Shown: piece after piece, positions 1 through 64,000 of the stretch
How positions within the stretch are numbered: position 1 is the stretch's first letter
Layout: every line of letters begins with the position of its first letter
NCBI GenBank assembly: GCA_030704615.1
Contig: CM060733.1
Coordinates: forward strand, 54,250,001 to 54,314,000
Source: Takakia lepidozioides
Lineage: Eukaryota > Plantae > Bryophyta
Direction of reading: 5' to 3'
Length of the DNA stretch: 64,000 nucleotides
Made by a program: the position numbers and the translations under genes
Notes under the pieces: model-generated
The model's input: the letters and a program-made list of their open reading frames with translations, nothing else
Database searches by the model: none
What the model was told of the DNA's origin: nothing

Positions 1-19
1 GCAGAGAAAGGGGAGAAGA

Positions 20-105
20 GTGTACCACACCCATCAAGTAGCAGGATTTGACCCCAGGGTCATCCGGGTGGCACTCAGTGCACTTTACCAACTGAGCTAC
101 TAACT
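20..105 (-). mobile_element. tRNA-derived SINE head or tRNA pseudogene
   Basis: Minus strand reads GTAGCTCAGTTGGTAAAG (A box) ... GGGGTCAAATCC (degenerate B box); no clean cloverleaf. Confidence 0.55.
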
Positions 106-303
106 GTTGGTTTAACATTAAAACAGGTCCTTCAAATGTAAGATAACATTTAGAGAGAGGGCAGAAGAGCTGAAGGTGTCATCGTGCTTAACCTACTATT
201 CTTTGTTCCCATAAACATTCGCAGTACCCTACCAGGAGGTTCAGGAGGTTCTCGAGTTCCCTGGAGGCCCCCAAACCCTAACATGCGACGTTCTCCTGGC
301 CAT

Positions 304-578
304 TTCAATATTGAAATGCCCATCTCAATAGTTCAAATGGCCTCTCATTTTTGAATAATTGGGAGTTTATGTCGCGCGTATGGGACATGGCGCGCACGGC
401 CGCACGGACACGGGGTCGCCCTCCCCCCCCCCCCCACCCCCACCTGCCAGCCGCGCAGCGTGGTCGGCAGCCCCGCAGCCCTGCCCGCACGCCGCCCAGC
501 CCGCCCGCCCTCGCCGCTGGGTCCGCCCGCCATCGGGTCCCCAGTGGGTCTGCCCAAGCTCGGTCTGCCCGCTAGTGG
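304..578 (+). repeat. Left terminal inverted repeat
   Basis: Inverted homology to 59154-59419; AT-rich palindromic tip followed by a GC-rich body. Confidence 0.9.
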
Positions 579-834
579 GTCTGCTGGGTCTGCCGCCAAG
601 TAGCCCGACGGCGGCAGACCCAAAAGCACCCCGGATGACGTGGCGCCCATCTCACTGTGATGCCGCACTGCTATGTGTGCATCGTAGCTTGCGATGCTAC
701 ATTTGGAACTAACCATCACAAGGTCTACCGTGGACCCTCTCCACAGGCTTCTGCTAGCATGATAGCATACTACAATGGTCTCCCACTCTTGTGGTGCATT
801 GCTTATTCGTCCTCAATCCCGATAGACCTAACTA

Positions 835-1045
835 TTGTAGACCCTGTCCCAGTACACCCTGTTCCAATAGACCTTCCACTGCACTCTGTTTTAGGGCAAA
901 CCCTTTTGCGTGTTCACCCTGTTACAGTAGACCCTGTGCATGTTCACCCAGTTGCAGTACACCCTGTGCGTGTTCACCCAGTTGCAGTAGACCCTGTGCG
1001 TTTTCACCCTGTTGCAGTAGACCCTGTGCTAGTACACCCTGTTAA
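835..1045 (+). repeat. 15/30-bp tandem repeat in transposase intron
   Basis: Repeated GTTGCAGTAGACCCTGTGCGTGTTCACCC units. Confidence 0.85.
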
Positions 1046-1294
1046 AATAGGGCCTGTCGGTACGACACTGGTCTGCTAATTACGAATTGTCATTTCATGC
1101 AGTTCCCCTTGTACACGTTGATGGTGTTCGACCAATGGTTGAACGGAATTCCAGTTGCATACATATTGTCAGCACGCAAGCGAACATCAGACCTTTTCCC
1201 GTGGATGTTAGCATTGCGTGATGCCCTCCTTAAGGAAAAACCCACCTGGCGGCCAAATGCCTTCATTGTTGACGTGAAGCAGAAATCAATGCAA

Positions 1295-1555
1295 CCCGGT
1301 ATGCCACATCTCAATCTGCCCTATGGTATGCTCTATGGTCCACTACACGGTCTGCTATATGGTCTGCCTTGTCTGGTCTCACGCTTGTGGCAGTACTAAA
1401 TCCGGTATGCCACATCTCATTCTGCCCTATGGTCTGCCCTGTGGTCTGCCATATGGTCTCAATCTGCCCTATGGTCTTATGGTCCGCTCCAGGGTCTGCT
1501 ATATAGTTTGCCCTATTTGGTCTGCCCTGTTTGGTCTCATGCTTGTGGCGGTGCT
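1295..1555 (+). repeat. GGTCTGC/CCCTATGGT-rich degenerate tandem repeat in transposase intron
   Basis: Two copies of CCGGTATGCCACATCTCA.. plus many ATGGTCTGCC subunits. Confidence 0.8.
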
Positions 1556-2599
1556 GAATACGAATGCCCGGTCCAGGCACTTTTGACTTTGTGGCCGCAT
1601 GCAGGTCTGTTTTCACAGGAGTATGCATTTTCCTCTGCCTTTGGCATATACGGAAGGCCTGGGTCAAGCAATCATGCCAGAAAATCAGTGATCCGGGAAC
1701 AGCCTCGAAATTGTTGGCAAATATGGGCGACCTTATATATTGCAGAGGTGGACCGCAGAAAGAAGACGAAGCTGTGAAATGGGTTAAGAAAAAATTGAAG
1801 GCAATGAAAAAGAAATATCCTGCTGGTCAGTTGTTCCTCCACTACATTCATGCGTACTGGGTTCCCAAAATCGCTATGTGGTGTACTGCTACCCGCAAGA
1901 TTCCACATGCAAGCCAAGATACTAATGCAAGCATTGAGGCATACCACGGAAACTTAAAGGCGAGACTTAATATGGGCAAAGGCAAAATGTCGGGTCGAAG
2001 AGCCGACTGGCTCATATGGGAGTTGACTGGGCGTGTACTTATCCACTACTGGTACGGCATTCATCTAAAGACGCATGGGTTTATTCCAGTGTTGGCTGGG
2101 TACCATGTTTTGAGCCCTCTCCCGGTCCCGGTTATGGCGTACTCTTTGAAAAAAATGGATGAGGTGGACGGAGGGAATGTCTGCATGTGATGTAAGATGG
2201 GTGCCCGCTGATCTGAAAAGGTCTGCTCATGGAAGGTGTTGTGGAAGTTGTTATCTGGAAAGGTCCCAAGGTCTCCCCGGTAATTTTGGGTTAGATGTGC
2301 AATGCCTCCACGAAAGTCTGTTTTGGCAAGGACAAGTTTTTGTCACCCAAATGAGCCTCGGACTTAGGGTGTCCCACCACATTGTCTGGCTGGGGAGTAC
2401 TGGCAATCCAGTCGGGGGTTTGCTGTTCCTTGTTCTCCATAATCAAGGTCTGCTGGTTCGCATGTCGGTACTTGGGATTTTGCTGGGAAGGGTCTGCTCG
2501 CTCCACGGTTTGCTCGCTGCGGTCCTCCTGGGTCTCCATGGGAGTTGGCTTCTATGTAGATGAAGGGCCTATTGTTGTATGAACTCCAATGAGCCTGCA

Positions 2600-3600
2600 T
2601 TTAACGGGTGACTCAACACTAGTATGGCCACTGAGGGCTCTTAGAAGTTGCCTTGCGCCATTGGCGTATTGGTCAAGAGCATTCCGAACAAGCTCGTCCT
2701 CCGGGTCATACTCTGCAACATGTCACAAACATGACAGAAACAAAGCACTCATCCCTGGTCTGCTAACAAACGGAAGAATACATGGGGGTTTGTTCTTGAC
2801 GTGGTCTGCTTCAGAACGTCTGTTGGTTGTCATGGTTTACATGCTCTGGGATAAAGTCTGCGTTCATGGTCACCGACAAGGTCTGTTAACAATGTCTGTT
2901 AGGTCTGATGACATACCATGATCTAGGACTGTGGTCCACATCCCAATATCTTTCATGAGCCGATCCATGAAGGCCTCGTCAAGCTCTCCCAGAGCTGCAA
3001 CACGGTCTTCTGCTGGAAACCCGCTCCAGAGCACTTGGAAAGCATGTCGTTTGTTGAATGCAGTGTCCAAAATCGCACGCTCCTACACAATCACAAACCA
3101 CATCATGGCATCTTGCGTGATACTTTCCCGAGCCTCTTCACTTCCGTACAGCAGGTCCATCCACAGGTTGTGAAGGTCTTTTTTTAATTTGGTGTAGGAC
3201 CTGAAATTGCCAAATTGCATCCATTGACGGCGGGAGAAACAATCTGCCATCTCTTGAAAAACACTATCTGTCAAGCTCGCTAAGTGCTTCGGACGAACAC
3301 CAAATATTGGGTAGGCGATGGCCTTATCTCCAGTGGGCGTGGGTTGTGCATGAGAAAGAGTTGCGCGATAAGCGGTGGCTCGGTCTCCTCTGCCAAAAGC
3401 GCCACTCCATACTCACGGGCTTTGTCCAAAACACGAGTGGCCTTCTCCGCCGTGAACTCCATTGAGGAGTGCTGCGAGCAAAGGTCCACCGGGAGGCGAC
3501 AATGCGGTGAAGCTCATTGTACCAGTCCAGATGCCGATTGTTTTCCCCACAACGAAACTTCATAAGAGTGGGGTCATTCTCATCAGTTACAGACCGCTGT
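2600..3600 (-). pseudogene. Fragmented ORF of unknown function (TE accessory gene)
   Basis: Consecutive minus-strand ORFs 3324-3563, 3280-3489, 3083-3274 and 2870-3070 with protein-like composition, broken by stops and frameshifts. Confidence 0.4.
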
Positions 3601-5029
3601 GGAGGTCGCCATGGTTAAGGTGGCCATTTTGGTCCACATCATAGGTATGGATTTGAAGTGGCAAAATCATTTGTCAGTTGACTCATATGGACTAATATAT
3701 TTAAAACAAATAGGCATTTTTTGAAAAGTCCATAGCTCATCTTGCTTTTTGGATTTTGGGTGTCATTTGTTTTTTTAGAAGTATAAAAACCTATAATCTT
3801 CAATGGCTAGATGGCATATTGAATTTTTTTTGTAAACTCTAATTTTTAGTTTTTCATAATTTCTCGAAATAATAGACTAAAATGTTTAATGAATTATATC
3901 TTTAATGGGGTAGAAATCTTTACTAAATATGTTCAGTATACCATTATCTATCGCTAAAAAAATATTTTGGATAGTATCATCAACTTTTTGTTTTTTGGTC
4001 ATGGACTTTCATGGAGCAGGATCTGCCGTTTTTGGTCCACTCAACCCTACAACTGCCCAGTAGACCAGTAGACCATACATCAGTAGGCCATATCAGTAGA
4101 CCAATAGAGCATAGTAGTAGACCATAGCTGTGGACCCATACAGCAGACCACAGCCACGACAGTAGTGCCCCTTTCAAAGCAACTGCAGTACCATGTTGCG
4201 AAACCCCGAACACAATGTGAAGTCTGTGCCAACCTTCTTTGTCCGGAAACAGATCCCCTGACTCAACTTGAAATGGACTTGTCTTGCAGTCAGGTATTCC
4301 CTGACTTTGGTGGACTGCCTCCCCTTATGGGGTCTTTCACTTCATCACATAACTTTGTGTGTCATCCCCCCATTTCTGTCCGAAAGCCCACTGATGAGGG
4401 TGTAATTGTGCCTGCAGTAACCAATGTCGGGTCGTCCAGAACCCCTCATGGTGAACTGCTTGAACACTATGATACGCAACATTGGCACATTATGGCCTTG
4501 CCCTCCCCCCTTCGTCGTTTCAAGATGATTTTTGATGGTCTAAATACTCCAAACAGCACAAATGCCACGGCACGATTTGATGGTGATGTGCATGGGAGTG
4601 TGCACAAAGTACCTAAACGCTCTCGCTCTGTTACCTTTGCCAATCCCATTGCCACCCATACCACTCCACCTGCCAGCGCAGACATTCCTCCGCTATGTCA
4701 ACTTCCATCCACCGATAATCAAGTAGTTGTAGCCCGTGGGAAAAAAAAAACATTGTCCAGGTATGCATTTGCATTCGTTGCACATGCACATGTTTCTTTG
4801 GCCCATACAATGTAACTGTCATGCAGATTGTGTTGTTGTCATAATGCGCCGTGTTCGTGGACATGCGCAGAATTCATGAGGCGATGGAAAACGTGATGTG
4901 AGTTCAACGCCCGTGCACCCTTCTTTATCGTAAATCTTATGGTATACCTTCAATCCTGTTTGAAACTGTAGTGTATGCTTACATTGTCCATGCAGACATG
5001 CTCTGTGGGGTCTGTTCAGGATTTGTTGT

Positions 5030-5750
5030 GGTGCAGTGGTGAGCAAGACTACGGACGTCTGGTTCTTCCAAGATTCGTTGTCCCCTCAGATCCCTCTTAG
5101 ACTAGAAGATGCAAATGATCTGGTGGATGAAAAGGGTTGGATAAGTGACCGTGTGATGGACTTTTGGGTGTGTTGCAAAAAATTGTCCCTTCCACATAAT
5201 GTGTACAGGATGTGTCTTTGCAACCATTGCAAGAAATTTGGAAACAGAGTCAGCTCCATACAGGCTTGGGTGGACACAAGGTTCCCTACCCTTGACTATA
5301 TTGGTGTCGAAGTGCTCGTTGTCCCTGTTACATTTAAGTGAGTTTTCTCCATTCGACCTGCCTCTGTTCCTATCACTTTCGTGCATATGGGTTCTTTTTC
5401 ATGCACATCTTGATGAAGACTAAGCTGAAGGTGTGAATGTTTTGTGTAGCAACCACTGGAGTGTTCTTATTTTGGAACACGAGCACTACCTTCACTTCAA
5501 TAGCATTAAAAGCCTGCATAAACACAAGATGTTGAAGCCTTTGTTTGCAAGAGTGTGGGCTGTACTGCGAGGATTATACCCTCCAAACCCAAAGTGGACA
5601 GAGGCCATACACCCAAAGCGGTGGGTGACCCCCCATGTGCCCCAGCAAGTCTCCAACTGGGAGTGTGGCATGTTTACTGCTCATTACATGGATGTGTACT
5701 TGGAGGAAACATTTGTCAACCCAAAACCACGTGGCACAGGCCCGGTAAGC
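5030..5750 (+). pseudogene. Ulp1/SENP-like (C48) cysteine protease of TE type
   Basis: GWISDRVMDFW, VLVVPV, NHWSVLIL (His), HFNSI (Asp position reads Asn), VPQQVSNWECGMF (Gln, Cys); intron ~5339-5449. Confidence 0.85.
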
Positions 5751-6294
5751 ACACTCTTCCAATACTGTAATACGGATGCTTTGCTTGCTGAAGTGCTCAT
5801 GGCCATTGCTTGCTGAAGTGCTCATACTATAGTTTTGCGGTGGAGTTTCTCAGTGTGGGAACTTGTTTGCAGCTGAACTTGCAATGGTTCCCCGTTGAGG
5901 CTGCTTTGAAAAAGTGAGGGAACATTCGCAATTTGGTTATGGCAGAATTGGAGGGTGGAGGAGGACATGGCCTCCCATTCGCACGACCACCATATGTTAG
6001 ACTTCCTAAAGACCCTGTGCAACCTGCTGTCCTTGCTACCCACCTTTCGTAGCCTAGGACCAGAACTCGATACAGTTGTCGAAGCAAACTGAAATGAAAA
6101 GTTTTGTCCTGTCATTGCAATGCTCCATTTCATTCTACATACTATTCTGACATGCCTACAATGATGTGCATCATTGTGAAAATTTCTTCATGTACTTCTT
6201 AACTGAAGCAAACAACACAACATTGTTTTCTTGCATTGCCTTCTCACTCACACAAGTTCACATTGTATGCACCCTGTGAACATGCATATAAGAA

Positions 6295-6759
6295 CTACCC
6301 ATTGACAAGCCAGTCGTACTCATATGCATAGTCCATTGACGGTAAAAACGGATACACGGCTCGATTGTCATCTTCTGTCAGGATATTAAGTATAATGCAT
6401 GCCAAAGTTTTGTGCTCCACCCTCCAACACCTCCAATATGTTGCACAATGGTAGATCAATGTATCGTAAGATCCCCGATGACTGACGTTAGGATTTGTGT
6501 AGTGATACATGCATACAGGGCAGCGTGCATGGGGTCTTATGATGAATTCCCATGCAGCATGGTTCCTCTCAAAAAAAGCAGCCCACCGCCTATGCATGTT
6601 CACCCGATGTGCAAGTGTCTGTGGACCATACCAGTCGAAGGTTCGCGAAACATATTCCAAGACACATGTCTCTCCAACCCCCATGCCTAATGCACATTGC
6701 CTTTCATTCACATAATCCCAAGGATTAAATTCCTCCTCTCCTTCATGTTCAAGTGCCAT
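6295..6759 (-). CDS. Hypothetical 154-aa TE-borne protein with CPVC motif
   Basis: Uninterrupted ATG-to-stop ORF with protein-like composition; no family recognised. Confidence 0.35.
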   Translation of the reverse strand: MALEHEGEEEFNPWDYVNERQCALGMGVGETCVLEYVSRTFDWYGPQTLAHRVNMHRRWAAFFERNHAAWEFIIRPHARCPVCMYHYTNPNVSHRGSYDTLIYHCATYWRCWRVEHKTLACIILNILTEDDNRAVYPFLPSMDYAYEYDWLVNG

Positions 6760-7939
6760 GCAATAAGGGGTTCACTGTATGAATGACCGAGGATAAGAGT
6801 ACGCATCACTATGAGGGACGCCCACTGCCATAAGAACCCAAATGGCACACATGCACCCCAAGTAATCTGAAGCCCCATCATGAGGCAAGGTACTGCTTCT
6901 TCAACCTGAATCTCTCATGGAGTCACCGACGGATGCATCATTCGACATCTCAATGACGATTTGTACATGCTGCCCTTTTACATGTATACGTTGTGTGTCC
7001 TTTCATCCTTCTCATGCACATTCATGCATGACAGATCATGCTGCAAGTTACATGTTGCGGGGAGTTGCGTATGCTCATTCTACAGAGGGGAAGTATTGGA
7101 CTTCCATTGATTTCACATTTCCAAGACTCAGAAGGGCCCAAGAAAACATGAACCCTTACAAAAAAGGTTGCCTCCACCAAGAACACTTCCTCGAAGTATA
7201 GTACAACAGGAAGAGTAAGAAAATGACATTCATGATGAGGAGGAGAGCAAAAACTAGCATCGGTTTTATCGTGGCATCTTGGTGGAAAACGCATTCACCC
7301 GTTTCGGGGATGGGAGTTCTGCCTCTGCGCTTGATTCCTCCGAGTCGTCGGCCTCATCTGCTTGGAACAATCTATCCGCCTCACTATCGAAACTCTTCTC
7401 CGAATCGTCAGACTCCACCACAGGACGTCGGTCGTTGCCTCCCATGGCACTCTCTTGAATCCGAGCACTCCGCCTCTAAAGAGCAAGGTCACGCGGCGGC
7501 CCAACAGGGAGTTGGGAAGGCCCAGCTTCTGCCTCACTCTACACAACACCTTCCGCAACGTCAGTCCCACACAACCTGCACGCTCCTCCTTAGAAAACAA
7601 GGTACTTGCAGCCTTTGGCCCTTCGCTACAAGGCGGGGAATGTTTAAAAAAAAAACTAGGGCAACGCTGCTCCCCTCCACTAATACTTTGCCACATGTTA
7701 GTTTTATCCTAGTCATAGTGAAACTTTCAACTTCAATTTTACTGTAGATTCTACTTCGTACTTGCAGCTGAAGAGGCCCTGGCAGGACTGACGCCCCATG
7801 AACGAAGACTCTTAAAAAACACAAAAGCAAGAGGAGAAAGCATAAAGATTTGACCTTCTTACATTGAAGAAAAAGACTACCTGCATAAAGGAAGGCGAAA
7901 GCGAAAGAATGTAATAAGGGTTTAAGGTGAAAGAGATAC

Positions 7940-8140
7940 TCCTGATCTATGTCCTCGATAAGACCGAGCTCCTTCATGCGCTCTGCGTTTCGGATAAGAT
8001 TCCGCTTCCGCATGCGTTCATACTCAGTCAGGCCCTCCTCCTCATGCGCGAGTGACGGGCCACCTTCCCCAACTGCATTGGAGTGTTTGTCCATTCTGCT
8101 ACTGCTAATGAACTTTGCTGTGGTGGAGGGAGGCTTCATG
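7940..8140 (-). pseudogene. Exon fragment with LTEYERMRKRNLIRNAERMKELGL motif
   Basis: The motif EYE.+R..N+.RN...M..LGL is common in plant TE-associated and chromatin proteins; followed by a GT donor (GAG|GTAT). Confidence 0.45.
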
Positions 8141-10624
8141 TCAGTCAACGATAATGGCGGGGCGGATTGCCTAAGAAACCAGGTGAAGTGCTTGTTGCAA
8201 GCAGCGACCAAGCTCTCCAATAGCATTCGTCGTAAAGAGAAAAACACGAATGGGCGGGAAAGACGTAGGGCCGATACACATAGGCATTTCAGGACCTGGC
8301 AACCTACGAAGGTGGACGAGTCAGGTAGGTTTTCGTGGGTCTTAGCGGAGGTTTCCCGAAGTTTCCAGAGCAAGTAGCATTACTCCCTCCTTGTCTTCCT
8401 CCTGTTCTGCCCTCACAATTGATTGAGCTGGGACATTTGTTTCCAATTGGAGTGTCACATTACTACAGAGTTTGCCGATTTGGGCAGCGGTTCATAAGAA
8501 AAATACAGAGGTATGAAGGTTATGATAAAATCATCATAGTGGCTCAGCTCCGTTTAGCTTGAAGACAAGTTCAAATGTATCTCCATTATTTGTAGGTGTG
8601 CAAAATTTATTTGCCTTCTTGTGTGTGGCTTTATGAGAGCAGTTGTTTTGTTGTCTTACAAGTGTGGTATTGTGTTGTTCATGGTGGGCTCATACAGTCA
8701 AGTGGTGTTGCCTTGTATTGTGTTGTTCATGGTGGGCTCATATACTCAAGTGGGTGTGCCTGGGATGCCATGGGCGACAAGAACGATGATTGCTACATAG
8801 TCAATGCTGCTATCTATGTGGGTTACTCGTTTTTGGCATCATCGTAGTGACAATTGCATGGTGAGTTTTGTCTTCCCTGAGGCTGCCCAACCTTTCTTCT
8901 TCTTCCCTATTTATCTCTTCTCTATCACCCTTGGTCTCTTGATTGTGAACTGTAGCTACAGTGCTGACTGAGTATTTATGTTACTGCAACGATTTGGATT
9001 AAACTCAATCACTTAACAGTGGTTTTCTGGATTAAGAATTTGTGGTATCAGGCAGGGGCTTGATGGGTTTGTTTTTTCAAACATGGCAGAATGTTGATAA
9101 GGACCTGACAACACCTTAAGGAAAATTCAGACAGACTTGCTTACTGGTATTTGTTTTCCGTTGCTTGCTACTATGGCAGTGTATTCATAAGGCTATGGAG
9201 TAATAATCTTTTACCTGGTTCAAGCTATTGAAATTCCTAACAGATATTTCTTTGACCTGGTATAAGGTTCGTAATTGGTAAGCTTGTTTCTTCAAACATA
9301 GTAGAGACGTGTTGATAGGGATCTGGGACAACATTTTACCGCATGGTTTTGCCTGTTGGAAAATCAAATAGCTCTGTTTTTGTTTTGTTTCATCTAAAGT
9401 GGTTGTAAGCAGGTTCTGGAACAATACTTCCAGACCCACATTATGCTCCATGGAATGAGAATCATGTCTGAATGTGTGGATGAAATCTCTTTACAGCAAA
9501 ACAAGGTTATTTCATGATGAATGCCTTACTTTTCCCACCCTCCCACCCAAACATTTCAGGTACCCTGAAATCTACAACGAAGAATCAAATCAGGTGTTGT
9601 GAAGGGAAGAAGATGTTAAATAGAACCTTTGTAAGGTTGCTTTGTCTTTTAATGACAATGACTTTGTAAAGTCTTGTCTTGACATGACAATGAGTAGGTT
9701 ATTGTCTTTGGTCCATGACGTTTATTTCAGCAGTTGGGGATGGAGAGAGGGGTGCTCTCGAGAATCATGCATACTTGATGCTGCTCATATTGCAGTAAAT
9801 CCATTGAGGTTGTTATATGCTGGCCCAGCCAAAAGTTTATACCCAGTGCATCTGTTCGTTTGTGTTCATTGTAAGTTGCTCATCAAGCACGGGTGTTCGT
9901 GGTGTTGGTGCTTTTGCAGGGCTGGGGTTTGTGACATCATTTGTGTTTATCTTCTTGGTGGGAGTGTTTGTGTCATCATGGATCAAAGCCCCAGTGCTAC
10001 TTGTTGGGGAGTGGTTTATTAAGCGGATATCACTGGTGAAACACATATACTTTGCCTCTAAGCAGATCAGTGCTACCATTTCCCCAGGTGATTATCCTCA
10101 ACAATCCATGTTTTTATTACTGAAACCTTTTCCTTCTCTAGTGTTTGGCCTTTACCACCTTCCTGCTCGGAACAATTGCTATGAGATAGCTGGCAGGGAA
10201 AGCTGATAATGTCAGCTGATAGCTGATAGCAGTGACCTGATAACTGATAGTTTGCGCCTTGGGTGGGTTGTCAGGTGGAGTAGGTAGCAGCAGTGGCTGA
10301 CGCTCTCACAAGCGGCCAGTGCTTCTTTGACATAGGTGACCCTGCTTCATCCTCTTGTCACATTGCTCCTTACATTTGAATGTATAATTATGATGTAGCA
10401 GATATGAGTACATATGAGCAGATTCTCATATGTTGCAGTTTGCTACGACTGATGTGTTGCCATGAAACATCTATGGCACGGGGGGTTTTATACATTAGCT
10501 GTCAGGTTGCTGCTGCATTAACCAAAGGGATGTCAGTTCACAACCCTAATTATTTCACCTATAAACTGGGCCTCGGCTTTATTGTAACGTATGGTGGTGG
10601 ATGATGTCATGGTAGGCCCAAATT

Positions 10625-13600
10625 ATGGCAGGACAAGCACCAAGGAGGGAAAGCATTTCTGACCCTAGGAGGATACGCAAGCGAGATGAAAAGTTGTGGC
10701 AACGAAAGGAGCGTCATGCCAATGCGTTGGGACGCAGAAAGGTTCGTTGTCCGTGCAGAGTTTGCCATAGGGGGGTTAAAGAGATTGAGGTGGGTGGTCC
10801 AAAGACACCTTGCAGTTGAAGGTAGGGACCCCAGACTAAGGGTAAAGCACCCAAGTGATGAAGGGGGGACTCTTCAGATGAAGACTGGAATGCTGCCTAC
10901 TTTGGGCAGCATTGCAACACCCCACAACTGGATAATGACATGCAAATGGATGGGATGAGGATGTTGAGTGAGGCATTCCGCCGCAGAGACGAGGCTGCCG
11001 AACTTGCTCGATCTAACATGAGACTGGAAGGTAGGCCAGCGCCTGAAGGAGCCATAGAGGGGGGGGGGGAGGGGAAGGAAGTCAGGATGGGGTACCAATT
11101 CATGATGGTCGACAAGGTGACTCTTCCTCAGAGGAGGATTCAGATGGGTGGCAAGAGGACGATGCCCCCAACATTGACCCTAACTATCTTAAGTTCCAGG
11201 ATGCGCTAAAGACACCATTGTATGTCGGGAGCACCATAGATCGTTTGTCTGCCACCTTGGTTTTGTTGAATGCCTGCCAGACACACCGTGTGTCATCAGC
11301 ACCTCAACCATGATACAAAAGCTCGGGCTTAGTTACAATGTGATTCATGCATGTCCAAAGGGATGTGTCATTTTCCGTGGTGTACACCGTGACAGGACAC
11401 ATTGCCCCAAGTGCAACGAGCCCCGGTTTGTGGACGTGGGTAGGAAGGCTCTCCCTGTGAAGGTATTGCGTCACTTCCCCTTAATACCAAGACTGAAGAG
11501 GATGTACAGTTCTAGAACCATCGCTGAACTGATGACATGGCATTCAAGGAATGCAAGCACTGATGGACTTGTACGCCATGCAGTTGACAGTAAGCAATGG
11601 AAATCCATTGACAACCTATTTCCAGACTTTGCAAGCGAGACACGGAATGTTCGGTTGGGCCTGACATTGGATGGATTGAATCCCTTCTCTGACAAGAGGT
11701 CAACTTGGTCTACATGGCCGGTGGTACTTCTAAACTATAACATACCCCCCTGGCTTACAGTCAAGAAATTCTTCATGATGCTATCACTCATAATTCCTGG
11801 CCCTAACAGTGTTGTGAATGAGAACATTGACGTATACCTGCAACCTTTACTTGAGGAGTTGTTGGAATTGTGGGAAGGGGTGCCTTGTGTGGATGCAACT
11901 ATGGCGGGGCTCGGTAACATGCATTTCCGGATGAGGGCAGTACTAATGTGGACAATCCAAGATTTTCCAGCATATGGGCTGATTTCCGGATGTTCAACGA
12001 AGGGCTACAAAGCCTGCCCCCCTTGTGGGCCTGATCTGGACTCAAGGCACTCTGGGCACTTGAAAAAGCACGTTTACCTTGGCCACCGGCGGTACACTAA
12101 GCGCCATCATCCCTACAGAAGGGCTGCAACTGCCTTTGATGGCACTATAGAGAGGCGCGACCCCCCTCCTTCTGTAACTCTAGCTGAAATCTTGGAGAGA
12201 GCCCTTGAGAGACAGAATTATATGGAGAACACAGGTCGGAGCTACAACGATAAGTGTTGCCCTGCCAAGCACCATGGTGTGAAGAGGAGATCTTGTTTGT
12301 GGGACCTCCTATACTGGAAGGTGAGCAATGAACCAGCCTTGCCTCCCACGTCATGCAAGCTGATTACATTATGGTGGATGGGATTTTTGGTGTTGTGTGT
12401 TGTGTCTTCATTTATTAGAGTTCTCACATTAGGTTGATCTTTGTGCTTCTTCTCAACGAAGGACTTGCCTATTCGTCATACACTAGACGTTATGCACTGT
12501 GAGAAAAACCTCATAGAAAACGTCATGAAGACAATTTTTGGAGAGAAAGACACCTTAGGGGTGCGGAAAGACATGGAGGCAATGCAGATCCGACAACACC
12601 TATGGCCTGTTCAAGAGCCTGGAAGACAGCCTGGGAAAACCAGGGAGGTATTGCCTGATGCCCCCTATGTTTTCAGTTCAGATGAGTTGTCTGCCTTTCT
12701 ACGGGGATTGGGGACATTGAAAGTACCAACAGGCTATGCGGGGGCCTTCAAAAAGCACGTGACTGGAAACAAGTTAGGGTCCATGAAGTCCCATGACTAC
12801 CATGTCATGATGCAACAAATTTTTCCAGTGGTCAGTTGCAATCTACTAAAACCTGGTTTGAGGAAAGCAGTCATGTCTCTTAGCCGTGTGTTCGGAGAGA
12901 TTTATGCAAAGGTCTTGGACCCTTCCCGCATCAACAAGCTGAGGGAAGATGTGGTACTAACCCTGTGCATGTTAGAGAAGGAATTCCCCCCTTCCTTCTT
13001 TGATGTGATGACCCACCTACCGATTCATTTAGTGGACGAGCTAGACATATGTGGGCCTGTGGGGACAAGGTGGTGCTATCCCATGGAACGATACCTAGGT
13101 GACCTCAAGGGGTATGTGCGCAACAAAGCCAGGCCTGAGGGCAGCATGGCGAGGGGTTACATCATAGATGAAGCACTTGGGTTCTGTACTGAATACCTTG
13201 CGCAATACCACCACAGTAGACGTCGTGTGTGGGACCAAGAGGAGGACCCCGGGGTAAGTGGGGAGGTGTTACAAGGTAGTGGGCAGAAAAAGGATATTTC
13301 ACCTTTGTTGAGGGATCTAGCCCACACCTATGTGCTGCAGAACACTGATGTAGTTGCTCCATACAGGTGAGGCTATGAGGTAGAGAAAGAACTCGCCCTT
13401 TTTGAAAGACAGCAGATTCCACCTTTTTTGGAGTGGTTCCAGATAACAGTTGACAATCAGGTGAGGGATGGGGTGGATGTGGAAGAAGATGTGAGGTGGT
13501 TATGTTTGCGACCGTTGTTGACTGTCCAGTCATACAAGGGGATGAAGGCATATGGGAACCATTACAGGAAAACATTCAGGGATGGACGTTCGCATGTAAC

Positions 13601-13990
13601 ATTTGATTATGGAGTAAGTTCAGTTTTTGAGCAAGAAGGCAATGCTACAACTGATTTGAATCCCACCTTGGCATCTATCAAGTATATGGGAGTCATTGAT
13701 GAGATCTTGGAATTTAATTACGGAACCTTATACCCTGTTCTGTTCAAGTGTAAGTGGGTGAAGGCATACATGACAGGTCGCCATGCATCCATGGTCGTGG
13801 ATTCTGATGGATTCTTGCGGGTGGATGTTTCACAAACTCTGCCAGAGACTGAGCAACCATTCATTTACCCCTCGCAAGTGGATCAGGCACGATAACCATC
13901 GGCCTCAATGGAAAGTTGTCTTGCAAAAAGACCCACGAGCTCGGCGGACTGTCATGGTACGTGAAGCAGATGAAGTGGTGCAGAGGGAGT
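10625..13990 (+). pseudogene. CACTA/En-Spm TnpD (Tnp2) transposase
   Basis: RCPCRVC N-terminal motif; IHACPKGC..CPKC; RNVRLGLTLDGLNPF, STWPVVLLNYNIPPW, WTIQDFPAYG (Transposase_21 type); LDVMHCEK, MKSHDYHV, FPPSFFDVMTHL, WCYPMER (DUF4218 type); YMGVIDEILE..VLFKCKW..EQPFIYPSQ (DUF4216 type). Frameshifts and deletions present. Confidence 0.93.
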
Positions 13991-14145
13991 GAGGCTGCAT
14001 TGGCTGCATAGGGGGCATTGGGTGCATTAGCTACATAGGGGGCATTGGGTGCATTGGGGACATTGGGTGCATTTGGGTGCATTGGGGGCATTGGGCGCAT
14101 TGGGAGGGGGGAGGGGGAGGGGGAGGGGGACGTGGCTGCATTGGG
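13990..14145 (+). repeat. 9-bp low-complexity repeat (GGTGCATTG/GGGGCATTG)
   Basis: Directly visible tandem units. Confidence 0.8.
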
Positions 14146-14249
14146 CAAATATTGTGGGTTCAATCCCCACCCACGTCAAGGGCAATCAAATCAGGTGTTG
14201 ATGTGCAGGTAGATTTAGGAGAACTTGACATGGCTTGATGTTGTCATAG

Positions 14250-14560
14250 AGGGCAACTGCTGAGGAGGTGGGGATGCAACAATATGAAGCCCAACCACAT
14301 CACGTTTGTTTGTGTTTGCAATGCTCCTGCAAGTCTGGGAGCCTTGGAAAAGGGGAAAGAGGTCCATGGTGACATTGTCAAAGCTGGAATTGTGCCTGAT
14401 GTAATTTTGAGTACTGCCCTGGTGGACATGTATCCCAAATGTGGGTGCATTAAGGATGCAAAGGGAGTTTTGAACATTATGGCTGAACAAGATGTAGTGT
14501 CATGGAACGCGATGCACAGCAGGGGCACGGGATGGAGGCTTTTGGGAGACCTTCCGTGAC
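14250..14560 (+). pseudogene. PLS-class PPR fragment
   Basis: KPNHITFVCVCNA..LEKGKEVHGDIVKAG..STALVDMY.KCG..DVVSWNAM. Confidence 0.85.
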
Positions 14561-14719
14561 ATGTATGGACGCAGTGGACAGATGAGGTGGAGCTGGGCAG
14601 AAATAAACGCAAGAGGAGGGCTAGCCCCCCGTGTACATGGTTGCAGGGAGGGGGCATACGCCACGAAGGTACTGTTTGGAAAAGGATGTGCCCAGCCATC
14701 TCAAGTTTTTCTTGTATTT

Positions 14720-14890
14720 CATAAATGCCCCTCAGGAAATTCTCATGGAGGCCTATAGCATCAAAGGTTTCATGGACCTCCTCCAATGTAGAAATGAAAT
14801 CATCGCCCTCTCCGGTGAAGATGGACTCCATCTTGGCGTCATACTGGCGAGCGTGAAACCGAGAACCTTCGGGTGCAGATCCTGCCATAC
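14720..14890 (-). pseudogene. eIF4A: eIF4A N-terminal exon fragment (inverted)
   Basis: MAGSAPEGSRFHARQYDAKM..EEVHETFDAIGLHENFLRGIY matches the plant eIF4A N-terminus. Confidence 0.9.
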
Positions 14891-15212
14891 TATTTCAATG
14901 ACTGTTAGCTGAAAGCGCGAGAGAGAGACCGTCGTGACCTGCCAGCGAGGATGCGAGACAGATAAGCAGCGGGGCAGCTTATCACTTAACCTTGCCCTTT
15001 CTGTGATTGCATGCATGCTTGTATATCACTCCAAATGTTTGGCTCGCGTTCCTCCCTCAGCTGCAAGAACTAACATAAACAAGAGCCTTCTTTCAACTGA
15101 ATGTAATATTAGTGTGTTCTCAGTGCTTAGCCTCGCCCGTTCTTCAGAGTATCTCATATTTAGTGCGGCTCAGTAGCAAGTAATGTCGATGTGCCTCTTT
15201 GGTTTCTCTACA

Positions 15213-15805
15213 GATTTATGACATGAGCTTCTAGCTTCTTCCACAAAAGCTGCAAGTGGGTGTGTTCTTGGCTACAATGCCACCAGCAGCCTTGGAGATC
15301 GCCAGAAAATTCATGAACAAGGCAATGAAAATCCTGGTGAAAAGGGATGAGCTCACCCATGAGGCTATCAAGCAGTTCTATGTCAATGTGGACCGTGAGA
15401 AATGGAAGCTTGACACTTTGTGTGATTTGTATGGGACGCTGGCAATTGCCCAGAGTGTTGTCTTCATCAACACCCGCCGGAAAGTTGACTGGCTTACTGA
15501 TACTTGATGCGCGGTATGTTGATCTTTACATGTCGATGGTCATTTCTAGAGGCTTCCAAGAGAACACTGCTTCTTCACCAATGTTTTAGTTGCAGATGAG
15601 TTACACACAGATTTAGATCCTTCACGCATAATTGTAAATGTGCTCACTGTCTGTTTTTGTGTTAATGGTGAGTGCAGCCCGTGACCACACTGTCTCAGCC
15701 GCACATGGAGATCTGGACCAGAACACCCGGGACATCATCATGGAGTTCCGATTCAGATCCTGGACCGAGTCCTAATTACAACTGATCTGCTGACACGTGG
15801 TATTA
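15213..15805 (+). pseudogene. eIF4A: eIF4A central fragment with intron
   Basis: [47 protein letters not shown], then [32 protein letters not shown]. Confidence 0.92.
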
Positions 15806-15879
15806 CTTGTGATTCCTTGTGGATGGATAGCTACAAGAAACCTGCATGGGTAGATGGTCAACTGGAAGCAGCGGCGGCA

Positions 15880-16918
15880 CAGATGAAAGACCTGCAAGCT
15901 GGAAAGCAGGTGCACGCTCACATTATCCAAAGTGGATTTGAGCCAAACGTTTTTCTACACAACAACCTTGTTAACATGTATGTTAAGTGTGGGAGCATCG
16001 TGGACGCTCACCAAGTGTTCAACATAATGCTTGAACGGTTAAAACATGGAATATAATGATGGCAGGATTTACCAAGCATGGGTGTGGAAGGAATGCTTTG
16101 GAGACATATGAGGCAATGATGCGGGAAGGGGTGAAGCCGAACCACATTACGTTTGTTTGCATTTGCAATGCGTGTGCGAGCTTGGCAGCCCTGGAAAAGG
16201 GCAAAGAGGTCCATGGTGCCATTGTCAAAGCTGGAATTGTGCCAGATGTCATCCTGAACACTGCCCTGGTGGACATGTATGCCAAAAGCCGGAGCATTGA
16301 AGATGCAAAGGGAGTGTTTGACAGTATGGCTGAACGAAATGTGGTGTCGTGGAATGCAATGATTGCAGGATATGCACAGCAGGGGCGGGGGATGGAGGCT
16401 TTGGAGACCTATGAGCAAATGGTACAGGAAGGGGTGAAGCCTAACCACATCACGTTTGTTTGTGTTTGCAATGCTTGTGCGAGCCAGGCAGCCCTGGAAA
16501 AGGGCAAAGAGGTCCATGGTGACATTATCAAAGGTGGAATTGTACCAAATGTCATTCTGAACAATACCCTGGTGGATATGTATGCCAAATGTGGGTGCAT
16601 TGAGGACGCAAAAGGAGTGTTCGACAATATGGCTGACAGAGATGTGGTGTCGTGGAACGCAATGATTGCAGGATATGCACAGCAGGGGTGCAGGATGGAG
16701 GCTTGAGAGACCTATGAGCACATGATGCGAGAAAGGGTGAGGCCGAACCACATCACATTTGTTTGCGTTTGCAATGTGTGTGTGAGCCTGTCAGCCCTTG
16801 AAAAGAGCAAACAGGTCCATGGTGACATCATCCAAGCTGGAATTGTACCAGATCTCATTCTGAACAATACCCTGGTGAACATGTATGCCAAATGTGGGTG
16901 CATTGAGGATGCGAAGAA
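15880..16918 (+). pseudogene. PLS-class PPR repeats (about 3 PLS triplets), degenerate
   Basis: ~303-bp periodic VKPNHITFVC.CNACAS.AALEKGKEVHG..LNTALVDMYAKCG.IEDAKGVFD.M..R.VVSWNAMIAGYAQQG; internal stop at 16704-16706. Confidence 0.93.
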
Positions 16919-16923
16919 AGTAT

Positions 16924-17127
16924 CAGGTGTCCCTGGTCATTAACTATGACCTGCCCACCCAACCGGAGAAGTATCTCCACCGTATTGGCCGTAGTGGGCG
17001 TTTTGGGCACAAGGGTGTGGCCATTAATTTTGTCACAAAGGATGATAAGCGCATGCTCCAAGACCTCCAAAGGTTCTACAACACTGTTATCAAGGAGCTG
17101 CCTTCAAATGTTGCAGATCTTTTGTGA
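16924..17127 (+). pseudogene. eIF4A: eIF4A C-terminal fragment with native stop
   Basis: [46 protein letters not shown]. Confidence 0.95.
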
Positions 17128-17326
17128 GTTGAAGATACCTTGTTCCATAAGTGAGGGGAGGGGGGCTTCGGAATCTCTACATCCCATTAGGATTGGTCAT
17201 GGAATTACCAAGCACTGTATGCATGCAAGCGGATCTAGTCATAATGTTGAAAGTGTTGCTTGAGAAAGTGAGCTTGAAGTTACTTTCCAGCTGCTTACGA
17301 GGCACTTTAGCCGGATATAAATGAAT

Positions 17327-17675
17327 GGAATATTCAAGACAGTGAAAGCAAGAAAGTGCTCGTTAGTACATGGTATCTTTAAAAGTTTTTTCATATGCAT
17401 ATTCTAGGCAGCTGAGAGAGAGCAATTGATGGGGGCAGGGGTGGAATATTCAAGACAAAGGAAGCAAGAAAGTGCTGGTTAGTACATGGTATCTTTAAAA
17501 GTTTTTCATATGCATATTCTAAGCAGCTGAGAGAGAGCAATTGATGGGGGCAGGGGTGGAATATTCAAGACAGTGGAAGCAAGAAAGTGTTGGTTAGTAC
17601 ATGGTATCTTTAAAAGTTTTTCATATGCATATTCTACTAGGCAGCTGAGAGAGAGCAATTGATGGGGGCAGGGGT
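17327..17675 (+). repeat. 3 x ~116-bp tandem repeat
   Basis: GGAATATTCAAGACA..TTAGTACATGGTATCTTTAAAAGTTTTTCATATGCATATTCTA..GCAGCTGAGAGAGAGCAATTGATGGGGGCAGGGGT, three copies. Confidence 0.9.
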
Positions 17676-17885
17676 GAAGCCCGAGCACATCACGTTTGTG
17701 TGCGTTTGTAGTTCGTGTCGAAGCCTGGCAGCCCTGGAAAAGGGCAAAGATGTGCATGGTTGCATCACCAAAGATGGAATTGTACCAGATGTGATTATGA
17801 CAATACCCTCGTGGACATGTATGCCAAATGTGGGAGTGTTAACAATATGGCTCAACGAGATTTGGAGTTGTGGAATGCCATGCTT
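17670..17885 (+). pseudogene. PLS-class PPR fragment
   Basis: GVKPEHITFVCVCSSC..LEKGKDVHG; NTLVDMYAKCGS..LWNAML. Confidence 0.8.
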
Positions 17886-17914
17886 GCAGCAGCATTTTCA
17901 TTATCATTCGTTCC

Positions 17915-18245
17915 TACATTCATCCAATAGTTGCCAGCAAGGCGTTTGATTTATCGTTCATTCATACGTTCATCCAGTGCACAAAAATTATTTTTCGTAC
18001 GTTCATCCAATAGCTGCCAGCAAGGCGTTTGTTTATCATTCGTTCAGATAGTTCAGTTGTTTTGTTTCACTAACCTTTCGTACGTTCATCCAATAGCTGC
18101 CAGCAAGGCGTTTGTTTATCATTCATTCACATAATTCAGTTGTCTTGTTTCACTAACCTTTCATACGTTCATCCAATAGCTGCCAGCAAGGCGTTTTTTT
18201 TAATCATTCGTTCAGATAATTTAGTTGTTTTGTTTCACTAACCTT
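17915..18245 (+). repeat. 4 x ~84-bp tandem repeat near CACTA end
   Basis: TTCATCCAATAGCTGCCAGCAAGGCGTT at ~17919, 18002, 18086 and 18168. Confidence 0.9.
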
Positions 18246-18379
18246 AACCAACACACGATTAGTTTACTATTAATGAGCTGGGTCAATTAAAACGTAGTTA
18301 AGTTGTTTTACTTCTTATTATCCACATATATATTGCTATATAATTTATATATTGTGATTACACGTGCCATTACTTAACT

Positions 18380-18567
18380 GGTTGTCTCAGTCAGCTCATT
18401 TTAGGTAGTCAAAGTTTCTCACTACAGTCAAAATTTTCGCGGTTGTCTAGCACCTCGAATATTTTAATATAAATTTTGACTGAAAAAGGGTTGGCACAGT
18501 CGAAAGTGACAACAGTCAACGCCAGCGTCAAACAAAATTGTCGAAATACATAGGGTGTGTTGTAGTG
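18380..18567 (+). mobile_element. CACTA terminus (..TGTTGTAGTG) with CAGTCAA subterminal repeats
   Basis: Reverse complement begins CACTACAACACA; followed by ATA (18568-18570); several CAGTC(A/G)A / TTGACTG motifs inside. Confidence 0.75.
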
Positions 18568-20331
18568 ATATTATCAGTTTGCACTCTTGTTACTGCTTGT
18601 GGATTTAGGCTGAGTTTGTGTTGCAAGTTCAAGGGTTGTCATCTTTGCAGTTTCCCTCACACTTTGCACAGTTCAACTTCCATTGTCTATGGATTCCACC
18701 CCAACATCCACTTTTCACGAAACCGAAGCGGGGCAGGACAAAGTCTGGAGGTACCACACTGTGGACTCAGTGCGCTGCATGACAGTCGACTTGGGTGCTT
18801 TGGAGTGCGTCTATACTATGGACGAGGAGGAGCAGTCAGGTGTTTTCATTTGCCATGTTCTTATGGGATTTGTGGACAAGCTCATTTTCAAGACATTCAA
18901 AGTACTGCACCTCTCGGTTTGATGGGGAGGCCCCAGTAGATTGGGGTTATCATATCTCCCTGGATGCGGATTGGGTGCAGGACCTACTGACACTCATCCC
19001 AGCCTCCATGCAAGACATGATAGTTGTGTATCCAAGTTCAGGTGTGTAGTGTTTGAACATGCGGCTGTTTTTTCTAGCAGTTCTATAGTCAGGCCACATT
19101 CTCACACCAATGTGTAGGTGTTGTAGCTATTCTGTAACTCAGAAGTGATATACAGGTTGTTTTGTCGGTAGAGAATGATTCATGTGGCACCCACTTTTCA
19201 TTGAGGGTTTTCATATCACGCGCACATGTAATTGACGCTTCTCATCAGTTTCATACATGCACCTTTATGCTGAAATGATCATTTTCTTCTCACTTGAACG
19301 TTGAAATACTTAGTGAATCTTGGCCACGCATTTGCTGTTTACATACATATGACCGTGTGTCTTTCCATGGCTCAACAAACCATGTACATCTGAAAGGGTG
19401 GATTCCAGCAGCAAAGGAAAGGGAGAAGCCATGCAACCTTCGTCCCCTGTGTCTGTGAACTGAAATTGAAATGACTCATCTCTCGTGCCTTTCATGTATT
19501 GCACATGGTATTACATACTACTTCTTCTGTGGCAAGTGCACATGTATAGCAGATGGTCAAGGATTCTAATTCTGGTGCCAGTCCACACCCATCTCGAATT
19601 AGAACATTAGGTCATTGCAAGTTTCACCAACTGTCATGTTTATTACTTACCACAATGACGTATGAATTTTCATATCAGCCTGCTACCCTCCACATTATGG
19701 AAAATTGTTTTTTGGCCACATACAGGGATAGCAGGGTGACCACAATATCAGGTGGGATTGATGCCAACACATACAGATGCGAGAGATTTAGCACATATCC
19801 AGCCTTCCAAATGTTGCTGCTGCTCTTTACTCCCAAACATGATGACTTCCACTTTCGTTTTAAAGTCCTTGAAAAAACAAGTATGAATGGAAAATAAATA
19901 AAATAAACTTACACAAGTAAATATACATAAGTGGAAGTATTTGGACAGCACCGTGGTCTGCTATATGGCCAAGTAGTCGTCTGAATGATACGAAAGTGCT
20001 CTCATATGTAATGCAGTGCATAAACCAGTCTGTCCTGTATATAATTGAAGTACGGGAGCAAGTTTTTCAGTGCCAGGATTTTGAAAACCCCTTCCAACAG
20101 GTATACATGTTATAGTGGGGGAAATCCATTCAGTTCAGCCTTTATGTTAAAGAATCATGCAAACAAACTTTCTTGTCTGCAGATCCCACCATTGAGGGAC
20201 TCCGTCCTTTCAGTTCATTGCATTTTTTGCTGTCTGAGACGTTCTCCTCCTCATTGCATTCTGTGTTGTCTGAGACGTTATCCTCCTCATTTTCATTTTA
20301 CAGACGTTGTTTTCGTCGTTCTGTCTTTGCT

Positions 20332-21013
20332 ATGGCGTACACATCTGCCGCCACCGCTTCAGAGTTGAAGGTGGGTATACAGGATGCACGAGACATTTCG
20401 GAATCCCTCCCGTATTCTTTCACATGGACACAGGCTGTTGTTAGCAATATTGTTTTTGGAGCTGGGATGCTCAAGCACATCTTGCTTGAGGGCGTCATCC
20501 TAATGTACAAGCCGAATGCCCCGAGAACATATGGGCTCAAGTATGTCACAATGGGCATCCCTATGGGCATTTGGGATGTCATTGCCATGGCAGCATAAGA
20601 CAAAGATTACCGTCTGGACAAGACTATGAAGGACCGCAAATCCGGGGACCATGTCTGGATGGAGGTCAACATTCGGAGTGAGGACAACATGTTCTAGATG
20701 GTGGAGGCTGGTGCTGGCAAAAAATCCAGTGTTGGATCTGAGGAAGTGTCTGCAAACTACAAGGAGCAGCATCATCGTGAAGGGTAAATTCACGATGCGG
20801 TTCAAAAAGCAGTATTTTCGTTCCAAAGGCCCTGGAAGTGTTCCTTGGTCACTCGGCATGACTGCAACTGAGGCTTTCCTAATGGACAAAACCGACATTG
20901 TGGAGGTTTCTGATGTCGATGACGTAGTTCAAAATCTTGCAGCCCTTAGGGTGAGCCCAGGTTTGTCTGCCGTGCTAAAAACCAGATGTGGAATGTCTTC
21001 AGTTGTGGATTGA
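20332..21013 (+). pseudogene. Degenerate ORF of unknown function
   Basis: MAYTSAATASELKVG..YKPNAPRTYGLKYVTMGIP..KGKFTMRFKK..PWSLGMTATEAF, with stops and a frameshift. Confidence 0.4.
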
Positions 21014-21595
21014 CGGAGTGTGTCCAGAATGTTTTGTCATTGCAATTACATCATGTTCGTGGGGAGGATTTGGTGTAACGACGAAGGGGGGAAGTAGGCA
21101 AGGCCAGTGACAACGCCTTTGTTACGTAATGTGGAATTGTAAGAGTGGACTCTGTACTTGCTGCTCATGTGTTTCAAATTTCCAGAACCATGTTGACGTT
21201 ATTCTGTTTCTTGTGTCCTTATCATTTGCATTCATTTGTTTCATGCCCAAATTCTTGGTTACCTGGTCAGTGTTGTCCTGAACGAGAGGGACGAGGGTTA
21301 TGTCTTGTAGTGATTGCCAAAATGTATGTTACTTCAGGATGAGAAATGCAGGAAAGGAAGATTAGAGTTGCAGGTTGCGACACTGAAACCGCAAGTTCGA
21401 CAGAAGTCTCAGCCTGTGACATATGGGCATTTCACGCCCACAAACTTCAAGGAGTTTTGGGTCAGCCTTTAACCTCCACAGTTACGAGTCCTTCAAGTGT
21501 TCGATATGCATGTAGGAAGTGAATGACAACAATGCCCTTAATACTTTTTAGCTACATAAGTTTTACTAACACAGACTTTGTGATCTTGTAGGATC

Positions 21596-22760
21596 ATGCA
21601 AAACGACAGAAGGGCTCTAGTTCAAAGACCCCTACCATCCCTGCAGCCCCAATCTCTCCTGGTGGCCAAGGCTGGTTGTATGGGACTGTCGGGCAGATGT
21701 ACCCTATATCATCATCGTCCTTCCAGCAGCCTGCATCAGGAGGCAATTACAACCAACAGCCTCAGTACATACAGAGTCCCCAAAGCCCACAGACAGAACC
21801 CATACTCGAACTTGCCTCCCTCACAGCAGCCCCCTTTCCAGGGTGCTCCGGTGCAGTTTGGAAACCAGCCTGGTTTTCACAACTTTGGGAGCAACAACCA
21901 GCCTCCTGTGTTGCCGTTTCTTTACCAACAACAACAGAGCCAACATGGTGGTGCAATGGGGCAAGTTGCCCACCCAAATTGGGGGCTTGTTGGAGGATGG
22001 GGTGCTGGACCTGTAGGTGATGCCGTCGTCAAGGGCGAAGCAGCAGCAAAGGATGTACAGCCAGCGGTGGAGGGGGCAGCAGCAAAGGCGCGGAGGGCAG
22101 AGCTTCGACGGGAAGCAAGGAAAGACAATAAGGACTTGCAAGAGCAGTGGAAGCGCAGTGCCTCAGAAGGTCAGCCTGTCTACACAATTACTACTACTAA
22201 GATAGGTGACATTGCGAAGGGGAAGTCAAAATGGCAAACAAAGATAAAAGGCCACGTGATACGCTGTCTTGACTTTGGGGGCAGGGGAATTAAACACCAG
22301 AATGAGGATAAGATAAATTTCATTGTCAAGGAGATGCAAATTGAGTTCCAGTATGCACCATTTCCTTTGAAGGCAAACGCAGTTCGTACTTACATAATGA
22401 ATTTCATGAAGAGTGAGAGATCTCACTAGAAGAGAGAGTGGACTGCACACAATACCAGGCCCGATGATTGTCCTCCACACGCGTGGAAGAGCTTGGTGGG
22501 ATGGTGGTCATCGAAAGAGGGGCAGGAGGAGGCCGAAGACAGGGCTGCATCTCGTGCTGCAGTAAAAAAGGGAAGCCACGTTGGACGGGCTGGAATTAAT
22601 TGCAGGGACATCAGCCTAATTGGTAAGATGACTTATATGTATATTGCATCTGTCCTCTCATCTATGAACTTGCCCCCATGAGTGATGGCGAACTCCCTAA
22701 TGAGGGCTGGAGTCGTAGGTGGATGCACTCAAACGAGACAAACTGCTTCAAACAAACAAG
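21596..22760 (+). pseudogene. CACTA TnpA-like (Ptta/Transposase_24-type) gene, N-terminal part
   Basis: Q/P/G-rich N-terminus, then RPDDCPPHAWKSLVGWWSSKEGQEEAEDRAASRAAVKKGSHVGRAG, matching the P..W..LV..W.S.E......R.....H..G pattern. Confidence 0.7.
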
Positions 22761-22789
22761 TATGCGAATAGGACATCCACAAAGAACGG

Positions 22790-25035
22790 GTGTTTTCAAC
22801 TTGGCACACTGGTCCAGTGTGGCCCATTTAGACATCAAAAAATGGGCACAAACAGTTTGCGTTGAAGCACACTGTTTGGTGCTTCCAACTACGGGTGTTT
22901 TGACCTTGGCATACTGGCCCTGTGTGGCCCAATTAGACATAAAAAAAACAAGCATAAATAGGAGCACAAATAGTGTGATTTGAAGCACATTGTTTGGTGC
23001 TTCCAATTATAGGTTTTTTGACATGGCATACTGGCCCTGTGTGGCTCATTTTGAAATCAAAAAACAGGCTGAGAGAAGGGTACAAATAGTGTGCGTTGAC
23101 GGGCACTGTTTGATGCTTCCAACTATGGGGTTGTTTGACATGGCATTCTGGCACTGTTTGGCCCATTTACACATCAAAAAATTAGCATAAAGGGGAGCAC
23201 AAACAGTGTGCTTTGAAGCACACTGTTTGGAGCTCCCAATTAGGGTTTTTTGACATGGCATAGTGGCCTTGTGTGGCCCATTTAGACATCCAAAAACAGG
23301 CGGAGATGGCGGCACAAACAGTGTGCGTTGACGCACACTGTTTGGAGCTTCCAACTATGGGGTTTTGTGACATGGCATTCTGGCACTGTGTTGCCCATTT
23401 AGACATCAATAAACAAGTATCAAGGGGAGCAAAAATAGTGTGCTTCGAAGCACAGTGTTTGGTGCTTCCAATTAGGGGTTTTTTGACATGGCATTCTGGA
23501 CCTGTGTGGCTCATTTGGAATAAAAAAACAGGCCGAGAGAAGGGCACAAACAGGGTGCGTTGATGCGCACTGTTTGATGCTTCCAACTATGGGGTTGTTT
23601 GACATGGCATTTTGGCACTTTTTGGCCCATTTACACATCAAAAAATTAGCATAAAGGGGAGCAAAAACAGTGTGCTTTCAAACACACTGTTTGGAGCTCC
23701 CAATTAGGGGTTTTTTGACAGGGCACAATGGCCTTGTGTGGCCCATTCATACATCAAAAAACAGGCTGAGATGGCGGCACAAACAGTGTGCGTTGACGCA
23801 CACTCTTTGGTGCTTCCAACTATGGGGTGCTTTTACATGGCATTTTGGCCCTGTGTTGCCCATTTAAACATCAATAAACCAACATAAAGGGGAGCAGAAA
23901 CAGTGTGCTTTAAGCACACTGTTTGGAGCTCCCAATTAGGAGTTTATTGACATGGCATACTGGCCCTGTGTAGCTCATTTTGAAATTAAAAAACAGGCTG
24001 AGAGAAGGCACAAACAGTGTGCATTGACGCGCACTGTTTAATGCTTCCAACTATGGGGTTGTTTGACATGGCATTCTGGCACTGTTTGGCCCATTTAGAC
24101 ATCAATAAACAAGCATAAAGGGGAGCAGAAACAGTGTGCTTTCAAGCACACTATTTGGTGCTTCCAATTAGGGTTTTTTTGACATTGCATACTGGCCGTG
24201 TGTGGCTCATTTTGAAATCAAAAAACAAGCTGAGAGAAGGGCACAAACAGTGTGCGTTTACGTACACTGTTTGATGCTTCCAACCATGGGGTTGTTTGAC
24301 ATGGCATTCTGGCACTATTTGGCCCATTTACACATCAAAACATTAGCATAAAGGGAAGAAAAAACAGTGTGCTCTGAAGCACATTGTTTGGTGCTCCCAA
24401 TTAGGGGTTTTTTGACATGGCATAGTGGCCTTGTGTGGCCCATTTAGACATAAAAAAACAGGCTGAGATGGCGTCACAAAAAGTGTGCGTTGACGCACAG
24501 TATTTGGTGCTTCCAATTATGGGGTTTTCTTACATGGCATTCTGGCCCTATGTTGTCCATTTAGACTTCAATAAACAAGCATAAAGGGGAGCAGAAACAG
24601 TGTGCTTTGAAGCACACTGTTTGGTGCTTCCAATAAGGGGTTTTTTGACATGGCATACTGGCCGTGTGTGGCTCATTTTGAAATCAAAAAATAGGGTAAG
24701 AGAAGGGCACAAACAGTGTGCGTTGACGCACAGTGTTTGATGCTTCCAACCATGGGGTTGTTTGACATGGCATTCTGACATTATTTGGCCCATTTACACA
24801 TCAAAACATTAGCATAAAGGGAAGAAATAACAGTGTGCTGTGAAGCACACTGTTTGGAGCTCCCAATTAGGGGTTTTTTGACATGGCATAGTGGCCTTAG
24901 GTGGCCCATTTAGACATAAAAAAAACAGGCTGAGATGGCGTCACAAACAGTGTGCGTTGACGCACACTATTTGGTGCTTCCAACTATGGGGTTTTCTGAC
25001 ATGGCATTCTAGCCCTGTGTTGCCCATTTAGACCT
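22790..25035 (+). repeat. ~117-bp satellite array (~19 units) with 2-mer/4-mer higher-order structure
   Basis: GACATGGCA recurs every ~116-117 bp; each unit has AAACAGTGTGC(G/T)TTGA(C/A)GCACACTGTTT. Confidence 0.97.
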
Positions 25036-28000
25036 CAACTAGTTGACGGAGATGATTGAGCACTACCCGAAAATGTCTGACCCTCCTTTGGCTGATATCG
25101 AGGTAACCTCTTGGCATAGGAGATCCTCGTCGTTTCTTTTCTGCCATCTGAAGTGCATAGTCTTCTGCCATGTCAAAAGAGTCCGCTGAAGAAACAGTAG
25201 TTTCAAAATCCTCGTCCCCCCTGAGGTGTTTTAACGGTCGAACTCTAACTGGAATCTTGTGGGGCATACAATGTGGTCCCACCATGTCTGGAAGTTCAAA
25301 CTGTACAACTTGCTGTAAGCGCTTAATGGCAAAATTGGTGAACACCCTGAACTCCTTGTCCGTATAGGTGAGTGGTGTGCCAATGACTTGGGAACAGTGC
25401 AAGTATTTCCATGCCTCATGTCCCTTAAAGGAAATATCGTCAGGGCCAAATTTCTATGTTGTCAAATTATTCCAGGCCGAATGAAACCATGATCGAAGTT
25501 GGGAATCCTTTTGCATCATAACTTTTGCTTCATATAGGTACATATGATGTGGCACTGAAGGTAAGACCCAATGATCCCCACTGGAATAACTCAGAAAGCG
25601 CGATTGCATCCTCTGTTGCTCAATGTGATAACGTGCTAGAAAACAAGCAACATAGTATAATCCACAGCCCATGACAATACTTGATACCTCCTTGGTCTTG
25701 GTATAAATGTATCCATGTACAACTTGGAAGGAAATTAATTCCTTCAACATGGTACTTGCTTCAGACCAGTACCTCGCAAAGTGATGATCCTCAATGGGTC
25801 GATTGTTCGGAAGAACCTTAGTCCTAGTTGCCACTGGCTGCCAAATGCGCATGATCTGGTAGTAATGTGCCAATGACTGCGGAGGACTAAATTCCTTCCA
25901 AGCCAAATCCAACACAATGGGAATTTGGTTGAAGGGCATAATCATAGCCCGATTGTACTCCCATGCAGCAGGAGTCCTAGATGGGTGAAAAGCAGCATCC
26001 TCCCATATCTCAGGCTGTGGTATGGCTGTAGTAACAACAGGGTCAGCTACCTGCACAGTCACTTGTTGTGGTATTGGTAGCTTTGGCCCTTGTACCACTG
26101 GCATCTCCTGCACCCCTTGCGAAGAAGACTGAAAAATTAGAGTTCTGGCTTGTAAATAAGTAGCCATTAGCTGCTCCTCAGGTACAAAAACTCTCTTGTC
26201 AATATTTGAACTCGGGTCATCCACCTGAGTCTGCAGGCCTTCTACATCCTCCTGTAGCTCCGTTATCCTACTATAGACATTGTCTATAGTAGTTGTGGCA
26301 ATGTTCTGCATCTGCAGTCTGAGCTCATTCATCTCGCCCTGGGTGAGCTTCCGTGGTGCTTTGCCTTCCACCGGCCCTTATGCTAACCAGACCTGCATAA
26401 GGTGGTTATCCACCAAGTTGTATGTGGCACCCCTAAGAGTCTGCTCTTCTGTGAGCATGTACACATCTAACTGCTGCTGTAAAGCCTCCATGCGCTTCGC
26501 ATAAGGTTCAACCAAACTCGCATAGGCAGCAGCTAGATTATTGGCTTCCTTCCAAGCCTTGTTAGCCACAGAGAGTTCATTTCTATTTACCATGATCGTT
26601 TGTTGCAACTCCAGGATGTACCTCTCTTGGTCAGCTTCAACCTGTGTGTATTGCTTGAAAGTATTCTCATTGCGACAGATTGTATTCTTCATATCAACAA
26701 TGAGTTTCGCCTGTTCGACTGTCTCTGCCTCTGCCTTCATACATCTCTCCCCTTGTCTATTAACTTCTAATGCAGTTTGCTCAAGAGTAGTTATGAGTGT
26801 AGCACATTGTATGGTCATCCTCTCATGTACTGCCTGCAACTCTGTATGTAGTGCATTCACTTCTTGCAACTTGCCCTCATGCTTCACCTGCAATTGGTAT
26901 AACTGTTGTTTATGTGCTTCGTGCAACTGGTCCTGCGCGAGGCCTGCTTCAATCAAATGTTCCTTGGCCAACTGCAAAACAGTTTTTGTATCCTCTAACT
27001 CTTGCTGTAACTTGAGATTGACCTCCTCATCGACCTTGTTTGCACACTCAGTGGCAAGTCGAGCCTCAAACTCCTTTCTGAGTTCCTCCCTCAAAGCTGC
27101 CAATTGGATAGATGGAACATGGGATTTCACATAAGTGCCCAACAAATTAAGTGTTCTGCTTATGGAACTCATAAGCATGGCCTGCTGAGGGTCTTCATGG
27201 GGAGCTTGCTGCGGTTCTCCCTGATCTTCAAAAGTGTGATGCCTCACCAACCATTCAGGCCATTGCCCCACCATATTTTCTTCCTGAACCACCTCATCCG
27301 CCACTGGTGCTGCAGTGTCTTGATATTCTACCCCTGGTACCTCCGTCACAGGTGTGGGTATTACATGTACAGCAGGGTTTCCCCTGGACAACCGCTGCAC
27401 CTCTGGAATCACTGATTCCCTTACCAAGCCAGAGTTTTCATAGAGAAGGTCACCCTTCTCAATTTCGGCCACGACCTGCTCTTTAATGGGAATGTCCAAC
27501 CTTTCTCCTTCTAGAGCAATTGGGGGTGATGTCACAGCATATACTAACTGTGGAACCTCTAAAACAACTGAGTCAATTGGTTGTGGTGGCTGTGGTATCG
27601 AAGTGACTTCCTCTTCCCTCTCTGAAGGCCGTGCTTCCAATAATAGCAGCTCTCTGTGCTGCTGTGCCTCATCCTGCACAAGAGCTTGGGAAACATTATC
27701 GTGCGGTTTCCGTGAAGCCAGTGGATCCGCCACTACAGTCATACCCCGCCTCTGTCTCTTAGACTGGTGTTGCCCTGCCAGTCCACCCTCACTGTGTGAA
27801 GAGCCCTGCTCTTCAATTGCAGTGGTTTCTGCCTCAAACACTCCCATCTCCGTACGTTCCCGAGTATCAAGTATGCAAGAATAAAGAATTATTTGGGCAA
27901 TGACTGGACCAGACACAATGATCGGAGACTTAGCAGCAGTGTCATGTAACCTCTTCATCTCGTCCACCAATCCATTGTACATTAACTCCGCCCAAGCGAC

Positions 28001-28492
28001 ATCCTCTCCCCTCAAAGCCTTCAGTATCTCCTCTGTGAATGACCTGCTCAAATACTGTTGGTTCTGTTTCATGGCAAACAGAACGTTCAATATTTGACCA
28101 ACTTCCCTAAGCCCTGGGTACTCGGCTTTGGTACAAGCGTAGCCTTGAGTTTTAAAGAAACTCCATTCTTGGAACAAATTCCCTATCTGCAATCTTGCCA
28201 TGTGCTCATCCACATCCACATGTCCTGATGGCAAATCAAACAATTGCTGCAGATACTGGGGAATAATTTCTATATCTACTCCCCTCACCTGAGTAACTCC
28301 CGTCCGAGGCTCAAAATTATGAAGAAATTGTATCATGAACTGCCGATGATGCAAGGACCAGTCCTTGCGTAGCAGCCCTTCCAATCGCAACTCCCTTAGC
28401 AGCTGTACTGCCTGCGGTGCTGCAATTGTTTGCTTCTGCAATATCGTCGTGCTCTTCACCCTGATATCTTCCATTCCCCTCACTCTCTTCAT
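25035..28492 (-). pseudogene. Gypsy 3' extra ORF (~1100 aa, coiled-coil middle)
   Basis: Begins MKRVRGMEDI..; L..L.L....DW.L.H..F..QFLHNF..VRG..I region; E/Q/L heptad segment; continues in frame past the stop at 26378-26380, then frameshifts. Confidence 0.7.
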
Positions 28493-29464
28493 TCTAGACA
28501 AACAGATAGGTTTTGTTTGAAACAACTGAAGGAAAGCTTGCAGGGCACAGAGCATGAAGGTATGGTTGGCACAGAATGAAATGGGTAAGTGCTTGTAAGC
28601 CTGTGGGGCTTGCAAGTATCGATTTAGAGAAAATGTACTCTCCGTTCGTCTGTCCTTGTGCCACTGCGTAAGTAGTAAGGCGAGCGTGTAGTCTGTTATT
28701 TCCACCATAGCTTCAAAGCTATAGCTTTGATTGTCTCCCCTGTCGAGACGCCCGTTACTCGGTACCACGCCAACTTTTGCGCTCATAATTTCTCTAAATT
28801 CTTGATCTTGCTTCTTGGAAAATACCCTCTGCAGGTAATTCTGGCTCATGATTGGCTGTTGGCTCTGTGATTGGTTTTGTAATTTAATTGTCTTCCGTGG
28901 ATTTTCCCCCATGGACTGTCCACTAGGATAGCACATGTGACAAGGATTTCGCTTTTCGGTACTTGTAAAGGGTTCCGTTACCCTTTCCATGTATGCGTTA
29001 ATGGGCCCACAATAAATTTCGGTTAACGTGCCGGGTAGGAACTTTGACGGCCAATTTTGTCTTCCTTCTTGATGACACCCGTTCTTGCAATTCATGTCCG
29101 GCTGTGTGTCTCGCCCTGGCGTCCACGTGTCCATTTCTAAACCTGCCTCCGTCCACTTTTCCGCCGGCCACTCTCCGGATGTTAACCCACGTGCACCTGT
29201 CACTGATCCTATGGACTGTGTAACCTCGGTAGGCTGTGTTGAGCTGTGATAGGCTGTGTGGCACTGTGATAGGCTGTGATAGGCTGTGTCACGCTGTGAT
29301 GGGCTGTGATAGGTATGCGAACACCTGTAGTTCCCGCCCTGGTCATATATGCTCGGCTTAGCGACAAGTGCTCCATACTCCGTTGGTATCACTGGCGCAG
29401 CCCGTGACTGCTTTTGCGTTTCAACATGCAAATCGTGCTGCAATGGTTTGTCATGGATACCACT

Positions 29465-30500
29465 GTACCCCTTCAACTTATTGGCATTGACTCTTCCCAG
29501 CATCTCTTTGTTAATGGTTTGTAACATGGCTGTGTTGTTATCATATATCTTCTGTATGACATAAGGTCCCTTCCATGGTGATTTAAGCTTAGAAGCTTTA
29601 ATCTTCCCCTTCTTCTGCAACCAGAGAACCAAATCTCCCGTCTTAAAAGTCTTTAATTTGTCTTCATCAAACTGTTCCTTCCTCTTCATCTGAATTCTGG
29701 TCATGTTATTAGCTGCATCAGCATGTACTTCTTCCACATGGTATAATTCATGTTTCCTGACCTTAATTGAATCTTCCAATTTCATTCTCTTTCCCCATTC
29801 CGTTCTCATTGTAGGTAATAAGAATTCCACTAGAAGTAAAGCTTCCATACCATAAACTAATTGGAATGGTGTATACTTAGTGGTGACTTTATATGAAGTC
29901 TTGTATGACCACAAAGGTGTCAGCAGCTTTGTATCCCAATCCGTTCTGTTTGCATTGACTATCTTAGCCAAGATAGTACATAATATTTTGTTGATAGCCC
30001 CTGCCTGCCCATTACCCTGTGGGTAATACGTTGTACTCTTCCTATGCACAATCATGAACTCTTTAGTCAAAAGTTCAATGGTCTCATTAATGAAGTGACT
30101 TCCCTGGTCACTGATAAATTCCAAGGGACAGCCAAATCGTGTAAGTATGTTCTCATACAGGAACCTTGTTGTGGACTTGGCTGTGTTGTCCCTCAGAGCT
30201 TTAGCTTCCACCCACTTCGTAGTATAATCAGTGGCTGTAATTATATACTTGTTCTGTGTATTCTTGGCCGGTGGGTTAATTGTTCCAACAAAGTCTAGTC
30301 CCCATTTCTGAAATGGTTCAGTAGGCATCGTAGGATGCAAAGCCATCTTCCCAGATCTCTGCAAAGGTCCTAGCCTCTGACATTCATCACAACTCTGACA
30401 ATACTTGTGTACATCCTTGAACAAAGTAGGCCACCAGTAACCTGCAAGTAGTATCTTCCTACTGGTAGTCTCTTCTCCAAAATGTCCTCCACTTGGCCTA
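29465..30500 (-). CDS. Gypsy integrase
   Basis: GHFG..YWWP..CDEC zinc motif; WGLDFVG, ISDQGSHF, YPQGNGQA(G) core; WKGPY C-terminal module. Confidence 0.92.
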
Positions 30501-32728
30501 AGTAACATGAAACCAGCCCCATTTACAGTAACAATGGCAGATCAAAGAAGTGTACAGCCATTGGGATTGATAAGAGGAGTTAAGATACAGATTCAAAAGA
30601 TGATCTTTATGATCACAGTAACTGTGTTGAAAATGGATGAAGTCATGGAGGCTTACTCCTTATTATTGGGACGTCCGTGGCTGAAACAGGCCAGGGTATT
30701 CCATGACTGGAATTCCCAGTTACTAACTGTGCATAATGGGATGCACAAGATACAAATTACCACTAAGAAATCTAGTAGATTACCTGCTACGAGAAGACCT
30801 CAAGGGGTCAGGGAGTATGACTGGAGGAGAGGACTGGATGAGGAGTAGGAAGCTACCCTGTTCGCTGCACACCCAGAGTGGGAGCAGGTTGCAAAGATGC
30901 AGCTGGAAGGCCTAAGTTGTTTAAAAGGTATCTGTTGTGGTGTAGTGACAATAACACCAATTGAAGGTGAAACAAGCAGTTACCCACCACATTTCTATGA
31001 AGAAAGAGAATGAGAAATGGAAATCCTAGAGGAACCAGCCACTGTGAGTTTACAAGATGAAGTGGTTACTGGTTGGACAATCACAGCTGATGAGCAGGTG
31101 AGAGAAGTGAATGTGGGAACTGAAGAGGAACCGAGGATGGTGAAGGTAGGGGCTGATTTGGAGCCAGAATTCTTTGAGGAAGCTAAAAGTTTGTTCATCA
31201 AATACAGAGATGTATTTGCTTGGAGCTACGAGTATCTAAAAGGGATACCACCTGAGATATGTCAGCATAAGATTGAACTAGAACCAGGGTCAGTACCAAT
31301 CAAACAGGCAAGGTACAGAATGAATCCCAACTATGCACAGAAGGTTGGAGAAGAGATCAAGAAGTTGGCTGAGGCTAAGTTTATATACCCGATAGAGTAT
31401 ACAACTTGGTTGTCACCCATTGTGATAATTCCCAAGAAGAATGGTAAACTGAGAGTTTGTGTGAACTATAAGAAGTTGAATGCTTGCACGAAGAAAGATC
31501 CTTTCCCTTTGCCATTCACAGAAACGGTGTTGGACACTGTGGCAGGCCATGAGATGTACTCATTCATGGATGGCTTCAGTGGTTATAATCAAGTGCAAGT
31601 GGCAGAAGAAGACCAGGGAAAGACAGCTTTCATCACAGACTGGGGTGCTTATGCATACAAAGTCATGCCTTTTGGACTATATAATGCACCAGCAACCTTT
31701 CAGAGAGTGATAAGTGAATCTTTTCATGAGTATCTGGATGATTTCATGCAGGTGTTCTTGGATGATTTCAGTGTGTACAGCTCTAAGAATGAACACTTGC
31801 ATAAATTGGAGTTATGTTTGGCCAGATGCAGGATGAGAGGTCTGGGCCTGAATCCAGAGAAGTGTACTTTCTGTGTGAACTCAGGGGTGCTTTTGGGACA
31901 CATTGTGTGTAAGAGAGGACTTCTTGTGGATCCCAAGAAGATAGAGGCCATTAAAGCCTCTCCACCACCAGTAAATGTTAAGAGTCTAAGGAGATTCCTT
32001 GGACAAACCAGTTATTATAGAAGATTTGTCAAAAGGTATGCACAGATAGCAGCACCATTAAGCAAGCTTCTGAAGAAAAATGCAGTGTTTGCATGGACAG
32101 TTGAATGTCAACAGGCTTTTGAGGAACTTACATTGTCAGTAACAACTCACTGTGATGCCTCAGGAGAAGCGTTGGGAGCGGTGTTAGATTCACCGGTGTA
32201 CTATGCTAGCAGGTTGATGAACAGTGCTGAAAGGAACTATAGCACAACTGAAAGAGAAGCATTGGCAATGATTTATGCAGTCAAGAAATTCAGGCATTAC
32301 CTATTGGGAAGAAAGTTTATGTTTTATGTGGATCACCAGGCTCTGATATATCTGGTGAACAAACCTTTGATAAGTGGAAGGATAGCAAGGTGGTTAATAA
32401 TCTTGCACGAGTTTGAGTTCGAAGTTGTTTACAAGCCTGGCCGTTTGCATCTTGTGGCAGATCATTTGTCACGCCTAACAACAGGAGAGCCCGCCACAGG
32501 AGTAGACGACCAATTGCCTGATGCGAGTTTATTTGCAATGGAGGTGCAAGGAAGTGCAGATGAATGGTTAGATTGGCAGTGGCCAATCAGATAATACCTT
32601 ACTCATGGTCAGTGCCCACCTAGTTATGGTAAGGAGCAGAGGAAGAGAATCGCTATCAAGGCTTTACCTTATACTATGGTAGGGGGCAGAATGTATAAGC
32701 TAGGACCTGATGGAGTACTTAAACGTTG
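30495..32728 (+). pseudogene. Inverted pol segment: protease C-terminus, RT, RNase H, start of integrase
   Basis: LLLGRPWL; LRVCVNYKKLN, FMDGFSGYNQ, MPFGL.NAPATFQR, VFLDDF; HCDASG, ERNYSTTEREALA, DHQAL, ADHLSR; LYKL-like MYKLGPDGVLKR. Confidence 0.95.
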
Positions 32729-35180
32729 GTCTGTCATGATATTCACTCCAGAGCCTCCATCTATCAGTACATCAGTTAGTTCTGTGCTTCCAATTCTCAA
32801 TTGGATTACTGGCATAGAATCATCAAAGTCCCTGACTGTTTCTCGCCCTTCCGGCTTCACATTATAACTGGTCACCTTGTTGTTCAGGTCTGTGTTCCCT
32901 GTCACATGGGCAATTCGATTGATTGCTTGATACAGCCTGTGTCTACAATAAGGTGCCACAGCCAATAGCTGTCCAATGGTAATCTCCGCTTTGGACTGGC
33001 ATATTACTTCAGCCAAAGTCCCTTCATTACTCTGCATGTCTGCAGCTTCTTTCTTCCCTTCATCCTCACTCACTACCTCTTCTCTTTCAGAATCAGAGGA
33101 ATCTGCCATAGGAATATCAGTACTCTTTTGCATTTCCCTTATGGTATCTGCCACTTCCTTGTGCAGTTCCTTCTCATCTCTCCAAGCCTCATCATCTTCA
33201 GGCACATCACTGCCATCTTCATTATCATCATCTTCCTCGTCTACTGGAGGTATTAGTTTGGCTTTGCTTCTCGTTACTATCATTGTACTTACTTCTGGTA
33301 CAACACATGGCCTAACCATGTGAGCTGCCACCACTGGCCCCTCATTCACAGGAGCTCTCATCTCATTCTGGTGTCTGATCCAGAATGGACAGGTTGCCTT
33401 GCGATGGCCTGCCTGATTACAATAGTAACACAGTTCTTCCCCATTAGGTCCTCGCCCTTGGTCTGTTCTGGAATTGTTTATGTAATCCTGATTCCCTGGC
33501 TGGTAATTCCCTCTTGGATTACCCTGATAGTTGCCTCTGGAATTTCCTTGGTAATTCCCTCTTGAATTACCTCTCCCTTCCATGCCATTGTTATGACTAC
33601 CAGGCCTACCATAGTGGTCCTGATCAGTGTTTCTTCTTGGCTGGGGCTGCATTTGATGCACCCTTACTTGCCTAGGTTCTCTAGCTGTTGTCCTTCTGTT
33701 GTAGTAACAATTCTCAGTAGAATGGTTATCCATTTTATAGATAGTACAGTGTTTCTCCTTCATGTGGCATTCAGTGGTTTTATGGCCTTCATTCTGGCAC
33801 TTTGCACACCAAACACCCTTCCTCCAATGTGTTGCAGCCTCTGTGGCATACTTCTTCAAGATTTCTTCTAATATTTTCTCATAGTTATCCCTCTTCAACT
33901 TCTCCTTTCTCTTACTCTTCCTTTTCAGCTCTTGCTCTTCTTCCTCATCCGACTCATCCTCAGAATCCTCATCATCTTTTTTCTCTCTCCTGAGCATTCT
34001 CAATTGTTCAATTCTGTTCGCTGTTTCAAATGCCTCCTCCACTGTATTATGGGGTAACATATCCACTCTCTTTTGCAACTCTAGTCTTAGTCCACTCACA
34101 AACCAAGTCTTCTGTAAACCTGGTGCTGGTACAGCAGCCAGCTTTTTCATCATCAATTCCATTTTTTCCATCATCAATTCCATTTTTTCCATATACTCCT
34201 CAACAGTTTCATGCTTCTTTTGCTTTAACTGTTGTAAACTTCCATACACTTCATCTTCAGTTTTACTTGTCCTGAACCTATTTCGGAATGTTGTATTCAA
34301 GCCATTCCAGGTTATGAAATGTTTATCAGGGAATCTTGCATACCATTCACTTGCTTTCTTGATAAGTGAACAATGAAACAATCTCATCTTGGCATCCTCG
34401 TCATTCTCATTGTTCACAATACACATGTGCTCAAATTGGCTAATGTGTACATCGGGATCCCCTTTTCATGAATATATTGGAAAAGGTGGTTTTGCCTGTG
34501 TTGGTTGTAACGCCATATGTGGCCCTACCCTCTGCCCACTGACAGATGCTGGCCCCCTTGCTGGTGCTAGTCCTTGAGGACCTGTTGTAGTTGTGGTGGA
34601 TCTTCCACCAAGTGGTGGCCCTTGAGCACTCCCTGCTACTGGCCCCACGATATTCACAGTATTCCCAGCTCCAGTTGCACTACTTCCCACACTCCTTGTC
34701 CCCCCAGAGCCAGATCCAGGCTGCCCGCCTGACCCCCCCTGAGCCGACACCTTCGTTGGCCTATGATCCAAGTGCTCCACTTGATCCAGGTCCAACGGGT
34801 TGGGATGTCCTGGTTGTAGTCTCAACCTCAGCTATTGGGTCTACTTCTTCATACTCTTCCTCTTCCAATTTCTTCTCTTTGTTTTCATCCTCCAAGTTCT
34901 GCCCTTGGGTTTCTTCTTCACTCATGTAACTCAACTGCAATGGTGTTGGAGAGTCTGAACTCTCCGTTGGCTCTGCCACATCCTCTCCTCCTTCTTCACC
35001 TTCCGTTTCAGAAACTGGAGTTCCTGCTTTTGGTGTTCCATGCCAACTCTTATCAAATATTTCTGTCAAATCTTTTATCCAGGGATGTACCTCAGATCCT
35101 TCACCTCGTGGTTGATCTTCTTCCCGTACCAATTCCCTTAATCTTTCTTGCAAAGAAAAAGAAATAGTGGCATCCAACTC
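32728..35180 (-). pseudogene. Gypsy gag-protease
   Basis: Capsid-like region (KMRLFHCSL..ASEWY..TW..L...F), knuckles CAKCQNEGHKTTEC and CYYCNQAGHRKATC, protease LIDGGSG. Confidence 0.92.
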
Positions 35181-35368
35181 TAGTTCTTCCGGTATGGGTC
35201 ATGTACTCTCTGATCTTAATGGTGTGAGAGGTCCAAATGATTCCCCTATGTCTATTCCTCTCTCCCAAAGATATGGATAATTAGCTTTCAGATAACTTTC
35301 TCTTTTTGCTGAATATCTTTGGAGTCTAGCTTCTCTTTCATCACTCATGTCCCATGTCTTTCATTTCT

Positions 35369-36064
35369 TTAATGTGGCAGTAACCAAAACTCTCTTCTGT
35401 AGTATCTCTCGTATATGCCTGGGTTTCTTTCAAGCTTCAATGCACCCTTAGCTATACTAGAAGTCTCCGTTACCATATAACCATATGGCAAACAAGTTTG
35501 GAAAGCTGTTCTTGGTGTGAGTTTGATCCACAGAATATCCTTTGGAATCCAATTCTTTACCAGTACAAGCTCTTCATGCATATGAGTATAAACATTCACC
35601 TTCCTTTCCTCCCAGCCTTCAAACTCTACTCGCTTAATGGATAGCAATGCTATCACATAAACCAGTGTTGGTAACCAACGTGCTCTTCCTCTACAGGCCA
35701 CCTGATAAATCTTTATCACCCCTTTCTCCAGACCCCACTCAGGGTCAGCATCATGCACTCTCTTAAGAATATTTTCTTTACAACCGTCTGGCAATTCCAA
35801 GAACCTCTGAAAGAATTGTTTGGACAATCTTTCCTTCTCAGTTTCACAGGGAATTTGAGTCACATCAAATTCTTTAATTCTCCATCCACCATGATCCCAC
35901 CAGATGCCTGTCACATCTGGTTGTTCATGACCCAGTCTCCCAGTACGGTCGCCAAATGTTGAACGACTTTTACTCACCCATCCCTTCGCTATCCGAGGTG
36001 GAAACTCCAAGATAGAAGAGTTGGATATCTCTAAGCACTCAGCCCGCTCAGTACAATCAGTCAT
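35369..36064 (-). CDS. Extra ORF upstream of gag (unknown function)
   Basis: 231-aa open frame between LTR/PBS and gag, same orientation as gag. Confidence 0.5.
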   Translation of the reverse strand: MTDCTERAECLEISNSSILEFPPRIAKGWVSKSRSTFGDRTGRLGHEQPDVTGIWWDHGGWRIKEFDVTQIPCETEKERLSKQFFQRFLELPDGCKENILKRVHDADPEWGLEKGVIKIYQVACRGRARWLPTLVYVIALLSIKRVEFEGWEERKVNVYTHMHEELVLVKNWIPKDILWIKLTPRTAFQTCLPYGYMVTETSSIAKGALKLERNPGIYERYYRREFWLLPH

Positions 36065-36929
36065 GACCTGCAGCTAGTGAATCATGGTTGTGCTTCCCAT
36101 TTGTATTCCTTCTTGCCTTCATGTTATCAATTTACCTTATCTGATACTGAAGCATCAGATTGCTTCAGTATCTTCTTAGTTCCAGTTAATCATGCATTCA
36201 TTTCAGAGCTTCATTCATGTCTCTCTACACAGTGTGCTTGTATCGAATAAGTATCAGTTTACGATTTATCAGGTACTAGGCCAATGTCAAGGTGACTCTA
36301 ATCCGCCCTACAGTATCACTACAGCTCTACATGAAATAAGCATCTATTGTTCATCTTTTCTCCTTCTTTCTGCTCTCGTTCTTGCTCTCCGCCTGATCTC
36401 CTCTCATACATGACCAAGAAGCGCTCCCCGTGAAGTGTATCCCCTCTTTCCGTTGCCGCTCCCTTTATCTGCCCGCAAGCTGTTCTAACCACCTAACTAA
36501 TTAACCGTCATCCCTGAAGTAACACGTTCCTTCTGCAGATGTCGTTCCCTCACAGTCGTTCCCTACCAATGATAATTGTTCCCCATGTACTGTGACTGGC
36601 TGTGTTAGGCTGTGTCGGCTGTGTCGGGCTATATCGGGCTGTGTTGGCTGTGACGGGCTGTGTCGGCTGTGGCGGCTGTGACTGGCTGTGTCGGGCTGTG
36701 TTGGCTGTGACGGGCTGTGCAAAGCTGTGGCGGGTTGTGTTGGCTGTGTCGGGCTGTGTTGGCTGTGACTGGCTGTGACGGGGTGTGTCGGGCTGTGTAA
36801 CCCCCCCCCCCCCCCCCTAAAGCCTGCTGCTGTCACCCCTAAGGCTCCTGTTGGTCTCAGTCTGTGTAATAATTAAGGGTACCCCACAGAACCCGTAAAA
36901 GCGTTAAAGTCCCAAGCAGCCCTCTAACA
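35957..36929 (-). repeat. 5' LTR (~970 bp); PBS at ~35937-35954
   Basis: TGTT..AACA ends; minus strand ..CA-TT-TGGCGACCGTACTGGG is PBS-like (resembles tRNA-Arg primers); internal GGCTGTG repeats at 36590-36800. Confidence 0.8.
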
Positions 36930-38866
36930 GCTTCCAATTAGGGGTTTTTTGACATGGCATGCTGGCCCTATGTGGCTCATTTTGAAATCAAAAAACAGGC
37001 TGAGAGAAGGGCACAAACAGTGTGAAAATCTCAGTGGCTCCCATATTGGCCTTTCTTCTGGCCCTGTGGTCTTTCCTTGGTGCATACAACAATCGAGTGA
37101 GAATTAGCATAAAGGGGAGCAAAATCAGTGTGCTCTGAAGCACACTGTTTGGAGCTCCCAATTAGGGTTTTTTTGACATGGCATAGTTGCCATGTGTGGC
37201 CCATTTAGACATAAAAAAAAATAGGCTGAGATGGCGTCACAAACAGTGTGCGTTGGCGCATACTATTTGATGCTTCCAACTATGGGGTTTTTTGACATGG
37301 CATTCTGGCCCTATGTTGCCCATTTAGACATCAATAAACAAGCATAAAGGGGAGCAGAAACAGTGTGCTTTGAAGCACACTGTTTGGTGCTTCCAATTAG
37401 GGATTTTTTGACATGGCATACTGGCCCTGTGTGGCTCATTTTGAAATCAAAAAACAGGCTGAGTGAAGGGCACAGACAGTGTGTGTTGACGCACACTGTT
37501 TGATGCTTCCAACCATGGGGTTGTTTGACATGGCATTCTGGCACTATTTGGCCCATTTACACATCAAAAAATTAGCATAAAGGGGAGCAAAAATATTGTG
37601 CTTTGAAGACTCTTTGGAGCTCCCAATTAGTGGTTTTATGACATGGCATAGTGGCCTTGTGTGGCGCATCTAGACATCAAAAAACAAGCTGAGATGGCAG
37701 CACAAACAGTGTGCGTTGACGCACACTGTTTGGTGCTTCCCACTATGGGGTTTTTTGACATGGCATTCTGGCCCTGTGTTGCCCATTTGGACATCCATAA
37801 ACAAGCATTAAGGGGAGCTGAAACAGTGTGCTTTGCAGCACACTATTTGGAGCTCCCAATTAGGGGTTTTTTGACATGGCATATTGGCCTTGTGTGGCCC
37901 ATTTAGACATAAAAAAAACAGGCTGAGATGGCGGCACAAACAGTGTGCGTTGACGCACATTGTTTGGTGCTTCCAACTATGGGGTTTTGTGACGTGGCAT
38001 TCTTGCCCTCTGTTGCCCATTTAGACTTCAATAAACAAGCATAAAGGGGAACAAAAACAGTGGGCTTTGAAGCGCACTGTTTGGTGCTCCCAATTAGGGG
38101 TTTTTTTGCCATGGCAAACTGGCCTTGTGTGGCACATTTTGAAATCAAAAAACAGGCTGAGAGAGGGGCAGAAACAGTGTGCGTTGACGCACACTGTTTG
38201 ATGCATTTAAGTATGGGGGTTTTTTGACATGGCATTCAGGCCCCGTGTGGCCCATTTGGACATCCAAAAACAGGCTGAGAGAGGGGCACAAACAGTGTGT
38301 GTTGTCGCACACTGTTTGGTTCTTCCAACTACGGATGTTTTAAACTTTGCACAATGGCCCTGTGTGGCCCATTAAGACATGAAGAAACAACTAGAAAGGG
38401 GGGCACAAACAGTGTGCGTTGACTCACACTGTTTGATGCTTCCAACGATGGGGTGTTTTGACATGGCAAACTGGCCTTGTGTGGCCCATTTAGACATGAA
38501 AAAACAACCCAGAAAGGGGGGCCCAAAGAGTGTGCGTTGACGCACACTGTTTGGTGCTTCCAACTCTGGGGTTTTTTGACATGGCCTTCTGGCTCTATTT
38601 GGCCCATTTGGACATCCAAAAACAGGCTGAGAGAGGGGCAGAAACAGTGTGGCACACTGTCTGTTCAGAAACAGTGTGGCCCTGTGTGGCCCATTTGGAC
38701 ATGAAAAAACAACTAGAAGGGGGGTACAAACAGTGTGCGTTGACGCACACTGTTTGGTGCTTCCAACTATAGGGTTTTTTGACATGGCATTTTGGCCCTA
38801 TGTGGCCCATTTAGACATCAATAAACAAGCATAAAGGGGAGCACAAACAGTTTGCTTTGAAGCACA
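36930..38866 (+). repeat. Second block of the ~117-bp satellite (~16 units)
   Basis: Same unit and orientation as 22790-25035; ~80-bp foreign insert at ~37024-37103. Confidence 0.97.
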
Positions 38867-40673
38867 TGCCTCTTCCATTGGAGTCAATATCTGGCACATC
38901 ATACAAAGCGTTGCATTCGACCTGACCTCCAGTTGGAACACAGAAGGCTCTGCCTCCAGTACAAAATTGCCACCTGAATGGGAGAAGCTGAGAGCACTTA
39001 CCAAGCAATCCGGGCTTGGTGGTTCTCCTCTGGTGCTGCTATTGGGATCCACCTATAGGAGTTGGAGGACTGGTTGGTTTTCTGGCACTTCACGTACAGA
39101 CAGTGGGGAGCTTTCATGACGTCGGTAAACCTTTTCAATTCGAGAAACACAAATTTCACTTTGCATCGTGTCTGTTCCTTTGGGGTTCTTGGATTGTCAC
39201 TTGTAGAACCTCTTCCATTTCCTTTCATTTCTCACATTTGCGTGCAATGCCTCCTGCAGGACATGTCCTTGGAGGACTTGGCCGACATGCCTTCCTATAA
39301 TGTGGCAGAGACTGTTCACAACGCCTGGATGCAGCAGTCTACCAAAGCAGGACGTGACTTATATGTGGCCACTGCAGATGACATCGTGCGGGCACTTATA
39401 CAACAAACCAGATACCGCAATTTTTCTGATGGGACGGGGATGAGGCAAGGGCCCTGATACGACTTTGTTGATGCTAAGGGCTGCGAGTAGGACCGGAGAC
39501 CTATCAAAGATGGCGAGAGCTCTGAACAGGTGCACTGAAGGCTCCCATTTGCAATCCAGGGTCCCCCATTTGGAAGACGAGGAAACATTTGTATCATGTA
39601 AAAGGAAATTGAAAGCTCCTCCAGGGTCGGATGGAGATTCCCATCGGCCGGACTGGGTCAATTTCTCTGTACCAAAGGTGTCTCCGGTGTACACTAAGTC
39701 CCCTGCCCGCCCCTTCCCAGGTGTGTCCTCTTCCAGTGGAGCAGGTGCAGATCATGCAAGCACAGCAGCAGGAATCCCATTGGAGGATGTGGTGTCCTTG
39801 GTGCATGAATCTGATTGCATTGACAGTGAGTGGCATATAGAATGCACCCCACCAGGATCTAGAGTGGCTTGCATGGCAATTCGGACCCCCTCTTTCAAGA
39901 AATGCAAATCAAAAATATACAAAGGCTCCAGGGGGACTCCAACTCCAACATTCACAGGGTTGTTCCGACCTTATCATAGTGGGGAGTCAAAGAACCACAA
40001 GTTCTGGTTCTGCCCAGACGATATGGTACGATGCGTCAAGGGAACAGTTCGTCCTTCGGTGATAATGAAGCCCCCTCAGCCCGCAATTTGGCCTATGAAA
40101 CTTGGGACTTCGCTGTCATCAACCGAGATAAGCATGCTGGAGGAGGGAGGGTTCCGTCTTGCACGGTCCCTGGTGGTGCCCTCATGCACTCTGGGCACAG
40201 ATGTGCCACATGCTCCGGCTATGCCTCCACCCGGTGCCGACTCCCACCCAACTAAAAGAGATGGAAAAACAGTGCGCCATGTCGCTTCGGGTGCAGATCA
40301 CGACTGCAAGATGGAATCGGCTAGAACTTTGCAGGCTCGGGTGACTCGTATCATCGAAGTCCCGGCCTCGGGGTATGGACGGATTTACACAGTGTTGTCT
40401 GCTGGCTCAGTTCTTCATGGCAAAGAATATCAGGTTACCATGGGGAATTTCCCTTCGTGCACTTGTCCGGATTTTGTAACGATGCGTGAGGGCGCTCTCG
40501 GCATGAGAGGGAAGTGGGTCCCCTGCAAGCATCAATATTACATATACCTTATAATTATGTGTTGCAACGGTAAAAAAGACCAATTCATTCACCAAGCCAC
40601 ACTAGGCTATGGAGAAGTCATCACTCTTCTGCAGCGGGACACCTGCCGTGGGGCTCTGCTAGATTCTATGTGA
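38867..40673 (+). pseudogene. Second MULE-type transposase, C-terminal half with SWIM zinc finger
   Basis: CLFHW (CxxH) at 38867; intron ~39121-39259; PSYNVAETVHN (catalytic E region); YQVTMGNFPSCTCPDF..VPCKHQYY (SWIM); internal stops. Confidence 0.8.
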
Positions 40674-41699
40674 ACAAAAACGAGCCATGCCCACTTCCCG
40701 TGCTGGTTTCCAGCTTATCGTGTGGAGTCTTTGCATGTAGGACAAACACATATATTTCGTTCGCGGAACCACGGCAAATGCACATGCCATTCATTGTAGG
40801 CGTCTTTCTCTGAATTGAAATAAAGTGTGACGATCATTCTGAGCTCAAATCTGCCATATGTTCATATTCTTGTTTTTGTGCAGACATTGCAGACATGGTG
40901 CATGGTGACCCCTTTGTTTTGTCCACGTTTGTCCACGGTAATAGGCCCTCTTTCTGCAATCCTCGCCTATAGGGCTTGCTTCTCCAGCACATTGGTGCCG
41001 CTCACGCTTCCCTGAAGCGTGAGCTCAGCTCACGCTTTGCAACTACAACGTGAGCTCAGCTCCCAGGCTCACGGGGCTGGGCTCACGCCGTAGCTACGCT
41101 GTCGTGTGTTGCTTGTTGTTGTTTGTTGTTTGACTGTTTAGAACCAACAGACTCGTCCGGTTGTGAAGAATCCCTTTGCATGACTCCATGGACTTTCGTG
41201 GCAACATCGGAGTCCATCGTTTCAAGCCACAACCTCTTTTGTTCATATGCTTCTACTATTTTTGCTTTGTTGTTCGCCTATTCGTGGGACTGTTTGAGCG
41301 CGGGGAAGACGTCTTGTTTACATTGAGTTTACAGTGCAGACTTGAATGGAAGTATTTAGGTCTTTGCTAACAAGTATGACTCATTTTAGCGACAGCAATT
41401 GAGAATCAGCCTTTCCCTTGTCACACTGTCTTGTTCGAGGCTTGTCCTCCATATAGCATGTGTGGAATGGCATTGCAAAAATAACGGAAGCATATGTGCA
41501 TGGTTGGCTGTATAAAATTCGGATTTCCTCCCGAATTCCGTCTCTTGGATGTTGTTTGCAGGTGGACCCATCGATGCAGGACGAAATGGGCATGTGTGGC
41601 GGAATTTTTTGTGCACCGAACTAGTGGACCTTCCAAATGTTACCATGACAATGCAGGGATGCGGAGACCCAGCCGGGGGACCATTGAAATGGTGAAACG

Positions 41700-42075
41700 G
41701 GTAGGGACACACTGCAGACAGAGGGCAGACCAGGAGAAGAGAAGAGTGCACCATGCCAGTCCAGACGAGAAGACCGAACCAACAGACCAGCCTGGAGAAC
41801 TCTGGTCAAACCCGGACGGCAGACCGAGTGCAGACAATCTTTGCCGCACGAATGCGACAGACCGCTGCCACAGACCTGCACGACAGACCCTTTTGACAGA
41901 CCCGTTCGACATACCGTACGGCAGACCCGACTGACAGGCCCGATTGACATACCCGATTGAGAGGCCCGACTGACAGACCCGACTGACATACCCATTTGAC
42001 AGACCCGTTTGACAGACCCGATTGACAGATCGTCGGCAGACCGGCATGGCGGAAGGACTTAGGGCAGACCATGGA
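41700..42075 (+). repeat. CAGACC/GACAGACCCG degenerate tandem repeat
   Basis: More than 15 CAGAC(C) units. Confidence 0.8.
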
Positions 42076-42439
42076 AGACCTTGACGGCGGCCACTATTGT
42101 GCCGCCGAGACGTTTGATGTTTTGGTGGCATTCCAATGGCCGACGTGCATGGCCTCTTCCGCACGTGTGCATGGCCTCGGCGGCCGCACGCGTGCTCCTG
42201 TCATGCTTAGCAGTGAGCCGTTATGTTGGGGTCCTCGCCTCTTCCTCCTCTTGCGTCTTTTGCATCTCTCCACTTTGCTCTTGCACGCTGTGTTGCGCTT
42301 CACGGTTCTGCCTCTTCGACTCGACGATTCGTTTGTAGCGCCCGCCCGCTCTTCAAAGGCCGCGTGCCCGTCGTTGCCGAAGTGCAAAGGTATCAACTTC
42401 ACCAGACTTCTTCACCGCGAGACCTTCATTTCGTTTTTT

Positions 42440-43585
42440 GCTTGCTCTTCTTCATTTGCATTCAGCAGACCGTCTTTGACACAATTCCTCCTTATGTTGC
42501 AGCCATGAAAGAAGCTTGCCCAAAGGTTGGAGCCGATTGGGTGGAATATGTGCATGCCCCTCGCCACAAAGCCAAGAGAAAGTATCGGTATGAGCCAAGT
42601 GAGTACGATGCTAAAATAGTAGAAGCATTTTTGGATTTGCGCATAGCGAAGGAGAAAAAGAACTGGCCAAAGGATTGGTTTCAGTGCCCCTTTTGCCCCG
42701 ATATTGTCAAGGACAAAGAGACTCTAAACCGCCATGCCCTTGATGGAGGATGCAAAGGTATGGTCCCTGAGAACTTCAAGCCTTGGCCCAAGCCAAGTTC
42801 GTCTAAGGCCGCAAAAGAAATCACTACAAAGTGTAGGGGTGCGCATTCCGTCGCTCGGTCTGCTGAGGGAAGTGCGGCAGCGTTATTACACTAGAGCCGG
42901 CCTGCTGGGCCCCGGCCGCGTTGTGCCTGTGAAGAAAATGAAGCTCAGTGATGGAGCTAAAAAAATGTAGACCGCAAAAGTCACAGATCTGCCAGTACCA
43001 GTACTGGCAGACCATGGGATAGGAGAGTGAGTAGCAAAGAATTGCAACCAGGTTGGTCCCAGCAGACCACCACCAGCAGACCACAGGCTGACGTTGCAAC
43101 TTTGTCATCAAGTGGGGATGACTCAAGTGAGGAAGACTCCCATGAAGAGGAGGATCATGTTCAGGACATGTCGACGGAGCGGCCGCGACTAGTTGTGAGA
43201 CCGTACTTGGTGAACGACCCCATTGGGTACGCCCCGCCGGTACATGACATAAACCTAGACTCGGACATCCCCATGGAGGAATCACACCCTCAAACAGACC
43301 CACGAAGCACACCACATATCAAACCCAACAGGCAGACCAAGAACCAGCAGACCCTGACTGATGCTCATGGAGATGTAACGGGCACCCCTGTCCGCCCTGG
43401 TACATTGTACCTTCTTCCCCAGGGTCTTCTGCCAGACCAATACCCAGATGAATCAGATCCGGACTTTTTCCATTTTTTGTATGGTTACGTGAGATCAGTG
43501 CAGATACAGACCATTGACACAGCAGAGAAGAAGTGGGTGGAGGCACGATCACACCCAAGGGATGAAAACTACAACGGCCTCCAGG
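42440..43585 (+). pseudogene. TE accessory gene with C2HC-like zinc finger and acidic linker
   Basis: FQCPFCPDIVKDKETLNRHALDGGC; D/E/S-rich stretch; ends at CAG|GT donor ~43583; frameshifts and stops. Confidence 0.5.
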
Positions 43586-44260
43586 TACTTGAACGACTCT
43601 TTCTATGGTCTACCGTATTTGAGTGTTTCGATTTCTTGGTTGCAACGAGTGATATACTATGTTGGGTGTTGTATGTGTGGCCTACTGTTGTCGGTCTACT
43701 GTTCTGGGTCTGCTATTCTGTACATGGTACTGCATTACTTGTTCTGGCTGTGGTCTGCTGCATAGGTCCAGAACCGGTGCGTCTACTTTCCCATGTTGCA
43801 AATCATGGTATAGTGTTCTTTATTATTGTTATATATGTGGTCTGCCGGGAACGGACAACTGTTTTGGGTCTGCTTGAAAGTGAAAGGCAATATGTATTTC
43901 TATGGTTTGGTTGTGAATATGCATATGGATGAAAACCGCATGTACATGTGAGACAGGTGGAAAACGGTTGGTGACAATGCCATTATGTAATGCATTTGTA
44001 ACGCCTACACTGTCGGTGGCATGTCCCCGTCATTGTCTCGCCCAGGTTGGTATTGCTCTGGCTGAGGGTTCATGTAACACAGGTTGTGCATCATTAGGTC
44101 TCACACTTCTCCATCTCATTGTCTTCATTTTTTCCTACTTGCACACCCACTTGTGCCATACCAATTTCATTGAGGTCATCCTTGCCATAGTTTTCTTGGG
44201 TTTTCTGCCCACATGAGGTCTTCGTGTTGCAGGTGTTAGGGTCCTCTTGTACGTCTCATA

Positions 44261-44990
44261 CACTACAATACAAGCTGGACTTTTCGACTCTGTATTTCAC
44301 TCATTTTTTTAGTCGTCTGCGACATTTTTACTCCCAGCCTCCATAGTCGAACATGCGTGACAAAGGTCAAGTCGTTTCAGTCAAGCAGACGAATCCAGAT
44401 GCCAGGTTCTGACAGTGAAATGTGACAGTAAAACCAAGTTGCGACGTGTAGGCAGCACAGTATGACGTGGATGTGACGTGGATGCGACGTGGCTATGACA
44501 TGGCTATGACGTGTAGTAAAGTGGTTTAACTGAATTATAATGTGGATGCATGACGTGTAGTGAAGTGGTTCTACAGTCGTATGACGTGGATGAATGACGT
44601 ACAGTAACGTAGTTTAACTGAAGTATGACGTGGACGTATGACGTGTAGTAAAGTGGCTTAACCTCAGTGTGAGGACATCAAATAAAGTGGTTTAACAGAA
44701 GTATGACGTGTAGTAAAGTACGGGATGACATGTTTGACTTTAAGTGATTGTAATCTACTCAAACTACAGAAATTATTACTATTTTGCGTGGAAGGCTACT
44801 GTATATAGTAAAGTGAAGTACTGTCGAGTAGCATGGTATATATCTTCTACTATACTATGACTGTATCAGTGGAACATAATGACTATGTGCCATGATTTTT
44901 AATATACGGTTTGACTGTGAGACAGTGATAGTGAGTTCGCTTGACTGTGTATAATGTAGTATTTTACTGTGAAGCAGTAAAAGAGGACAT
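44261..44990 (+). mobile_element. CACTA terminus (CACTACAATACA..) with subterminal repeats
   Basis: Preceded by ATA (44258-44260); 20 of the first 28 nt match the reverse complement of the 18567 end; AGTC(A/G)A / TTGACTGT motifs and TGACGTG cluster. Confidence 0.8.
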
Positions 44991-45029
44991 ATTTTAATAA
45001 AAATATTTCACTCTGGGATGTACATAAAT

Positions 45030-45031
45030 AT

Positions 45032-45065
<34 letters not shown>
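45030..45065. repeat. (TA)n microsatellite
   Basis: Directly visible. Confidence 0.95.
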
Positions 45066-45458
45066 TGAAATTAGGGAGGCTTTTTGTTTAATATTTGTTT
45101 GTTTTTGTTTTTGTGGATTCTGTTATTTTATTTATTTACTTTTTATTTTATATGAATATATATGTAAATTAGTGGGTTTTGTATTTAAATTTTTTGATTC
45201 GCTGCACTGCATTGAAAATATCTTACAAATACAACAAAACATAGAATACAAATACATGGCAGGAACTCGGAACATTTGGATGGCTCAAAACTGGCTTATA
45301 TCAAGAGTGTTTTGCAAAACAAGTTTTGGCCACATCGAGCATGAGGGCCCATGTTGCCATATCCATAGATCACTGCCCAAGTTAAGTCATTGAGTAAGGA
45401 AAATTTGCTTTTCAGCTAGGTCCAGCACTATCGTGGACATGTCAAGAGAACATCTGAA

Positions 45459-46640
45459 TCATTTTGTGAATGAATTCAGGAACTTGTAGTTCCACAGAAC
45501 GGTGGTGCCTACCATGTCACCCAAAGTGACCTCACTATCAGAAGCCTTGGTGTTGCAAGAAGGTATAATGTGCGTTGGCTCAATAGCATTTTCAACTTGA
45601 ACACTATAGTACCCATCTGGCAACGAGCCCACTTTGCCATAAACCCCAACAATCTTGCCCCAACCAACAACCAGACCTGCTTTCTTAAAGCTGCGCAAAT
45701 AGACCTTGTATCCTTTCTTTAAACTGCATGCCAACACACTAGCAGTTCAATATCGACAGTTCAGACTTCAAATCAAACCAAAGATGAAACGAACAGTCTA
45801 GTCTCCGCAATACTTACTTGCAATAAAACCACAATGTTCGAAAACTGCAAACATCAAGGAAAGATCAAATTACCGCTGCGGGTGGGGCACTCTCAGCCCA
45901 AGCAGCACTGGCATGTCCTCGAGTTGCAGGCCGGTTGGTTGTTGGCCGTGCATCACACAGTTCCTTGCATTGTAAGTCAGACCTCTGCCTCCAAAAAAAT
46001 ACGTACCCATGAGTCAGACCGCATGGAACAAAGCGCAAAAATGCTACCGTTCACATCAACCCCCTTTATAGCCACCAAGGCTCTCAGTGCTGCAACCATC
46101 TAGGCTAATGTCATCAGTTGTCATCACCTGCCATGAGCTCCAACAAAGGCAACCAACATACCTTTCCGTTGTTTCAAGCCAACATTAAGAGAGGAATGCG
46201 TTGAGGTAATAAATTGATCGATAGGAAGAAATATTACCTCTTGTTCTGAATGGTGTACTTTGCCAGGTGAGGAATGTTTGCTCTCCATACTGTGGGTGCC
46301 CTCTGGAGTGGGGACATCTTCACCACCATCAGACGGCAGCTGCTGGGCTCTGCCACCTATTTTCCTCTTTGCACCCCCCCCCACCCTTACCCTTTCCCCC
46401 CTGACAACTCTCCCCTTGTGCAACATGACCTTCCAAAGCAGTTGCAGATGAGGAAAGGTTCAGAGTCTGCCCTGCTTTCAACTTCACCGGGACCCCACCT
46501 CTTCTTTTACCTTTTTCCTTAGCTCCTCCCTTCACCCTCTTGTTGTTGTCCATCTCTCCGACATTTTCCTCATATTGTGAACTAGAATCTTTGGATTTAC
46601 TGGGATCATCAGACGTTGTATGTGTCCCACCAGGCGTTGC
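45459..46640 (-). pseudogene. CACTA TnpA-like C-terminal part (Tnp1/Transposase_23-type)
   Basis: KVYLRS..VVGWGKIVG..LPDGYYSVQVE..IP..VTLGDMVGTTVLWN in the last exon; upstream low-complexity exons. Confidence 0.7.
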
Positions 46641-46993
46641 GCGTGCCATGTCGTGCGCATACATATCGCTACACAACTACATCGCTGTCCAAACCACACC
46701 ACACATATATGCACAATAAAGTAGTCTGCCACAATCGCCCCCCTAGCTGGTGGATAGGTCCCTCTACCTCCAGATAGCTACAAGATGAAATAGCCACAAC
46801 CGTACTAAGTCCTCTATCACTGTCCCTATTGTACTCAAACTCTATAGACCAAGAGGCCGGGTACAAGAGTAGCCCCATCGTTAGTCGCCGTCTTGCAATC
46901 TGTGAACTTGAGCCAGGATCTCGTGTGTTCAAGGTCTCCTAGTAGCTGGGCCTTGGGTTTCTTGTTAGCCTTCCATGGTTGTATCCACTCCCA

Positions 46994-48076
46994 CTATCCA
47001 ATGCAATGTGGACATAACCAATCCCCATCTGGAACCATCTCAAGAGGTGGAGTCAAGCATCCCATATGCCAACCTCTAGAGCATCGATCACACACCAGCA
47101 TGGTGGCTGCCCCTTTAGCAGACCCACACAACATGCACCTCAAACCTGCAGATACCACTGCCAGGTTTGGGTCAATCCTGCCATCGACATTCGGAAGGTG
47201 ACATGGCGCACAATTACGCACATGGTCCTTCCAAGTTATGCCATCCCGACCCTCCAAGACCAAGACGCCTGAGGGCAAGACCTCTCGAATCCTCAAAATA
47301 ACACATCCTGCAGTCACATCCAGGGTCGTAGGAGCAGTCTGCTGCAGATAGACATAGTCAACAGGGTTGAATCTCCGAACCCCAGGACGATAGCCCCACC
47401 ACGTATGGTAGCATACCTCAACGTATCACGGTGTTGTGCAATGGCAAGGTTCTCAAAAGCCATGGGCATGACTCTCTTGAACAACTCTGCACGCTGCTCA
47501 CATGCACGTGCCCACACGTCCGGATCGTCAAGGTTAAGAACTGTAGCAGCTTCTCTGCGAATGGATGTAGGCAAATCCGGCTCTCGGCCAAAGAGAAGAA
47601 AGTATGGTGAGAAGGAGGCAAGTGATGCTTGCTTGCTGAACCTGTAGCCCATGGCTAACCAGGGTAACTGAAGGTCCCAATCTCCTAGGTGTCCCTTCTG
47701 CAAGCCATACTTGCGCAAACCCCTCTTTACTGTCTGAACAACTCTCTCTGCCAAGCCATCGGCCTCAGGATGATCCCGAGAAGTGGTGCGGTGGTCTATC
47801 AAGGCCTTGTCACACAAAGCCTGAAACTCCCCCAAGAACTCTTTCCCTTGGTCCGTGAGTACCTCAGCTGGAGCACCGAATCGGCTAAGCACACACCAGG
47901 AACGCATACGCAGCTCCCTCACTAGCCTTATCAGGCAATGGAACCAATTCAATCCACTTGGAGAAGTGCTCCACCATCACCAACACGTACTTGTTGTGGC
48001 GCATGGTCAGTGGCAACGGCCCTGCGAAGTCAAGACTGCACCTGTAGCCCAATCCCATGATCGGAAGAGGGTGCAA
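46994..48076 (-). pseudogene. Integrase core with C-terminal PHD finger
   Basis: SLDFAGP, VLTDQGKEF, ADGLAERVV (DDE); CMLC..MLVCDRCSRGWHMGCLTPPL..VPDGDWLCPHC (C4HC3); frameshifts. Confidence 0.93.
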
Positions 48077-48400
48077 GTGTCACGGACATTTGTGCTTTGA
48101 GTGCTGGTGTTGTAATTCTCCAAGAACTCCCTGCACAGCTCGTCATGCTTAAGGTTCCAGTCCAGCATGGTGATGAAGTATCGCAGGCCAAGACTATCCA
48201 ATGTCTCCCGTGTCTCTGTGTCTTGCTCGATCTTCTGCAACGCCGGGCTGATTTTGAGATTCACTTACACATAAGAACTTGGTGCCTTCCGTTTGGTGCC
48301 TGCCATTTTCCTTAGTTTTGCAGTTGCTGTAAGGAATTGGAGCACCAATTCCTGTATCACAAGCAGTATAAAGCACACTGGAAGTTGTGTAGACAACAAT
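48077..48400 (-). pseudogene. Foreign fragment homologous to the 3' extra ORF of the other Gypsy element
   Basis: LDSLGLRYFITMLDWNLKHDELCREFLENYNTSTQSTNVRD aligns with LRELRLEGLLRKDWSLHHRQFMIQFLHNFEPRTGVTQVRG (~28400-28280). Confidence 0.6.
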
Positions 48401-48409
48401 TTCCAGTTT

Positions 48410-48828
48410 GCGGAAGAGAAGGTGACGAGTAGGACCCTGAGGCCAGCAATGAGCAAGGTGGCACCAAAGATATACATGAGGATTCAGTTGTGTTGGACTA
48501 CCTTCGCACTGGAGACACGGCAGCCACTGTGACTGCCAAGGAGAGGGATCGGATCCTACAACGAGCCAAGAGGTTCAAGTGGGAGGGGACACACCTGCTC
48601 CGAGTGTGGGAGGATGGTCGAGTGAGGATTGTGCCTCACCCAACACAGCGGGCACGGTTAGTGCGCCATGCCCATGAGGAGTTGGGGCATTTTGGGGTGC
48701 GACGCACTCATAGTCTACTGCAAGGGCAGTATTGGTGGCGTGGTATGCACACAGAGGTGCAACAATTTGTGGCTAGGTGCATGGTGTATGACAGGGTGCG
48801 TGCTTCATTCAACGCCCCTACTCCACAC
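48410..48828 (+). pseudogene. Inverted integrase N-terminal zinc-binding segment
   Basis: LVRHAHEELGHFGVRRT..YWWRGM..FVARCMV(Y)DR..FNAPTPH; logically continues into LHPLPIMG at 48076 on the opposite strand. Confidence 0.9.
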
Positions 48829-49087
48829 ATCACTTGTAGCAGAGTTAGAATGCTAGGCTTCTCTTCACTTTAGCTTTATGCATATTAGGCAGTAGTCGTG
48901 CCATCTGAAACATGTTGTGATAATTGGGGGACAGGATGCGGGACCTATGGCTCATCTAGTGCGCCCACACTCGTACATTAAGGTGTCTCCATTTCTCAAT
49001 CTTGAGGGTTGTATGAATCTCATTTTTCTCTAGGCTTTGTCCTTCAATGGCTAGTTGAGGTCATCCATCAGGGGTAGCATGTATCAT

Positions 49088-49152
49088 CTGTTTGATGCTT
49101 CCAACCATGGGGTTGTTTGACATGGCATTCTGGCACTATTTGGCCCATTTAG
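49088..49152 (+). repeat. Orphan partial unit of the 117-bp satellite
   Basis: CTGTTTGATGCTTCCAACCATGGGGTTGTTTGACATGGCATTCTGGCACTATTTGGCCCATTTA, near-identical to 24267-24330. Confidence 0.92.
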
Positions 49153-49685
49153 ATGAGCCCGTGACCCCACTGCAGCTGCATCCAGCAACACTGCTGACCC
49201 AAGCCACGACCGGACTTGATGCACACTGGCCATCACCCTGGCCCGAGAATCACCCATCAGTGGCACATTCTCCAAGATGTATGCCGGAGATACAGCCTGA
49301 TGAAGCTGCAAGTGGCGCAAAATCCGCACCATCTCCCAAAACAGACCCATCTTCGAGTCTCGCAATCCATTGCCATGCCCAGCTGATGAATGCCCTTGGC
49401 AGGGCCAACCTGCCACTACCAGATCAATGGAGCCAACCCGCTCCAAATCCTGCGCCCCCAGCAACGCAATGTCTGCTGGCAAGGCCTGCTGATATCCACG
49501 AACTGCAGACACCGGCAACAACTCAGGGTGCTGCTGCACCATCTGAGCAACATGGCGCAGTGAGACGCATCGTGCAGTCTCATCCCTCTCCACATACAGG
49601 TAACGTCGAACTCGTACACCTGCCTGCAGCACTGCAGCCAATCCAGTGCTGATCCCGCCAATAAGTCCAGAAGGCATATGCCTTC
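49153..49685 (-). pseudogene. DNMT3-like DNA (cytosine-5) methyltransferase domain, truncated
   Basis: Motif I LLDL(F)GGISTG (1-bp frameshift ~49661), II YLYVERD, III DI, IV IDLVVAGWPCQG, LFWEMVRIL, VI YILENV, VIII start LLDAAAVGSRAH. Confidence 0.93.
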
Positions 49686-52634
49686 ATCCGGCCGCTGCCA
49701 CACAAGAGGTGTGGTGTCCAATGGCAACAACTGAGGTTTCCCTGGTGCAATCACCGCACTCTCCTCCTCTCCTGACGGTACAAAAGCTTCTAACCAAGCT
49801 TGTTGCACCCGTCTATCAGCAGCTTGCTGCAAATCCTTGCTCGTACCCCGCAATGGAGTGTGAGCAGCCATGGCAGACAACTCCACCGTACCATGCATGT
49901 CATCCTGCTCTGCTGGAGGTGGCACATCCTCTACATGGGCATTGCCTTCCAGCAACTCTCCAGGCCAACTAACTGCAGCTGTGAAGGCAGCTAGTGTTGG
50001 TATCTTGCCCCGCTGGGCAGCTGCAATACCCCCAATGAATGTCACAGGGAGCTGTGCACGGCGACCATCCCCTGACTGCCATCCAGGCCTGTAGAATGCT
50101 GACTCCTCCCAGAAGTCCAGGGTGAAGCCCATGGGGTATAACACTGCTCCACTAACGAGGACATCGTAAGAGACCGCGTCTGTCACAATGGCTTTGGCTC
50201 GCATCACTGAGCCATCTACAGGATGATCCGGCTGCAGTCTAATAGCCAACTGATGCCGTGTCATGCCCCGCGCCTGCTCTAATCCTCCCAGAGATGTCTG
50301 TATCTGGAAAGGACAAGGCTCCATATCCGCCTCCATGAGGCCCAAACCTGCAATAGCAGCTCTGCCCAACATCAGTGGCTGGGCTCCCGAGTCCAACAAG
50401 ACCCGCAGTGGCCGGTACTTCTTGCCTGCCGGTCCACTCAAAGTGAAAATGCCTCCCTGGTTGTCTAACAAGACAATTCCAGGTGTCACCGTGGCGCGCT
50501 CAAAGGCTGGCCTAGCTGGCAGCTCCGTCAATCTGGCAGCTGCAGCTTGCCAGGGTGTTGCCGTGGCAGTCTTGACCCTCAAATCCGAGGATCCCTCTGC
50601 CACTACACCTTCCACTAACTCCGCAGAAGATGAAGTGACCTCCCCACTCTCACAGAGTGTTGCCGCTAGTCTGAACACTGCAGCTGGTCTCACTCCCGGC
50701 GTCGCAATCATGGTTGCCGAGAACAGTGGGGCTTGACACACAGAGGTGGCTGCCCCCAACAACACACCGGCTGCACTAGCCTTGGTGGCAGGTGTCAGTG
50801 CTGCACGTGTAGCTCTCCCCAATGGCATAGTAATGTCCGCCTCGGTAACAGTCGGGCGAGAACTAGGTGCCATGGATGGCGTTGACACTGTCTCCGCCAA
50901 GGTGAACGACTGAGGCAGCCTTGCCTGACGGCTTGCCTCCCCACGTTGTGGATCCAACTCCACCTCTGCACCTCGTGGCTCAGGAACTCGTGCTGCTCCT
51001 CGAGTCACGGCTGCAGCAGACTCCACCTGCTCTAGTGGTAGTGCTGCTCCGCACATGAATCCCATGCCTCCCATATCTCCTCCCTCAGGAGCAGGAGGTG
51101 GACCATCCCGCCTGGGAGCCGGTACCGCCTGAGCTATAGCCATGGCAGTGAGCCTCTGCTCTAGCTGCTGAAGCCGATTGGCCATGCCTTGGTCAACACC
51201 CTGACCTCCGCGTCCTTGGCCATGTGGAGCTTGCCCTTGGCCTGCACCTCGTGCCCGACCACCTCGTCCTCTTTGGGCTGGTCCACCTCGCCCCCGGCCA
51301 CCATTGTTCCCTTGGAACTGGCCTGGGCGCAACTCAGGATGCAAGTCATAACATTGGGCATCTCCATGCCCATACTTGCCACAATGCCCACACTGCAACT
51401 GTGCAGGCTGTGCTTGTGCCGGCCTTTTGCCACTCTCTGGGCAATCTCTCTTGACATGGGGTCCTCCACATGTCCAACATATCACCCCTGGTTGCTGTTG
51501 GCCTGCAAAAGATGACACGGGCCTCTGCACCTGAGGTCCCCTGTAAGCTCCATGGAACTTGGGCTGGACAACCTTGCCCCCCTGACCACGCTGTTGGGCA
51601 GTCCCTTGTGCCTGTGGGCTGACAGCTGTGCCCCGTACAGGCATGTCCTTGCCAAATCCAATTGTAACAACTCGCTCCTCCACCATGTTGAGCTCAATCC
51701 GCTCAGCCAGCAGAAACACATCTGCTAATGTGGGTTGGGCTGCTTGTAACAGGGTTGCATCTCGCACCCTTCTCTTGAGCTCCTTGTCCAGAATTCCATA
51801 CCAAAACTGGATTGCCTGAGCTTCAGTAACCCCTTGGGTCACACTTATCAAGCGCCTCATACGAGTGTACGCCTCTCGCAGGCTCTCACTGGGTTTGCGC
51901 TGGAAGTCTTGCAAACTTCGCAGCTTCTCTGTCCGTACACCTTGGTAGTTCCTCCGCAACTCCTGGAAGAACTCCACCACCGGGTTGAATCTAAGCACAT
52001 GTGTTGTAGTCGTGGCAGGAGGAGTAGTAGCACCTTTTGAACTGGTACCACCTGCAGAAGTACCAGCACTACTTGCTCCACTACTAGTGTTGGCAGTGGG
52101 AGCTATTGGTACTGATGCAGCTACTGGTCGCGTCGTGCCTCGAGTAATGGAGACGTAGTCAGGTGACCAATACATCCTCCACTCCTCAATCTCTGCTTCA
52201 TGTCCTCGCCTGAACTCGTGGTAATCGTCCATAGGCGGGCCTTCCAAATGCTGGAACAGTCCCTTCCACGCCATGAATGGGGTGAATAGCTGTGGATTGC
52301 GCATCTACTGCAAATCACACCAGCTGTCGAACTCCTGGATAAAGTCATCCAACTCGATTGTGCCCACAGCTCTAGAGTACCTACGAGGTTCCTTGGTAGC
52401 TCCATACATCTCCTCCATGTCGTCCCACAACAATGGCGAATGAAAGTGCACACCTGTTGATGAAGCCTCCGAGTCTGTGTTTGACTCTACAGTAATTGAG
52501 GGTGGCGGTGAAGGTGGTCTGAACCGAATACCTCGTCTTGTGAACCCACTCTCACTGTTACTACCTGTAGCCGTACTCCCCTCAAAACCCTTGGGTAACT
52601 CCGTAATGACACTCACAATGTGCACCTCCTCCAC
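49685..52634 (-). pseudogene. Gypsy gag-protease leading into the MTase
   Basis: LQDFQRKPSESLREAYTRM capsid motif, knuckles CWTCGGPHVKRDC and CGHCGKYGHGDAQC, protease LLDSGA..YDVLVSG; one in-frame TAG at 52305-52307. Confidence 0.92.
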
Positions 52635-53153
52635 GTGACACTATAAGGCTCTAGTACTAATCTAAGAGTGACACGGGTGGGCACCTGTTGCAGTTTAAGG
52701 GTCATATCCCAATGGCTCAGGGCACCTGCACCTGCATCCACCGCAAGAACTCCTATGGTTGGCTGGTCATCAACCCAGCCTCACCATAGAAGAAACACTG
52801 GTGGTCTTGCTGGTCATCACTCCAGCCTCACCACCGACAGCATACTCTAGGATTGACCGGTGATCAAATCCGGCCTAATCCCTATGAAAGCAAGCGCCCA
52901 CACAAAACCAACATGGCGCACAGTCAAGCATGCAGGTGTTGGGGGGGATCCAAACACAAGAAATCAAAACATCAACACCCCCACACCAAAATCCAGCTGC
53001 AATGCTGATCCTGCAGAATAGCCCAGCCCAAAACCCTGGACTGACTGGCCTCCACCAAGAGAGGCTTTGGCAACTACAAGTACAAGGTAATGAAAATAGT
53101 ACAGAGATGGAGGGGAAGAATAGAAGCCCGACCAAGCAAGATCTAATCCTGAT

Positions 53154-53903
53154 CTATGCTATCAACTGCCAGACTTCTCTCAAAGTCCCTCGCTCTGCAT
53201 GATGGTAAGGTGTAGGAGGTATATCTATGTCCAAAAACCTGCCACTAACCTTGTCCCAAGCTACAGTAGCTCGCTCTAACCAACCCTCCTCCTCTTTCTG
53301 CCAGGTAGAGACAAAGCAATACTCCCCTATCTCCCGCTCACTGAACACTAAAGAAAACAAAGGTAGGGTCTGATAGTCTCTCAACTCGAAAGCTTTGAGA
53401 CGGTTGCGGGTGTCCTCATTGCAAATGACTGCATCTCCTTCACGCACAACAAACATGTCATTGCTGATGAACCCCCGCTCGTGGTTGCCCTGTGCAGAGC
53501 GTATCCGGCTGCAACCATGTCTGATTGCACAAACCTGTGTAGCTCCTGCTCCTCTGCTCCAGTACACCACGGCCTTGTGGCTAAACACCTTGGTCCCCGG
53601 GGCTGTCTTTGGCTGTGTTCCAAGCCTAACTTTCACCCACTTTGGTATTTCACCTACAGCTGCAGAACTGCTGGCTCCAACAGAGTTCTGACTATCCAAG
53701 GCGATATTGAGGCCCTCAATGCCAACTACAGCAGTCTGTTGTCTACTGCTAATGCCTGACTCCCAGTATGCAATCAACTCGTCCAACTGTTCTCCACTCA
53801 AATCAGTCTGAGTTCCTTGGGAAACATAAATCTTGTCCCCTTGTGTGCACAGACTAAGAGAAGAGACCTGCCCTTCAATTACGTCCTCATTTCCCCCAGC
53901 CAT
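53154..53903 (-). CDS. Extra ORF (249 aa) upstream of gag in the MTase element
   Basis: Intact ATG-to-stop ORF between PBS and gag; family not recognised. Confidence 0.55.
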   Translation of the reverse strand: MAGGNEDVIEGQVSSLSLCTQGDKIYVSQGTQTDLSGEQLDELIAYWESGISSRQQTAVVGIEGLNIALDSQNSVGASSSAAVGEIPKWVKVRLGTQPKTAPGTKVFSHKAVVYWSRGAGATQVCAIRHGCSRIRSAQGNHERGFISNDMFVVREGDAVICNEDTRNRLKAFELRDYQTLPLFSLVFSEREIGEYCFVSTWQKEEEGWLERATVAWDKVSGRFLDIDIPPTPYHHAERGTLREVWQLIA

Positions 53904-54664
53904 GCAAGGAGTACATCCACCAATTTGTCTCTCATACAGACCAGCACAGGTTCTAGAAACAGAATTGTGGATCTTTCATGGCACACTCACACTCTAAAAA
54001 TTCCATAGATTTTTAGCAGAGTCCTAAAAACAAAAACCAGGTCTAGATTGGTAGATTTCCCCTTTCTGCAGCTATCCCCTCAAAAACTGGGTCAAACAGA
54101 GTCCATTTGACAAAGATATGACCAGCCAGGCTATTTAAACATAACATTTTTCTTTTTTTTTAATAATAAATTTTTAACACCAAAACGTTCTCGCCATTAC
54201 AACCTGTTCCCAGGTTATCTACGGGTTCCCGAGGCCGTTCCCCCCCACAGGACCTCGCCAGTGAGATTCATAGTCCCTTGGGAGGCATTGAACAGTCTTT
54301 AACCAGCCAAGGGATAGATCCGGCACGGACTGTCAACTCAGCCTCTTCAGTGTAGGTGATTAGAGGATCTGTTGTAGCTGTCATGGAGGTGACAGAGGAG
54401 ACTCAAGGAGCAGATGGAGTAAAAGAACAGGTGAGTGTATCACAAGCATCTGCAGATGGCGTGGTTATGGACTCTCACCATCAGTTTGACCATTCTGGAA
54501 GTTCTGGGGGTTCTCTAAGGGATGCAGCGCTCCACTCTCAAGTGCCTGTGGTAGACACTGTATCAGAGGTGTATTCGCCTCCCAGCATAAACACACAGGG
54601 CTTTCTTGCTAGCGACACAAGGACAAGCACGGCACCCACAACATCCGCAAGGCTTGATCTTATA

Positions 54665-54790
54665 GCTCCTTGAGTGATCTTTCCGCTTTGGCAATGTGCC
54701 CAGGATACCACTGGACAAGTCTCGTAGACTTGGTAAGGTAGTCTATGTCACCATCCAAACTTTCCCACTTCTTCTGTACTTCCGCAATAG
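54665..54790 (-). pseudogene. Captured fragment of RbgA/YlqF-family (DAR) GTPase
   Basis: LDGDIDYLTKSTRLVQWYPGHIAKAERSLKE; QWYPGH is the family's N-terminal signature. Confidence 0.85.
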
Positions 54791-55459
54791 CTGCCACAGC
54801 TCTCACCACCGTTGTGGGCTGAGGCCGGGACGCGATGGAAAGGGGAGCATGAGAAGATCGCCACGCTTGCAACCCTATTGTTGGTTCCTGAGGCCCAAAT
54901 ACCTAAGTATGGATGGCACTACACACAGCCCAGTGACCTGCGCTTCAAGCTGGCCCCCTTAATGAGACCGGACTCCCCAATGGTGCAGCACGGACGACAT
55001 GCGATTCAGGACGTGTATAACTAGATAACTGTAAGTCTTCTTGCGGGCCTGACCCTCAAACCACATGAGCTGCTACTTCTCTTCCTGCAAACCACTACTT
55101 TGGAGTGCATCTGCCGCTCTGCAGCAGCCCCCGACATCGAGTTGCCTAACACTGCAACCCAGCTCGCAATTTACCGCTACGTTCTGGGCAGACAATCTCT
55201 TCAGGATGCAGTTTGTGGACAGTGTATCTCCGATGGCATTCACCTCTCAGAGAAACGCCGTCTCTGGATTGATTCACCTCCCCTGCCTTGCGCTGGCTCC
55301 CGCTCCCTCACAAGCGAGTGTTGATCTTGAAGACGTCTCTCCCGAAACAGAGAGGCCCCACATGACTTGTACACCTGATTATTCCCTACTTCCTGCTCAA
55401 GCGGCCACAAATTCGGTTATGGCTTGCAGGGTTTGGTTGCTGTCGCAGCATCCTCGTCA

Positions 55460-55855
<396 letters not shown>

Positions 55856-58604
55856 TCAAACTCACGCGCAGAGACGACACTAAATCTGCGCGCACAGCCC
55901 ATGGCAACAGCAGGGCCAGATGGACTCCTGCCCCAAAATATATATTATAATAGTGCTAAAAACAAACATTGTATCTAGCTTAGCACCAGCACACTAGATA
56001 ACGCTCATCTTTCTCGAGTGATAAGAAAACTAGAAAACACACTGCTCACACCAGAAACAACATGAATCCATCGCTATCACCCTTTAAAACAGAAGTCGAG
56101 CCAGGGGCACCCCAAGCTATGAGGACTCTACCCCACAACAACCTACACTCCCATCATAAGCACACTCAAATCTAAACGCATGAAGGAGCTCGGTCGCGCA
56201 GGCTCAACTCGAGAAAGATGAGCCGCGCGACTGCCGCTCTCGTGAAGATAAGACGGACCAGGTGTCAAACTAAACTTGACACCTGATTTAACACTTGACC
56301 TAAATCCAAGTGTTAAATACAAATAACTAGTTTTATTCTAGCTGTTTTCACACTGTGCTTATTTAACTTGACACTATAAATAAACTCTTAACCCCTTGTT
56401 TCCATGACTTCCAACCTCCCAGCACTCAAACATCGAGGAGAACAAGAACAGCTGCTACTCTGGGTGATGCGCCATTCATGATGAAGCCAAAACTAAATCC
56501 ACACGTTTCCCCCCTTCAGCTGCAGCTCGTGTTCAATCACGACAACAATAGGATACCTATTCAGCTCCTAGTCAGTCATTACAAGCAGCCACAACAACTA
56601 AATATCAAAATGACACAAACAGCTACTACACCTAATGGAAACCCATCTTTAAGGAACCAAAAGAAAGCGTACGGATTAATTTCCCCTACTTCAGTTCATG
56701 GTTAATTGCTGCAGAGGTCTGAGCCTTTTCACCAAGCATATAACAGCGTCCACAAAATCATTGACCTAACGTGGAGATGCTACAAGTTAGTGACTGACAA
56801 AATACCCAAAGACATGTACTAGACATCAGGGGCCAGCAGTTACACCCCAATGAGCATCATCACCAGATACCTCAAACAGCTACTAGCTCCGTGTTTAATT
56901 ACCATATCTCCAGCACCAACATTCCAAATGGTAGCCTCCTCCCCACAGTCTTCAATCACATCATCTCCATCCAGCCTCCTTCATCTCCACTCTCTCTCTT
57001 CCATATTCCCCAAGCCACTACCAGGAAAAAATAAAAGGTGCTCCAAGCATGAAGCCCCAAACCTGAGTTATAAGTTAGATAGTCTTATCTTTGCACTTCG
57101 AGTCTCCGAGTATCCTTTGGGAGTTGTCAACACTGCAGTTAAGGCCTGAATGGATGGGCTTCATTCGCTTTCTTTCCCCTGTGACATGCACCACAACTAC
57201 GTGGACAACAACGTGTGCTTGCGAAGGGGGAATGGGTTTCCTTGGAGAGGGCCAGGGAGAGGAGCCCAGCTTTCATTCAAACGATTAAGGAGTGTTGTAC
57301 CTACACCGATGCTAGAGATCTGGATTTGTCAATGGGCACAGGTTCGTCTCTTCAACATTCACATTTGATCGGGTTTGTTTGAGCTTGCACTTTCAGCACT
57401 TCCCACCATTCCAAATGAGTCTTCAATGTTTGTTTCCTTCCTTCTATTCCATTGCAGGTGCTTCGTACCACGCTTGTAAAGCCAGTGTGCGACATCTCTT
57501 CGGGATTGAAGGGGATGTTGAAATTTACAAGAACCTCCCGATGGGTTTGGGAGGACACACTTCTCAAGTCCTTCTGAAGCCCTTCCCGGTGATATTGATA
57601 CAGGGGAGACGTTCGACAAGGAGCTGGACTCCGACTTTGCCTGTGAGTAAGTTCAAGTTGTGGATGCTTGCATTCTTGTTTCAATACCCATAATCACTGT
57701 TCTTAAGGCAAAGTGCACATGGGAGACATCCTCTTCATTGGACTTGTGCATTGCATCATTGTATTCAAAATGGGTTTTTGTTGACTTGTGCAGGAGTCCG
57801 TGTGCTTCCACTGACCCTCCAGGGCTATCACACCTTTTTGGACTTCTTTCAAGTCCTCCTCAGTCTTACATGCTACCCGTCTATGTGGAGGCACTCGCAG
57901 CAAGCATGTCTATTCATGGCACTCGCAGTTCAACCATTGACAGCCGTGGTAGAAGACGTGGTGTTGGGGCCGGAATCTTTGTGGATGACATAGGACATGA
58001 GGTCGATTCTGATTCTGATGACTGTAACACTTGATATCAAGTTTTCTCTTACTTTTGTTCGAGGCCAATTTTGAAATGGGATGGTTGTGTGTCCTTATTG
58101 TCCTGTTTGCAATGTATGCGCGGGATGCAAATTCCTGGGAACAAACTATCGTTGGAGATGGGAAGCGCAATGTCTTTTCAAACGTATTCGTGTTCTTCTC
58201 AACCCAAGCTTCCTCATCAAATCTCGTTTCTTACGTGCGGTACGGTGGGGGTTCCACGAAGTACATTCTTCTTCAGGGAGTCTACCTCCTTGGATCAGAG
58301 GAGCGCAAATCTGCTGCTTCCGCACGTCCTGTGTTATGCCTCGACTACGTCTTTCCTGCAACAGAGAACCAGTTCAAGACCCCAGACGCACACGTCCTGA
58401 CAACTCTTTTCAAGAAGCCCTTGGAACTCGTGCTGCATGGCACAAAAATTGAGCTCAGTGATAGACAAACGTCTTTGGTTTGGGCAGAGCATTCTCGCAT
58501 CATTTGCTCGTTGGTCTCCAAACCATTCCTGCCAGAAGAATGCTTAGTAAATCCATCACGTTAAAGTCTACGTGATCAAAGATCGTTCAGGCATTCTTCT
58601 GGCC

Positions 58605-58715
58605 GTGAGCATCTATGATGCTCCCGCACATACCATACATGCTCGCAAGGGTGGTGAGTAAGAAAATATGTCGCAGGGATCTGCTTTGGATGATGTGAGG
58701 GTGCACTTGCTCACG
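58605..58715 (-). pseudogene. PLS-class PPR fragment
   Basis: EQVHPHIIQS..IFLLTTLASMYGMCGSIIDAH, similar to the 15900-16010 PPR. Confidence 0.75.
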
Positions 58716-59153
58716 ACGTAGCCACATTCCAATGCAAGGGCTTGGTATGTTAATAATGTCTAAATGGATGCAATGGATAGAAAAGATGGATACAATGGAT
58801 GTAACACATCCAGTCTGCACTCCCTGGAAAGGGCTGATCATCCCGCGGTAATAGGTGACACCCGCGGAAATAGGCCCTGTATGCATGCTGACGTGGCGTG
58901 AGCCTGTGCTGGGCTCACGGGCTCCTGGGCTCACAGGCTCACGCCTCCGGGCTCACGGAATAACACCCCCCAACACACGATAGGCAACAGAGAAAAGAGA
59001 AAAGAGCAAATGGGGTCTGAGGAGATCGGCGAGTGCCATGGCATGCCCTAAATCCGGACGGTTTGGATAAAACCGGATCTGGATGGGCAGAAGAGCGCCA
59101 CGTAGGTCTGGGTCTGCTGTGCCGGTCTGGGGTGGTCTGCCAGACGACATGTG

Positions 59154-59419
59154 CCACCAACGGGCAGACTGAGCTTGGGCAGACCCGATGGCGGGCGGAC
59201 CCAGCGGCAAGGGCGGGCGGGCTGGGCAGCGTGTAGGGAGGGCCGCGGGCGGCTGCAAGGCTGCCGACCGCAATGCGCGGCTGGCAGGTGGGGGTGTGCG
59301 GGGCGGGGCGGGGGAGGACGACCCCGCGTCGGTGCGCGCCCTATCCCACACGTGCGAACTCCCAATTATTCAAAAATGAGAGCCCATCTCAAAATTGAAA
59401 TGGCCATTTCAATACTGAA
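59154..59419 (-). repeat. Right terminal inverted repeat
   Basis: Reverse complement of 304-578, with indels. Confidence 0.9.
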
Positions 59420-60060
59420 TCTGAATTTGAATACTATACCATTTCTATTTTATTATTATTTTATTATTAAATGTAACAATTACAGAGGTGTCTTAACAAA
59501 GAGGAGAGTAGGTATTCAATAACAAATAACAAATAACACTCTTTTTGTCATCTTAGTGTATATTTTTACAGAGTAAGAGAACCATAATATTTAGGATGAT
59601 ATAACAAAAAAAGAGGTAACATTTATCCAGGTTTGACTGTATATAATGCTTTTATTATTTTTAAAAAGTGGACCCAAAACCCTTGGGCCGCCCTTAAGCC
59701 GATAACATCGATAAGCCGGCCTCTCAGTAGAAGCCCCAAATTCCGCAATGTGGTGGTGGGTTCAATCTCCGTACTCCTCATTGCAACATTGAGGGATAGT
59801 GGGTTATTCATTGGACCGAGTAAGGTTCGGATCCACCACGTCAGAACCCGAACCGGTGGAGAAAGTCAAGGGTAGGATATTTTGTCAAGGCGTTTCTTCT
59901 GCTCTGAAGATTCATACCCCGGTGCTTCTTTTCACCGTCTTCTTAGTTCGCTGTAGGCGATCCTCTTTTTGGGTGTTGATTATCTCTGTTTTGCCACAGC
60001 AATCTGATTTTTCTCTCTCACCTCGGTGCTCTTCGGTGTTTGTGAGAGGAAGAAGGAGAT

Positions 60061-62184
60061 ATGGGGAAGAGGAAATCCGCAGCGAAGCCGCCGCCGAAGA
60101 GAGGTCAGGAGAAGCTGGCCACTGTTTTCAGCTGCCCCTTTTGCAATCATGACAACAGTGTCGAGTGCCGCATGTGAGTGTTCAAACTTATTTTGGTTCA
60201 AGTAGGTTTTGGAGCCCAACTCATCTGTCTGGTTTCTTGGCGGTCTTAACAAATTTTAAAGACCTCACGAATTTACGCGTTCGGAACCAACCGCATGGGC
60301 TAAGTCACCTTCAGGCTGTATGGCCGCGAGTTGGGTGTCTTTTGAGTTAATAGGTATAATTGTGCATAGAATATGGGGGTGTCCCTCTCCTGTAAATGAA
60401 TAGAAGACAAGGTGCTTTCCTTTTATGCCCGGCAGTTGGGGATCTCCTCAAACTCCCCCTTGTGAAATAGGTAGTCAAATTCGTGTTTTGTTTGATTAGC
60501 TGGCTTGCAAATTTACATCTGTCTATAATGTGCACTCTCTACAGGTGGACTAGAGTGCTTGAGTTCTAGCCTGCTTGTTATGTTTAGGGGGGTGTGGCAA
60601 GCTCTAGTTTCGGTGCTTCTTTTGTTTCTGAAGAAGCCAGGATGCATTCAGAAAAATCTGTGAATGTTGATGAGAAAGATTCCCTAGTCTGGGTGAAGTA
60701 GCCCGTGGAAACTCTATAGTGCTTGTTCCTTCCCATGGAAGCCATATATGCCCAATTCAGTGTTGTAATCTCTGGAAGTACTGTAGGGTCAAGTAAAAAG
60801 CTTGTGGGCCATTTGACTTGGCACTTGTCCAATCTCAAGTTTATCTGAAGTCAGTGGTGTATTCATTATGACCATAGGCTTTGATTTATCAATCACTTGT
60901 TCGAGCAATGTTTGAAGCTTGGCTGTTGATTACCAGGGACCGGAAGGACCAAGTTGGGGAAGCATCCTGCCGAATATGCCAAGAGAAGTTTAGTACACCC
61001 ATTGATGGTATGCCCATTCTTTACTGGGGATGCTGGCTGGCTATTGTTGGAGAGACTGATTCTGTGGGCTTTGAGCAGGCTTTTTCTGCTTGAACACTCT
61101 CAGTGTTTTTCTGAAGAGATTAGGCTCTGAGTTCAGAGTGCTGGAAGTTTAGTGGTTTGGAGCATCTCTCACTTCTTGTTTGCAGCAGGTGCAAGAGTAG
61201 CAAACCTTCAGAATTTGCAGAGAGAGTTAATTGTTGTCCATGTCTGAACTACAGTTGCTGACATTTTTGTCTGGGTGCTGATTCACTTGGTATGTTTTGG
61301 TTTGGGTTCTGGTTTGGCAGCTTTGAGCGAGCCCATTGACGTGTACGTATTCTCCCCCCTTCCTGATAGATCTAGGGTCTTTGTGTTTAATAATGTCAGA
61401 TAACCTTGTTGTAAAGATTGGAAGGGGAGACGGCATAGGACTGGAAGCATTAGAGTGGGTTGGGTGGGTATGTCATAACGCAAGTCACACCCTCTTCATC
61501 TCTCTATCTCCTAACTGTGATTGATAGTGCAACCACAGACCACATGTGGCACATTTGTTGCAAGCTAGAGGGTTGGAGTAGCAGTTTCAGGATTTGACAG
61601 CATGCTTTCTAGTGTGATTTTGATGTCACTGAATATATTATAAACGCAAATCCTGAATTGGATTGTTTATGGCTGTATATATGTGCAATGGCAATTTCAT
61701 GCTGTTTCATATGTTTTGAAATCTCATGACTAGCTTCAGGAGGGTAAGTAGCCTGCAGGGGTCTGTTCCTCTTATCTTCTGGTTTTATCTTCTCTTCCCA
61801 AGTGTTCTCTAATCACTTAGCTGAAAGAGTTCTCTCTAATCTGTTCCTTTAAAACCTTGCTCGCTTGGCTTGAGCAGGTATAGCATAGGACAAGGGAAAT
61901 GGTTTTCTTGACTTTCTTTACCCAGCATGGCTAGGCCAGTTGTGCTGTCCATGTCTGTGCTCGCCTTTGTTTGTAGCTTAGGGCTTGCGCCTGCTGGGCC
62001 ACACCCAACCATGTCACGTGCTCCTAATTCCAGTTGGTTACAGATATTTGCTTCGGCTGGGACGGCATCTTGTTTGGATTATCTAATAGTGTTTTCAACT
62101 GGGTTATTGTTTCCCTCCTGTGGGGCTGTGTTCAGTTACAGCGACTGGATTGATGAATGCGAGCGCATCAATAATGGAGCATAG
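60061..62184 (+). CDS. ELF1: Transcription elongation factor 1 homolog (Elf1/ELOF1); exons 60061-60173, 60937-61007, 61321-61342, 62136-62184
   Basis: Spliced product [84 protein letters not shown]; all introns GT-AG, frame preserved. Confidence 0.97.
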
Positions 62185-63067
62185 TCTCCTTTTATTTTAT
62201 CAAGACTTATGTATCTTTCTGATATTTACACCCTTCTGTTGTTACCAGAGCACCCAGTTGGATCAGAGGGACTGCCCTGGATAAATTGGTATTACATGTT
62301 ATCTGAAATTCTGACATGAGGAAAGGTCCTCAATTTTGGTTGCAAGAACTGATGGAAGATGAGTCCGGTGGTCCTTGGATTCAGATACCAACCATGGGCT
62401 GGATGGACCCGTAGGAAACAGACATACCCACAACCATCAAGCTCTGGCCTTTACTTCTCCTAGGCCTAGACTTTTGGCTTGTGTAGAGTGGCTTGTTTGT
62501 GGCAAACTGGTCAAATAAGTTTGTTAATTACTTGAATGATGGGATCGAACCTAGTCTTGGGTACATCAATTACAGTGCCTCTTATATATGTGGATCAGCC
62601 TTAAGGCATCATGCATGCAGACACGCCACTGGACCGAGAAAGCAGTAGCCAGTTAGATTCAAGTCTATAGCCATTAACTTCAGCATGCATCGTACTGTAT
62701 TGTGTTTTCTCTTTCAAGTTTTATGTTGAACAACTACAGATGATGACTGGGTTGATTTTCTCTCATGAATGTCTGTTGTAGTTGTCAAGGCAAATGGGCA
62801 AAGCAATACTGTTCAATGCCCACTGGAATATCTACTTTAAGTCCTCTTTTCAGTTTTGGAATATAATATGGTAATATTGGGTCAGAGGTTTAATAGCCAA
62901 ACAAAGAACCAAATGAAGTGTACCTACCATGCAGTCAACCAATGACTTGGCAACCATGTCTTGAATTTGAAATCCCATTTGTTTGCGATTGGAATTTGTG
63001 GAAGGGTGCCTCTAGTCTCCAGAATTTGAGATGTTTTAAGATTTTAATTGGCACCATTTCTCATCGA

Positions 63068-63141
63068 GTCTGGGTGGTGTAGTTGGTCATCACGCTAGTC
63101 TCACACACTAGAGGTCCCCGGTTCGAACCCGGGCTCAGACA
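63068..63141 (+). tRNA. tRNA-Val(CAC)
   Basis: Acceptor GTCTGGG/CTCAGAC, anticodon stem CTAGT-CT CAC AC-ACTAG, T-loop GTTCGAAC, downstream T-run terminator. Confidence 0.97.
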
Positions 63142-63689
63142 CTTTTTGTCGTCTTTCCTCTGCATCCGAGCGGTCATTGTGAGTGGATAGATTATGCAAG
63201 GCGTACAATTCTCTTTTCATATTTTCTTGGATTTGACCTCCAAGGACAAAGCCTGGGGGCAGAAAATGAAGGAAATTTAAAGTAAGAATTTTAACTTCCG
63301 CTCCCCCTGCCCTTGCTGAAATTACAGTGTAATCCAGAATTAGAGCAACATAACTCAGAGGCAGTTGGGGCAGTCACTATATTGACAAAGGGGACTAGAT
63401 TTGAGCTTCATATGTATAGATTTTCTTTTCTTTTTTTCTCTTTTTTTTAAGGGAAGTATAGAATCGTTTTACATGAAATCCAGTTGTCCTATCCTCGATA
63501 GATAATGGTTAAGAGAGGGGCCGTATTATTACTAACCTCTCTCTAGCATGTGGAACGGTGGGACTTGCTAACCCTAATTCAGTCATGCGAATATTCCTTT
63601 TTATTTTTACGGTAGCTTCTATTTGCGTGGAGAGTTTGCTTCGGAAATTAGACCACTACTAAGATTTCACTGAAGTTGCCCTACATTCA

Positions 63690-63900
63690 GCCAACCCTGG
63701 ACAAGCACATTGGAATGCAGTAAAAAGAATTTTCTGATATGTTAAAGGCTCATAATGGTAATGCTCAAGGTACTACATATCTACCTCATCACTCTAGTCC
63801 TACTATTTTAAATTATTGTGATATTGTCCATTGGGCATAGGGACGAAAATCGACTACTGGTTATGTCTTTTTACTTGGTGGTGGCGCTATCTATTGTGCG
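63690..63900 (+). mobile_element. Degenerate Ty1/Copia RT-RNase H relic
   Basis: QAHWNAVKRIF*YVKG and TTGYVFLLGGGAI. Confidence 0.8.
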
Positions 63901-64000
63901 GTTGTAGGTACTAATTTTTTGATTTTTTTAATTAACTGCAACTGCCAAATATTGGTGGTTGTAGGTGTGTTTTATAATGTATAAATAGAGACGTAGCATG

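Follow-up and report, generated by a model that had tools for sequence, protein, structure and literature searches.

The element in the window

The window, a stretch of 64,000 nucleotides from Takakia lepidozioides contig CM060733.1, contains a dead, rearranged Gypsy-type retrotransposon on the minus strand. Its features are listed from the 5' end of the element to the 3' end.

56019 to 56373, minus strand: repeat A, 355 bp long (TG...CA) and at high depth, which forms the family's 5' end; likely the promoter part of U3, with R and U5
56208 to 56223, minus strand: 16 nt within A that match the primer site as a complement (16/16); transcription likely starts here
56003 to 56018, minus strand: primer-binding site immediately following A, predicted to work by self-priming; its start is not TGG
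54240 to 55870, no strand assigned: low-copy DNA inserted into the leader, where depth drops several hundred-fold; not family sequence
55661 to 55855, minus strand: fragment of a host monodehydroascorbate reductase inside the leader insert
53157 to 53903, minus strand: open frame of 249 codons in the high-copy leader, without known relative
51300 to 52418, minus strand: gag with two zinc-knuckle-like motifs (Retrotrans_gag weak, E 0.004); in-frame stop at 52305 to 52307
50061 to 50450, minus strand: aspartic protease (LLDSGAQ; Pfam weak, E 0.009), 50-60% identical to related loci
49153 to 49689, minus strand: DNMT3-like C5 methyltransferase (MTase), N-terminal part only, from motif I into the beginning of VIII; frame broken near 49660
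48828 to 49153, plus strand: foreign patch at the MTase break, ending in a 66-bp satellite piece (49088 to 49153)
48433 to 48827, plus strand: inverted piece with the RNase H-integrase linker and the H2C2 zinc-binding domain (PF17921, E 1.4e-15); matches P0010 residues 1134-1190
47141 to 48077, minus strand: integrase core and C-terminal part, with two frame breaks near 47894 and 47393
46994 to 47140, minus strand: C4HC3 PHD finger (46997 to 47140; PF00628, E 1.6e-11) and stop codon
46738 to 46748, minus strand: polypurine-tract-like G run directly before B
46649 to 46735, minus strand: repeat B, 87 bp long and terminating in CA, which forms the 3' end of the window copy; resembles the B ends of related loci

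As the first-pass annotation had described, gag and protease are followed by a C5-MTase in another frame, with a break in motif I, and the integrase ends in a PHD finger. The gag-protease frame, from 52418 to about 49660, is 48% identical to a Marchantia protein and has one in-frame stop. The MTase shows the motifs DLVVAGWPCQG, YILENV and DAAAVGSRAH and was recognized by the PF00145 profile with an E of 1.7e-12 (47.8 bits, where the cut-off is 22). Its similarity stops where the 66-bp satellite piece sits, 49088 to 49151 being 100% identical to 24267 to 24330 in the 117-bp satellite of the window. Contigs in three of four runs connected 48827 to 48077 on opposite strands, the join of the inversion, and neither RT nor RNase H was detected between the MTase and integrase parts. 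With its MTase cut, these domains absent, and frame breaks and a stop, the copy is dead, as had been proposed. The range first given, 46640 to 54350, does hold the features named, but the 3' end lies at 46649, where sharp loose ends appeared in three of four runs, the 5' repeat falls outside, and 54240 to 54350 is low-copy DNA foreign to the family. The inversion of the zinc-binding piece, the two further frame breaks in the integrase and the true ends had gone unnoticed.

The leader frame at 53157 to 53903 gave no Pfam match, no homolog among 409 candidates (lengths 136-436) and no tblastn match in 81 loci. A suspected likeness of 54675 to 54872 to RbgA-type GTPases was unsupported on checking. 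CG depletion was uninformative, at 0.46-0.49 in the element and 0.47 in the window.

Domain order and distribution of the relatives

In related loci, RT followed the MTase in 48 of the 57 with room for it, the integrase core was in order in 24 of 31 and the PHD finger in 18 of 23. The first-pass annotation had suggested a search for intact relatives with paired LTRs; all nine parts from gag to PHD were in order at 10 of 80 loci, and none of 15 loci checked had an uninterrupted gag-pol frame. In locus L002 a single frame, interrupted by two stops, spans gag through integrase. MTase and RT are joined in single proteins of Marchantia (P0010, P0019) and Klebsormidium (P0068). The pol of the relatives has the order protease-RT-RNase H-integrase, and among 229 proteins the MTase lay before RT in 21 and after RNase H in 30. 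MTase and PHD finger occurred together in 12 of 29 long relatives scanned.

The family is abundant in its host and has relatives in liverworts and mosses: close relatives are encoded in Marchantia, Calypogeia and Sphagnum, and annotated copies of Marchantia polymorpha made up 17 of 70 matches. Viral contigs yielded a single weak locus, without element domains, among 154 pattern matches. The integrase half of the window copy groups with the integrases of MTase-bearing loci (tree support 0.992). We regard the assignment of the window element to a Gypsy-type family with a DNMT3-like MTase and a PHD-tipped integrase as virtually certain.

The methyltransferase and the PHD finger

The likeness to DNMT3 noted at first pass was borne out by sequence and by fold, in a comparison for which P0001, a complete relative, and profile A2 were used. 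The best relatives of solved structure were DNMT3A (E 1e-26), then DRM (1e-12 to 3e-16), followed by bacterial enzymes and DNMT2 (1e-8 or weaker). The model of P0001 (pLDDT 90) matched DNMT3A at TM 0.84, and the motif order is unpermuted. All 16 close relatives compared kept the catalytic Cys and the ENV motif. In the PC motif, Glu took the place of Pro in 61 of the 201 relatives for which the motif was read. The MTase domain is under purifying selection: dN/dS between window and loci, a check proposed earlier, was 0.11-0.19 in 28 of 29 pairs, the remaining pair being saturated. Within the main group of loci the ratio was 0.64 (351 pairs), as expected for decayed copies. The MTase is probably catalytically active in live copies; the yeast result for KnitGypsy-Dnmt3, given below, speaks against this.

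The host DNMT3 of non-flowering streptophytes is a multi-exon gene with a C-terminal DUF3444. That the domain groups with such a host gene is opposed indirectly: the relatives are intronless and lie within pol, their MTase runs on into RT, and the domain listings of 70 homologs and 29 long relatives contained no DUF3444. The trees contain no host DNMT3, none having been recognized among the proteins fetched.

The PHD finger is closest to those of KDM5A/B, PHF21A, CHD4, BAZ2, UHRF1 and AIRE, which are readers of unmodified H3 tails. Where five of seven algal-type fingers have an acidic residue, a contact for unmethylated K4, the bryophyte finger has Gly, which we count against H3-tail tethering.

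Split repeats and priming

No paired LTRs were found within the range of the window, and we therefore read the ends as split repeats. The layout A-coding-B-A-B is complete in L019, L062 and L070, with an exact A-B join in which the end of A directly abuts the first bases after the G run. The window copy has A and one B; the B-to-A join is present in other copies of T. lepidozioides, where 56373 continues via two bases into the sequence at 46649. The same G run precedes B in all 14 loci listed. At the nucleotide level, the A repeat of the window had no meaningful match to the loci (best E 0.7). Target duplications of 4 bp were perfect in five of eight loci with both ends and had one mismatch in two; L062 was left out of this test because its 5' end was unreadable. 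No duplication pairs A with the 3' end of the window copy. The form A-B-A-coding-B was absent among 21 5' A starts. L038 and L064 share a flank, yet end in B and in B-A-B, which shows that single-B forms can arise by collapse or recombination.

A tRNA primer site begins with TGG. Such a start after A was absent from all 19 loci and from the window. The complement to the primer site falls at position 161-163 of A in 15 of 19 loci and, in related loci, about 25 nt after a TATA-like box. A match of at least 13/16 was reached in only 9 of 19 loci, and shuffles reached 11-14; the primer sites of the window and of the moss type have only 6 of 16 letters in common. The family is thus Gypsy-like by its proteins and not a canonical LTR element.

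Comparison with known elements

Retrotransposons bearing an MTase are known from Symbiodinium and Klebsormidium, as the first-pass annotation noted and PMC5890265 describes in the part available. KnitGypsy-Dnmt3 of the alga Klebsormidium nitens and the bryophyte family both have an intronless Dnmt3-like domain in Gypsy pol before RT, and both also show DIRS-like split repeats and purifying selection (PMC5890265 for the alga). Identity to the family is 47% for the MTase and 62% for the integrase core, and the order protease-MTase-RT-RNase H-integrase is common to Klebsormidium P0068 and the bryophytes. Klebsormidium does not stand next to the bryophyte clade in the MTase and RT trees. With few outgroups in either, the integrase tree groups it with the bryophyte family (0.953) and the RT-RNase H tree with the other architecture (1.0). 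In the text searched of PMC5890265, PHD and Marchantia gave no match, and self-priming and target duplications are unmentioned.

SymbioDIRS-Dnmt3 of Symbiodinium combines DNMT3 in pol with the same A-coding-B-A-B layout, but uses a tyrosine recombinase (PMC5890265, part available), whereas here the integrase is of the DDE type and the target duplications measure 4 bp; Pfam scans of the window and relatives detected integrase domains and no tyrosine recombinase. From what was accessible of bioRxiv 10.64898/2026.05.21.726589, the EpiLTRs of Cymbomonas and Euglena are LTR retrotransposons that likewise pair a cytosine MTase with a chromatin reader, but their reader is a chromodomain, their enzyme is DNMT4-related and an adenine methyltransferase is added. 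A PHD finger in a green-lineage Gypsy polyprotein is known from Chlamydomonas (e.g., Gypsy-7a_cRei), with a domain list that, unlike the present family, names no methyltransferase in the section seen of bioRxiv 10.1101/2022.06.16.496473. Tcn1/Tf1-type elements also have no tRNA primer site and are predicted to self-prime, but are chromoviruses with ordinary paired LTRs; the text seen of that survey (PMC6317226) had no match for PHD, methyltransferase or methylase.

The element type and the pairing of writer and reader in LTR elements are therefore already described. New relative to the literature searched, which has such a DNMT3 set-up only from algae, are the bryophyte copies, the PHD finger and the self-priming; no paper on bryophyte DNMT-bearing Gypsy elements was found in a search outside which most subscription papers and Repbase reports lay.

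Proposed life cycle and alternatives

The RNA would start inside A and prime itself at the site after A. Plus-strand synthesis would begin at the G run before B, giving an LTR of the form B-nn-A after reverse transcription. The two ends of the cDNA would then join into a circle, which the integrase may open at an internal CA-nn-TG site; a two-LTR circle would give A-coding-B-A-B and a one-LTR circle A-coding-B. We moderately favor a reading in which the MTase of the relatives acts within the particle to methylate the cDNA of its own element and the PHD finger tethers the integrase to unmodified H3 tails. Methylation of cDNA is also how de Mendoza et al. read the DIRS case. That cDNA is the main substrate is put forward with some reserve, and integration by opening of a circle is likewise held tentatively. 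A free two-LTR circle should also yield the missing A-B-A-coding-B form. The window copy lacks a target duplication, and host-derived DNA stands between its A and the remainder.

The absence of that form, and the B and B-A-B ends found at one site in L038 and L064, also suit an origin of the split repeats without a circle, from linear cDNA with an extra terminal repeat trimmed at CA-nn-TG or by later recombination between repeats. The exact A-B joins and the target duplications flanking the permuted form argue against this origin, which we consider somewhat less probable. That the MTase piece and the PHD integrase are unrelated neighbors joined by local rearrangement is highly improbable. The foreign patches and inversion between the halves and the missing target duplication could suggest it; the fixed order in relatives, which link the MTase to pol, refutes such chance juxtaposition at the family level, and both halves group with the same family at similarly high depth. 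The most that could be granted is that the halves derive from two different copies within the family.

Alternatively, the MTase might accompany the integration complex and methylate host DNA where the element inserts, with the PHD finger steering it in the way that the ADD domain steers DNMT3A. The kinship of the finger to readers of unmodified H3 and the co-occurrence of both domains agree with such a role. However, the MTase occupies two places in pol, both away from the PHD end, it is probably cleaved off by the protease, and the Chlamydomonas elements have PHD fingers with no MTase reported in the part of the source available; we think methylation of the insertion site unlikely. More unlikely still is a domain kept for a role other than on DNA, be it binding or methylating element RNA or a structural part in the particle. 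KnitGypsy-Dnmt3 gave no methylation in yeast, a result its authors call inconclusive, and the frequent Glu in the PC motif would fit. Against it stand the invariant Cys and ENV, a fold and profile that point to DNMT3 much more than to DNMT2, which acts on tRNA, and the DNMT3 domains of the Symbiodinium DIRS elements, shown to methylate CG in yeast (both yeast results from PMC5890265, part available).

Returning to cDNA methylation and circle opening, their combination would describe an old green-plant Gypsy-like lineage, abundant in liverworts and mosses, with tRNA-free self-priming, a DDE integrase opening a circle at a palindromic site within the LTR, and a de novo MTase and an H3-tail reader of its own, by which every new copy would be methylated on arrival. 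As a whole this picture is speculative and rather unlikely to hold in every part.

Significance

Target duplications around split-repeat ends hint at an integrase that acts on a circle junction, a route rejected for retroviruses. Split-repeat elements would probably escape detection by paired-LTR finders and be counted in error as host DNMT genes. Land plants such as tracheophytes have been stated to lack methylase-encoding transposons, and a loss hypothesis was built on this absence (PMC6338049); the bryophyte copies confine that loss to vascular plants at most. With the copies in Marchantia polymorpha, how a transposon benefits from carrying a silencing enzyme becomes a question for a model plant with genetics and methylomes.

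Structure of the window copy

The element, a minus-strand Gypsy-type retrotransposon with its 3' end at 46649, comprises the following features.

54240-55870: low-copy patchwork in the leader, short host-gene pieces including a monodehydroascorbate reductase fragment
53157-53903: 249-codon open frame in the family's high-copy leader, relatives none found
from 52418, minus strand: gag-protease frame; identity to a Marchantia protein 48% in an alignment of 947 columns
down to 49153, minus strand: C5 methyltransferase (MTase) in the frame after the break, carrying GWPCQG, ENV and the beginning of motif VIII; exceeds the Pfam cut-off
49088-49153: 66-bp satellite piece capping the broken MTase at 49153
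48433-48827, plus strand: integrase zinc-binding piece, inverted
from 48077 downward, minus strand: integrase core with two frame breaks
after the integrase core, minus strand: PHD finger

The gag-protease frame contains a single stop (52305-52307), and the frame break near 49660 falls within motif I of the MTase. The first-pass annotation had read here a polyprotein of gag, protease and an MTase broken in motif I, with the later motifs (all in the frame after the break) and an integrase ending in a PHD finger, and this reading holds. Up to 49153 the MTase frame shares 74% identity with the Marchantia protein that gag-protease also matches. RT and RNase H were not found in the window copy, which, with its MTase stopping at 49153, is a dead element, as had been claimed. 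Contigs from three of the four sequencing runs compared connect 48827 with 48077, the two lying on opposite strands; the inversion is therefore not present in other copies.

Summed contig depth over 46505-54123 was 158,000-1,170,000 in run X1, versus 329-7,722 in flanking bins, and 125-1,536 versus 2-31 in run X5; summed depth is not copy number, and X1 may derive from the source sample itself, but the contrast marks an abundant family. Searches by Pfam, protein and translated locus found no relatives of the 53157-53903 frame. The patchwork at 54240-55870 may represent captured mRNA pieces. Contigs of runs X6 and X7 depart from the window at the edges of some of its stretches. The 65-residue reductase fragment is closest, among 57 matches, to Riccia fluitans (87%) and Calypogeia fissa (85%), a likeness that would suggest a liverwort host, although so short a fragment is weak evidence.

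At 22788-25071 and 36879-38896 lie arrays of a satellite (117/233 bp) that has short hairpins within it; both are linked to the element by the 66-bp piece, which derives from this satellite. The window also contains an inverted repeat pair (387-539 and 59182-59344, 58.6 kb apart, 74-91% complementary) and a further Gypsy-type element, at 29609-32699, with about 30% identity to the MTase-bearing family. Its integrase is on the minus strand and its RT/RNase H on the plus strand, reflecting either a second inversion or two elements.

Linkage of the methyltransferase to pol

Of 7,995 candidate proteins, 70 matched the MTase piece. Named organisms were Marchantia polymorpha (17), Calypogeia (3), Sphagnum, Closterium, Klebsormidium and Haematococcus (1 each); no vascular plant was named, the remaining matches being without organism name. 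A wider search yielded 1,710 clusters, of which 150 were listed; among 29 long relatives scanned from these, 22 contained RT or RNase H and three had integrase alone, and a PHD finger was present in 12. Metagenome contigs supplied 132 confirmed stretches, of which 80 were retained as loci, partly non-independent through shared flanks (L050/L052, L060/L070, L038/L063/L064, L023/L028). The possibility that no other copy links the MTase to pol is not borne out: among loci with enough sequence, the parts lying 3' of the MTase were RT (48 of 57), RNase H (37 of 41), the integrase core (24 of 31) and PHD (18 of 23), with gag 5' in 39 of 45. As to intact gag-to-PHD copies, the full order was recovered in 10 of the 80 loci and an unbroken frame in none of the 15 checked; one (L002) keeps a single frame with two stops inside.

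Trees were built with FastTree and midpoint rooting, with few outgroups and no host DNMT3. In the MTase tree (106 sequences, short pieces and near-duplicates excluded) the window MTase shares a clade with the loci and with proteins of Marchantia, Calypogeia and Sphagnum (support 0.998); of six loci placed, five cluster with the Sphagnum protein. For the integrase, the window sequence clusters with those of seven MTase-bearing loci (0.992). The integrase tree unites the elements with the MTase before RT, those of Klebsormidium and Closterium among them, with support 0.953, whereas the RT-RNase H tree joins Klebsormidium to the chlorophyte-type architecture, both with few outgroups; the two trees thus disagree on a single origin. 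That second architecture, RT-RNase H-MTase-integrase-PHD, is found in P0069, P0111 and related proteins, whose named sources are the chlorophytes Haematococcus and Scenedesmus; in the MTase tree it stands as a separate branch. The MTase clade of this family also turns up in a Closterium Copia-type protein (P0163) and beside a Dam domain (P0188), which suggests exchange between retrotransposon classes. A sister family with related integrase adjoins MTase-bearing copies (L047:14580-16439, with a PHD finger, and L034:1-2034).

The methyltransferase and the PHD finger

The proposed DNMT3 likeness is supported by relative P0001 (76% identical), which has a complete domain of about 315 residues. Its best solved matches were DNMT3A, then DNMT3B/C and DRM, then bacterial enzymes and DNMT2, and a fold search with its predicted model (pLDDT 90.1) gave DNMT3A/B/C alone among the matches listed (best TM 0.84). 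The catalytic Cys and ENV did not vary in 16 close sequences. GWECQ replaces GWPCQ in 61 of 201 relatives where the motif was read. The dN/dS of the window against 29 loci was 0.11-0.19 (one pair saturated; dS 1.4-2.1); among 27 closely related loci the median was 0.64, as decayed copies would give. According to passages of PMC6453930, DUF3444 is a feature of host DNMT3s in non-flowering streptophytes; it was listed for none of the 70 matching proteins or 29 long relatives.

The closest solved relatives of the PHD finger are those of CHD4, PHF12, KDM5B, KDM5A, ATXR5, DPF3, PHF21A, BAZ2, UHRF1 and AIRE, fingers that recognise unmodified H3 tails. Ahead of the first Cys, five of seven algal-type fingers have an acidic residue that the bryophyte ones lack, so the histone mark read is uncertain. 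PHD fingers in transposons are already described in passages of the literature.

Ends of the element and predicted priming

Related loci had no paired LTRs; instead, two repeats, A and B (in the window, A is 355 bp, TG...CA, and B 87 bp, at 46649-46735), are laid out as A-coding-B-A-B, complete in L019, L062 and L070, with the B-A join also in L011, L022 and L064. Identities were 88-92% between A repeats and 89-94% between B repeats. At the join, B terminates in CA and A begins with TG, with two bases between (GC in four of six). Of 14 loci with the polypurine-tract-like G run before B, six run on into A, seven into flank and one ends. In other copies in the window's organism the end at 46649 is joined through the same two bases to sequence at 56373, which identifies 56019-56373 as A; a low-copy insert separates it from the rest of the window copy. 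A perfect 4-bp duplication was seen in five of eight loci with both ends; comparison of both ends of the window copy gave no target duplication.

In the window, the 16 nt directly after A and 56208-56223 within A are perfectly complementary. In 15 of 19 loci the best-matching complement is found at position 161-163 of A, about 25 nt downstream of a TATA-like box; complementarity reached at least 13/16 in nine of 19 and 16/16 in three, two of these being one site, against 11-14 of 16 in a shuffle control. The predicted primer sites of window and moss type have only 6/16 letters in common; thus pairing is kept, not sequence. Self-priming is likewise predicted for plant Tcn1 elements (passages of PMC6317226).

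We infer that the minus strand would be self-primed and that the plus strand would begin at the G run, giving an LTR of B-nn-A; integrase could then open a circle at CA-nn-TG. Two observations argue against the simplest form of this circle: none of the 21 5' starts showed the layout A-B-A-coding-B, and there is the L038/L064 pair. The putative MTase, packaged within pol, most likely methylates the element's cDNA; rival readings are that it would methylate the target site instead, or have a non-DNA role.

Relation to known elements

KnitGypsy-Dnmt3, a Klebsormidium nitens Gypsy element with a Dnmt3-like domain in pol, is described as having DIRS-like repeats and an enzyme that showed no activity in yeast (PMC5890265), and EpiLTRs as LTR elements with DNMT and chromodomain (2026 preprint, bioRxiv 10.64898/2026.05.21.726589). 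Passages of PMC12344493 mention retrotransposon DNMT3s for streptophytes without naming bryophytes, and one in PMC6338049 states that methylase-encoding transposons are absent from land plants such as tracheophytes. Term searches of PMC11982613, PMC12885004, PMC9033089 and bioRxiv 10.1101/2021.02.12.428880 returned no mention of such elements, and our literature search found no paper on bryophyte DNMT-bearing Gypsy copies. The element is real and represents a bryophyte variant of the known KnitGypsy-Dnmt3 type, having a PHD-tipped integrase, permuted ends and a predicted self-priming site.
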